Source: Cenococcum geophilum
Taxonomy: Eukaryota
Direction of reading: 5' to 3'
Assembly (NCBI GenBank): GCA_050273025.1
Contig: CP158635.1
Span: 7,440,001 to 7,504,000, forward strand
Length of the DNA stretch: 64,000 nt
Shown: in pieces, positions 1-64,000 of the stretch
Layout of the letters: each line of letters begins with the position of its first letter
Position numbering within the stretch: position 1 is the first letter of the stretch
Position numbers and translations under genes: made by a program
Notes under the pieces: model-generated
What the model was told of the DNA's origin: nothing
The model's input: the letters and a program-made list of their open reading frames with translations, nothing else
Database searches by the model: none

Positions 1-1951
1 TATATAGATCCCCTTATTATTAGGGCGTCCTAACCTACGACTTAGGGCTAGGACTTAGCGTTTTCCGTTTCTATATCCGACTCTACTGCTATTACTGCGT
101 CTTTGTCTTATATAGTAGTGGTATATAGCGACGTATTTAGTGTTTGAGGTACTAGGTTAGGTATTAGGCGGTAGCTACTAAACCTAGCTATTAGGCAGTT
201 TAGGCTATAGCTATAACAGCCTTCTTAACAATATCTATAGCAACGCTTTAGCTTTTAAAGTAGCTCGCGTTCTCCATCTAGTAGCTTCTATGGGAAGGTT
301 AGTATAGAAAGGTTAATATTAGGACTAGTAGTGTTGCTTAAGGTAGTAGGCGTTAGTAGTTTAATAGGTCTAGAGGGCTTCTATAGGGAGGTCTTTAGGT
401 AAAGGTTTATAGTAGCGATCTAATTTAGTCGTCGTTTAATCTTCTATATGGCTGCTACTATATTATAAACATTATTATAGTTATAGCTGGCGGCTGCGTA
501 ACTAAGGCAATAAGTGACTTTTTTAAGGAGATCTTTTTAGTCTTTAGTATCGTCTTAGGTGAGGGCTCTAGTGTATTCCTGAAATTTAACATAGAACTTA
601 TCAAATAATTTAGTAGGGCTTATCTTTAGAGTATATAGTTTAGCTTAGTTAGTGGCCAGTAGGTCGTAGTCGCGGTATATTAGGTTAAGATTGTTAAGGA
701 CTTCTTAATAGGACTGCCACTTTTAGGGGCTATTGGTCTCCTATTAGGCGAAGAGTCTATTAAATGGTGTACCCTTTATTTGCCTAATAATATAGCCAAT
801 CTTAGTGTCTTCCGTAGGAAAAAGGCAGGCGCTCTAAGTTAGTTTTTCGCGGATTTGTATCTTCTAATGGCTATATTCTTTGCGGTCTCCCTAGAAAACT
901 AGGGGATTAGGGTAATGTGTATTAGACCCTATAATAGCAGCTTAGGTTTAGTTATTATAGCTTTTATCGTCGCTTTAGTAGGGGTTCCTATTAGGTAAGA
1001 CTGCTTAGCGCTAACCCTCTATTAAGCGTTAAGTAGGTGAAGTTGCTGGGGGCGTAGAGACTTAAGTAGCGTTATATACAGTAGAGAGGTATCTAGCGTT
1101 ATTACGAATATGCTTATTAAGCTAAGATTATAGGTATTTAATTATACCTTCTCTTTTAGTAACCGTAGCAATAAGTACAATCTTAGCCTTCTTTAACTAT
1201 TAGACGTCGCGTTTAGACACACGGAGGTTATCTTCGGTTTCTTAACGCGTGTTATTAGTAAGCGCCTCACGAGCTTATAGGTCTTAGATAATATCGCAAT
1301 CTTAGGTAGTACGCATCTCGGCTTATATAAGCTTTAGGTAGTAGTTCTATAGAAGGCGGTAGTATTTATTAGGTTCTTATGCTACCATTTTTATAAACGT
1401 CTTAGCGTCTTATATTTTAATTTTAATAGGTAGTAGTTCTTCCGCTTATTTATCTATAGTTATATAGTTAATAAAAGATAAGATATTATTAGTGTCTATC
1501 TCCTTAGGGGTTAAGGCTAGGGCTGATAAATCGAATTCTCCTGGGATTGATTGGCGTTGTAGGTTAAGTATAGGTATTGGATTGTTCTTTGGGTTTAATA
1601 TAGTAGCTAATAAGGAATATTGTCTTACTATTATAGGTTCCTTAGAAGTATAAAATAAGGTAACTTATAGGCACGCTGCTTCTGGCAGCGCCTATAGTAT
1701 TACAAAGATATAGAATTGGTCGTAGGCTGGGTGTTAGTGGTAAAAAGGCGCAACGTAATGTTATGGAACGGGGGCAGTGGCTATAAGACGTATGTATTTG
1801 AGGAGTCTACAAGACGTTGCGCGATCGATCGTAAGGGTCGAGGGCGTAAGGAGGTGATATACCTACGCGTAGCTGACATAAGCTATACGCGAGGTGTACG
1901 CGAGAGCACGGGGCTCTCCTATAGAGGCCCCTGCGGTGGGGTTCCGTAACA
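1..1951 (-). mobile_element. Ty3/Gypsy LTR retrotransposon copy A: 5' LTR plus gag, continuing left of the window; RIP-degraded
   Basis: 1-1951 is collinear with ~4997-6963, which runs into protease/RT. It ends in a TG...CA LTR at 1759-1951. Confidence 0.9.
1759..1951 (-). repeat. 5' LTR (193 bp) of Gypsy copy A
   Basis: Inverted termini tgttatggaac...gttccgtaaca; homologous to 6771-6963. Confidence 0.9.
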
Positions 1952-3091
1952 CTTCTATAGTTGTAAGGAGAATATTTTGTTTTCCTTTAGTTCTAGCTAT
2001 AGACGCTAGTACTGGCTTTTCTACTTACAGCTTCAAAGTAAATAGTTAATTGACTTTGTTTCGTATAGAGAATGTATCTAAAGGTTGGTCCTTTTCGTCT
2101 GTAATTAAGACTAGCTTCCTTTCTTGTAGCTGCTTTTTCTTACTTCTAGTAGAGGTAAAACTCCTACTAGAAGAAGAAGGGGTAAAAGGTAGTGATAAGG
2201 AGGGTAGGGAGGACGAAGAAGGGAGGTCCTTCTTTAGCCTTTCTGCGTAGGTTTCCTTAATAGGAGCTACCTCCTTATGGAGAGCTCTTACTTCTTCTAC
2301 TAGTCCTTTTAGGACATCGTTTGCTTTTTCTTTTTTTTCTTCTTCTTCTTGTATAAAGGGTTTTTCTCCTAATAGGATACTTCGTGTATAGTACACTAGC
2401 TGTTTAACTTGTTCTTTTATTTCTTCTTCTTTTTCTTCTTCTAGCCCTATATAGGCCTTAGTTAGGCTATCTAGAGCGAAGCTTAGATGTTGTCCTGGAG
2501 AAAGGGAATCGGTAGGTATACTAGGCGTACTAGCCGTAGTAGTAGTTAGTTTTGTTATCCTTTTTATAGGTTTTTGGTTTTCTTTTTCAGGAGAAGACTA
2601 AGGATATCCTCTTTTTTCTCCTGTCCTAAACAGGCCAAGAGGGGGGGAAGGAGGAGAAATGGTAACTGTAGACTCTTCATCACTTATTTTTATAGGTTTT
2701 TTTTAAACCTATTAGGTCTTGGCATTTTGTATCTTATAGGGGGGTTTCCTAGTTTTTACTATCCTTATACCCTTTCTCCTTACTAATCCTACTAGAAGAT
2801 TTCTAGGGAGATTAGGCTAAAAGGTAGTAGAAAGACTAGCCCCTATTGGTATTAATAGTAGTAGTAGTAGTTTTAGTATTCCTGTCCGTGCCTCGCTTAT
2901 AAGCTAGGACCACCCTTAGAGAAAATTTTCTGTTGGGATAAGGGGGTAAAAAGACAAATAAATCCACCTCTAGCTTGCTAAGCAGTAAGAATTAGGTCTT
3001 GAAAGTTGGAAAATCGATTGTTTTTGATGGTAAGATGGGTATGCGTAAGTTTTGGAGTATGGCGCTACCTTTTAGTAAGGTTGCATGTGCG
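1952..3091 (-). mobile_element. 5' end of a LINE-like element (5' UTR plus ORF1 N-terminus), interrupted by Gypsy copy A
   Basis: ORF 2046-2396 (coiled coil, S-rich, ERKLVLITD..FSIRNKVN) continues as KPVLASIARTKGN, resembling fungal LINE ORF1 proteins. It starts exactly where the RNase H frame of Gypsy B breaks off. Confidence 0.6.
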
Positions 3092-6000
3092 GTAGTTACA
3101 CTCTTATAGTATAAGCTTAGATAAGTAGAATACGACTAGGTAAAGGAGACTATTATTACCCATTTAGAAAAGGATGCCTGCGTTAACGTAGTCTAAGGAG
3201 TTGGTTTTAAGGTAGAGTTGTTATCCTAGTATAAAGTAAGCTAGGACAGGTGCTTTAGTAAAGGCATTTTAAAGGTCTTAGAACGCCTTCTTGCATTTAG
3301 GCGTCTAGGTAAAGCGTAGGTGCGTTTTTCTTCCTTTTATAGAAAAGCCCTTTGTTTACATTATTGCTATAAGTAGTGCTACTACGCTTAAGAAGTTGTA
3401 TATAAATTTCTAATAAAAGTTAGCAAAACTAAGGAAGGCTTATACGTCCTTAATGCAGTTAAGGGCTTACTATTTAGTAATTATATATACCTTCTTAGGG
3501 TCTATACAGACACCCTTAATAGTAATAATTAGTCTAAGGTATTTTACTTCTATAACTAAGAATTTACATTTCTTTAAATTAATATAAAGTCCTATATCTC
3601 TAAGGCGCTATAAGACCTTTTAAACGTGTTCGGTATATTTAAAGGGGTTATTGCTATAAATAAGTATATTATCTAGGTACGCAAAGTAAAAGTTATTAAG
3701 GTAGTTCTATAAGGCGTTATTAATATAGCTTTAGAAGGTGCCTAGGCCGTTATATATACTAAAGGGCATAATAGTATATTTAAATTAGCCGAAGCGTAAT
3801 ACGAATGCGGTTTTCCATTTATTACCTTCCTATATTTAGAGATAGTTAAAGGCGGCAATAATATTAAGCTTAGTATAGATTTTAGCTTAACTAAGCCGCT
3901 TAAGGGTTTTATATATAAGCGGTACTAGGTATTAGTTTTTAATCGTAATAGTATCAAGTCCTTTATAGTTAACGCAGAATTAAATACCTCCTTTTAGCTT
4001 CTTAGTAAGAAGGATAGGGGCAGCTGCTAGTAATATACTAGGACAAATAAATCCTTTATTAAGGTGCTTATTAATATACTTTTTTATAACTAAAAGTTTA
4101 TCTTTTAATATTAGGTAGGGTCTCTTATAAGGTAGTATTTTTCCTTATTTAATATTAATAGTATAGTTATTAGGTTAATATAGGGGGAGTATATCTACGC
4201 TCTTTTATAAGTATATATCGGTAAAGTTATAATACCTCTTAGGGAGGAGCTTACAGAGTTCTTTGTTAGTAAGTCATTTTTTAAGCTTTATAAACTTTTT
4301 AAAGTCTAAAGGTAAAAGTCCGTAGAGTTTTATAGAGGCGTTATCTTTTAGAAAGCCAATTATGTCTATTCTATTACTATAGAGGATATAATCTTATTCT
4401 TTATTAAGCTTATATAATTATAATTAGGAACCTATAGTAACGGTCTAGCCTTTTTTATATACTATATAGTAGAGGGCTAGAGCACTTATATAGTAGTAGT
4501 TAGTTATAGGTAGGGTAATAAGGGGTTCCTTAGGTTAATATCCTAGGGAGTAAATAGGGGCGGCTAGGCTATGCCCTAGGCAAGTCTCTTTATAGTATTT
4601 AGAGTTAAAGGTTACTTCTCTCTTCTTTTAGTTAATGGCGGGGTTATATTATTTAAGCTAGTTTATTTTAAGGATAATAGAGTAGTTAGTAAGTGGTATA
4701 ATATAGGCCTAGAGTTCTTCCTAGTGCCTATTTATATCTAGGTAGAGTTATATTATATAGGTAATCTTCTATATGGTATAATTACTATTAGTAAGTTATA
4801 GGGCGTGGGCTTTAGTAAGGGGTAAGGTAGGTAGGTTATAAGTACGCATAAATTAGGTATTTATAAATTTATTTATAGCTCCGCAATTAATTATAGAACG
4901 GCTTTTATATTATTTTTTAGTAGTAGTTCCTATTATAGGTAAAACTATTTATTTCCGTCTATTTATTTTTATAGAGTTATCTATTAAGTAAGCTAATATA
5001 TAGATCCCTCTATTATTAGGGCGTCCTAACCCGTAACTTAGGGCTAGGACTTAGCGTTTTCTATTTCCGTATCTAACTCTACCGCTATTATTACGTCTTT
5101 ATCTTATATGGTAGTAGCGTATAATAACGTATTTAGTGTTTAGGGCATTAGGTTAGGTATTAAGCGGCAGCTACTAAACCTAGCTATTAGGCAGTTTAGG
5201 TTATTATAATAACAGCCTTTTTAATAGTATCTATAGCAGCGTCCTAGTTTCTAAAGTAGCTCGCGCTCTCTATTTAAGAGTTTTTATAGGAAGGTTAGTA
5301 TAGAGAAATTAATATTGGTTCCGGTAGTACTTAAGGTAATAGGCGTTGGTAGCTTAATATATATAGGTTTAGTAGGCCTAGGGGGCTTCTATAGAGAGGT
5401 CTTTAGGTAAAAGTTAGTAGTAGCAATCTAATTTAGTTATTATTTAATCTTCTATAGAGCTGCTACTATATTATAAAAATAGTTGTAGTTATAGCTGGCG
5501 GCTGCGTAATTAAGGTAATAAGTAACTTTTTTAAGGAGGTCCTCCTAGTTTTTAGTATTGTCTTAGGTAAGGGCTTTAGTATATTCCTAGAATTTAATAT
5601 AGAATTCGTTAAATAATTTAGTAGGGCTTATCTTTAGGGCATGTAGTTTAGCTCGGTTAGTAGCTAGTAGGTTATAGTCGCGGTATATTAGGTTAAGATT
5701 ATTAAGGACTTTTTAGTAGGACTACTACTTTTAGGGGCTACTAGTCTCCTATTAGGCTAAGAGTTTATTAAATAGTATACCCTTTATTCGTCCAATAATA
5801 TAGCTAATCTTAGTGTCTTTTATAGGAAAAAGGCAGGTACTCTAAGTTAGTTTTTTACGGATTTATATCTTCTAGTGGCTATATTCCTTATAGTCTCCCT
5901 AAAAGACTAGGGGATTAGAGTAGCGTATATTAGACCCTATAGTAGTAGTTTAGGTCTAATTATTATAGCTTTTATTATCGCTACTTTATTAAGGGTTCCT

Positions 6001-6963
6001 ATTAGGTAAAGCTGCTTAGCACTAGCCCTCTATTAAGCGTTAAGTAGGTAAAGTTGCCGGGGGTATAAAGACTTAGGTGGCGTTATATATAGTAAAAAGG
6101 TATTTAACGTTGTTATAAATATGCTTATTAAGCTAAGATTATAGGTATTTAATTATGCCTTCTCTTTTAGTAACTATAGCAATTAGTATAATCTTAGCCT
6201 TCTTAAACTGTTAGATATTGCGTTTAGACATATAAAGGTTATCTTTAGTTTCTTAATATATGTTATTAGCGAGCGCCTTATAAGCTTATAGGTCTTAGAT
6301 AATATCGCGATCTTAAGTAGTATATATTTTGGCTTATATAAGCTTTAAGTAATAGTTTTATAGAAGGCGGTAGTATTTATTAGGGTCTTATACTACTATT
6401 TTTACAAACGTCTCGGCGTCTTATATTTCAATTTTAATAGGTAGTAGCCCTTCTGTTTGCTTATCTGTAGTTATATAGTTAATAAAAGATAAAATATTAT
6501 TAGTGTCCGTCTCCTTAGGAGTTAAGGCTAGGGCTAATAAATTAAATTCTCCTAAGATTAATTAGCGTTGTAGGTTAAGTATAGGTATTAGATTATTCTT
6601 TAAGTTTAATATAGTAGCTAGTAAGGGATATTATCTTACTATTATAGGTTCTTTAGAAGTATAAAGTAAGGTAATTTATAAATACGCTGCTTTTAGTAGC
6701 GCCTATAGTATTATAAAGACGTAGAATTAGTTATAGGCTAAGCGTTAGTGGTAAAAAAGGCGTAACGTAATGTTATAGGACGGGGGCAGTGGCTATAAAG
6801 CGTATGTATTCGAGGAGTCTATAAGACGTTACGCGATCGATTGTAAGGGTCAAGGGCGTAAGGAGGTAATATACTTACGCGTAGCTAATATAAGCTGTAC
6901 GCGAGGTATACGTAAGAGCACGGGGCTCTCCTATAGAGGCCCCTGCGGTAGGGTTCTATAATA
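3092..6963 (-). mobile_element. Ty3/Gypsy copy B (same family as A): 5' LTR 6771-6963, gag, protease, RT, start of RNase H; interrupted at 3092
   Basis: Minus-strand RIP'd RT (AYLDNILIY-like, ~3650-3685) and RNase H (DYVNAGIL...FYLSKLIL*ECNY, breaking after ECNY). LTR matches 1759-1951. Confidence 0.9.
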
Positions 6964-8341
6964 GGGAATATGTAATATAATTATAATTTATATAGTTACA
7001 ATTTGTACAGTTTTTACAATTTATATAGTTTGCGCACTATTTATTATAGGGTAGCGTTTTACCGCAATTTGCTATTAGATGCTGTAAACTTATTACAAAA
7101 TACGCAATTTACTATTAGGGTGCTGCAAACTTGTTATAAAACGTACGTTTTACGCAGATTGCTATTAACCATATACATCTGCCGCGATCGTATAGTTTGC
7201 GGCAATTTGCTGTAAACCGCAATAACCAGCCCAAAAAAAAATCCTAATGGCCCTACAACTCTATTACTAGAAATTATCTCTATAACTATAGATAATTTAT
7301 AGCTAGTATCCTTTACAGTAGTAATTTAAAAGGCCTTTAAAGTTATAATTACTTTTTCCTTCTTACCTACGCCTAGGCGTATACCTATTTTATTATAATT
7401 ATATATATAATAATAAATTCAATTTACCGTCCAACCTGGTCCCCCTAATGGGTCCACATAGACTAATTCCTATGGGAAAAAACCTCCTTATCTGAGAAAA
7501 ACCCTATTTTTTTTAGGTATACAAAAAACCTCTAGGGGAAACGTAAAAGGTAATACTTCCAGATAGCATCCGTACTACATTAACGAGAGGAAAAACACCG
7601 TTAGGTTACTGCTTTAAGACTCCGTAGGAGTGTCTAAAATACCTATCTTGCCCCGTCTGCCACTTAAACCATTTTTACTATGTCTGTGTATTGCCTATAT
7701 AAAGTCGTATGCCTGTCCCTAGCTCCTTTTCTAAGTCTCCTATGAATATCTCCTGATAATAACGCTTGCGCTCTGCCTGGGCCTGTATGCTAAGGTCTCT
7801 TATCCATTCCTTTATTAAAAGGTTTCTACAATAGGGTGTGTATAACTTGGTATCGCTTTTGCCCTAGGGCCCAAACCTAGGCCCTTGCACCTATTCGTAA
7901 GGTATAGGAGGACGCTCTAGATAGGGGGGACTAGTCCCTATAACTAGATACCCAGGTTACTAGGTAATATTAAAATAGGGGGCCTCTGCTACGCTTAGGG
8001 CGCGGATTGTTTGCGTATATATATAGTTACTATGCGGTGTATATAGTATTCGTAGGAGGAAGGAGGTACGCCGGAGGGATAATTGCTTGTTGATTTGAAT
8101 GACCGAACGTGTATAATAGACGTGGTAGCTATATTTAAACTTTTTGCTAGGGCTCACCCCCCAGTAAAATTTTTTTTATACTACCACCACCACGTCGCTG
8201 CGCAGGCGCTGCGCAGCCGTATATACGTCTCTGCGTTTGCTCTGGTAGTCTATTGACACGATCTAAATAGAACATCAATAGTAGCTGCTAGGTTCCCGGG
8301 CTCCACCGCGTAGAGGTGTAGAGGCCGATTTTATCGAGCCC

Positions 8342-8911
8342 TATAATTATATATATCTCCTATTATAATTTTATAAAGCCATACTACGCTATTATAGTCC
8401 TTATACTAGCGCAATAGCGCTATTAGATCTTTTGCTACCTATCTTTTTAGCTCCTTAGAATTTTTAGTATATAGGCTAAATTTAGGGTAGCGCTTAGTAA
8501 ATCTGTTGGTCCAATAGCTACTATAAAGTAGTGGCTCTTCTGGGCCGGTATAACGCGATTTAAGTATATAATTATACTCCCACTTAAGCTCCTAGACTAT
8601 CATACGCGTTTTAAGCGCGTTATAGCAATATAGCTATATTAGAAGGCTATTTTCCTTATATAGAGTAAGTAGTAGGTTATAAGCTAGTAGTCTAGGCTTA
8701 CTAGGAGTCTATAAACGCGATTCTTGACGCGGTTATATTTGGCATAAAAATGGCGCGCAGTAACAGTAATAAAAGGAAACTTATAGGCTATATAGGTAGC
8801 AAAAGGCCTTTTAAACCTTAGCCTTATCTTTAAAAGAATTAGAAGTTATAGTTATAGTATAATTATTATAGTTTAAAGTTCGAAGTTGTTCCTAAGTTCT
8901 TTCCTATGCTA
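8342..8911 (-). mobile_element. 5' fragment of a pogo/Fot1-like (Tc1-mariner) transposon: HTH/CENP-B region, truncated at the first catalytic motif
   Basis: Minus-strand translation ...ILKSRYTGPEEP..YWTNRFTKRYP...KELKR...GDIYNY. The putative terminus at ~8911 is followed by TA. Confidence 0.7.
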
Positions 8912-9498
8912 TATACTATACTAGCAGCCACTTAACTAGCTAAGTAGTATTGGTTAAGTCTACGAAAATCAAAACGCTACAAGTATACCCCCTACCTAAA
9001 CAGCTTAGATCCCTCTACTTTAAGTTAAAATATTACATATATTTAACTTGGTTATCCTTTAATATATTAGCGTTTATTTAGAACTTAGTTTATATATAAA
9101 ATACTAAAATAGTAAACTCTTAATTACACGCACACCTATATAGATTTAATTAATAGATTACTAGCTACTATGCCTTTTAATTATACTTCTAATAATATAG
9201 ATCTTATTAAGCCTACCAAATATAACATTCTACTTAATTAGACTGCGAAAAAAACCCATCTAAAACCCTATCCACTGCCTAATTTTTGACTACTTTAAAG
9301 ACACAATTGGGACGACTATAGTGTACTAAATCTTTCTTTTAACGTTAATTGGCACAATCCTATATAGCTATTTAATCTTTTCTTTATAGATGAGATAATA
9401 AATAAGCTTATAAAATAGACGAATACCTATATAAAGCTATATCTACCTAAAAATAAACCTAAATAACTACGCGTATAGTAACTAATATATAAGCAGGA

Positions 9499-9904
9499 TA
9501 TAACAAAGCCTTAGAGGAAATACCATAATAGACTTATTAATAGACTGGGTATATAGGCTAAGGGATAGTTAATAATATATATATAACTAGTAGAGTAGGT
9601 TACCTAATAGATTAACTCTAATTATATTCTAAGATTTACTATAAAGAAAAGAACTATCTAAGTAGAGACTGTGGTCCTTTAAATATATAATACTACGCCT
9701 AAGAAATATGCTAAGTATATTAGTACATTACGTTTTTATATTTCCACGTTCCTATATTCCAAATTTATAACATAACTAACTATATAACTTAGCTACCCCT
9801 TATCCTATAGCCTAATTAGTTTTAGTGCCTCCCGTACTATCTTAACTAACCCATTTATATCTCTTCTTAGTAGTGCTACTACTGCTAATATAAGGTCCGT
9901 AATA
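9499..9904. repeat. Solo LTR (406 bp) related to the LTRs at 19002 and 37570
   Basis: 5-bp TSD cagga/cggga. Shares blocks such as ggttacctaatagattaactc and aagaactatcta. The piggyBac frame resumes after it. Confidence 0.85.
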
Positions 9905-10259
9905 CGGGAACTATATATATATTTAGCAGTGCTTATTTATATAGGTATTACTACTAAATCGTCTATTAAGGACTATTAGCGGAGTTTAGATATATATGGC
10001 TCCAAGTATATTATTAAAAAATATATAAGAAGCGTTAGATTTTAGCAACTTAATTATTACTTTTTATGCACTATACCTTAGCCTAAAAATGATTCTATAC
10101 CTTAAACTATATTTAATTAAGTTACTAAACTTACTAAGTACCTTTAACTTACTTATAGGAAGTTCTATAGCCCTAGCGCCTACCTTATAGTTAATAAAAT
10201 AATTAAACGCTTTATAGGCCGCGCCCCTAAAACTGTTAACATTCCTACTAAGCTAATAC

Positions 10260-10470
10260 TGTAATGTATCTTTTAGCACCTCTTTATAAGCTCCTCGGGC
10301 TTGCAGCCCTTCCCTCCTTATCGGTTCGTCTCTCTCTCTGTACTAGGCTATTGCCTACCCTTATTACCATATTGTCCTCTTCTACCGACTCTCCTTTTCT
10401 ACCGACTCTCCTTATGACTTATGCTCGGCTTGCCTGCTCCCTACCGTATACCTTAGCAATATGCCTTATA
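10260..10470. repeat. Solo LTR (211 bp)
   Basis: Termini tgtaa...ttata (RIP'd TG..CA) and exact TSD aatac (10255-10259, 10471-10475). It splits the piggyBac motif NIPTK|GFKI. Confidence 0.85.
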
Positions 10471-11639
10471 AATACCTAAAGGCTTTTAAAATATAGGTAC
10501 TAGTAAATAAGGGCTATATACTTAATTAGTTATAGCACGTAAAAGGTAATAAGGTAGGCCTAGTTAATTCAGATAAGATATTTATTAAAGAAGGCCTTTT
10601 AAAGATATAGGTAGTAGTCCTTAATCTTCTTACCTAGCGCAATATAGAGTTAAATAAGCCACTTTATTTACTAGGGAAGTATATTATTTGGCCTAATAAT
10701 GTATTTATAAGTGTTAAGCTTTTTAAATAACTTTAAGAGCTTAAAATTAGAGGCGTAGGAACCGTTTATATAACTAGAATAAAGCGTAAGAGAAAGGGAG
10801 GGAAGGTAGGCAACATTCTAGTATACAAATTAGTAGGTAGTAGAAAGAAGGTTAAAGTTCCTATAGAGTAAATTAACTAAAGGCTTACTAACCTTAAATT
10901 AACTTACGTAGCTTAGATATAATGGGATATGTTATATACAGCAACTTTTAAAGATGGCTAGGTTATAGAGTTTGCCTAAAAGGATGCTAATATAGTGCTT
11001 TTTATAAGTATAGTTAACGATAGTAAGTACACCAAAATGCTTCTAAATTAAGGCTTAAGCCCTATATACTAATAACGTTATATATTATTGTCGGTATAAC
11101 TCACTTTATCAACGTGCACGAATATCACTTGTAGTGGTACGTATGCGGTGTTAAAGTTAGTAGTTAATTCTAGAAGAAAGGGGTTGCTCCAAAGTCAGAT
11201 AGCTAGTCTCGCTTCGTGGCCTCGTGACCACGTTACATGATTAACGTTCCGACACTAGAGCAACTCTAAAAAGAAGGCTAATCTACACTCTAAAGTTAAG
11301 TCTCTTCTAGACTATTTGTAGCGTATACGCAATAGTTAGCTCTTCCGTCTATAATACGTAATAGCTTCCACGTGTAACGGTGCTGGAGCGTTATCTGCCA
11401 AATTCTACTAAATTCTGCCAAATTCTGCTATGCCGTTGAACCAGCCAATCAGGATTTTCTATGCCCGGCATAGAAAATCGCTATTAGCTCGCCTGCTACT
11501 AGCGCCTTGGCGGCTGGCTCTGTATAGTATAAGCCCGTTATACCTAGTCGTATAACGCTAGACCGAAGCTAAATCCGTCCATTCAACCCACCCTACGGCC
11601 CGTAATTCGACTCGATTCGTATTAATAAGCTATAATAGT

Positions 11640-14600
11640 GCCGTACAGGGTTTACCCTTTGTCATAGCGTCCGCAGGGTTAGTGTCTCTATTAATCTACT
11701 TAACTTTAGTAATCTGTTTTCGTTCATAAGCTTAGCGAAGGCACATTACATTAATTATTAAGCGTTTCTCTTGCGTAGTTCCTAGTCGGACGAGACAGTT
11801 GTATAAAGACTTTAAGTCAGTATAGAGAACGAGTAGTAGGTTAACCTATAGGACCTTATCTAGCGTAGATTTAATTATAGCGCCTATGTTAAAACCGTGC
11901 GCTATACTATACAGCTCTAAGGCTAATACACTCCTAGTAACTCTTTTACACTTAATTAAAGACCAGTAAACAATATTTGCCTTATTTAAGGCGTCTGCTA
12001 GTACAAGTACGTAGCCAATTTGCGAAGATAGGTCCTTATTATTAGCGAAGGAAGCGTCTGTAAATACCAGGAGTTATAAGGTATTGGCGTCTAGCTTAAT
12101 AAACTTTAGGCCTCTATTCGCGTTCTTAATCTGCTAGCTTAATCGCCTATTAAGACTCTTTATATTATCTTTAACTAGGTTAATTACCTAGGCAGTAAAG
12201 AATAAGTTATATAAGGCCTCTAGCTAATAAACTAAGGCGATATAGGCTCCTCTGGCGCATTAAGCGATATACTAGTCCTTTAGCATAAGTAGGCCACGCG
12301 TAACTCCTCTAGAGCTAGTGCTGTCTGCTAGCGTAGTGTTAACCATACTAAGGTTCTCACACTGGCGCTTTTACGTTAGCGTAATGCTCCCGTCTCGTAT
12401 TAATTAAATAAGTCCTTCGTTAAACTTAATTGGTATATTAGCGGTCAGTTGCTCTCGCTCCTTAGCTATAAATTCGGCCTTATATAGTTCGCTTTATTTA
12501 GCCTCTGTAAAGGTATCGTCTGCAAGGAATAGTGTATTATTAGTCTATAAGCCAACGATTCCGAAAGGCTTATCACTGTAAAGTAAGCAAGGGTCGTACG
12601 TGGACTAGTCTATTTACAGCTAATTAACGTGGTATAAATAGTAGGTCTTAAACCAGTGGTTTCTAGCTTCAGGTACTCCATAAAGTAGCTTTATAACCTT
12701 TAGAATGGAGTCCGTATCAATTCCCAATTATTTATTTAGCTCATATGGTGGTTATATATAGAACTCGCGGTTCAGGTTCATAGTAGACTGGACGTAGGCT
12801 TATAAGATGTCTCAGAGGTAGAGTTATATCTACGGTAGCATAGCAGCAATATAGAGAATCAGCCGCTAACTAACTCGTTAAATCATTAGTGACTAAGTAA
12901 GGACTAGCTCTTTCTCTAAGTTATTATAGGCCTGTATAACAAGTCGTAATTTCTTAAAGGCTTTATCGGTTCCCTTATTCTTAATCTTATCAACAAACCG
13001 TGAATTAAAGAGTCTGACCCCCTTTGGCATATTGTGTAGTTTAATAATCTTAAAGACACCTTTCTTAAGTAGGCCTGTGACCTCCTTTTGTCGTAAAGCG
13101 CTGAATTGGGTGTTACTATCGTTCTATAAGTAAATAGTAGTATTAGCCATATCTGCGGTATCATCGTCCTGTAAGTAGATAGCGATATTAGCGATATCCG
13201 TAATATCCGCAATATCCGCAATATTACCCGTAAGAGCGCCTATATCCGTCGTAGTATCCGTAACAGCTGTATCTGCGACGGCCGTAAGCAATGGGTATTT
13301 ACGGGGGCGGCCTCTACCTCGCTTTAGCGGTAGCTGTAGTTTAGCCTTAAGTAACGATTAAGGTTCGGCTGGTGAAGGTACTAGTTTATCTAATTTAACA
13401 GACTCTTGTGGTTCGACTGGGTTTTGTAGGTCCAGTAGATAAGGTTTTATAACTATAGAGCGGAAGGTCGTAGGCCTATTTAGTAGTTTTACGGTGCAGG
13501 TCTTGCCGTTAACGGCAAGCAGTATATATGGCCCATCCCAATAACCGCTTTGGCCAGTATTGCCTTCTCTCCAGACTAAGACAGGCGAACTAGGTGGGAA
13601 GCCGTGAATGGCGTTAGTTCGTGGTCCGTTTCGCATATTAAGAGCATCAGCAATCTATCGTTCAGCTCATAGCTTCTAAATTTCCACCATTGCTTTCTTA
13701 ATAGCCGCAGCTCGCTATATAACTGAAGGTAATAGCGCGTCCAATTCAACCATTTAGGGGTAGGCTCTAAAGACTAGGAGTATAGGGACTAGGCCTTCTA
13801 GGCCAGCCGTGTCATTAATGGCTTTGAAGGCCATTTATAGGGCCATGTCCTTGCTGATTTCAGGGATTTTAGTCGTAATAATTTGGTAGGCTCGTCGTAG
13901 CGGACCGTAGTAGCGTTCTACCATTCTAATGGAATTATGTGATTTGACTGGAACTGACTTTATAGTTGCTCCCATAGTGGTAGCATAGTGCTTAAACTCC
14001 TTACTGACAAAGTTCTTCCTAGCGTCTATGGTAATTAAGTCTGGTGGTCCTAAATAGCTGTTAATCCAGCACATTTAAAGAACATCCTAAGTGTGCTTGG
14101 CGCTAATGTCTTGTAGCCATCTACCAGTTTAAAATCAAGTTGCTTCATTAACTACGTGTAATAGGGGGGAGCCGCTAATATACATAATATCGACGATAAT
14201 GTTATAATTAAAATTGACGTCGTCTTATAAGGTAAAGCGAAATCTACCTAGAGATCTACTATACTTCTAGCAGTAGTGGTAGAGTCTAGTTAGTTCTTTA
14301 ATAGCAGATCTATCAGTATTATAGCCGTGGCCAGCTTTATTAAGAAGCTTTTATAGTCTGTCAACTAACGGGTAACCAAATTAACGGTATAGACGTCGTA
14401 GTTCTACGTCAGTTAAGTAGTAAGGGTTTATATTAAAAGACTCGACCAAATAAGACTGTAGGGAGAAGCTCTATAGGAGAAATGGGTGGCCAAATCGTCT
14501 GACTACTGGCACCTTTTTAGTGCGAGTAATGATAACGTCTTTTAGGTTATTGTATTTAATATAGAGTCTATCCATATCTGCTAAGCAAAGTAGGAAGGAA

Positions 14601-16714
14601 GTATCTGCTTTAACGATATGGAATTATACCTTACCTATAGGGCTGTTGACATCTATAGTTCCGATAGACGTAGAGGCTCCGATCCCGAATTGGACAGTCA
14701 CTTAACCCTTAGTTAACGTGTTAAGACTTACGGACTTATCTACGGCCTATAGAGCTTAGAATTAACCATAGCCAGCTATAGACTTACGCGAAGCACCTGT
14801 ATTAATTATAATTCCTATAAAGACCGTTAAGGTGTATCGTGACGCTGTGGCTGTAGCCGTACTGTAGGCAAATGGGTCGGTCTCCGTGTAAGGTTCCGTA
14901 GTAGACTTCGTAGTAAGTTTTAAAGCCGTAAGCAGGTATGTATAAGCCTTATTAGCTAGCTCTACGCTTATAGAGGTTGCTTCCTCCGTAGTAAGTGTTC
15001 TAAAGGTAGTAATATAGGTAGAACTATCGTTAGGTTCTCTAGCATCGCTCCCAGAGTCATCAGCGTCTTATATGTAGGCTTCGAAGTCTAAATCGTCATC
15101 TTTATCTCTTTCGCAAGCAGCGACGTATTGCTTAAAGTAGTTATTAAAGTTACCCTTATTACGGCCTTTAATATCAATAAAGCGTCTCTTATAGTCGTCT
15201 CTGGACCGACTACGCTTCTCCTCTATATGTTTCTACAAACGGCAGTCCTCCTTCTTATAGATATAGCACTTAGCCTTTAGTCTGCCGTTAGTTCTATAGG
15301 GGCAATTGCTACCGTAGCGATTGGTGTTTCGGTCTCGATTCTGGTTATTTTGGTAGTAGCATTAATCTATAAAAAAGGCTTAGTAAGACGATCTTATTAA
15401 GGCCTATAGGGGGTATTCTTTTTCCTACGCAATAATAGAGGATTATAGCTTACTAATTAACTAAGAGAGGTCTTCTAAAGGGTTGGAGACAGCAATACGG
15501 CATGCTGGTACTCCCTGGCAAGCAGTAACCAGCTTATTTATAAGGATGCGGTTTATACGGAAGTCTAGGTATAGTCCATAACGTTGCTTTAGCAGCTTAT
15601 CTATAAGTAGTTAGAAGTTCTAATAGATTAACTTATTAGGGTTCTCGTCCATAACTCCTTAGAGGGTTATACTATTCCACTCCGTAAGGTTCTTGCGGTA
15701 GTATTCTGGCCCTTTAAAGAACTGTTATATATGGTTACAGGCTTTAGTAAAAGGTCTTAACTCAAGGTTACTATTATAGTAGTAGTCCTAAGCAAGCCCT
15801 TTTAGCATGCTAGGGAATGCCACTATATAGCCTTCTGGTGGTAAGCCAGATCTCTTACAAATGTTATAAAAGATAGTTAGCTTAAAGTTAAAGCTGTCAT
15901 TAACTCTATCGTACTTTTAGTCGTCTATGTAAATCTTTACAATTATAGCCACCTCCTTACTGTATCCAGGTCCTTACTTAGGTCCTTGCTTAGGTCCCTA
16001 CTCTATACTAGGCATAGCTAGTTTAGGTGGTGTATGTATATATAGCTGCTGCGGTTGCTATAGCTGCTGCGGTTGCTGCTCTCTTAGCCATAGTAATTGG
16101 TCGATAAGGGCGTGGATTTGGTTATAATTGGAGGATTAAGGACCGGGAGGGGTAGTAGGGGTAGCGGGGGCAGCAATCGGAGTGGCTGGCAGTGCAGCGG
16201 TTGGAGTAGATCTAGGGGGGGTAGTAGGGGTAGCAGGGGCAGCGGCCAGAGTAGCTAGTGGTGCAGCGATTGGAGTAGCTAGTGGTGCAGCGAGCTTATC
16301 TAAGGTCAAATTAAGTCGGTTCCGCAGGGCCATAGTAATCATTGGCCCAATCTCAATAATGGTTAGGTCAATCTCTTCATCCGTCCATTCGTAAGGCTCT
16401 TCTTCATTAGCGACGTCCGTCAGCACACTGCCAAGGGTATGTCTCTTATCTTGCTTAACAACGTATACTCCTCTCTTAACTAGGTAGTTACGGATTCCTA
16501 TTCTAGTTTCAGATCGTACTCGTTTAAAGAGCTCTAGCGTAAAGTCTTTAAAGTCTTCCTAAAACGCTGTCCATAATAAAAAGTCTATAAGGTTATACCG
16601 TGTATATAGGTGCATCTTAGTCTCCAGATACTCCGCTAGGTTATTATCCGTAGCCGTCTCCAAGTTAATTCCGTTGCCGTATTTAGCAATTTTTTCCTTC
16701 TAGTTAATTTCCAT
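11640..16714 (-). pseudogene. Copia 1 gag-pol polyprotein (fragmented)
   Basis: ORF pieces 16136-16426 (gag), 13835-14074 (integrase WINSYLGPPD..ERYYGPLRRAY) and 13358-13636. RT LKVIKLLYGVPEARNHWF; RNase H FTDASFANNKD. Confidence 0.85.
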
Positions 16715-16889
16715 ATTATCGTGTCTTTGTGGATATTGTGGTTCAGAATTAAGTAGAGGTTCTAAAGGTTCGAGTTTAAGGTTAAGTTCAAGGTTTAAGG
16801 TATATAAAAGTAAGGGTGTAAGGGTGTGTACATGTCCCCTTAACAAATCTACAGTTCTTAAAAACTGAAGACCGAAGACGATTCTTAGC

Positions 16890-17115
16890 AAAGATACGGT
16901 CCTCTAGGCGATCTTACACATCAACAGTTAAGTTAATACGTGGTCTTAAGCTTTGAGGGTCCTCTAGGCGATCTAACGCGTTAACGGTTAAGTTAATGCG
17001 TGGTCTCAAGCTTTAAGGATAACGTAGCTCTCTCTAAGTAAAGATACGATTCTCTAGGCGATCTTACGTATCAGCAAGCTGATACGTGGTCTCGAGCTTC
17101 AAGGGTAACGTAGCT
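16890..17115. repeat. Three imperfect ~60-bp direct repeats in the Copia 1 5' UTR
   Basis: ctctaggcgatct...cgtggtct(c/t)(a/g)agctt recurs at ~16902, ~16962 and ~17053. Confidence 0.85.
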
Positions 17116-20100
17116 TTCTCCTTCAACTAAAATAGGGCGATAGCTTGGCGATTATCGAATACCGGGTGGTGCTGGTTCTCAAGCTTTGCTATTACATATT
17201 TCCTAATCTATACGTCTACTAATCAGTGTCGGTATAACTCACTTTATCAACGTGCACAAATATCACTTGTAGTGGTACGTATGCGGTGTTAAAGTTGGTA
17301 GTTAATTCTAGAAGAAAGGGGTTGCTCCAAAGTCAGATAGCTAGTCTCGCTTCGTGGCCTCGTGACCACGTCACGTGATTAACGTTCCGACAATTATAGA
17401 TCGATTAACAAAGGAAACTAACTAAAAATGTCCTCCTCTTACCTAAACTGGCGCCTAAATAACTTACAAAGTCTTTGGCAATAAAGTAGTTAAAACACTA
17501 CGTATTTCTGCCTTTATTTTCTATTATAATTTATATATAGGCGGTGTAGATATTGTAGGTTAGTTATAGTCCTATTTTAATACCTAGAGGACGCATTAAA
17601 AGACGTAGAAGCCTCTTTTTTACTTCCTACTTAATATAATCCTTAGTAATTCCTACCTACTATCCTCTTACTATTCTATTAATTGCCGAGTAACTCGCTA
17701 TAAGGGCTATAAATAGTTCAGAAAGGCTATAAAGCTATATATATTAGGAAAGCTTTAGACTAAGCTAAAGAACTATTTAGCCTATATAAAGGCTTAAAGA
17801 ATATTTAGGAACACTATAAAGGATTAAGGAAGTCTTTATTAAAGCTCTTACTAAATTCTATTTGGAAACCACATGGTAGTAAGAACTAAAAGAGGCCTAT
17901 ACGAGCGCCAAGGATATATTTTTGGTGTAAAATATATTAGATTCCATTCTGCAGAAAGGACGAGTATTAGTTACCTTATATTAAGCGACTAAACTCTAAG
18001 GAATAAGCTATATAGATTGTTTTATATAAGATTTTATAAATATTACTAGCCTCGTATTTCTAAGCATGACGATTTAGGTTAGTTAATTTAATTAGATAAT
18101 CCTTATCAATAATAGATGAATATAAACTAATGTATTAAGGGAGAGAGCTAGTTCTACAGATTAATTTAACTATATTTTTAAGATAATAGCTACTATAAAG
18201 ATATATATTAATTTCGTTAAAGAAGGTAACCGCTCTATATATAAAATAAGTCGCTATAGAATTAGCTTTTAACAAAAAAGGTTAGCAATATCCGTACCGT
18301 CTACTAAGCTAATTTAGGATAGTAATCGTTTTCTTAATCCAAGAGACTTTGGCAAGATTTATAAAAAAACCTTTACCTTAGTAAGCTTAGACGTGATTCC
18401 TTACCTTAGCAAGCTTAGACGCAATTCTATTAGTATGGATTTTTAATCAGTTCATAAGCTTACTAACTACGTTTATGCGAAACCACTAGAATTACGTCTA
18501 AGCGTGTTTTGTAAAGGTTCTTAGTAAATTTAATAATATCCGCGTTACGGAAATTGCGGATATTAGAATAACTTAATACTAATATTTTATATTATTTCCT
18601 AAAGTTTATTAATTATATAACAGAACCTAGGCTTTTAGAATATATTATTTTTATTACCTAGGTCTTTTTAGGTCTTATAATTATTTTTATTAAAAAAAAA
18701 CATATTATTAGCAATTCTATAACTATATATAACTTTATTAAACGCTAGCTAATATATATAAAAACTATATAGATCTATAATAGCCACCCTAAAGAACCTA
18801 TTATAGCCTAGCAGATATATAGCGTCCGCGTTATAGTGTATAACACCTACTATAATCTTATTACGCACTAATTACTAAGTTATAGATATCTAAGTAAATT
18901 ACTATATACTATTACTAAAACCCGCTAAGCGGAGAGGAAAGAAGTTAAGTAAGGTACTAAAACAGCCGCGGCCGTATTAGGTGTTAGATAATTAGACTTA
19001 GTATAATAAAGCCTTGTAGCAGGAACTACAGTAGACTTATTAATAGGCTGAGTATATAGGTAAATAAGAAGTCAAAAACGTAATATAAACTGGTGGAGTG
19101 GTTACCTAATAGATTAACTCCAATTATATTCTAAGATTCACTACAAAAAGAGAAGAACTATCTAGGTAGGGACTATAGTCCTTTAAATACACAACCGTAC
19201 TCTTAAGAATCCTCCTTATATGTAAAGTACGTCTTATATATAAGGTACGTAAGTCCCTTCCGTTCCTCTTATTTAATATATAGCATATTATATAACCTTA
19301 GTTACTATTCCTCGTTATATAGATCTATTAGTTCTATCCTAGACTATGCCTTAATTAACTAACTAGCTGCTTTTAACCCCTCTCCTAGTAGTTATAATAT
19401 TGTACTTAAAACGTTTGTAATACCATCTCCCTCCTTTTTATCTTCGTCCTTAAAGACTGTTAATGTCTCTAAGTTATTTACTAGAGGTATAATATCCGTC
19501 TAGTTAATTTAGTTAGTATTATTACTTATTATACCTAAAGCTTCTTCTTCTTTATACGCCTAACATTATGCCCGCACCGTTGCTGCAATATTATCGCTTA
19601 GTAAAATTATACTATCTTTGTATTCTCGTTATACAAAAGAGGGATTAGTTTATATTACATTGGCAAGTCTATCCTCCTAATAACCGTCCTCTTACTTAGA
19701 GTGCACTAAAGCAAATATTTATTTATCCTATAACGTTTGCTCTACCTTAGATACTAAATATACGCGTTCTATTATCCTAAATAGTTATTTAGTTCCCTAA
19801 TTAATTTGCCTTAGGGTCTTGTGTTTAATTTACTACTGCTCGTCTTAATAGCGAGTTATCTTAAGCCCTTACTAAGTTAAAACGTTCTTATAATGCAGAA
19901 TAGAAGGCTTTAAATACTTATATCGCGGCGTCTACTTAATTACTTTGTCTTAAGAAGGTTTGTAAAAAGGTCCGTTTTAAGGAGTAAAAACTTATAGAAT
20001 AAGGTTTATAGAAACTTAACAATAAAAGAATGGATTTTCTTCCAGCTAAGAAGGAAATAGATTTAAGTAGTTTAGCAACTACTCTTTTTAGGTCCCCCTT

Positions 20101-23100
20101 AGGTAGTTTATTTTTTGGTAATTTTTTCTTATTAATACTACCTAACCTAATCTCTTCTAATACTCCTATACCTTTCTTATAACATTTTTTAGATTTTCTA
20201 GTAGTTCCTAGGTAGTCTTCTTATAGCCTATCCACTTAACTTTATACTATATTTTATCGTTAATGTCCTTATAACTAACGATCTTTAAAACTTACTATTT
20301 GTCTTCCTCTTATCCTCTATACGTGTCTGCTTTATAAACTAGTGGCTTAATATTCCTATATACTGGCTCTGGTATTATAATATACTATATAGGGTAGATC
20401 TTTATTTTAGCTAGTAGGTTTAACTTAAACGTAACTAGTGAAATCCTTTATATAATTTTAAAAGGTCCTAGTCTAACATAGTCTAACTTCTTACTTAGTT
20501 GTTAACTCTTAAAATTTTTATATAGTAGCTATACTTTATCTCCCTCCTTAAGATCTGGTCCCTTAGATCTCTTAGCGTTATAGTACCTTTTTATCCTTTC
20601 TTATATCTTTTTTACTAATTCTTTAAGGTCTATATAAAGATTTATTAACATCTTTATTCTTTCTTTAGCTATACTACTCGTTTTTTTACTTACCGTAGTA
20701 ACAATGATATTCTTAGTTTATATCTATAGTTTGCCTTAAATAGTAATATACCTATTCCTTTTTATAGTGTTATATTATATATAAACTATATAACTAGTAA
20801 TAACAATATCTAATTATTCTATGCGTAATTAATATAATGTCTTAGATACTATTCTAGCGTCTAATTTAATCTTTCTATTTAACCATCCGTCTGCGGATAA
20901 TATGCGGTAGAAGTTACTACATAAACTCCTTATTCTGCCAAGAATACCTCCTAAAATACTGCTATAAATCTTAGGTTTTTATCTAATATAATCTTACCTA
21001 GTACTCTATATCTTATAAACACTTTTTTAACATAGATTCTAGTAATATCTTCCGCTGAGATTTCTTCTGTATATGCTATAAAGTAGCCCTATTTAGTTAA
21101 CTTATCTATTATTACTAAGATTATATTATACTCTTATCCGGTAATAGGATCTCTTAATTTTAGTAACTTAATGATAAAGTCCTATAATATAACCTCCTAT
21201 AGTCTCTCTAGTATTTCTATAGGTTGTAGCCCTCTATATAGCTTATGCCTTATTAGTTTATTCCTTTAGTAATTTAAACACTCCTTTATTACTTTTCTAG
21301 CTATATTTTAGATTCTGTTAATAATATATTCTTCTTATAGCCTTAACACTAAGCCTATTACTCTATTGTGTCCTTAAGTTATTTCCTTATAGAAGTCTTT
21401 TATAAAATACTCTGCTATGCTTTTTAGGATATACTTTACTTCTTAATTTTCGTATATATCTATCTGTAGATCTTCTAGCTATGCTTTTAGAATTCTTTAT
21501 ACCTAAAAGCTCTCTAGTATCTTATAGACTCTTTCTAGTTCGTTACCCTCTTAAGTTGCTACTAGTTTAGGGTAATTATATCTAATCCATCTATTTTTAT
21601 CTCTGCGTAGCATTGCTCCTAATAGTTTTTTTTATTATTCTATAGTTTAGCTTTTCTACTAAGCGTATCTACTGTTATATTCTTAGTTCCTTTAGTATAC
21701 TAAATTTTAAAATAGTATTCTGTAAGTATCTTTACCTATCTAACTCTATAATTAAGTTCTTTTATTATTAGGAACCTTATTAGGTTCTTATAATCCGTCT
21801 TAACTATAAATAGTTTCTCTACGCCTTATAAGAATGCTCTCTATTCCTTAAGTACTATAACTATAACTAATAACTCTTTACTATAGACGTTATAGTTTAA
21901 CTCTAGTAGTGTTATTTTCCGACTATAATATAATATTGGATGCTATGCGTCCTTATGCTTTTATAGTAAGTATACTCCTAGTATATAGTCTAATATATCT
22001 GTTTCCACAACCATGTCTAGCCTTAGTTAGTAGATTTTAAGGATTAGCTCCTAGGTAAACAACTCCTTAAGTTCCTTAAATAACTTCTTTTATTTATCTC
22101 CCTATACCTATAGTTCCTCTTTCTTTATAAGCCTAATAAGTGGTTTAATATTCTTTAACTATTATGCTATAAACCTTCTATAGTAGTTGCAAAACCCTAA
22201 AAATAACCTTAACTATATTATATTCTCTAGTTCCTACTAACTTACTATAGCTTTAATCTTCTTTAGGTCTATACTAATATAACCTAATTTAATAATAAAT
22301 CTAACGAAATTAGTCTTCTTTATAAAGAACTCGTATTTCTTAATTACTACTAGCATCTATTCTTCCTATAGTCTCTTTAAAACTTATTTAACGTATTCCC
22401 TATGTTCTTCCTTAGTTATTAAGTAGATAATAATATCGTTAAGGTATACTATAATAAACTTATTAAAGTATTCTCCTAATATACTATTAATTCTTTTCTA
22501 AAACGTTACTAGTGTATTTATTAATCTAAATTACATAACTAATAGTTTGTATAGTTCTTCTCTTAACCTAAAGGCTGTCTTTTATTTATCACCTTCCTTA
22601 ATTCTAATTTAATAGTACGCCTATCTTAGATCTATCTTTATAAAGATTTATACATTGCCTATTTAATCCTAGATTTCGCTAATTAAGGGTAAAGAATACC
22701 TATCCTTTTAAGTAATGCTATTTAACTATATGTAGTTAATATATAACCTAAGTTTTCCATTCTTTTTTGGTACGAATAGTACTAAATAATCTACTAATAA
22801 CTATAATGGTCTAATATATCCCTTTTATAAGTTTTCTTAAACAAACTCTTTAAGTGCTCTTAACTCTTCCTTAGTAAGCTTATAGGTTAGAAAGAACCTT
22901 AAACTTATTCCTAGTTCTAATTCTATTTTATAGTTCTATACTATATAATTTACCAACTTGAACTATATACTAGCGATAGAGAAAAGGAGCTCTTGCTGCA
23001 CCCGGCCTAAAAAGACCAAAACCAACCAAAAGAACCCTGAAAAACACCTAGAGAATCCCCCTGAGATGCATGCATCGCAGGGGAGGCACACGTCAAACGA

Positions 23101-26100
23101 CGGTGGCTCGCACTCACGCGCGACCGCTAGAACTACGCCCAGCAATGGCCCTCTATAATAAAGACGGGCGAATACTATACCATAAAGCGGAAATACCTCT
23201 ATTAAGAAGGCATCTAATAAAATATAAAGCCTATTAGACGCGTTTAGTATCTAAAATTGCGGGGGAGTAACCGTTAGCTATAATAAACTAATATAGCTAG
23301 CAGAATGGCTCCGCCAGTCCAGTAAACTTTAGGCGCCCCTCTAGCAAACCCTTAATTAAATCCTCTAATAGCTAAGTAAAATTGAAAACAAGTATAACCC
23401 CCCCTTACCGGCGAACCGTACCTGGGCTACTATAGCTGCGCTTTTATAGTATAGGGAACCTACCCCCCTTAAGTTAATAACTGGGTATATAATTATAATA
23501 TAACCAAATATAGAATAAGTAGAGGGGCTTAGGGGATAATTAGAAATAGAAGTCCTTATAAAGATACGCAAAAAGGTCCATAACGCTGTTATAGTTTAAC
23601 ACCTTAAGAGTGGAGATATTAGAGTTACCTTAAAGGACTAATAGGCAAAGGAACGAGCTATAAGGGTAAGGAATAAGCTAGGAGAACGTATTAGCATAAA
23701 AGTACTCTATAAGGATTACCTAGTTAAAGTCCTAGCGGTTCCTATAAGCCTTAGGGTAAAAAAGGGATGCTAGGCGGATAATATAGTAATTATATAGGAG
23801 ATAGTAAGATAAACGGAACGCCTTATACTAGGACTTAAAATCACCTAAATCTAATAACTTTAATAGGAAAATATAAACTAAGTATATAACGAGAATAATA
23901 AAAGGATATAAGGGTCGCCGGAGACTTGCTAGGGAGACGCTAGACGAATATATAGCTCCCTTATCGTCAGCATATATATACTAGGAATGCAAAAACTCCT
24001 TATCTAAAAAGGAATAATTATAAATGGCCTTATATATAATATAAGGCTCTACAACTATAGACTACGCCTAGAATAATGCTATCACTATATATAATAGGGA
24101 CATACCTAATCTATATACGCAGTATAGGTATACTATAGCTACTATATAGGCCCCTATAATATAAGATATTACTTAAATTAAGACTAAATAAAATGCGTAA
24201 ACTGCTACTAAAGCATACATAAGGCGTAGGAGAGAGAAAACTGCATTAAATATAGGAGATAAAAGGTAAGGGCTTAATAGCTGCGGGAATAACTATACGC
24301 TAGGTTATATAAATAGAAATAATAGGCAATAAGCTAGGGGGACGCAGGCGCCTTCCTAGCGTTTCCTACCTTTAATACTAGAGGGCTAGGCCAGCTATTC
24401 TAAGCCTTAACGGGCTAGAAGCGACGCTATATAATATCACCAGACTAATTAGGGATATAAGGGTTATAGGGGATATAAGGGAGAGGACGCCCTATAGGAA
24501 GACCCCTATAAACAGCAACAGTAGGCTTAAAACTAGGATAATTAAGAATTAGACTTAATGCGGTAAATATAACATTCGCAGCCGACCTATAAAGGGCATA
24601 TAGCTAACTAGTAAAAATAGGGGAAGAACCGGTAATAATAATAGATTTAGATATAGAAGCGCTAATAGGAATATAAGATATGGGAATAGAAAGCTCTATA
24701 TAAAATAAGTAGTAACTAGGGTATAGACATAAGAGATAGAAGCTCTAAATATTCTAGAGAAAGTAGAAATAGAAGAAGTGAGGAATAAAGGAGAGTTAAA
24801 GGACCCTTACTAGGGGTCCGCCACCTATCTATTATATAGTATAACTACGGCAATATAAACCACCGCCTTATAAGGCCCCTACTAGATAGTCTAGACCTAG
24901 AGAAACACTATATCCTTACTATATAAGAACTGTATTACAATACCTTTATATAATTAATATACTGCCCTTAAGGATTCTAGCTCCTATATAAACTAAAAGC
25001 AGCTATACGCGTATACTTTATAATTAGTAAGGCTATCAGCCTGTTCTTATAATTATAGCAGGCAGTTAACCTAGATATTGTAGTTATAATAATCTAAACA
25101 TATAGGGGACTGGTACAAATTATTAATATATATAACCCTAGGGTTAAAGGGGTCCTATAAATAGAGAATATTATATTGGTAATAAGCTTACTAGAAACCG
25201 AAGGTATAGAGTTTATCCTACTAGGAGATATAAACCTCCACTACCCGCGGTAGGGGGGTATCTATATTACTATAGATCAACAGTTAAAGTGCCTACTAAG
25301 AGCTATAGATATCTGGGGCCTTAAGCTAGCCACCCCCCTAGAAGTAATTATATAGTAATAAGGCACCGCTAGAAGTATAATTAACCTCATATTTATAGAC
25401 GAAGGCCTATACTAGAGACTTAAAAGGTGTAACCCCAAAGAAGAATAGGCACTTACCCTAGACTATATCCCTATCTAGATATAGCTAGACTTAGATACTA
25501 AAGCGCAACTAAATAGAAAAAGATACGTAATAAGGAAGCTTAAGACAGACAGTTTCCTTAATGTAGTTAAACAACAACTCTAAAACCTAGAAGAAATCCA
25601 CTTAATACTAAATAAGCGAGGCTTATTGGCTACCCCTAAGGAAATCGACCAAAGACTAGAAAGGATCTAGGTAGCGATTAAAAATAGGCTAGAAGAGTAC
25701 TACCCGATCTCAAAACCGGGCCCCTATACGCGATATATATGGTCTATATAATATACAGTTTTAGTTGCCAGCTAATAATAAGTAAGAAGGAAATATATAA
25801 GTAGCTATAACCCTAAAGACGAGAGATAATATAAAGATATAAGAAACCAGCTAAAGAATACCCTAAAAAAAGAAGTAAGGAATAACTGGAGACGGTTTAT
25901 AAATAAGTATACTTCTAACCTAAGCCTCCCCCATAATAAGGGCCTTTAGGCTATAGTAAAATAGGTAAAGAAAAAGGCAGGGCGCCTAGTAGAAGATTTA
26001 CACCTACCACCCCTATAAAGAGTAGGAGAATTATAGGCTATAAATAATAACAATAAGAAGGCAAAGATCCTTATAGAAAGGTTCTTCCCCTAACTGGCTC

Positions 26101-27291
26101 TAGTAGACCTTAGTAATATTATAGGCGAAACACTAGTAACTTGCTTATAGGTTAACAGCGATATAATAATAGAGGAAATGGCTAGAACTATTAGCCGCCT
26201 TTTAAATAATATAGTATTAGGACTAAATAGGATTCTAAATAAGGCCCTAAAAACCTATAGGCCACTTATAGCACCTTAGCTTGTAGATATAGCTAGAGTA
26301 TGCTTTACTATAGGCTACTACCCACAACTTAGAAGATTTATAATGACGGTTATTCTATAAAAAGAAGGTAAAGCAGATTACTTAATCCTAGAAAGCTACC
26401 GCCCTATTGCCTTAGAAAATACCCTTAGTAAAATCTTAGAAAGGGTAATAGCGGAACGCATAGTAGATACGGTAAAGAAACACGCCTTACTACCACAAAG
26501 CTAAATAGGGGTAAGAAAGAACCGCTTAATACTATTAGCACTTATATTACTCGCTGCCACCATTAAATCTGCATAGGCGATGTGAAAGAACTTTGTAATA
26601 TCAATACTTAGCCTAGATATTAGTAGTACCTATAATAATATACCCTATAAGCGTCTCCTGCATATCCTTAGGGCAAAGGGCTTCTTAGAATAGATTATAT
26701 AATTTATCCAAGGGTTTACAGGCCAGAAAAAAATATTATTAGTCTTTAGTGGATACCAGAGCCCCCCTATTGCAGTTATAATAGGAATACTATAAGAATT
26801 ACCCCTCTCGCCTATACTCTTTCTTTTTTTTATAAGTAACCTGCTTAACTCCTTTAAGGAAGGGGCGACCTAGGGAATAGGCTTCATTAATAATATAAAC
26901 CTAATTATATACAGGCTAACAGCCGTAGAGAATTATAAAACACTAGAGAAAGCCTATAATACTTATATAGAATGGGCAAAACGTTATAGAGTCCAATTTT
27001 TACTAGAGAAATACCAGCTAATCCATTTTATAAGAAAACGCAACCAATCTATAGATCTCTAGTATATAATTCGCATCTAAGGCTTTAGGGGTCAACCAGT
27101 TTAGGGCCTAAGGGTATTAGGAGTATAGGTAGATAGTAAGCTCTAGTGGAGCGCATATACGGCGCAAGCGGCCCATAAAGGCCAAGTATAGTTCATCGCT
27201 TTATCTAGGATTATTAATTCTACATGGGGTCCATACTTCTAGAGGTCACGCCTACTATATACAGCAGTCGTCCGGCCAACTATGACATATG

Positions 27292-30200
27292 CAGGGGTGC
27301 CGGCAAATCTTCCCATCAAGTCCGAATTGACTTGAATTGAATTAATCTATAATCAATTCAAGTCAATTTAAGGTCCTTTGCCAAGCCAATTCAAATCAAA
27401 TTAAGGGCTAAATTAAATTGATAAATATATAGAATATAGAAATATTTTTACCTTTAGTGTTAATGTTTAATAGATATTCTCGGTTGGCGTATAAAATGCC
27501 AATTCTTTAAACTTTATTAGGTAAACCCATATAACCTAGCAATTGCCGTCATCGTTAAGCTAGATCTAAGTCATCAGCTAGGCACACTACCTGCATAAAG
27601 ATATTCACACCTACAAAAGTCCTTCTAAAATTACCACCTCATCAGCCTTTCAACACCACCACTTTATATCATTACAATGGATATTAAATCCGATTCTAAA
27701 CCACTTTCTGCGCCTCCTAGTACAATTAAGGTACCTACCGAGCTTCAGAAGACCTCTGATTTCGATTCTCGCGCCTAGGAGATTAACACTGCGACTTCTT
27801 CTAGCGACGATAAATACAAAGACCTTAATTGGCTGAAGTTTCCTGGCTTTTAAATTCCTCCTCCATCAAAACGAGACCGCCGATCGCATATCTAAAAGTA
27901 TTACTATAAGATCTACCAAACAGAAACAGGAAATCTCTATACAGTATGTCAGATCTGCCATATAAAACACAAAACAAAATATGCCACTGATCACCGCTGG
28001 CTTAACGCCTCAACTAGTAGAGCTGCCGAACACCTTCTAAAAAAGCATAATATTGGCAAGAATAGGCCAATTAAGCTTTCAGATCAATCTCAATTAGTCG
28101 CCAGTATACGAAACAAAACACCTACTGAGCAAGCCGAGCTTAATTAACGTTACAGGAGCTTTAACGAACGCCGATTTCAGAAGCTTCTAACACGGTAGGT
28201 TATTTAGGATGGAATTGCATTTAATTAAGTCAACAGCAAGTATTTTCGTAAGCTAATTATCTACCTAAATAAGGACTCTAAAGAGATTCTCCCTCACCGA
28301 ACGATAATACGCGATTAGATTATTAAGGACTTTAAACAATACAAAGGCGTAGTAACGGAGCTTCTTAAGCGCGCGTATAGTTAAATACACGTCTCTATGG
28401 ATATATAGACCTCTTGAAGCCTCCTAAGCCTCTGCGGAATTGTTATTTACTTTATTAATAATAAGGGCAACTATAAAACCTTCCTACTTAGTATACTAAA
28501 ACTCGCTGGGCGACATACAGGCGTTAATATTACTAACGGCGTAGCCGCGATTCTTACGGAGTTCAATATTGGTAACAAAATCGGGTATTTTATACTGGAT
28601 AATGCGTTAAATAATAACACCTATATAGAGGCTCTGGGTGAGGAGCTTAGATTTAATTAAAAGGAGCGTCGACTTCAGTGCGCTAGCCATATAATTAACC
28701 TAGTGGCTCGCTCAATCCTCTATGGTAAGGATACGAAGGCTTTAGAGGACGAGCTTGAAGAGGCCAAAGATAAGATTAAGCACCTAGAGCTTTGGAGGAA
28801 GCAGGGCCCAATTAGAAAGCTTTATAATATTATCGTTTATATATTATCTACGTCACCCCAACGCGAGCAGCAATTTAAGGAGTTTCAACACATCTATTTA
28901 ACTACTATGCCGTCGTTTTTAGACGGCTCTACGACTTAAACTACCTGGAAGCTTATCCTCAACGTTAATACGCGGTGGAACTCTACTTTTAATATAATCG
29001 AGCGCGCGCTACACCTTATGGCTGCAATTGATGCCTTTATTAAAAAGGAGCAACGAGATTAGGAGGCTCACTACAATTAGGCCACCAAAAACGGCATAAA
29101 GCCTTACCCGAAAAATGGTAAGAAGAAGCCTTTAATTATTAACGACGCTTTAGGCAAGGAGGAATAGCAGATTCTGAAGGAGTATATGCAGATATTGGCG
29201 CCGCTTAAGGAGGTTACTAAGACTCTAGAAGGCAAGGCTTATAACGGTAAGTTAACCTTAATTAGGGTCTAAAAATATCTATTAATTTATAACAAATTAG
29301 GTAGAAACGGAGCTCTATAGGAGGTCCTCCCGTCTCTAAAGTACCTTATCAAGCAGATCGACCTTCTTATATTTTAATATAAGCATGACCTAGAGTCTTA
29401 CTTTTACATAGGCCTTTAACTTAGATGGCAGAAACTTAATAAATACTATAAGCTCACTAACGAATCCGCCGCATATATTGCCTCCGTTGCTCTACACCCG
29501 CGATATAAATGGAAGTGGATTAAGGATAAGTAGAAGAATAAGAAGACGTGGATTAAGGATGTAAAAAAGCGTATTTAAACGGAATGGGAGACATATAAAG
29601 GCCTTAATTTAGGTAAGAGAGTTAATATACCACTATTTAAGCGCCGGTGACGCGAGGCAGAGGGTTTAAGAGCCTTTTTAGATAAAGGCCTCAGCGACGA
29701 CTCGAAAGACGATAAGGAGGAGAACGAGTATAAAGTATGGATGAAGAAGTATCTAAAACGGGATAAGAAGATTAATAATCTAATTAAGTATTAGTAGGAG
29801 CTTTGATTTAACTATCCACGCCTTTTACGCTTCGCAATTAATATATTTAGTACGTTAGCGATAAGTAATAAGCCAGAACGAGTATTTAGCCTTACTAGTA
29901 ATATGGTACGGCCTAATAGAGCAAGGCTTAAAGCTGACGTTATTGGCGCTGCAATTAGCTTAAAGCATTAGGACACAAATAAGGTTATTAATATAAGCCG
30001 CTAAAGCCGGTAAGTTAATATAGAGGTGTTCTAAAAGTATATAGAGTGCTAATATTTATATAGGAACGACGACTTAATCCTCCCTACTATGACCTAAGCC
30101 TTTACCAGAGCCTCTACTGAAGCCTCCTTTACCGCTTCCACCACGCCGGTGATGTCATACATCGCGAGATCCTTATACAGGCGGAAGGGTTGAACAAGAG

Positions 30201-30429
30201 ACCTTATTTAAGGACCCTATAGGTGGGCACTAAGCGATTTTAGGCAACTACTACGTAAAACACTATGCTAAGACTTTATATAGGATTATATAATCAATTC
30301 GTCAATTCAATTCCAATTCGAACCTTCCAAATCAATTCAATTCTTTTAATTCGCCTAATTTGGAACGCCAAGCAATTCAATTCAATTCGAGCCTCTTTAG
30401 AAGACTTAAAAGATTTACTAGCACCCCTA
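27292..30429 (+). mobile_element. hAT-superfamily (Restless-like) DNA transposon, 3.1 kb
   Basis: 20-bp TIRs caggggtgccggcaaatctt / aagatttactagcaccccta and subterminal AATTCA repeats at both ends. The target duplication acatat(g/a) is imperfect. Confidence 0.93.
27677..30003 (+). pseudogene. hAT transposase (BED finger, DDE, dimerisation domain); likely intron 29247-29300
   Basis: CQICH..HLLKKH, IHVSMDI*TS, LDNALNN, RLQCASHIINL, TRWNSTF, PERVFS. Includes ORF 28703-28939. Confidence 0.9.
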
Positions 30430-32240
30430 GTCACATATAGATCCAGTATTTAGGCCATTAGAGAAACTAAAAAGGGCCCCCCTAAATCACTCCTTAAACC
30501 ACTTCAAAAGGTCTAGATAGCCTACCTCTAGAGTATTACAGGTGGGTACAAGCGAACGGCCACAGTATTGCTTAAGAAGGAATCCAATATTCCCCCCCTA
30601 TAGTTATATATTAAAGCCGCTATAATATAAAGGATATAAAATAAACGCAACTCTAATATTATAAAGTACATTAAGACACGCCTAAGTAAACTATAGAGGG
30701 ACCCTAAGGTGCCCTATAGGAGAACAAACCAACAACCCTAAAGTAGGGAAGAGATATTAGAGAAACAGGTAAAGAAAGCAGAAGAAAAATAGTACCGCTT
30801 TAGGGCCTAGGCCCATATAGAGGAGAAAGGGAGACACGTAAAAGGTTAGCAAAGACAGCAAGACAGAGAAAGGAGCTAAAGTAGAATATATAAGAACGCC
30901 AGGAAACCATCTACCGCAATATAATACTGGTTGGACCAACGCTAGAGAGGTAAATAGGAGTTAAAGGTATAGAGGCTAACTTAAGTAAGACGAACCTAAG
31001 CTATAGCATAGTTAATACTATAGGGGGTAAATACCTAAGGGCTCTGAGAAGGCCTAATAAAGGTAGAAAATATAATAGCAATACTCTTAAGAATAGGAAT
31101 AATAGGACTAAAAGATTAGCTTTACTGGGTGGGTGTCCTAGTAGGTAGCCTAAGATATAAATATAGCTAGCTAAGACAGACACCAAAACACGTAATACTG
31201 CTATGCCCCCTACGCACCAATTAAGAAATAATGCTCTTAGCAGCTGGCATAGAGAACTATAATATACTGCTCTTAATATAAAAAGGCCTTAAGGCGGTTA
31301 CCTAGTGGCTTATTAGTTAAAATATGCTAAATTAGTTCTAGGTTATAAGGGAAATAGTAATAAAAGGCAAGGGGGCAAGCAGTAGGTGCCCCCTAGTAAC
31401 TCTACAGTAGTAGAGTAATAGTTTATAATACTAGCGCGTCTATAGGCTTATTACGGCAGCAGTGGTTCCTAAAGAGGTTAAACAGTAAGGTAGTAGAGCA
31501 CTATAGGCAACTTATAGGCGCTAAGTAGGCAAGTCCTAAAAGGCGGGGAGATGGATCACGGGGTTTTCTTATTTTTCTTAAATAGAGTTTTCTCCCTACA
31601 TGTAAATAAGGAGTAGTCCGCGTGGGCCCAATAGGGATCTAAATCGGACGTTAAGCAATAAATTATTATATAATTTACCAGCTTTTTACTTTTTAGGCTT
31701 TATAGTTTCTTACCATACTTATAGTATCTTTTTAGTATATAACTTAAGCCTTACTTAGTCTCCTTATATATCGCTCCAACTTAGTACTATACTAGCTTAG
31801 TTTACTATTATATCTTACGTTGTTAAGTATCTCTAATATTAACCTAACCCGTAATCTAATTAATCCTTAGATTATATTCCTGTAACTAAGGCATTCTTAA
31901 TACTACCTTATCCTGTCCTAATAGTAGGATATTAAAAGACATCTTAATTTATCTTCCTTTAATGGTTATCTAAATAGGTCCTATTTTAAGATTAATAATC
32001 CCTCCTCTATAGGCTATTAGATCTCCTAAAATTATAACTAATAGGTAAGGTTATTCCTTCTATCTATAAGGTAATCCTATTTTTTTTAAACTATTACTAG
32101 TAAGATATAGTTTCGCGTCGCTCCACTATCTATTAGTGCTTTAAACTGCTAATCTTGCCAATTAATTTATAAATTTAGGTATTATCCTTAAATTCCTTTA
32201 AGGGTCTAAGGCTCTACTACTAGCTCCCTCTAGTTTTATA

Positions 32241-34706
32241 ACGTAGGTGATGGGCTTTTGACGGTTAGGGGGGTTTTGACGGTTTTTCCTTACCGCTTAT
32301 CTGATTAGGCTTAGCAACGTATACTGCCGCTTTAAAAATTAAAACATTTGATTCCTCAATGCTTGATCTATATTTGAGAAATTTACCACTAACGCTACTA
32401 TACCTCGCTGGACTCGCGAACCTAATACGGACCAGAGGATTGAGTTAGCAATTGCTGGCTTTAAGATTGGCCTCTATAAAAGCCGGGAAGATGCTATAAA
32501 GTCCCATAGCGTTAACCCAAATACATTGCGCAGGCGACTTAACGGCAAACATAAATCTCACAAAGTCGCGTATACTCACTAGCAGCGACTACTACCTCCT
32601 GTAGAATCTGCAGTCGTGCGATAGTGTATATACCTTACAAATGCAGGCTTTCCTGCTCAAATTTAAACAATCCGAGTTATTATAACTAAGATTCTTAAAG
32701 AATAAGCAAGAAAGCTTCCTCCCTATTAACTACTACCACCGCTAGGCAAAGCATGGATAACTGCCTTTCTTACTTATTAGAATGAGCTTCGCGTTTACTA
32801 CGCTTAATTACTTAATTAAGAACGTGCAATTGCTGGTAACAACATTGCCGCAATTAAGGCCTTCTTTAACGACTATAATACCGTAATTTAAAACCATAGA
32901 ATTCTGCTTAAGGATTAATATAATATAGATAAGACTGGCTATGCTATGGGGCTTGCTCTAAGTGCAAAAGTGGTAGTTCTTAGAGGTAGAAAACAAGCTT
33001 TTAAAACGGTAGACAGCTCGCGCGAGTGGGTAAGTTAAGTTAACTGCATAGGAATGGGCGGTAAAATAATTCCACCTTATATTATTTTTAAGGGCAAGTA
33101 ATATACAGATCGGCTATAGCAAATGGCTAAGGAAGCTATACCTAGCTGTACTATTGGAATAACTAAGAATGGCTAGAGTTTATAAAAGCAAGGCCTTAGT
33201 TGGCTAGAACACTTTAAGCAATATACTTAACGAACTAAATAGTGGCAGGCCTTAAATAAAGAAGAAGACGACGACAATTTTAATTCAAACGGCTACCGCC
33301 TGCTTATAATGGACGGTCATATAAGCCATATTAACCTTAAATTTGTTTAGTTCTACGAGGACTATAGAATTATACTAATCTGCCTTCCTCCGTATACGAC
33401 TCACCTACTACAACCTCTTGATTTAGTAATATTCTTACTACTTAAGCGGGCCTACTCGCAGAAAGTAGATAAGTATATTGCTTTGGGTATTACGGGCCTT
33501 AACAGGGAGTGGTTTCTTAAGATTATTGGCGAAATTCGGTCAGAGATCTATACTGCTAATTATATTAATAGCGCCTTTAAAGCCGTAGGCCTCTACCCAT
33601 ATAATCCAGAACGTGCCCTTAGCCGCTATAGAAAAAGCGATCCCGTTTAGGCCCTTACACCTATAGACAAATTAGTATTGCTACTATCCTCTCCCTTATA
33701 TCCACAAACTCTGATAAGCGCTAACGACCGCGCCTAATATCTAAGGATGATTACTAACCCTAAAACGTCACCGGAGGCAGTTAAAAGCTATATTTAAAAG
33801 CTTATTAAGCAGCTACAATTATATAAAGATTAAGAGGTGTTACTTAAGTAGGAAAATAAAGACCTTCGCTACGGCGCTATGGAGAGAAAGAAAAAGAAGA
33901 AGGATAAGAAGACAGTACTATTAATGGCAGTGGTGCTTACTACTAACGCTATAAAGGCGATTGTTGCTGCTAGAGAGGCTATAGAGGAAGCTAAAAGGAA
34001 CGCTAGGGAATAAAGGAAGCGATCTAGAATTAAGCGGGAGGAGGTAGCGATACTCTATAAGAAACAGGTTAAGGCACGGAAGGAGGCTTAGGCTGCCGCA
34101 TTAGAGGCCAAAAGGAAGATAGAGTAACACCAGCGGCAGTTTTAAGCAGCGCTACTGGCGTTAAAGAAGGCACAGAAAGCTTTAGAGACTATATCTGGGA
34201 TAGCGACGAAGAAGAAGACAGCTAAGGCATAAGATGAATTTAGGAAGGCAGAGGATCAAGCTACGTCAGCTAAAGCGCTCGCGACCGCTGCACAATTGAT
34301 GGTAGAGGCATCTACTGTTATATTTGAGGCAGCAACGGCTTACTTAAAGGCTTTAATAGCAGCTGTAAAAAAGGTAGCAGAGGTTAATACGTAGGTAGAG
34401 GTAGATGACGACAAGCAGAGCAATTCAAGCGACAGTAAGGTATTAGATGAGGACGTTAATATAGACGTTGGTATGGATATAGGCAACGCCGTATAGTTAA
34501 TTAAGTAGAGCTTCCAATACAAACACTATAAAATGTCGCGATAGAGCCTTGATTATATAAAACTAAAGCTTTATTTTATTAATATCGTGGATAATACTGT
34601 GTGATGCCTTTTATTAAGAAAATGCCTGCAATTGAGCATTTTAAGGTAGTTTTGATATTTAAACCCGTCAAAACCCCCCTAACCGTCAAAAGCCCATCAC
34701 CTACGT
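32241..34706 (+). mobile_element. pogo/Fot1-like Tc1-mariner transposon, 2466 bp
   Basis: Perfect 42-bp TIRs (32241-32282, 34665-34706) and TA TSD. Transposase motifs YNIDKTG, LLIMDGHISH, LPPYTTHLLQPLD; reading frame ~32400-34500. Confidence 0.95.
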
Positions 34707-37700
34707 TAGGCCTTTACTTTTCCTAATTATTAGTTGCTTAATCCTATGATACTTAGCTTATTCTTTAGCCAATATCTAGTTTGCTTTTTATCCTCTATAT
34801 ACTATAGATATATATTTTTTAGGTATTTCCACCACTATTATTTATCTAAGTATTCTTCCATAAGGAATCTTTCTGGTTAAAGTATTAAGTCCCCTAACTC
34901 TTAAATTTTTACTAGATGCTAGCTATATATATACTTAGTATTTCTATATTATTGCTTATCTAATACCTAATATATCCTTATAGAGTACTTCTAATTCTTT
35001 TTTTTTGGTTCTTATACATTTCGCATATATTATCTATATATGCAATCTATAATAGCGTATAGTATGCTAGGTACTTTAGGTTAACTCTTAACTTATCTTT
35101 ATCTTTAAGTTTAAACCTTTATTATATTAATCTAAACATTATAATTTTATTCGCAGGTACTAAGATAAGCCTCTCGCTTCTTTAGTCCTCTAATTATTCC
35201 TTTAGATCCTTTAATATTATAATTAAGGCTTCTTTAATATAAGTTATAGCCTTCTCTGTAATAGGGTGGTCCTAAATAACTTATTTATCTAACTATATAT
35301 AGAAATCTTCCTACTTATTATTATATCGTTACCTATACTACTTTTAGTATAGCTACTAGAGTATATACGGTTTGTCCGTAAGGAAGTATCTTTTTATTAC
35401 TATATTATAATAGCCCTTTATATGTTATTCTTTAAATCTAGTAGGGATCCCTAGATCCTTTTCGTTTTCTAATTTAATAAGCTACTTAGCTTTTAGTGTG
35501 CCTACTCTTAGCCTATTAGTAATTCTTTATATAGGTACCCTATCCCTTATATAACCTAATATGCTAAATCTCTTATCTAGTTTCTATTCTTACTATACAA
35601 TAATTCTTTATCTAAATTCTTTTATAGTTTCTTTTGGTTTACGTCTTGTAAGTAAATCCTTAAAGTTTTCTTACTTCTTAATCTTAGTATTATTATTTCA
35701 ATCCTATTGCTAAGCCTTACTCGCAATTTCTTTAATAGTCCTTATTCTGTTACTAAAATCTTAGTCCTATAGGATTCTTAATCCTAAGCTTTACTCTAGC
35801 CTTAGTCTAACTAGGCTTCTATAGTGTCCTTATCTTGTTTTAAAAGTCTTAAATCTTACTTATCTTGTCTTAAGAGTCTTATGCCTTTAGGAAACTTAGT
35901 CCTAAGCTTATTTATATATTACTAAACTAAGCCGTTACTCTACTTCATTGGTTATTATCTATTATAGGTCCTTAAGCTTACTTTATCTTATCTTAAGAAT
36001 CTTAAGTCTATAGCCTTTTGCCTTTATTAAGTGCCAAAGTAGTTCGTTATCCTACATCTTCTGCGTCTTATAAAGCAATAGATATCGTGTCTAGTAGGGT
36101 CTTAATCCCTACTAATATTCCCTATTCTATAGTGGAATTATCCTTTACCTCTTATATAACATTTCTAAGGTCTATATACTTCTAGTAAGCTACTTTTATT
36201 ACCTTATCGTTATAGAACGTTTCGCCTATATTAAACTTATTATCCTTAATATCCAATCTATAAACTAGTTTATTAGTTCCTCTAAACTCTAATAATTTTA
36301 GCTCCTATAGCCAATAGCTTACGCTATACTTAGCGTCTTTATAAATTTGGTATACGTTATTATAATAAAACGCAAAACTCTTAATTAAATATTCTTTTAT
36401 TCCTTGCAGTATATTATTATCCCTCTATACGCATATATCGTCTACTAGTCTTATTTCTTTTACTATATAGTAACTCTAACCACTTCTATAGTCTTTACTA
36501 TAATAACCCTATTTTCCGTAATTTATATAAGCTCCTTCTTTAAACTATTTTTCTTGCTATAGAGTCCACCTAAATATCTTCTACTACTAAGATCCCTAGT
36601 TTAGCCTCTACTCTTTAAACCTTTAATTACTTAATCCTTATCCTCTAGGTTTCCATAATTTCTTATTCGATTTTTTAGATTTTTTAGTACTATTTAGGTC
36701 CATTAGCTCTGCGCTATACTATAGTTTTTAACTTTAACTTTGTTAATACGTGCTTTGCGCCTTATACGACTATAGAACTCTATCTTAACCTTTCTTAGTC
36801 TGCTCTCTTTAGTAGATCCTATTATTAATCTTAATTACTTAATTAATTAAATCCCTAAGAGTATCCGTATCTTCTATTAGGATAATTATATCCTAAACTT
36901 TTGCCTTAAGTCCTTGCTTATACTATACTATAAGCGCTTTATCATTCTATTTAACCTATATTACTAATATTTAAAACTATATCGTGTACTTAATTACTAA
37001 AGTTCTTTATATTAGGTTTTAAAGCTTTCTTTTTACCGTAGTAGTTACCTCTAGGTCTCTAAACATTTACGTTAATCGTTCCGCGAACCTATTTTAACTT
37101 AAGAATAAGTACCGTACCTCCTAGTTAGTAGTTGTTATACCGTATTCCTATACCTCCGTAAGGTAAGATTTAAACTACTTAAGCGCCCTTCTTATTAAGA
37201 ATTATCCTATATAAGCGACTTAATCTATAGGCGTTCCTAGCTTTACTCCTTCCTATATAACCTTAAAGTGCATTTATATAAGGAATCCTTTAAGCTTTAA
37301 CTTTTTTCCTAAGAACCGCTTAATTAAGGGTAACTTAACCTTAGCCGCTCCGATCCTATTAATCCTTTCTTTAAATATTCTATTATTATCTATTAATTAA
37401 TTAACCATTTCCTATAGCTATCTAACAGTAACTAGTTATGAGTTAGTATCTGCTATACTGGTGTTATTACCTAATCCTAAGGTAGTTGCCGCTGTGGATG
37501 CCGTTGTAGCTACTACTTTTAGTGGCATATTATTTAACTTTATTAATACCGTAACCTTAGTAGTAAATATATAACGAAGCCTTATAGTAGGAACTACGGT
37601 AGACTTATTAATAGGCTAGGTATATAGGTAAACAAGAAGTCAATAACGTAATATAAACTAGTAGAGTGGTTACCTAATAGATTAATTCCAATTATATTCT

Positions 37701-37990
37701 AAGATTCACTATAAGGAAAGAAGAACTATCTAGGTAGGGACTATAGTCCTTTAAATACACAACCGTACTCCTAAGAATTCTCCTTATACGTAAAGTACGT
37801 CTTATATATAAGGTACGTAAGTCCCTCCCGTTCCTCTTATTTAATATATAGCACGTTATATAACCTTGGTTACCATTCCTTGTTATATAGCTCTATTGGT
37901 TCCATCCTAGACCGTGCCTTAATTAACTAACTAGCTGCTTTTGACTCCTCTCCTAGTAGTTATAACATCGTACTTAAAGCGTCTGTAACA

Positions 37991-39800
37991 CTTAGAGGAG
38001 TTATTAAATAGACTAGGAGCGACGGCTATAGGACCTTTAAAATTAGCTTCTTGCGCTTTATAGAGAGTAAGGCCTAGTAGCTAAGTAAGGTTAATAAGGC
38101 TATTATATTTTTATATCTATATTGCGGACGCATAGAGCAACTTAAAGCCCTTAGGTAGCTGCTATTTAAGAAAAAAGATATAATACCTATTATAAAAACC
38201 TTATTTAGTAAGAGTATAATAATATAAATAATACTATATCTTTTTCGGGCCTTAGTAATAATTATTATCTTACTACTTAATACAATTAGTATAAAGCAGA
38301 AGGTAAAAATTAAGGAGCTTTCTAAAATAAGGCTGGTTTATATATATACCAAGATAATATCCGCACATCTTTTACGGGAAATCCGTATTAGAGTATATAC
38401 CTATATTTTAATATCGCTAGAGCTACTAGTTAGTAAAAGGTTTTATAAAACTCTTACTAACCCTACCTTTTATATATATATTAACTTAGTAGTAATTAAT
38501 AAGGTATGCCTTATAGCTAATTAGGGGGGTTTATTCTGGAATTTATATATATAGCTATAGAAAGTGCGGTCATTATTAGAGCGGAAGCCTTAGTTTACTT
38601 ATACTATAACACTTAATAATATAACGTTTAAGATTGTTTAAGAGTTAGTAGGTTTTTAAAATAATATTAATATAGTGCGGATATTAATTAACCAGCCGGA
38701 TCTATTAATTATTAGAGAATACGTTAAGCGAGGAAATAATAAGTCCTTTAAAAGCTTATGCTTTATTATTAACCGCGTATAACGTTTCCCGCCCCAACGT
38801 CGCCATATAGCCAAAAAGACGTCGAGTGCTTGCGAACTTGTTTGCAAGCGCGGCGGGATCTAATATATGTACTCTTACACTGCACGTATACCGCTATATC
38901 CGCTAAGCAGAGAATCTAATATATACTAACTCCCTACTAGATCCTAAAGATAATTATCTTTCTTAATTTAAAGGACCTAATATTACTAGGCAGGGACTTA
39001 ATTTATTTATAGTTAGTATATTATAGATACTAAAAAGCGTAGGCTAAAAGAGCTGTTTAGCTTTATTATATATTATTAGCTATTATAGATAAAGATAGAC
39101 TATATAAAAAGTTTAGAAAGCCTAACTCAGAAATTTATATTTTATTCTCCTTTAACGCGCTTACCTATAGCGCTAATATTTCTAATATTAACTATATCGC
39201 GCAGTATTATATATATAAAGACAAGTTTATTAACATAATATAACAATAACTTAGATATGGTACTTATAGTAGTGATTAAATAGGTATAGCGATATTTCTA
39301 ATTAAGGATTAGTGTAAAGGTCTATATAAGAATATTACCAGGCTAGCTAAAAATCGCGGTTATACTAGTAAAGCCTTCTAATTTTAGCTAAGTTAACTTA
39401 GCTATAAATATTATATTGAGCAATAGGTGCTATAAGAGGATAGGGCTGCTAATTTTACTAGTGATATATCTTTAAGAGTATCCATATATAGTAATGCAGA
39501 TTTTAATCTATTTATATCTAATATAGGGTAAGAGCTTAGTCTAGGTGGAACATCCGTAGTTTTACCTACGGATATTCTACTAAAAAAGCTAGCGTAGCGT
39601 CTAAAGACTAAAGCTAAGAAAAGAGCAGCTCTCTTCTATTATATATATACTCTTATAAATAAGGAAAAGGGCTGCTTATAAAAGATTATATTAGAGAACT
39701 GTAAGGAACAGTCTCCATCTACTAGTAGCTAGGGTTATTACTCTAACTATAATCCTACTTTATGGGCTTTTAAAGAGTTTAATATCCGTAAGCTGTATAT
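37991..39800 (+). pseudogene. RecQ-like superfamily-2 helicase pseudogene; the 5' end probably lies left of 19001, split off by the Gypsy
   Basis: EQLKALR..KKDI..IKTLFSKS (motif I, AKT.FGKS); SLELL; LVVINKVCLIAN*G (DEVH..WG); P*FTYTITL (CTATL); helicase-C motifs ~38940-39280; Cys-cluster remnant ~39670-39750. Confidence 0.8.
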
Positions 39801-40491
39801 AGAGGGGATTCCAGGGGGGGTATACTAAAAGGCCTTTGCTATAAGCATAAAAAACTAGTTCTATAACTAAATAGAGAAGAAATATTAGTATACTATTTAG
39901 AATTTAACTTTAAGCTACGTTATATCTAATAAGTAAATTACTACCCTTTATAGCTGCACCTAGTATATAACTAGCTATAAGGCGTTTAAGAAAAACCTAC
40001 CTAATTAGAAGTATAATTAGCTTGGTAATAATCTAAATAAGTTTATTACCTTTATTTAAGCAGAGGTAAAAAAGGCAAATTAGGTAGAGAGCTAGCTATT
40101 AGCATTAGTAAGCAAATTAAAAGATAGCGTAGAGCGGATATTACTACGGCCTAGGGTAGCGGAGAGGCGTACAGTATTAATAGCTTTATGTCTATAAACA
40201 TAAGTAGCCTAGCTACCTTAATTAATATCTGCCGAAAATCCGCATATAGGGCTGCTAATACTATTACATTCTTAGCCTATGTTTAGTAGGAACGCATAGC
40301 TAGCTAGCTTAAACTTTAGCTATTAGAACACCTTTAGGCTAAGTATATTAACACCCTATAATGGATATTAGTCCTAGTAACGTAATAGTTGGGTCTAGTT
40401 TTTAATATAGGGCGGATATCTAGGATCTTAAAGCCAGGCTAGGTATTAATAGCCCTAGGGTAATAATTAGCGTTAGTTATTATTAGATATT

Positions 40492-41000
40492 AAGTATCGG
40501 CCTCTTAGATATTAGGGTCTATACTATAATAATAGATATTAACTCTCTACAGCTCTTAGATATCTAAGTTTATACTATAGTATTAGAAACTAGTCTCTAG
40601 GGTAGGCTAGGTATTATAGCTTATAAGGCAGCTCTGTATTGTAACCCTTAAAACAGTCTAGATATTAGAGCTTATAGCATATTATTAGATCTTAGCCCTT
40701 AAAGCAATCCGGATATTAAAGCTTATAGTATAGTATTAAATCCAAATCCTTAGGGCAGTCTAAGTATTAGAGCTTATAGTGCAATACTAAGTCTTAACTT
40801 TTAGATAAGCCTAAGGTTTAATATTCGCAATATAGCACTAGATCTCCAATTACGAAAAATTCTAAAGTTTAAAATCTATAGCGTAGCACTAGTTCCTAGG
40901 TAGTAGGAAATCTGGAAATTTAGAATTCATAATATAGTATTAGATCTCCACTTCTAGGAAACTTTAAGGCTTAGGGTTTATAGGCTAATACTATAAAGTA
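40492..41000 (+). repeat. Degenerate 51-bp (17-codon) tandem repeat, about 10 units
   Basis: Units start at 40594, 40645, 40696 and 40747, e.g. ccctta..cagtc..tattagagcttatag. More diverged units flank them. Confidence 0.75.
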
Positions 41001-43214
41001 TCTTATCTTTAATTAATTTAGAAAACGAATTATCCTAGGGCTAAGTTGCGCCTTAGAATAAGAAGTAGAAGAGTATAAGTATCTAGGCTCTTCTAGCGCT
41101 AATATATAATATAACCCCCTTAATATACTTAGTAAAATTTAAATACTTAGAAAATAGAAGGAAGTATAAATCCTTATAGATAGCGGAGCTACTAGTATAG
41201 GCTTTATTAATACAAACTATATAAAAACCTAACGCTTAAATTTAAAAAAACTTAATAAGCCCTAAGGCCTATAAGGCTTTAATAGTAAGCCTTTAATATA
41301 CGGCGAACTAACGCACTACGCTCTTATAAAGATGTGGATAGGCAAATACCTTAAATATATTTCCCTATTTATAACACCCTTAAAGCATTATAAGGTAATA
41401 CTTAGATATAGATAGCTAAAATAACATAACCCTTTAATTAGCTAGGTTAAAGAAATACTAAAATTCCGTACAACCTACTACTAAAGTTATTACTTAAAAT
41501 ACTACTTGCCCTATAAATATGCATATAACTATTTAAATTTAATATAATATAAATTACCCTTACTATAAACCTTAAACTAATATAATAAAGTTATAACTAC
41601 TAATCGCGGTAAAGAATGCGAAGATAATATATTAAAACCCCTTAAAATTCATATAATATAAGCCGCACCCTTTTATTTATTAATAAGAAAACAAGACTAT
41701 AAGATATTAAGAAGGCGTTGGAACTAAAGTAATATATTAACCCCTAACCTCTTATACCTAAAGAATATTACAATCTAATTAATTCCGTTTAAAAAATAAT
41801 TTATAGACTAACTACCCCCGTATTAAGATAAGTATAATTTTAAGATAGAATTTAAACCTAGTATAACGCTAGCGTTCGGCCTATTATACGGCATATTGTG
41901 AGAAAAGCTGCTTATAATATAATAATACCTTAAAGAGTGCCTAAAGAAAGGATTTATTTGCCCTAGTTAATTACTATTTACCTTACTTATACTATTTATT
42001 AAGAAACCTAAAGGAGGCTTAAGGTTTTATATTAATTATTAAGCCCTAAATATAATTATAATTTAAAAACGATATCTAATTCCTCTGCTTTAAGAAATAC
42101 TTAACTACTTATTAAAATTATAATACTTTATAAAGCTTAATATAGTTACTGCCTTTAATTAAATCCGTATTTATAAAGGAGATAAGAAGTATATAGCTTT
42201 CTGTATATAATAGGGACTCTTTAAATACCTAGTAATACTATTTAGTGTAAAGAACGGTCCTAGTATATTTTAGTAATACGTTAATAATACGCTTCGCAAA
42301 TTCCTTAATGTATTTATTACCGCGTATATTAATAATATTTTTATCTATTTATCTTCGCTTTCTAGGTATTAAAAGTATATCTAAATAGTCCTTAAATGCC
42401 TATAAGACGCAGTCTTATAATGTGATATTAAAAAATGCAAGTTTTACACGTCTAAAGTTATATACTTAGGCCTAATTATATCCTATAATAGAATTAAAAT
42501 AAACCCTAAGAAAATTGTAGCAATTATAAACTAGGAAAGTCCTAGTAGTATATAAAATATCTAAGGATTTCTAAGATTTATAAATTTCTATTATTAATTT
42601 ATTAATTACTTTTTAAAAATTATTTAGCTATTAGTAAACTTAATAAGGAAGAATATAAAATTTAAATAGACTACTAAATATAAATAAGCTTTTAATAACC
42701 CAAAATATTATTTTATAACTACTCTAATTCTTACCTACTTTAATCTAAACCTTAAATATATTATTAAAATAGACTTATCTAATTATATACTAGAAGGAGT
42801 TTTATTATAATATAATAAGAATAGTAAGCTGCGCCTAGTAGCCTTTCTCTCCCGGAAACTTACCCCTACTAAATTAAACTATAAAATATATAATAAGGAA
42901 CTGCTTATAATTATTAAATGCTTTAAATAATAGCGTCTAGAACTTAGAGAATTGTTATTTCTAATATGCGTATTAACGGACTATAAAAACCTATAGTACT
43001 TTATAACTATAAAGTAATTAATATAATACTAAATTTGTTAGGCTAAATACCTTTTATAATTTAACTTTAAGATTATATACTAACCTAGCAAACTTAACCA
43101 AAAGCTTAACTTATTAATATAATAATTATAAAATTTATTTATAAACCCCTCTAACAAACGGATTATAACTTAATTATAAATTCTACTCCCCCCTAAACGC
43201 TTTAAAAAACTATA

Positions 43215-44331
43215 AAAATGTCTATTCAAAGCGAAGTCACGCCTTCCCTCCGAACAGCAACATCAATATCTATTACAATTAGCCTTTTGGCTTTTCGCTT
43301 TGAAATAAGGCTTATTTGATAGAGATTTTGTTGTTTATTCGTTTTATAGCCTCAATAATACTATGCCATACGGCGCTGTGCTGTCGTCGCGATAAAACGT
43401 CTTACCCCTTGGAGAATCGCGAACCCATAAACAGCTTCGCGATTTATTATGAATAGCCTTGTAATTTATTACGAACAGCTTCGCGATTTCCATAAGCTAT
43501 TAATAAGTAGTCTTTCCTGATAATTTTTCCCATAGGGTTTTTTAACAGGTTTTGAATTGACGCTTTCTAGCTTCCTACGTCGTCGTCGTTAATAGCCTTC
43601 GATATTTACCTACCCGAACGGTTTTTAACGATACTCTATATAAAGAGACGACATATATTCCTACTTCTATGGTTATTGGGCGTAGGCCTTATACCGCTAG
43701 GTTTTGGCGGTACGTAAGTAATTATCTACCACTGCATAGCAGGCTGAGGCGAGATTACCTAAACGGTCTTCGATACCCCACGGGCGCAAAGAGATGATAT
43801 ATTCTTACTTCTATATTGGTTGTTGGGCGCAGGCCTCGTACCACTACCTTCTGGCGGTACGCGTTGTTTGGGGTAATGAGTGTGTAATCATCTACCGCTG
43901 CTTGAGATAGTAGGGAACCTATGCAATACAGCAGGCTGAGATAATTACCCTCTCCTCGGGCCTACACCCCCCAATATAATACATTATTTAGAATATATCT
44001 CTATCTCTACAAGCAAGTAAATAGATAAAAATGTCTATTTAAAGCGAAGTTACGCCTTCCCTCCAAACAGCAACATTAATATCTATTACAATCAGCCTTT
44101 CGGCTTTTCGCTTTCCCACCCTCCACCCTATAGATAGATTTTGCAGCCTCTTAGGCTTGCGGTAGGCCCGAGTGGGGCAATGAGTGTGTAATCATCTACC
44201 GCTGCTTGAGACAGTAGGGAACCTATGCAATACAGCAGGCTGAGATGATTACCCTCTCCTCGGGCCTACACCCCCCAATACAATACATTATTTAGAATAT
44301 ATCTCTATCTCTGCGAGCAAGTGAATAGATA
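43215..44331. mobile_element. Non-coding 1117-bp insertion with split direct repeats (A1..B1-A2..B2), Ngaro/PAT-like architecture
   Basis: A1 43215-43301 = A2 44028-44114; B1 43869-44027 = B2 44173-44331. The host Gypsy frame rejoins across it. Confidence 0.75.
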
Positions 44332-46286
44332 CCTTATATTTTTAAATGCGGAGCTTAATAGGAATAAATTAGAAATTAATAAGTGGGATATAAAAATTAA
44401 TAAATTAATAGAACATAAATATAAGAATAACCCCTAAATAGCAAATGTAATAAAAACGATTTAAATAGAAAAACGGTAATATAAGAATATTACACTCGCT
44501 AAATACGAAATCTATAATAATTAGTTATATTATTAATAGAAAATAGTAAGCCCAAATTCTAAACCCTTATAATTTAAGATACTCGAATTTATATATAATT
44601 CCCCTATAGTAGGGCATCCTAGCTATATAAAGACGTATAAGATTATCTAATAAGTATATTACTAGCCTATAATATATAACCATATATGAAAATATGTTTA
44701 AGTATACGGAATAAATATATATAGGAAGACCCCTTATATAAAGAAGTAAAGAGTACTTTAACCGTTACTAATTCTAATATAAAGATAGTAAGATATTTTA
44801 ATTAACTTTGTAGTTAACCTGCCTAATAGTAATAGGTTTATAAATATTATAGTAGTTATTAACCGTCTTATAAAAATGCGATATATAATTCCTATAGACT
44901 TAATTAATGTAATATTAGTAGCTAAATATTTTATTAAGTACGTCTTTAAGCTATATAGACTTTCTAATTTAATAATATCTAACTACGGAAGCTAGTTTAT
45001 TTTAGACTTCTAGAAAGCTTTATATAAACGATTAAGTATATAAATATAACTCTTAACTGCATTTTATCTAGAGATAGATAGTTAAATTAAAATTGCGAAC
45101 GTAATTATAGAATAATACCTATAAATATACTGTTCCTACCTACAAGACGACTAGGAAAAGTGGCTATCTTTAGCTAAGTTTACTGCAAATAATATAAGAA
45201 ATAAATTAATAGGCGTAACGCCGTTCTATGTAACCTATAGATAAGACCCTTAACTTAGATTTAAACTATAACCTAAAATTAATATAATAGAATCTATAAT
45301 TAAGAGGATTTAACTAATTAATGCGTATAACTTTATTAATTAAATAAAGTAGTTAACGGAATTATTATAAAGTGAATTAGCGTACGCTTAAATAGTATAG
45401 CAATAGCATATAAATAAAGGACGAGCTCTTATATAGGACTTTAAGGAAGGTAATATAGTTTACCTAAATATATAAAACCTAAAGACTTAACGACCCTTAA
45501 AGAAACTAGACTAAAAGTTTACGGGCCTATACTAAATTAAGAAGAAACTAAGTCTATACACTTATAAACTTAAACTGCCGACTAAGATAAAAATATATCT
45601 AATATTTTATATAAACTTACTATAACCCTTAAAAAGTAAACCTATAACTCGTGAAGTGCTACTACTACCTCCTATAATTATTAACAACGGTAATAGTTCT
45701 TACTTTATTAACTTAATTAATAATATATAATAGAAAAACATAGTCTAAATAATTTAAACTTCTTATTAAATAGGAAAAATATAAAATATAAACCTAGGAA
45801 CCTTATAAGCAAATTAAAACTAATACGCCTTCCCTAGTAAAAGAATTCTATAAGGACTATTCTTTACGGCCTACTTTAGCTAGATAAATACGATATAAAA
45901 GTAAATAATTACCACCTAATATAAATACACTAAACACGATAGTAGGAAGCTTAAAATTAAAAAGGACTTAAAATATATTATAACGCTTATAACACGGTTA
46001 TATAATACGTAAGATATTAAAGAACTTTAACTAGCGGTTAAAGTTGTCTAATTAGTTAGATTTGCTTTGCTAAGACCTACTATAAAGATATTAGTTCTGC
46101 TTACCGCCTTAACTAAGCTAATAGCGATTTCTTATCCTAGGGATAGAAAATCCTAATTAGTCTATTTATGATTAGAACTGGTAAAACGCTATACTACTAC
46201 CTAATACAAATATATAAAAACGTAATAAGTTATAAAGTCTTAACCAAATTAAATTGTTTTAGACCTTCGGCTAAAGGGGGAGGTAC

Positions 46287-46629
46287 TATAATAGGACTAG
46301 CCCAGTTATAGTAGGAATGTCTTAGTAAAATACTTAATAGATAAATTCTAACGCTTTAACCAAATTCTACCGAATTATGCTAGCTTAATTAACCTCTACT
46401 AAGTTCTACTAGATTAGTTAAATTCTATTAAAGTTAGTTAAAGACCGCGTATATATATGCGCATGTATCGACTACTAAGACCCTAACTATTTAATATATA
46501 ACTCTCTTGTTATTCCCTTCTCCTCTTTACGCAACGTCTTATTCTTAGCGAGAGCTATATACCCTTAGATTTAGATAGAATATATATCGTTCCTTCGAAT
46601 CTTCCCCGAAGTCTCTTCACGCCCTTACA
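46287..46629 (+). repeat. 3' LTR (343 bp) of the truncated Gypsy
   Basis: Follows the PPT; tataa...ttaca termini. Confidence 0.8.
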
Positions 46630-49600
46630 CTATAGCATTAAAAAGAAAATATAATTTCGTTTTAGTATAATCTACTAAAGAATGCTAAAGGGGCAAGAGG
46701 AAATAGTAGTTTGTATAGCGCTTACTAATTTTAATAAATTATAATTACTGGTTGCTTAGAGGACTCTAAGTAGTTTCCTAAAGCTTAATTTACTAAACTA
46801 TACTTTTATAAACGTGTCTCTAATATATTATCTGCAAGTTATTACTAATATAGAAATTAACACTATGCCAAGGGTCGTTAAAGCGCATGGCCTATCTCTA
46901 TAAATTCCTATTATCTAGATGGCCTAGCACTAAAGCACCGTTTATTTTCTAGTTAGTATATCTCTAAATATCTAACCGACCTCTTCTGTTGCTTTAGTAT
47001 ATAAAAGAATATAAGTATACCTAGCTGCACTGCTAATACATATAGGAGGTTAAAAGGTCGTAAGAAGCTTACACCCTATATAGTAAATCTTTATACGTAA
47101 GAGTAATACCTATTATTAGGAATACTAATAACCCTAGCCCCTCTCCGCTAGCTTACTTTATACTTATACCTTAGAACAATCTAGTAAAACTACGCTAGAT
47201 TCCAAGCCTTAAAAGCGGCGTTTCTTTAGAATATAAACTCTAGCAGTCTGGGCCAATTATATAATATTTTATACATGTTTGTTAGATAAAGAGCTCTAAT
47301 TAATTAGGGCAAGATACAGCCATCTATTACTAAAAAGCCACTTATATTCTAAGCTGTGCTATATTAATAACGCTCTATAGAGAAGTCTCGGCTAATTTTC
47401 AGGGTCTATATAATCCCCACGCCTATTTTAACTTCTCCCTTAATTAATTTACATTTATATCTTCCTAATCCTCTTCCCGAAAAGGTCCATATAACTACTA
47501 TTTATAAATATTCTTTAAGCATACTAGGAAGAGCAAAAGTAAGTTGGGATAGGGTAAGTTCGTTTTCTTTATAAGCTATAGAATCCTAAACTATATTATT
47601 TAGTTGGCAAAGAGCCCCTTTTTATAGTTATTAGACGCAAAGACTTTCTATTACACAATTATTATATTATTACTCTAGAATTAACTAGACGTTTATTACT
47701 ATTACTAATTCTTAGTCCTATAGATATCCCGTATAAATACCCAAACTTATCTATAATAGATAAATTAACAAGATAACTAGAGATACAGGAAAATTAATAC
47801 ATTAATAGTTTAGTATGCTAGAGAATTAGATGCAAACGCTTTATTAAACTCTATTTACCGGATATAGACTCTATCTATTAGAGCGTATATATTATTATTT
47901 TTTATCTTATTTACTCCCTTTAGAGTAGGGAATATTATAGTTCTGGTGTTATCCCGAAGGTCTAAGTAAAATAAAGAATATAAAGAGATATATATTATAG
48001 CATTATATTTACAATTATTTAGAAACAGCTAACTAAGATAAGGAAGATGCAATAATACTAGTTAAGAGGGGGTTGGTAGTGTATACTATACGGGACTAGA
48101 AATTAGGAATAGCGTTACTTTAAGGGTCTTACTAGGGAAGTAGGTTTAAAGGGCTATTCTAAAGTACGCTAGCAATAATACTAAGGTCGGAGCATATTAT
48201 ATAATGCTTATCTTTACCGCTAGGTAACCCTAACACGCTAGGCTCTGTTGGCTATTGCTAAACCCAGTATATAGTATACGTGGAATTAGTCTACAGATCC
48301 GTAGGTACTAATAGATTAGTCTTGCACTATTGTTTATAGGTAGACCTTAGTTAGCTAGAGATAGGGTCGGGAAACTAATTCTAACGTATTATAGAAATAC
48401 TACCATTATTAATTTGATAACATCTATTATTATTAAAATTTTAAGTAGTTAATAGTTTCCCTTTCTGGTTACCGCTAGTACCGTTAAATATCCACTATAG
48501 GACGTCTACTAATACTTTACTATTACTTGGCTAAGATATACTAAATACATAGACTATTCTACCTACTTTTGGCTTACCTAGCTAGGTTTACAGTAGTATA
48601 ATATATTTATTTTTAAGGTACTTTATAGCTATATAAGCTCCTAGTAATATATTAAGTCGCGGAAATATTACAGTTTAGTTAGCGGTTCTCTATATTAGAG
48701 TATATAAAAGATCTAAGCCATTTACCCTTATCCTTTCTAAAGCTAAAGGTGGTAAAAGATAAGTCATTATATTATCGTTAAAGCCCGGATCACTGCAAGA
48801 GACATATCCGCGAGGATATCCATTACTTCCTATAAAACTCCGTTAGAAACTACCGTAAGTTGTTTATTCTAAGCGTGTATAAGCCCTAGAAGAGCAGTAG
48901 GAAAAAGGTAGAAGATTAAATATATAATAGTGGACAAAGTATAAGAATTAGTAAATATAAATTAGTTTAAGGCTCGCAGCGTATCTAAAGATATATCTGT
49001 TCTCACTAAGGTATATTACGCTTATATAACCATTTAGTAAGGATCTAACTCTATTACTTTAGGCAGAATAGTTAAGAGCAATACTAAACCGTACATATTC
49101 TATTTCCTCCTTTATTCTAATAATATAGCTTACTTTAAAGCTTAATATACACCAAGTAGGCACTTAAAATAATGGCTACTAATTTCCCCGCACGTAGACC
49201 GATTTATATACTCTTTTATTTATATAGATATAATTAAAGCATTATATAAAAAGGACTAGCATTAATAAATATTAAACTTATAAAGGTAATTGCCTTATAA
49301 CTTATCCCGCTCTATATTACTAAAGGCTAAAAAGACAGAGTAATTATAACTCTATTGCGACTCTTACGGGATTTAATATATATACTCTTATATACCTATA
49401 ACCAAGCCACTAAAACTAAAGATAGACTTTTAATATACTGTTAACGAGAGGTATAGTGGTGCCACTAGTACTAAATATTAAATATTTATTAATTGGATAT
49501 CCGTGCACTAATTATAAAAAAAGAATAAGGACTCTATCTATTAAATATAGCTCTAAGAGTCTCTATATATATATAAGAAAGGTATAGGAAACAAGAACGA

Positions 49601-50109
49601 GAAGGGGGTAGGGGGATGGCAATAAAAATAAGGGGTAGGTAACTAAGTCAATAACTAAATCAATAGGAGATTTCTAAGTCGATAATAAGATAACCTAATT
49701 TAGGTCAACAATATTAAACGTTTAATATAAATGCGATATGTTTAATACTAAAATATATTAGTTATTAAAAGAGAATATATAAAAATAGCCAGTTTTATAG
49801 ATTTTACTAAGTATTAGAGATATATACTATATTATACGTAATATAGGGACGATATATAGTACCCGGCTAAGATATAAGGTATCTATTTTAGGTAATATCT
49901 AGGCGTGTATTTCGGCTAAGACCTTAGTTATACGCGGTTCGCACCTTATATTTATATAGAGGCTTAATAAGAATTTAGTATTAAATATTAATATACCATT
50001 AAAGAGATTAACTAACGATTATTAAATTACTATAACAATCTACTACCTTACTATTTTAGACACAGCGAAGAGTCTCCTTAATTTCTTAGAATATTAAGCA
50101 TACACGGTA

Positions 50110-52095
50110 TTAGCGACTTAGTTAATTAAGGTACGAGCACGGTAAGAGGGACGCGCAAGCCTATATAATTAGATTGTCTATAAACGAAGATCTAAAGCTA
50201 AAGAAAGGAAAGGAGAAAAAGAGTAGCGCCGCTTAATGTTTTATAAGATCTTCGCGTTACGTAACCGCAATATACAGCAATTTATAGCAACTTGCTAGTA
50301 CGGAGGACTGTAAAGTTCTACTAACTAAGTTCTACTAAGTTCTACCAAGTTTTGCTATCGCTGTAATATATAGTTATTAGATTTAGAATACTAGTATTAG
50401 CTTAATCTTAGGGTTATAGATAGACTCTAATATATTTAGTAATCTTATTAGACTGAAGCTAATTTAGACTAGACTAGACTAGAGCTAGAGTACTAACCTT
50501 TATAGGTAACCGTTAGTCCTATTTAAGTTTAGCGTTTATAGAGCTCTAGGAGCTTTAAAGTAGATTTAACCCCTAAATCTATTACTAAATATATCCGAGT
50601 ATAAAGAATAGCTTATAACACAAAATAAGTAGGTAACTTAAAGTTAGTTCCCTAAGTTCTAATAAATCTAACTATTATACTAAAGAGATTATTATCCTAG
50701 GGTTATAGAAATCCGCTTAGCTAAAGCTTAAGCTTATAAAACCAACTCTTAGTACTAGCTACTATTAGTTCAATTTATACTCTCTATTATTTATAGGTAG
50801 GCTAAAAAACGTAAGAAATTAATACAAAAATCTATTATAGCACTAACTCTTTATAATATAGTAGTATTTCTTCTTCTTCTTTAATATTTATTAGTAGACT
50901 AAAAAAACGTAAGAAATTAATCTAAGAAGCTCTTTTATAGCACTAACTCTTTATAATAAGGTAGTACTTATTCTCCTAGTACTAACGCGGAGCTACGATC
51001 TTCATTTACTTAATTAAATACGTATTTAATAAGTCGCTTCCATTAAAAAGTCCTTAATAATAAGATTATAATATACATTTTTATCTCTTCTTTTAGTGGC
51101 ATCTTTATACTTTATAGCTCCGATTAGCGCCTTAAATATTATTTTTAGAAGGGTTCTAAGTTAATATCTTATCTAAATTTTATTTTATTTCAAAAGCCTA
51201 CTAAAAGGGGTTAAACTTACGCGCCCGGGTAGCTACCTAGCTAAAAGACTATATAACTTACGTAGTACTATATACATTAAGTAACTATAAAAAATAATAT
51301 ATTAGTTATTATTAAAACTATTCCTACCCCTTAGTCTATGTGGCTGTTAAGAATTTTTATCCTACTAAAATTATTTCAATATACGCGGGCTAACTATTTT
51401 AAGCTAATTAGTAAGGGGTTAGTTATAAAGACGAACTACTAATTATTCTACATATAAAGGATGGATTAGTATAGAGCCAGATTCTAAAGGGTTTTAAAGA
51501 AAAAATAGGAAAAACTTTAAAAGAGCGTGGGCTTTAGAGCTGGTACTAAAGGCTTCTATAAAAGTATTATATTTTTAAAAGGTAGATAGTAAGTAAAGAT
51601 AGAATAAAATCCTTTCTTATTCATTAATTAACACTTAAAAGTACTCCTCTAGATAGAAGAAGAGTAAAGAGGTAGGGTAGATATAGTATACTATATATAG
51701 TATACTATAGAACAGCAATATATAACTAGGCACGCCTTATATACTCTAACTAAAACTTACTAAATAATAAGATAACTAAATTAATTATATACATAGAATA
51801 TATAGCATATAGTACTACGTTAAAAGTTTAGGTCGCCTACCTAATTCCCCGTTAAAAACTACTAAACTTACTATTATAGCACTGGCAGAAAACGGTAGAA
51901 CTTAGTTAGCAGAACTTAGTAGAACTTTATAGTTACGTAACTGGGGGACTATATAGAAGAACCCTACCTTAACTAGCGCTACTCTCCTTCTCCTTTCCTT
52001 TCTCTAGTTTTAGATCCTTGTTTATAGACAATTCAATTATATAGGCTTACGCGTCCCTCTTGCCGTACTTATACCTCGATTAACTAAGTTGCTAA
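50110..52095. repeat. Two related LTR-like fragments in inverted orientation
   Basis: 50110-50229 is the reverse complement of 51976-52095; 50310-50368 resembles the reverse complement of 51872-51932. Confidence 0.65.
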
Positions 52096-52799
52096 CTATA
52101 TATACTCGCAAATCTCTCTTTTAATTTTTACAATAAGTATAATAGTACTAGGGCATGTTACCTGCTAAATTCTACCAAATTCTACGCTACTATTAGCTCG
52201 CTTACTACTAGCGCCTCAGCGACCCTCTTAAGATATTTATTTATACTACCCCCTTCTTCTTCTTCTTTTTCTCCTTAGCTTAGTATCCTTATATAGTAGC
52301 AATCTATAAGCTTTAGTTTAGAGGCATTTATATAAGCCCGTTATAATAAGAGAACCTACCTCCCTATATAATAATTATATACTTACTCTCCTACTTAGCA
52401 ACAGGGATTAATATATTAAATTTTTTATCTTTAAACTTGGCTTTTTTCTTATAAATCGCTGTTTTTATAAGCACTCCCTATGATTATATAATGGCGAGAT
52501 ATCCTCTACCTTATAAATTCCCTTATATTACCGTAATAATTACTAACTAGCCTATAAGGCATGGAATAGCTTTAGCCATCCTTAGTATAAGGCATATATA
52601 TCTACAATTTTATATTTATATATTTCGTTTAGGGGCTTATACTAATTTAATCTTATATTATAAATAGCTTTATACTTCGTTATCTTTAATATCTATAATA
52701 CGATACCTTTTAGTAATTATGGCATGCGGTATAAGACAGGCTAATCTAGGTAATTTTTAAAGAAAGTCGTCCTACTACTATTAATTGTGGTAAAGAAAA

Positions 52800-55700
52800 C
52801 ATTGCTTAGATACCCTACCTATAGAAGCTCTACTGCAGATACAGTTTTTAATTTCTTAAAGAATTCCAAAGCGCTATTAGTCTATCGGTTTAAATAAATA
52901 GATGTTAAAGAGCCTATATTTAAAAACCAGATAAGGGCTTAATAAGCTTAATTAACATTAAACTAATGGCTCTAATATTGTTGGACTTATAAGGGGATAT
53001 CACGTAGCTACGGTTCGTAGATAGTATGATGATTGTTGTTCTTATTTTTGTATATTCTTAAAGAAAGGGGTGAGGGCGAGGAACCTTAGGTTCCTCGCTA
53101 CGGTAGTACCGCGGCGACACGTGACGGCAACTTGCCTCACGTGACGGCAATTTGCCTTATATGGCGGCAATTTGCCCTATTTCTAACACTAGTAACTCTT
53201 CTTTTTTATAGTTACTATTTATATATATATAAACAGACAGGATGCAATAATACCAGATAGTATATAATAAGACTAAACACTATGCGATAATGCAGTAGTT
53301 AGCAAAGATGGGTAGGCCGCTAAGGCGCTAGCAGTAAGCAAGCTAATGGCGATTTTCTATCCCGGGGATGGAAAATCCTAATTAGCTAGATTAAGTTAGG
53401 GTCTGTAGAATATTATACTCTAAAAAGTCTTGGTAAGAGAATCTAACTAATTAGATAACTTTAACCGCCGGTTAAAGTTCCTGGATATTTTAAGACCTTA
53501 CGTGACTAAGAAATTTCTGGGGACTCCCTTTTAACCCAACCTTTAACTTATACACATAGAGTATTCGTGTTAATAAACGTCTCTAGTGCCTTGTTTAGGT
53601 TTGCCTTTATTATTATATCTGCCGGGTTATCTTAGCCATTAATCCATTAAATCTTAAAGAGTTCTTAACGCTTGTAGGATTGCTGAAGTGCTATAATATC
53701 GATTATAAGGCGCTTTTTTTTTGTGGTACCGAGCTTAACTAAATACTTATAGAGGGAATATAAGTTGGTGTATATGATTATAGGGATAACGGAAAGTTTG
53801 AGTCGATCTGTAATTATCTTTAGGGTAGTTCCAATTGCAATTGCTATATTAACTCCGCTAACCATTCTATATATCTCTGACGCTAAAATACTTCGGGTGA
53901 CGCGCTTACTCTTAGTTGAGCTCTAATAGATAAGATTGCCATAGATTGTGAAGTTATTCTCTTTAGTAAATTCATTTACAATAATAATCTTATATTCTAA
54001 CTAGGAGCTAAAATCTTTATTATTTATAAATGATTTATTAACAAATACAAAGAGCTTAGCGGTAGGAAGATTAATAGGTACGTAGAGTAGTCCCTAATTA
54101 AGATAGTTTATTTACCAGAAAAGACGCTTATTTAGGGTAAGGATATTATCCTTAGTTGGTTTCTAGTATTAGGCGGCAATAGAGAAATTAAATAAAGCCT
54201 TAGGTTAATAGATAGAAGTAATATAAGCTTTGCAAGCGCGTTACTCTATATATCCTTACTTTAGAGAATTAGTGTTAATAACGTTAATCTTTTTACCTTA
54301 ACCCTTCTGGCGCAGAGTAATAGAATCCTTATTTAGGGAGAGGATGCATCCGTTAAAGAGTAATGGTGTTATTAAACTAAGCTTTTCCTTTAGCTTTGCT
54401 ATAAGATTTGCCTTTACTAGCTCGTCTTCTTTAAGAGCTAAGAATTGGTCGTCTCCTAAGATAATTATATTGTTAGTTTATATGCCGACAATTCCAAATA
54501 GAGTTCCCGTAGTTGTAATGAGGAAGTAGGGATTAAATATAGAAGTAGTTATTAAAAGCTTTTCTTTGTGGTGCTTGCTATAGGTAGCCTACTAATAAGT
54601 TCCTGCTTTTGTAATTCTATATAGTGGCTTAAGTACAACTATAATCGTATCTTTGGGATATTGGTGGCGAATTTGCTTTAGAAGGTATGCTAGTATTAAG
54701 CGCTAAAGGCGCGTCTCTAATTGGGTATAGGCCTAAGTAATATCTTATAAATAAACTGCCATTCTGTTCTTTATTAAGGAGGGAGCTAGTATAACAATGA
54801 CTTGCTGACTAGCTTATTATATTATAGAAGATTGCGTAAGAATTACCTCCTTACTATTATTGTTATAACCTTAGATAATAAGCCTTAATTTCTTAAATAG
54901 GGTATTAGTAGCTTTGCCCTTAATCTTATTAACTATTTTTAACTTAAAGATGCAAATTCTATTAAACTTAGTAGGGTTATACTTCTTAAATTTAAAGACT
55001 CCTCTTGTAATAAGACCGTTAATCTCCTACTTATTAGATGCTTGGAAAGGAGTCCCTGGAGTTATAATATAACCTTCCTTTTAAAGCTGTTTTGCGAGCT
55101 TAAAGTTAGCCTTCTCTTTAGCTATTATAAAGGCTATTAATAACTCAACTCTATTCTTAATGGCAGCAATAAATTGCTTTTTGAAATTAATAAGGTGTTG
55201 GCGATTTTATAATCCCTTTAGGCGACCTCTACTATATTGTGGTTGCGGCACGTCTACTATAATTATATTAGGATTATAGTTGCCTTCTAGGGTACGTTAG
55301 TTGTAGTTCTCCTCTAGGGTATTTTCTAGGGTATCTTTTAGGGTATCCTATAAAGGCTTGGAACTGTTATTTTTATAGTAGGGCCTAATAACGGTTAAAT
55401 GGAATTAAGTGGGTCTATAGGGCATCTAAAGAGTGCAAGTTTAACTATTAGTTGTAATGAGTTTATGTAGGCCTAACTATCCTCCCTTTTTATGCTATAC
55501 CCGTACTTTAGATTGGAGTGGCAGATTAAGCGTAGTTGAGGTGTTTAGGCCATTTCTTATTTCTAGTGCGTTATTAACCTGGCGCGTAGCGTATAGATAT
55601 TATACCTCCTTTGTTGCTTTATAAATAGCCTTAGCTCGTTATATAATAGAGGGAGATAGTGGAGAATTGTTAGTTATTTAAGGGTAGGCGCTAAAGACTA

Positions 55701-58700
55701 GTAACGTGGGTACGAGCTTATCTGGGCCAGTGGAATCATTGATGGCCTTAACAGCTATTTATAAGATGATTTCTTTGCTAGCGTCCTCTAGTTCTAAAGA
55801 AATAATCTTATATACTCGGCGTAATGGTATGTGGTATCGCTCTACTTTTCTAATACTATTATATGCCTTAATAGGGACTTCCTTAACCTTAATTGCCATT
55901 GCTTTTGCCTATTATTGAAACTCCGTAGATAAGAAGTTCTTTCCTATATTGTGAATGATTTAATTAGGGGGTCCTAGGTAAATATTGATTTAGTATAACC
56001 AAAGGGTATCCTATGCGTTTTTAGCTAATATATCCCTTAAGAAATATATGGCTTAGAAGGAGGTTAATAAGTTAATAGCTTAGAGGACTGGCTTGCCGTT
56101 AAGATATATAACATTAATAATAATATAGAAGTTAAAGTTGTAGTTATCTTTAAGGGTGAACTTAAATTGGCTAGGGGACTTCTGGTTTATTTAGCAGTAA
56201 TAGTAGTACTTTATAAGATGCTTAATTGCCTTAACCTTGACTTTATAACCTGCTTGTTAAAGAACCCTAAGCAGTTAGTAAACGGATGGGTGGCCAAAAT
56301 GATGGTGTAGTTGGCGTAATTCTGACTTAGTTAAGTGGCTTTAAGTAATACTCTTTTCTAGTTAATAAAGGAGTAACTAGGGGTAACCCTACTTGCGCAT
56401 GACGGGTATCTAATTGTCTCCCTAAATAAGTATATTCTTAAGGTTGTTAAGCCTAATACCTAACTTATTTATATCTTTAATGTAAAATAGAAACGGAGTG
56501 TTTGTAGGAATAATGTAAAAACTGATGTACCCTAAGGGGGTTTAAACCTTAATTGTGCTGAGAGAGATTATAGTACCTTTGCTAAAACGAATTATATGCT
56601 GGCCTGCCGTTAAATAGTTAATCTAAACAGAGCTATTAAGCTACTAAAGGGCTTAAACTTGAGGTTCTCCTGCTATAGATACTTCTGCGGCTCTAGTATC
56701 TGGTATAATACTATAGAAGACGTTCGCCGAGTATTTGTTGTTAAAGGAAAACGCGGAGCTCTCTTTTGGCTTATTAAAGATATCTAACTTTGTAATAGAA
56801 TGGAGTGTAGATTGGTTATTAAGAATAGTAATGGTTTATATACCATTTACCTTACTATACTTAGTAAAGTATTAGTTAAGTAAGTAGTCCTCAATTTCTA
56901 TATCTATAAGGAGCTGTTTGGTCTTATTAACCTTACCCTTAAGGTCTTTTACGCCTTTATATTGAACTAGGAAGCTTTAGAAGTAGGCCGTAGTAACCTT
57001 GCAATTTCTAACGTTTCTTATACTCTAATGGAACTTATTATATACCTCTTTTTACTTATTAAGGGAGTGTCTAGTTAACTAGTAATTTGGCTTCTTATAA
57101 ATATAGCACTTCTTTTAGTGATTACTTTGAAATAAACCTCCATAAGGACCTTTATAATTACTTTGTGGTCGACATTAATTATACCCTTTGCCGTATTCCC
57201 TACTACGGCCACTATATATTCGATTAGTCTAGTTATGATTATGTTGGTTGGGAACGCTTAGTTGGGTAGGGCTTTTGGTATAGAGCTGTTAAGATTCTTG
57301 TATTTGTATTGCAGTACCTACAGCGGAGCGTAGCTTGGCATATACTCCTTTAAATGTGTTTATAGGTTTATATAGCGCCAAGTTGCACTTAGGAACGCTA
57401 TAGCATGCTAAAATAACCTAGTCCCTTAGACTGTTCTTATTTTAGTAGGTTTTAGTAAGACTATATTAGATTTTCTAGAGTTTATTAAAGAGTAGTTAAA
57501 GACACTCTAGGTAAGTCGTTATTGGGTTAGAAGCGATAACTCTTTAGAATATAGTCTCCCGCTATTTGGACATATAGAGTTAGCGGTTTTTATTGGTTTT
57601 AAAGTAGGCTCTAGTAAGCTAAAGCATTATATTAAAGCTATAGTTTTTACCTATGATATAGTCGTAATAGAACGTTACCGCCCGTCCCTTTAATATAATA
57701 GAGAAAGCATAATAGAACTAATGGCGTTGAATTCTAACCTTGTTGTAGCAGTTATAAAAGACCTGTAGTTTTACTCCGAGTATATTATATAATTCTCCTC
57801 TAAACTTCTTCTCTTCGTCCAAATATACCTTTATTAGATTCGTGACTTCTTAAGATAGAGGCTTATTAGTTGGCTGGGATAGAGGAGTTAGAGGTAGTGG
57901 AGGTAGAGGAAGAGCACCTCTAGGTGGGAGAGTACCTCTAGGTGGGAGAGTAGCGTTCTAGGGGTTTTATTCCGAATTAAAGTTGCCTTCCGAAGAATAT
58001 AGGTTAGTTTTAGGTTTCCATAGTTAACGTATAATCTTAGCTTTCGTCTATACTAGTTCTTCTATACTAGTAAGAACGGCGTAAATATTACTGGTAATTG
58101 GGTTACCGTCCTTAGTAACGTATACCCTATTCCTTTAGAGGGAGTTTTAAAAATCCTAAATAATATTAACATTGCTAAGTGCCTAGGTGTCGGCGGTCCA
58201 TCCTATAAAATCCTCCCTAAAGTATTCCCATAACTGTAAATCGGCGTAATAGCTATCTTAGTAGAATAGAATATAGTATAGGAGAAAGCTGTTAACTTAT
58301 TTTGCGGTACAGGTTGTTATATTAAAGGTAAATGCGTCCTAATCTTTATTAATAAGTTTCGCGTATATAGCTACCCCTAGTAGTAAGGAGTCTCTCTAGT
58401 TATTTAGGGTGGCTATAGTTATATCTTTAGAGGAAGGGAATATTGGTAGTATAGGGATTATTATTTAGTACGCGTTCGTGACGTATATTTGCGATTATAG
58501 GGCTTAGGACCAGTTCTAGCCTTAAATCGCGAAGACTTATAAAGCGTGTTGTTCTATATAATGGACGCAAGAATCTATAATCTGGGGAAGGCTTAGGACT
58601 AGTTCTAGCCTTTAGATCCTTAGATTCGTGGAAGAGTTCTATTTAAGGTTTAGGACTAGTTCTAACCTTAAAAGACAGCTTCCCTTAGCACGAGTAGCAC

Positions 58701-59450
58701 TGGTATAGTAGCTTGTCTCTTTTTGGTGAAAACCTAGCTGTTCTATAGTATAACAGTAAAGTTAACCACTGATTAGTGTTGGACTCATAAGGGGATATCA
58801 CGTAGCTACGGTTCGTAGATAGTATGATGATTGTTGTTCTTATTTTTATATATTCTTAAAGAAAGGGGTAAGGGCGAGGAACCTTAGGTTCCTCGCTACG
58901 GTAGTGCCGTGGCAACACGTGACGGCAACTTGCCTTACGTGACGGCAATTTGCCTTATATGGCGGCAATTTGCCCTATTCCCAACAAATATCATCTGCTT
59001 TATTAAGGCTCCCTTATAATATACTATCGCCAATATTTACTTCTTTAGGTTTAGTTTAAGCTTTAGAGTATTATATAGAAACGTATTAAGCCTAATATCT
59101 CTTATTTATAAGATAAGAACGTTTTTTATACTTAGAAAACCGTACTAAATACCTAACTTATTATAAATAAAATAAACTCTAGTTAAAACCTAGGGAACTT
59201 ATAAGTTAAAAAATATAAAGGGCCTTTAAAACTTCTTTACAAATTGTAGCCAGCTTGTAATCTCTAAAGCTAATTAATAGGCTTGCTTAAATTTCTCTTA
59301 GCGTTATATTAATATATAAATACTTACAAATTAAGTAAATATCCTAGAAAATAAAAGCTTCTTTAAGAGAAATAATATTTAGGTATTTTACTAGTACAAG
59401 CATAATCTAGTTATAACTTTAGTGCATTATAGGTCTCTATTTAATTATAA
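52800..59450 (-). pseudogene. Protein-kinase-like pseudogene split by Copia 2
   Basis: ISLKEAFIF..ITLREI*AS..YKLATICKEVLKAL (~59200-59380). NIGDSIL..ADDIRAISLMLIKLIKP reads through the TSD junction once the Copia is removed. Confidence 0.65.
52979..58986 (-). mobile_element. Full-length Ty1/Copia-type LTR retrotransposon 2 (6.0 kb); RIP-inactivated
   Basis: 210-bp LTRs at 52979-53188 and 58777-58986; TSD aatat. Integrase LHHHFGHP and YLGPP motifs; RNase H piece in ORF 53665-53865. Confidence 0.95.
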
Positions 59451-59899
59451 CTACTATAAATTTAGAGTTATTTTTATATATAATTATATACGGGCCTACC
59501 TAGTCTTTATTAAGTATCTTACGGTACTTTAGAGAAGAGGATTTATTCTATAAAATTAAGGCCTTTAGCTAGGGCAAAGCTAGAAACAAACTTCCTAAGT
59601 TAACTACGATAGGAAGTTTAGGTGGAATATTTCCCCTAGTAAGAAACGATTGTTTTAGTGATCTAGGTTAATAGGTCTTATTAATTAAAAACCTAGGGAA
59701 TAATATGGCTCTGCTACCTAAAGCTATACTTTATTATATATCTGTAAATAAAGTATAAAGATAGGAGATTTTATAATTAATTATGCTATCTAATTATAGA
59801 ATATAGATATAAATAACTACACCTACCGCTGTCGTTTTAACGGTGGCTACGCAGCCTTATAATCTTTACGCTTACGGTGTTAAAGCCTAGTTATATTAT

Positions 59900-61750
59900 A
59901 TTTAGAATAAAAAAAAGCTCTAGAAATATAATGGTCTGCAGTCCTAAACTAAGCATTAAGCCTCTATTGTTTTATAAACCACTCTATGCTATATAGGAAG
60001 CCGCCAAGTTTTTAGTAGTTTAGCTCGTCTATTTTTAGGAAAAAAGTAATTATATTGCGTAGGTGTCTAATATAGAAAACAATCTATTTACTATATTGTT
60101 GGTACCATAAGTAGATGTCTTCTTCTCCTTTAAAAATAGCTAAAAGGCCTCTTTCGCTAGTTATCTTACTAGTAAACTCTAAGGAAAATAAAAATAGTTT
60201 AGTTAGGGCATATATAATAGTATAACTATTATTTTGGTAATATATAACTCCTTCGCATCTATAAAACCCATTTTTATAATATAGTAAGCAGTCTAACTCT
60301 AAATAGAACGAAGATATAAGCAGCGCTAAGACTACTCCTTCCTATTTAGACTTTCCTAATAATTAGAATTAAACTACTCTTTATAGGTTATCTATTTACG
60401 TAATATTATTAAGCCTAGGTACTTATCCCACTTTAATATTTAATCGGAAGTAATCTTCCCTTAAATTTTTATTAAGACTATTATATATACCTTACCATTG
60501 TTTCTAAATATCTATATAGGAAGAAAGTAAGTTATAGATACTTTTTACCCCCTGGGGTAGGAATTAGCATAGGAATTAGGACGTTGTATTTAGCTAAAGA
60601 TCTAATATTGTAGTCCCTAGAGAAAGGACCATATTAGGAGATTGTTTAGGCTAGATATACTTACTTTCCCATAAACCAATTCTAATTGGATTGTTATATA
60701 GTAGCGTACCGTCTAAGTAAGGGCTATTCTTTAGATCTACTTAGGGAAACAAACTTATATAATTAGCTTAAATATATTACTAAGCGTTAAATCTTATATT
60801 AAAGCGGCTAAGGTAGCTCTTACCTTATAAAAGGATTAGTATAAGCTTTAAGTATTCTTAGAAATACTTACGCTTCCTATATATTAATTTCTTTTTCCTG
60901 CTTATATCCTTTACCTTAATTAGGATTCTATATTTAATAAAGAAGTAAAAGAAGGGAATAGTATACCAAAACCCATTTTATACGCATTATAATTTGCGAA
61001 GAAGTACGCCTAATTAGTTAAAATTAAAGTAGCGATAACTACTACCTTTTTGCCTGATAGCTGTAGGTTTTTAAACATTTGTTAATTACTAAATGTCTCC
61101 TTTAGCAAAGATTCTAGAGTAATTGCATTATAGTAGCCGTTAGACCTCCAAGCCTTAATAAGCTTTTTAATGTCGCCAAAAATGGATTTCTTTTCCTTTT
61201 ACTCTGCAAAAAATCTCCTTATAATAGATTTAAAGTTCTTATTATACTATATAACGTCCTATAAGCAGAGACCTATACTAAAAACAATTAATCCTCCTAG
61301 TAGTTTAGTTATTATCCTACTTAAATTAAGTATATCTCATTCTTACTAGAGCTTATACCTATAGTTAAATTAAAGAAATCTTATAATTTATATTTGGAAC
61401 CTAGAGTCTTTTAAGATAGGTAGCTAAGAAGAGCTAATAGGATTAACGGCGAGTATCCCTAGAAAGGTAAATTTCTTTTATAAGCTGCTCCTTTAATAGA
61501 CAAAAGCAGGCTAGAGGTAAGAGCTTCTTATTAATTAGAAAAATAATAATTAAAGAGAATATTACCTAGATATAGGAATTCGTACTAATAGTTCGCATCG
61601 CTTATTAATTATAAGCTTTGTTACTTATAGAGAATACTAAAATAAGCCTCGGCCGAATATTTTTAGGTAGGTTTTAAAAAATATCTAAAGCGGTCTATTA
61701 TACAAGCTAGCCAAGGAGTAGGTCTATACTATTAAAGTTATTTATAAAAA
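59900..61750 (-). pseudogene. Patatin-like phospholipase (PLP) pseudogene with introns
   Basis: LLSIKGAA; DFFNLTIGISS (GxSxG); GGLIVF; AYFFANYN; RATLAAL (RATSAAP); YLDGTLLYNNPIRIGLWES..VLSLGT; YFRLN; FYLELD; KLGGF. Confidence 0.85.
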
Positions 61751-62269
61751 TTATAAGAACAGTATACTGCGGTAGAATAATATAGGTAAGGGCTACGTTA
61801 AGCGCTATTTAAGTATTTACGCATAGCTATATAAGTGGATACGTTGTTATTTTATAGTAAGTTAATAGTGTCTGCTTTAGCAGAAGTATAAGTTTAGTAT
61901 TTCCATTGGTAAAGAATATAGGGTGTTTTGCGTGTATTATTGTATTATCTATATATATATTTGCTATACCTCCGGATTAATTTTTTTTAGTATTATTATA
62001 GGGGAAAAGATAACGTAACGCTGTGTTTTTATTTCCACCCATTTTGCTATAGAAAAAGACTATTAATAATATCTATTAAGATAGTTTCGGAAGTTTATCT
62101 ACTAAGTACCAGAAATAACTAATATCGCTAATTATAAGGCTATTAGAGCCGGCAATCTATAGCTACGAGATATAATTATAGAGAGATATACTTATTATAG
62201 ATAAAGAGAAAACTAGAATATTTAATATATATATAGTAGGGATAGTAGTTTTGGGTAAAAATAGAAACT

Positions 62270-62622
62270 ACTTATAGTAACAGCATCCTTAATAGGGCCT
62301 CTTACCCTCTAAAGAAAACCCCAACAGGCTATAGATAATTTAGATAATAATTACTATAATTTCTATAATGGACAAGGATATTACTATAGTTTTACTAAAG
62401 TCCGTCTAGAAAATCTAGCCGTTAAAGGGCTAGAAGTTTGCCCTACTTAAACCGTAAATAACAACTATATATAGTATCTTATCGATATATTTTATATAGA
62501 GGGCTATAATAATCTTAATTTAAAGAACCGGGTAAAAGCCTTAATTTATAATAAAGATATTAATAATATCTTATAGGCGTTAGAGATAACAATAGAAGAA
62601 TTTATGCAGTATATTAATATAC
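62270..62622 (+). pseudogene. N-terminus of a DUF3723-like protein, interrupted by Copia 3
   Basis: YSFTKVRLENL...TVNNNYI*YLIDIFYIEGYNNLNLKNRVKALI de-RIPs to G.AKV.L..L...R.VD...V.RL..IF..EGC..LDPEN.V.ALI, which matches my recollection of the DUF3723 N-terminal pattern. Confidence 0.6.
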
Positions 62623-64000
62623 TGTTGGTTATATAAGGTAATATTACGTAGCTACGGTTCGTAGATAGTATAATAATTGTTATTATATATATTCATCTTG
62701 CTTAAGGAAGGGCGAGGAGCTTAGGGCTCCTTGCTACGCTAATACCGCGGCGATATATAACGGCAACTTGCCTCGCATGACGGCAACTTACCTATATTCC
62801 CAACACTAGCAACTCTTCTTTTATGGTTGCCATCTATATATATATACCTCTCGACAAGCGTAATAAATATTAATCCTTTTTACTTACCATTGCCATTATA
62901 ATATAAGTCTCGCTGTCCTAAAATTTGCCTCTTAGTATATAGTGCTTTTTTACTTAGGAGTCGCAGGTAGATATCTTGTTAGGAGGGCCGCTAAGGCGCT
63001 AGTAGTAAGCGAGCTAATAGCGATTTTCTATCCCGGGGATAGAAAATCCTAATTAGCTAATTTAAGTTAGGGTTTGCAGAATATTATACTCCTACTCCCT
63101 TTTAACCTAACCTTTAACTTATATATATAGAGTATTTATATTAATAAACGTCTCTAGTGCCTTATTTAGGATCGCCTTCGTTATTACATCTACTAGGTTA
63201 TCTTAGCCGTTAATCTATTAAATCTTAAGGAGTTCTTAACGCTTATAGGATTGCTAAAGTGCTATAATATCAATTATAAGGCGCTTCTCCTTTATAGTAC
63301 TAAGCTTAACTAAATACTTATAGAGGGATTATAAGTTGGTATATACAATTATAGGGATAATAAGAAGTTTAAGTCGATCTATAATTATTTTTAGGGTAGT
63401 TCTAATTACAATTGCTATATTAACTCCGCTAACTATTTTATATATCTTTAACACTAGAACGCTTTAAGTAATATACTTATTCTTAGTTAAGCTCTAATAG
63501 ATAAGGTTACCGTAGATTATAAAGTTATTCTCTCTAGTAAATTCGTTTATAATAATAATCTTATATCTTAACTAAGAGCTAAAATCTTTATTATTTATAA
63601 ACGATCTATTAACAAATATAAAGAGCTTAGCGGTGGGAAGATTAATAGGCACGTAGAGTAATCCCTAATTAAGGTGGTTTATTTACTAGAAAAGACGCTT
63701 ATTTAGGGTAAGGATATTATCCTTAGTTAGTTCCTAGTGTTAAGCCGCAATAAAGAGATTAAATAAAGCCTTAGGTTAATAAATAGAAGTAATATAAGCT
63801 TCGCAAGCACGTTGCTCTACATATCCTTGCTTTAGAGAATTAACGTTAATAATATTAATCTTCTTACCTTAACCCTTCTAGCGTAAAGCAATGGAATCCT
63901 TATTTAGGGAGAGAATATATTTATTAAAGAGTAATAGTATTATTAAATTAAGCTTTTCTTTTAGCTTTGCTATAAGATTTGCCTTTACTAGCTTATCTTC
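62623..64000 (-). mobile_element. Copia 3: 3' LTR 62623-62805 plus RH/RT end, sister of Copia 2; runs off the window
   Basis: 183-bp tgttgg...ccaaca LTR similar to 52979-53188; 63090-64000 is collinear with ~53520-54430. Confidence 0.92.

Follow-up and report, generated by a model that had tools for sequence, protein, structure and literature searches.

A multicopy family of gene-free elements with split direct repeats in Cenococcum geophilum, probably moved in the manner of Ngaro-like retrotransposons

The window, a 64,000-nucleotide stretch of the Cenococcum geophilum genome (contig CP158635.1, positions 7,440,001 to 7,504,000), contains a Gypsy pol relic that is broken by an element without genes, 1,117 bp long (window 43213-44329), in which two pairs of direct repeats are laid out in the order A1-I1-B1-A2-I2-B2. 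The locus raises the question of how an element of this kind moved, and with whose enzymes. A sequence-only reading had taken it for a parasite of a tyrosine recombinase (YR) retrotransposon, an interpretation that the results below partly support. The features on which the argument depends are as follows.

40000..47000, + strand: host, a RIP-mutated Gypsy pol relic broken by the element, with RVT_1, RT_RNaseH, Integrase_H2C2 and SH3_Tf2-1 domains (coordinates of the stretch scanned, not the limits of the host)
43213..44329, + strand: whole element, non-coding, 1,117 bp; the host A at 43212 is the common crossover base
43213..43301, + strand: repeat A1, which begins TAAAAATG
43302..43868, + strand: internal segment I1, which is non-coding and contains a duplication; differs among subfamilies
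43586..43622, + strand: 'site 2' in I1, a predicted stem-loop with a cryptic ATA at 43602-43604, where two permuted copies elsewhere open exactly
43642..43759, + strand: duplicated I1 end (43642-43713) joined to a shortened B start (43714-43759)
43869..44025, + strand: repeat B1, which terminates AATAGA
44018..44041, + strand: internal B|A junction, an inverted pair TGAATAGA/TCTATTCA with 8-bp arms around a spacer of 8 bp and with its ATA core at 44025-44027
44026..44114, + strand: repeat A2
44115..44172, + strand: spacer I2, 58 bp, strongly conserved; long predicted stem with B2 (z -3.99)
44173..44329, + strand: repeat B2, which terminates GAATAGA

The repeat order was borne out by alignment. 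A1 and A2 are 93% similar (43212-43301 against 44025-44114), B1 and B2 are 96% similar (43869-44027 against 44173-44331), and every one of the 13 mismatches is a C:G>T:A transition. What had been taken for a third B-like block at about 43655-43760 is the I1-end duplicate followed by the shortened B start. The element had also been said to lack any open reading frame of 60 amino acids or more, which holds for frames that start with ATG but not for stop-to-stop frames, two of which reach 78 and 68 aa. No conserved open reading frame was found across 71 composite elements; the longest ATG frames (86, 82, and 62 aa) occurred in three copies, and none was common to the family. The host frame rejoins across the element as proposed: the RT-RH part to the left and the integrase part to the right belong to a single frame that spans the site, and a paralogous empty site shows neither gain nor loss of sequence. 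The RIP composite index was 1.24 and 1.28 in the flanks versus 0.21 within the element. Elsewhere in the window, positions 1-6956 hold a direct repeat of ca. 1.95 kb (1-1944 versus 4997-6956, 85%) together with further nested RIP-mutated repeats, and the entire 64 kb contains a single stop-free frame of at least 150 aa.

The element belongs to a real, well-defined family. A DNA search of the genome yielded at least 33 near-full-length matches among the 40 scored of 95 candidates, and the A-B layout was present in all 30 of the best-matching loci retrieved. Pattern searches of the genome found 142 A starts and 68 I2 sites, with no matches in reversed controls. The genome holds about 46 composites (43 retrieved, one with a clipped A1, and 3 known by coordinates alone), about 28 solos (14 A-I1-B and 14 A-I2-B), 3 tandem arrays, 1 permuted copy, and 9 fragments. 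In three metagenome assemblies, 54 of 56 junction matches were to the same family, some of them at loci clipped by contig ends, and no outer insertion site was common to genome and metagenome loci. Most of the apparent coincidences of site among the loci compared were artefacts, the flanks there being themselves element sequence. Viral contigs gave no matches to the element. Subfamilies range in length from about 960 to 1,117 bp. The expectation of a multicopy family with fixed ends was therefore confirmed, and a single-copy deletion derivative is contradicted. Some solos are identical to composites and three A-I2-B solos are nearer one another; solos may arise either by recombination in place or by transposition of their own.

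Several loci were set aside. L098 and L113 were chance pattern matches. Six fragments consisting of A plus 30 bp with one common flank proved to be a captured piece of a larger repeat: the A repeat and ca. 30 bp had been taken up by a repeat exceeding 9.9 kb, which was then amplified to at least six copies (L032, L035, L036, L040, L052, and L054). Other loci had features of their own. For example, two lightly mutated copies (L228:8380-9342 and L230:8429-9391) lie in GC-richer DNA without the appearance of RIP and may interrupt genes. The element at L011 borders on the second of two ca. 65-bp repeats that lie ca. 330 bp apart (L011:1110-1501), a pattern that recurs at many genome sites and probably represents a TRIM-like family.

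The ends of the copies reveal how insertion occurs. ATA was found at the left flank in 30 of 30 copies; at the right end, GATA was found in 17 of 30, with one further RIP-type variant, and the remaining 12 differed. Paralogous empty sites were available for 16 insertions, of which 14 showed zero gain or loss and two (L024 and L029) were unresolved. Right ends other than ATA followed the empty site in six of six cases, allowing for C>T. The element is therefore delimited by TAAAAATG and GAATAGA, a single A being shared with the host, and in the window it occupies 43213-44329 rather than the 43215..44331 first proposed; the left TA belongs to the element and the last TA (44330-44331) to the host. 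After exclusion of 19 loci that were permuted, truncated, captured, or chance matches, the left ends (n = 117) read T in 97, A in 101, and T in 97, followed by the shared A in 116, and the right flanks (n = 103) read T in 89 and A in 65, against a background of 30-49% at the target positions. The family inserts at a TAT|ATA-like target, with the left ATA contributed by the element and the right trinucleotide by the target. It thereby follows the trinucleotide rule proposed for YR retrotransposons. That one trinucleotide is contributed by the element and another by the target, whose copy need not match, is stated for DIRS elements in the relevant part of PMC7192593. Insertions of different subfamilies at the identical nucleotide of paralogous host repeats (L039 and L202) suggest a target preference wider than the 6-bp motif.

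TRIM and LTR elements have LTRs bounded by TG..CA and generate target site duplications (TSDs) of 4 to 6 bp, and SINEs have a head derived from tRNA, 5S, or 7SL RNA, a variable tail, and a TSD. The family has no TSD, no TG..CA ends, and no poly(A) tail, and its ends are exact in more than 100 insertions. The lack of a true TSD and of TG..CA ends, both claimed at the outset, is upheld by the ends and by the paralogous empty sites; of the further claim that there are no terminal inverted repeats, it can be said that no long one exists, but a short inverted pair is present at the junction. No tRNA-, 5S-, or 7SL-derived head was found in the element, and an Rfam search of it returned no family, ribozyme, or tRNA at E<=1. 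Derivation from an LTR/TRIM or LINE/SINE element, or a chance tandem duplication, might be considered given the small size, the lack of coding capacity, and an LTR-like homogenization of the repeats, but these structural absences, and the empty-site data, which contradict an LTR or SINE, make it very improbable. The description 'TRIM/SINE-like parasite' survives as an analogy in size and dependence only.

The two copies of each repeat within an element evolve in concert. Across 68 composites, the within-element distance between A1 and A2 was 0.13 events versus 0.32 when elements were shuffled (transitions ignored), and that between B1 and B2 was 1.21 versus 2.99. None of 10,000 shuffles reached the observed A or B distance, a contrast that is inflated by the relatedness of the copies and is not a P value. 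A tally by alignment column says more: about ten variant blocks were common to two or more elements, and these were in both repeats save for three element-cases (71 A and 70 B composites). For example, an A>G change in the spacer was in both repeats in eight of eight elements, and the window element's own 3-bp deletion is in B1 and B2 alike. Private one-sided variants also occur, as expected for changes after insertion. It looks as if both repeats are rebuilt from one template at every jump, although occasional gene conversion could also homogenize them.

The internal junction had been interpreted as the product of circularization. The junction does act like a donor site, and the permuted copies are indirect signs of circles. 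Its inverted 8-bp arms and 8-bp spacer resemble the YR sites described in the pertinent portion of PMC3212892. The junction hairpin has a predicted z of -2.49, and just ATAGA/TCTAT (five bases) remains paired in one subfamily. The predicted fold of site 2 is not significant (z -1.26). When 14 A-I2-B units were analyzed with RNAalifold, the covariation term was -0.17, which is uninformative because of RIP. At two loci, L056 and L069, which differ in subfamily and place, the copy is A-I1-B in exact circular permutation, opened both times at the site 2 ATA. Two clean empty sites, both CTA|TAG in type, were found for L069 and none for L056 in the data examined. The form of these copies implies that circles or multimers were integrated by what would be the same ATA chemistry. 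Because there are 7 to 9 GATA sites per unit, the shared opening site is at most suggestive. One observation speaks against the circle model: the two B|A junctions of a double-stranded circle are equivalent, yet no isolated composites with I2 first were seen among the loci compared.

At a further locus, L031 (G000:C3:18454340-18463521, minus strand), an 8.1-kb RIP-mutated Helitron-like element interrupts a mini element in its second site-2 motif, a position paralogous to the opening point of the permuted copies. With a length of 9.2 kb, L031 was considered as a long candidate partner, but it is a mini element plus this nested insert (DUF6570, Helitron_like_N, and PIF1) and not a partner. Every other singleton retrieved was a solo or a fragment.

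Hairpins at the junction and at site 2 could instead be nick sites of a rolling-circle (HUH, Helitron-like) parasite that transfers a single strand. Helitron 3' ends read CTRR, but the 3' end of the element's minus strand is TTTA and no CTRR end is present; furthermore, no flank capture was seen at the element ends, the local Helitron-like ends are unlike the element's, and rolling-circle transfer does not predict concerted repeats. On the other hand, the spacer of the donor lies on the same side in every case, the genome contains Helitron-like elements, one of them within the site-2 paralogue, and the minus strand begins TC, mostly between A and T, where insertion of Helitrons at AT or TT is described in the cited part of PMC10288648. 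We consider such a parasite quite unlikely. Replitrons, as characterized in the same portion of that source, have short direct terminal repeats; no such repeats were found in the family, the two termini of which differ.

Split-direct-repeat YR retrotransposons encode an RT, an RH, and a YR, none of which the element carries. The partner that had been expected, a longer RT-RH-YR element sharing A and B, did not emerge: no long coding element with A/B was found among the I2 sites and A starts traced (100 of the 142 A matches were listed). Genome-wide profile searches for PF00589 and for PF05869 (the methyltransferase of DIRS/PAT helpers) each returned no candidates, and both are weak tests on RIP-mutated DNA.

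One locus, L125, associates the family with a recombinase gene. There, a truncated B1-A2-I2-B2 lies ca. 650 bp upstream of a broken captain of the DUF3435-plus-chromo type that reads inward. The captain (L125:1390-6400; C1 near 2.818-2.823 Mb), of which a 125-aa piece is 84% identical to a DUF3435-plus-chromo protein labelled Chlorociboria, is possibly a relic of a horizontally acquired Starship. Its gene is single-copy in the genome, and the B2 end at this locus sits at an ordinary target, the host sequence having an empty paralogue in L232. Neither A1 nor a continuation of the host was found within the next ca. 128 kb. Element parts were found at none of 50 other YR loci, and captain similarity at no other element locus. 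As a single association, L125 is a lead only. Downstream of the captain (L125:7000-7500) lies a relic of a BIR (inhibitor of apoptosis) domain beside proline-rich repeats. Among the DUF3435 relics elsewhere in the genome, many of which are multicopy, one copy (C3:7969165-7970527) contains just one stop and is perhaps recent.

It is conceivable that the family is a non-autonomous DNA element that travels as excised circles with the help of a tyrosine recombinase resident in the genome, either a Starship DUF3435 captain or a Crypton, in which case A-I1-B and A-I2-B would be modules and the composite a heterodimer. The solos, tandems, permuted circles, and lox-like junction fit such a mechanism, and the genome is rich in DUF3435 relics (at least 165 matches among 100 scored candidates). 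The spacing between element end and captain at L125 does not exceed what is stated for the 5' ends of Starships in the section cited from PMC11162782, and captains act in trans and without a TSD according to part of PMC10104507. However, a DUF3435 captain just inside the 5' end, the arrangement of Starships, may be present at this one locus, where the captain is single-copy and no A1 or host continuation follows, and the 50 other YR loci lack element parts. Local Crypton junctions also differ, as seven Crypton/YR stretches and two array junctions share no ends with the family, and cut-and-paste movement does not predict concerted repeats or the I1-then-I2 order. We therefore regard such a DNA element as unlikely. 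It seems to us similarly doubtful that there was no Ngaro parent and that the parasite borrows a Starship-type (DUF3435) or Crypton recombinase, with or without the RT of another retroelement, with L125 as the relic of a captain-bearing master.

Part of the element sequence was contained in 20 of 24 listed RNA runs. The four runs examined yielded 52 raw reads, the majority of which derived from a diverged fragment that is part of a different transcript; less-mutated variants appeared in one contig set. An element transcript was not shown by the reads in these four runs; contigs cannot show transcript ends, and the B-to-A joint seen there is indistinguishable from the internal junction.

Overall, the structure, insertion rule, and repeat behavior make it probable that the family consists of miniature Ngaro-like retroelements that are non-autonomous and operate in the way of the split-direct-repeat YR retrotransposons (Ngaro, PAT, and VIPER). 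Membership in that group is unproven because coding features are missing and no partner is known. In the proposed cycle, a transcript without the outer parts of A1 and B2 would be reverse transcribed by a helper RT, with the internal B1|A2 join serving as the template for the missing ends and closing the circle. A helper tyrosine recombinase would then cross the ATA core into the target. Repeats or junctions recombining in place would give rise to the solo and tandem forms, and the small circles released could reintegrate, sometimes via the cryptic site 2. The helper may be extinct or erased by RIP.

The replication model for split-repeat YR elements, which is said to go back to Goodwin and Poulter in 2004, rests mostly on structure. 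The more than 100 natural insertions of this family allow the predictions of that model to be examined in nature: the origin of the donor trinucleotide, homogenization of the repeats per jump, and integration of permuted circles at a cryptic site. An element of ca. 1 kb would also be a minimal cis-substrate for an assay. The family implies that a Ngaro-like helper was once active in a filamentous ascomycete, the kind of host to which RIP and the DUF3435 relics point; should the helper have been a Starship captain, this would connect two types of mobile element that are not related to each other. In the literature, most subscription papers and Repbase aside, we found no fungal split-repeat element that is both miniature and non-autonomous.

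TOC1 of the alga Chlamydomonas reinhardtii, which is several kilobases long in contrast to 0.96-1.12 kb for the fungal family, presumably shares with the family a split-repeat layout with a spacer and the lack of a TSD; it has autonomous relatives (TOC3), and no counterpart of these was found here. The portion of PMC9940879 that deals with TOC1 treats it as a non-autonomous DIRS-order retrotransposon, as the fungal family would be. Cryptons and Starships resemble the family in lacking a TSD, in microhomology between donor and target, and in their proposed circles (parts of PMC3212892, PMC10104507, and PMC9977147), but those parts describe no long split repeats, and local copies share ends with the family only through the juxtaposition at L125. 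Ngaro elements have A1...B1A2B2 repeats and solo AB repeats, as described in excerpts of PMC8547959, PMC3783388, and PMC4502367, the solo repeats being those of Cafeteria (PMC8547959). In ascomycetes Ngaro appears rare: the sections concerned report a single remnant (PMC3783388) and a single family, from Zymoseptoria (PMC4502367). The Ngaro elements of Cafeteria, basidiomycetes, and Zymoseptoria tritici encode Gag, RT-RH, and YR, whereas the present family is without coding sequence and carries a conserved 58-bp spacer that separates A2 from B2. SIRE of Trypanosoma cruzi, which consists of A2, ca. 30 bp, and B2 of VIPER according to the passage cited from PMC6681497, is built in the same way as the A-I2-B solos. 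The parent of which SIRE is a solo is a coding element, whereas here the parent is itself non-coding and is accompanied by A-I1-B solos and permuted copies.

Follow-up and report, generated by a model that had tools for sequence, protein, structure and literature searches.

The window, by which we mean the whole 64,000-nucleotide stretch of the Cenococcum geophilum genome analyzed here, contains a dead fragment of a multi-copy giant fungal Starship, the middle part of which consists of three wrecked genes. We are highly confident that this middle part (positions 52,800-62,622) is the auxiliary-gene core of a derelict internal fragment of the element, with genes for a pseudokinase, a patatin-like phospholipase (PLP) and a DUF3723 protein. 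In itself, the stretch is a fossil of a known kind, with one small peculiarity: a kinase gene, probably inactive, that is found repeatedly next to the standard Starship genes.

Layout of the fragment

Compared with two complete copies of the element in the same genome (C4 and C5), the window gave a collinear chain of backbone blocks at 46630-46833, 46933-49120, 49126-49264, 49323-49486, 49710-50108, 50588-51902, 52470-52978 and 58987-62622 (Table 1). The backbone inside the window amounts to approximately 8.6 kb (13%), lies entirely to the right of 46,630, and belongs to a fragment that runs past the window to position 175,594 (C1:7615594); in the whole chain, approximately 30.5 kb of backbone is scattered across 129 kb. 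By homology, the captain end of this copy would lie rightward, on the minus strand. A metagenome copy (L107) is also collinear with the window, at 87%.

Table 1. Coordinates of the Starship fragment, its gene relics and the LTR insertions (window positions)
Feature	Position	Strand	Details
Starship fragment, window portion	46630..62622	.	Collinear chain against complete C4 and C5 copies, 79-93% identity
DUF7492 cargo relic	48160..48870	-	Approximate, mapped from sister copy; PF24320, E 2e-74 in L107
Kinase-like gene, 3' part of C-lobe exon	52800..52978	-	3' limit approximate; LTR element splits off the rest
LTR retrotransposon in kinase-like gene	52,979-58,986	.	210-bp LTRs; TSD AATAT; putative Copia, a label from the sequence-only reading
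Kinase-like gene, 5' exons	58987..59727	-	P0001 alignment and family profile
PLP relic	59865..62177	-	tblastn with P0037 (PF01734); approximately 980 aa in intact relatives
DUF3723 gene, 5' part	62360..62622	+	Start approximate; Pfam domain from approximately 62,505; collinearity with sister copies
Second LTR retrotransposon, in DUF3723 gene	62,623-69,509 (past window end)	.	TSD TATAC

Once the two LTR retrotransposons, which belong to the same family, are removed, the kinase-like and PLP genes are found on the minus strand, with the DUF3723 gene divergent from and head-to-head with the PLP gene, and all three are RIP-mutated. A sequence-only reading had described this arrangement, and its gene calls hold. 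Both insertions are real: their empty sites are visible in the C4 copy. The LTRs of the first are identical at 201 of 210 positions, and all nine differences are transitions. The RIP composite index ranged from 0.49 to 1.71 across all 32 of the 2-kb bins of the window, and the longest stop-free frames within 52,800-62,622 are all shorter than 100 aa.

The same reading had gone further and attributed much of the window's backbone, perhaps including the helicase, to a dead Starship. The small collinear share given above does not bear this out, and neither complete copy contains a match to the helicase-like stretch (37,995-40,540); this stretch is an unrelated, dispersed high-copy repeat with at least 79 matches (40 of 517 candidates scored). 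A match between window positions 43,211-44,032 and C5 was discarded as a nested repeat that is absent from C4. The entire window is RIP-mutated, and its left part might in principle overlie another Starship. However, bases 1-46,600 resolve into nested repeats, through which alone they match the complete copies, and we consider it very improbable that one dead Starship makes up the bulk of the window together with the helicase.

Complete sister copies of the element

Four further copies of the kinase-PLP-DUF3723 block occur in the genome, at 87-91% identity (five of five candidates, including the window, fell at 87-100%). Two of these sister copies are complete, with lengths of 192 kb (C5, 10171073-10363202) and 215 kb (C4). 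A DUF3435 captain is the first gene at the 5' end and points inward; in C5, PF11917 matches above the cut-off (E 2e-12 and 6e-10) lie within 3.6 kb of that end, and homologous tblastn matches are present in C4. The 5' terminus was visible at 10 of the 15 loci examined, and TTAC-N7-A precedes it at all 10, with unrelated flanks. At the 3' ends we found TTAC-N7-A in C4 and TTAT-N7-A in C5, where similarity stops; the latter is an imperfect repeat that is compatible with RIP. Just before this 3' motif lies the second arm of a putative short, imperfect terminal inverted repeat, with approximately 12 of 15 bases complementary as judged by eye. The two copies are collinear over approximately 157 kb, with 8.2% transitions and approximately 0.09% transversions (the first chain block, 507 bp outside the element, was left out of these totals), and their similarity ceases at both junctions. 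Beyond the 5' end of C4, the segment C4:19681003-19686506 gave a collinear-looking match of 85-87% to C1:7635105-7704000; this match falls beyond the junction and was therefore dismissed as a widespread transposon.

Because two copies of the block sit in complete, captain-led elements bounded by TTAC(N7)A, we conclude from the sequences that the block is part of a genuine Starship whose target site is of the Hephaestus type. The auxiliary genes in the complete copies are DUF3723, PLP and HET/TPR, and in C5 the HET and TPR domains occur approximately 6-8 kb from the kinase gene. The HET/TPR search gave no NACHT or NB-ARC match in the complete copies, and none of 13 genome matches to ferric reductase (FRE) falls inside any copy.

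The three auxiliary genes

The PLP and kinase calls rest on homologues because direct Pfam scans of the RIP-mutated readings were empty (0 of 15 readings, taken from the window, C4 and C7). For the PLP, a tblastn search with P0037 (982 aa; PF01734, E 1e-23) gave three minus-strand matches (62,177-61,404, E 2e-23; 61,506-60,983, E 6e-11; 60,719-59,865, E 1e-45), and the reversed-window control gave a single match with an E-value of 0.52. The relic has a 764-bp deletion near 61,410, through which approximately residues 266-500 are gone, and with them the beginning of the patatin domain; all four sister copies keep this stretch. An unmutated relative on a metagenome contig (L106) has the same PLP-kinase order and carries the patatin motifs GTSSG and DGG; the window PLP keeps mutated GISS and DGT forms, and its first motif is gone through the deletion. 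No match emerged among 2119 candidates when the mutated PLP reading was used in a word-indexed protein search, and none of the five PLP copies was among the 60 matches of a patatin family search of the genome.

The earlier DUF3723 call also stands, through a Pfam match in the C4 copy and collinearity rather than through direct scans, which found DUF3723 in 0 of 9 and then 0 of 3 readings of window frames; X-read frames across 52,800-62,622 gave no Pfam match. The C4 copy (88% identical) matches PF12520 positions 1-81 (E 2e-8), which map to the window from approximately 62,505 onward, and PF12520 matches are found downstream in all four sister copies. The remainder of the gene lies outside the window, from 69,511. 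In a genome search for DUF3723 (85 of 174 candidates scored), the window copy was absent from the matches listed.

For the kinase-like gene, P0001 aligns at 59,727-59,230 (63%, E 2e-56), while the match of a family profile covers 59,673-59,212 (E 8e-29); the C-lobe exon reads on past the insertion at 52,976, as seen in C7, L107 and L108, where the site is empty. A PDB sequence search with the mutated reading returned no match. Active protein kinases carry one aspartate in the catalytic loop (HRD) and another in the DFG motif. In the kinase copies, the catalytic loop reads [Y/H]-G/S-F/L, with no Asp, and NIG or NVG stands where DFG is expected; NIG is present in five of the six unmutated homologues printed, the sixth of which stops short of the motif. 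RIP is unable to convert Asp to Phe or Leu. One homologue (P0008) still has HGD. Judging from these motifs, the gene is probably a pseudokinase that lacks both catalytic aspartates.

Across the genome, of 15 kinase-like matches (identity to P0001 of 26-76%), 11 have a DUF3723 match no more than 8 kb away, where 0.6% per match is expected; these 15 matches are not independent and represent approximately three copy families. The window's own match is a twelfth near DUF3723, by homology. This proximity suggests that the kinase-like gene may be a further Starship auxiliary gene. A search for neighbouring locus tags among kinase and PLP homologues in other fungi turned up no genome shared by the named matches. 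We found no Starship paper that mentions a pseudokinase, and passages of a paper on Starship auxiliary genes show no such kinase gene; the kinase family may already be listed in the starfish and Starbase tables. We tentatively propose that an ascomycete pseudokinase with a PAK/STE20-like fold may be an unrecognised fifth Starship auxiliary, which would ride with DUF3723 (here also PLP) across divergent families in a signalling or cell-death module, and that a burst before RIP may have brought Starships of more than 150 kb to at least five copies; we regard this proposal as finely balanced, leaning slightly towards doubt. If the pseudokinase is indeed a recurrent auxiliary, it would serve as a marker by which Starships can be located and would offer a testable clue to the role of the DUF3723/PLP module.

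The genome has intact patatin genes, and the three genes might be taken for core host genes trapped in a repeat-rich region. However, this is contradicted by the multi-copy, junction-bounded context, and stop codons are present in all five copies of the block and in all 15 genomic kinase-like matches, every one of which is RIP-mutated. In addition, none of the intact patatin loci examined gave a tblastn match to the patatin region of the window PLP; only L079, which is RIP-mutated and DUF3723-linked, matched. We find the core-gene explanation scarcely credible. The sequence-only claim that these are Starship accessory genes is thus borne out: they are RIP-killed, they are not core loci, and two sister copies are complete Starships.

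History of the window's copy

According to passages of PMC10104507, captains of this kind excise the whole element and integrate it at TTAC(N7)A sites. We propose that the element multiplied within the genome during an RIP-free interval, together with its nested transposons and a captured HET/TPR gene, and that RIP then hit each copy independently. The window's copy is probably the oldest among the five with a PLP: its transversion difference from the other four is 0.70-0.86%, compared with 0.02% between C4 and C5 in the same comparison, and the substitutions between it and its sisters go in both directions. Measured in C5 coordinates, it would have shed approximately 60 kb on the captain side and approximately 87 kb from the opposite end, and would later have gained approximately 98 kb of transposons, including both LTR elements; it is now inert.

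No captain was found in the window, in agreement with the sequence-only reading. A blastn comparison with C4 and C5 found neither captain nor termini in C1:7390001-7704000 (-50 to +264 kb), and tblastn with four captain loci found no captain near the window's copy, with coverage up to 7644000. Because neither end is present, we only infer that this copy arrived by its own transposition, and the one genome analyzed showed no empty site. It is improbable that the copy is still complete and has been stretched by very large nested insertions, with its captain more than 90 kb past the last matching base. Insertions already swell the backbone more than fourfold, and the genome captain searches give minimum counts (100 of 342 and 40 of 203 candidates scored); however, there is no collinear match for 88 kb to the right of the last or 96 kb to the left of the first matching base, the largest gap within the chain is 23 kb, and the PF11917 matches on C1 nearest to the window, among those listed, are at 5.15 and 8.80 Mb.

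Another explanation is that the fragment never moved as a whole element, and that a piece of a Starship was brought here by segmental duplication or by ectopic recombination between repeats. Both breakpoints adjoin repeats: the left one abuts the remnant of an LTR element and the right one, at C1:7615594, a 12-bp tandem array. The segments adjoining the breakpoints have no C1 match near the locus (one search scored 40 of 1026 candidates). However, the window's copy is the most diverged and hence had ample time to lose its ends, and the element is also present elsewhere as partial copies. We consider piecewise transfer unlikely, and the sequence originated from a Starship either way.

Comparison with known Starships

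The genome contains at least 165 captain matches and at least 65 DUF3723 loci, nearly all of them dead. Because such relics are invisible to ORF-based annotation, the contributions of Starships to large fungal genomes may be undercounted. In passages of two papers on TE-expanded fungal genomes (PMC12910237, PMC13041039), Starships appear only in passing or among the references. Starships are described as low-copy in a passage of PMC11162782, and as numbering 0-5 per genome in one of PMC9156397. In contrast, the element described here, which exceeds 150 kb, appears to have been duplicated end to end, nested transposons included, shortly before RIP.

As far as the relevant passages go, the 'degraded Starships' of PMC9156397 and the 'derelict' copies of PMC11162782 keep DUF3723 and PLP without a captain, as does the window's copy. 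The former are defined by at least three conserved-gene matches, whereas the window's copy has two (PLP and DUF3723) and was assigned by its collinearity with complete copies. In Voyager, the DUF3723 and PLP locus tags are adjacent (mp102_11356, mp102_11357; PMC9156397), which suggests a neighbour pair as here; the word 'kinase' is absent from the main text of that paper. In the excerpts on the Aspergillus fumigatus Starship Logos (10.1101/2024.06.28.601215), a gene annotated as a serine/threonine kinase is cargo together with DUF3723 and freB, and can be likened, by annotation alone, to the kinase and DUF3723 pair here; it is treated as ordinary cargo, unlike our putative auxiliary pseudokinase.

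Tangerine (10.1101/2025.11.25.690456) and other TE-carrying Starships (PMC13004909), in the parts that describe their contents, have a captain, DUF3723, PLP and NLR, and owe their length largely to RIP-affected nested TEs, as here. However, Tangerine occupies one shared position in the examined X. parietina genomes and most of its associated genes are intact, whereas the copies here are dispersed and all their genes are dead. The closest likeness in target site is to Hephaestus-type Starships, for which passages of PMC10104507 and PMC11162782 give a TTAC(N7)A target and a DUF3435 captain; our complete copies show the TTAC core and TTAC(N7)A target, an assignment judged by target site alone. 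The element here is larger than the family medians given in these sources (27-97 kb), is represented in a single genome by five or more long copies, every one of them dead, and, unlike the family as described, carries PLP, DUF3723, a pseudokinase and HET/TPR. Nevertheless, according to the same passages, the HEPHAESTUS/Hephaestus family and C4/C5 have in common a captain as the first gene and the TTAC(N7)A site, the putative short terminal inverted repeat of C4/C5 would be a further likeness, and in both the multi-copy elements lose function to RIP.

Gene content and RIP state of the cluster

The genome comprises 178.4 Mb in 7 contigs, and a RIP signature extends across the whole window (composite index 0.49-1.71 in 32 of 32 bins). 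Four stop-free frames of at least 100 aa occur in the window, none of them inside the cluster of patatin-like phospholipase (PLP), kinase-like and DUF3723 genes. A Pfam scan of the window's own reading frames gave no domain match, so the gene calls rest on homologues. The metagenome contig L106 (GC 41.5%, RIP index -0.31, 81-85% identity to the genomic copies), used as a query, retrieved four Ascomycete PF01734 (patatin) proteins among 1754 candidates, the best being P0037 (982 aa); the reversed-window control for the PLP search gave a single match at E 0.52. The P0037 alignment and the PF12520 (DUF3723) match in the sister copy on contig C4 place PLP and DUF3723 head-to-head in the window. 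The sequence-only reading, which had described RIP-mutated genes with a minus-strand PLP divergent from a DUF3723-like gene, is thus supported. The window PLP lacks 764 bp near 61,410 (approximately residues 266-500), a stretch present in 4 of 4 sister copies, and the empty sites of both LTR insertions, labelled Copia by the sequence-only reading, are visible in a sister copy.

L106 (2213 bp) carries the PLP-kinase pair without RIP mutation, at 1.7-2.3% transversions from the genomic copies; judging from this contig, the element may have a living relative. The gene order is the same in L107, a metagenome copy, and in L108, both of them RIP-mutated. A second head-to-head DUF3723/PLP pair with RIP mutations lies at G000:C2:15355920-15359205 (L079); at 35-43% protein identity, it comes from a family further removed.

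Features of the window and internal copies of the captain 5' region (window coordinates unless a contig is named)
Feature	Position	Strand	Remarks
DDE_Tnp_1_7 transposase relic	~9840-10295		
LTR element	19,002-37,991		Host of LINE-like, hAT-like and TIR elements
LINE-like element	22979-31676		Inside LTR element 19,002-37,991
hAT-like transposon	27290-30433		Nested in LINE-like element
DNA element with 48-bp TIR	32239-34708		Inside LTR element 19,002-37,991
Helicase-like stretch	37,995-40,540		
DUF7492 (PF24320) cargo gene	48160-48870		E 2e-74 in L107
130-bp inverted repeats	50110-52095		85% complementary; bracket backbone block 50,588-51,902
LTR element 1	52,979-58,986		TSD AATAT; LTR pair 201/210 identical, 9 differences all transitions
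PLP relic	62,177-59,865	minus	P0037 alignment, E down to 1e-45
DUF3723 gene	from ~62,505	plus	C4 copy matches PF12520 positions 1-81, E 2e-8
LTR element 2	62,623-69,509		TSD TATAC; end outside window
Internal truncated copies of the captain 5' region (four)	C5:10310973-10312440; C4:19498773-19499791; C6:12075317; C7:4844065		

Complete copies of the element

The segment 59,000-62,600 has four more genomic copies at 87-91% identity (5 of 5 candidates scored), each followed by a PF12520 match. Those on C4 and C5 belong to complete Starships (215 and 192 kb), collinear across approximately 157 kb aligned, with 8.2% transitions and approximately 0.09% transversions (first alignment block excluded). 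Their similarity begins at C5:10171073 / C4:19671883, immediately 3' of TTAC-N7-A, and ends near C5:10363202 / C4:19456736, where TTAC-N7-A (C4) or TTAT-N7-A (C5) follows; the termini are weakly complementary (~12/15 bases, judged by eye). Captain matches (PF11917, DUF3435) above the cut-off are found no further than 3.6 kb from the 5' end of the C5 copy. The 5' terminus was seen in 10 of 15 captain-family loci, all 10 with TTAC-N7-A and unrelated flanks; the other five comprise two internal truncated starts, one beginning inside and two without alignment.

HET and TPR domains occur in C5, ~6-8 kb from the kinase gene, in a segment common to C5 and C4 and missing in the window, the C7 copy and L107, which we read as a later cargo capture. 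A second captain 5' region, truncated, 80-83% identical and without a terminus, lies inside the element ~140 kb from the C5 start, and could be what is left of a nested or tandem Starship which afterwards moved as a single unit.

Across the genome, scoring 100 of 342 candidates gave at least 165 PF11917 matches, and scoring 85 of 174 gave at least 88 for PF12520; stops interrupt nearly all of them. Captain-to-DUF3723 spacing is fixed in several families, at ~11 kb or ~31 kb on opposite strands. Captain matches with zero or one stop are found at G000:C3:7969165-7970527 (L072) and G000:C6:8404499-8405095; from their reading frames, these are possibly intact recombinase genes amid a RIP-killed population.

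The fragment in the window

The window copy corresponds to positions 86.6-131.9 kb of the C5 element, numbered in the orientation of the window; the missing parts amount to ~60 kb on the captain side and ~87 kb on the opposite side. Its ~30.5 kb of backbone is scattered from window position 46,630 to 175,594, with 8.6 kb inside the window; positions 1-46,600 match the complete copies via nested repeats only, and contain LTR elements, a hAT-like insert nested in a LINE-like element (both classified by eye) and a transposase. The earlier proposal that much of the window's backbone is a dead Starship therefore does not hold, and neither does its suggestion that the helicase may belong to it: the helicase-like stretch is a separate dispersed repeat with at least 79 matches (40 of 517 candidates scored). 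Helicase_C was found in two other copies of this repeat slightly below the cut-off (E 1-2e-4), and the motifs of the encoded protein suggest a RecQ type.

The sequence-only reading saw no captain in the window, and neither captain nor terminus was found in C1:7390001-7704000; among the PF11917 matches listed (150 of 165; 100 of 342 candidates scored), the closest on C1 lie at 5.15 and 8.80 Mb. By its substitutions the window copy is the oldest, because it differs from the other four by 0.70-0.86% transversions, compared with 0.02% between C4 and C5. With one genome compared, either transposition or segmental duplication may have brought the fragment here. Its right breakpoint (G000:C1:7615594, window +175,594) adjoins a 12-bp tandem array, and similar arrays lie just past the C4 3' end.

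Three things are observed directly: the anatomy of the element, where its sister copies begin and end, and C-to-T/G-to-A mutation that affected each copy independently. Captains are described as excising Starships and integrating them at TTAC(N7)A, and duplicated Starships as undergoing RIP (PMC10104507); nested transposons travelling with other Starships are also on record (PMC13004909). We infer that the element multiplied in a RIP-free interval, carrying nested transposons along, and that RIP struck the copies at later sexual cycles. At the window locus, both ends would have been lost, with colonisation by transposons afterwards.

The kinase-like gene

The mutated C7 kinase reading matched 36 proteins at E <= 0.001 (top identity 79%); in 21 of the 30 scanned, Pkinase was matched with E <= 0.05, but in only three of them above the cut-off. 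An Atlas model of one family member is similar to PAK/STE20-type kinases (TM 0.66-0.71) and by its features resembles Pan3 and slowpoke-binding proteins. In standard kinase motif terms, the genomic copies lack the catalytic-loop Asp, a change for which RIP cannot account, and DFG is replaced by NIG in five of six unmutated homologues printed; one homologue retains HGD. These changes suggest a pseudokinase.

For the homologue P0001, scoring of all 19 candidates gave 15 genomic matches, every one carrying stops. Of these, 11 are no more than 8 kb away from a DUF3723 locus (65 loci after merging; expectation 0.6% per match), and the window's match is a twelfth, linked by homology; the others are at 73 kb (two) and 176 kb (one). 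Seven of the 11, with identities of 37-43%, follow DUF3723 in tandem ~1.0 kb downstream and appear to belong to a different family. Since the copies are not independent, the association amounts to about three families.

Comparison with known Starships

We found no paper joining Starship and pseudokinase, and the word 'kinase' is absent from the main text of PMC9156397; the family may already appear in supplements. Starships that are derelict and RIP-mutated have been described before as a class (PMC9156397, PMC11162782); new here are the fully bounded 192-215 kb element, a pair of near-identical duplicates and the lead on a pseudokinase. The TTAC-N7-A flanking the C4/C5 element equals the TTAC(N7)A target site given for HEPHAESTUS (PMC10104507), and TTAC is stated to be conserved throughout the Hephaestus family (PMC11162782). 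As in our element, a kinase-annotated gene is mentioned alongside DUF3723 in the Aspergillus fumigatus Starship Logos (bioRxiv 10.1101/2024.06.28.601215).
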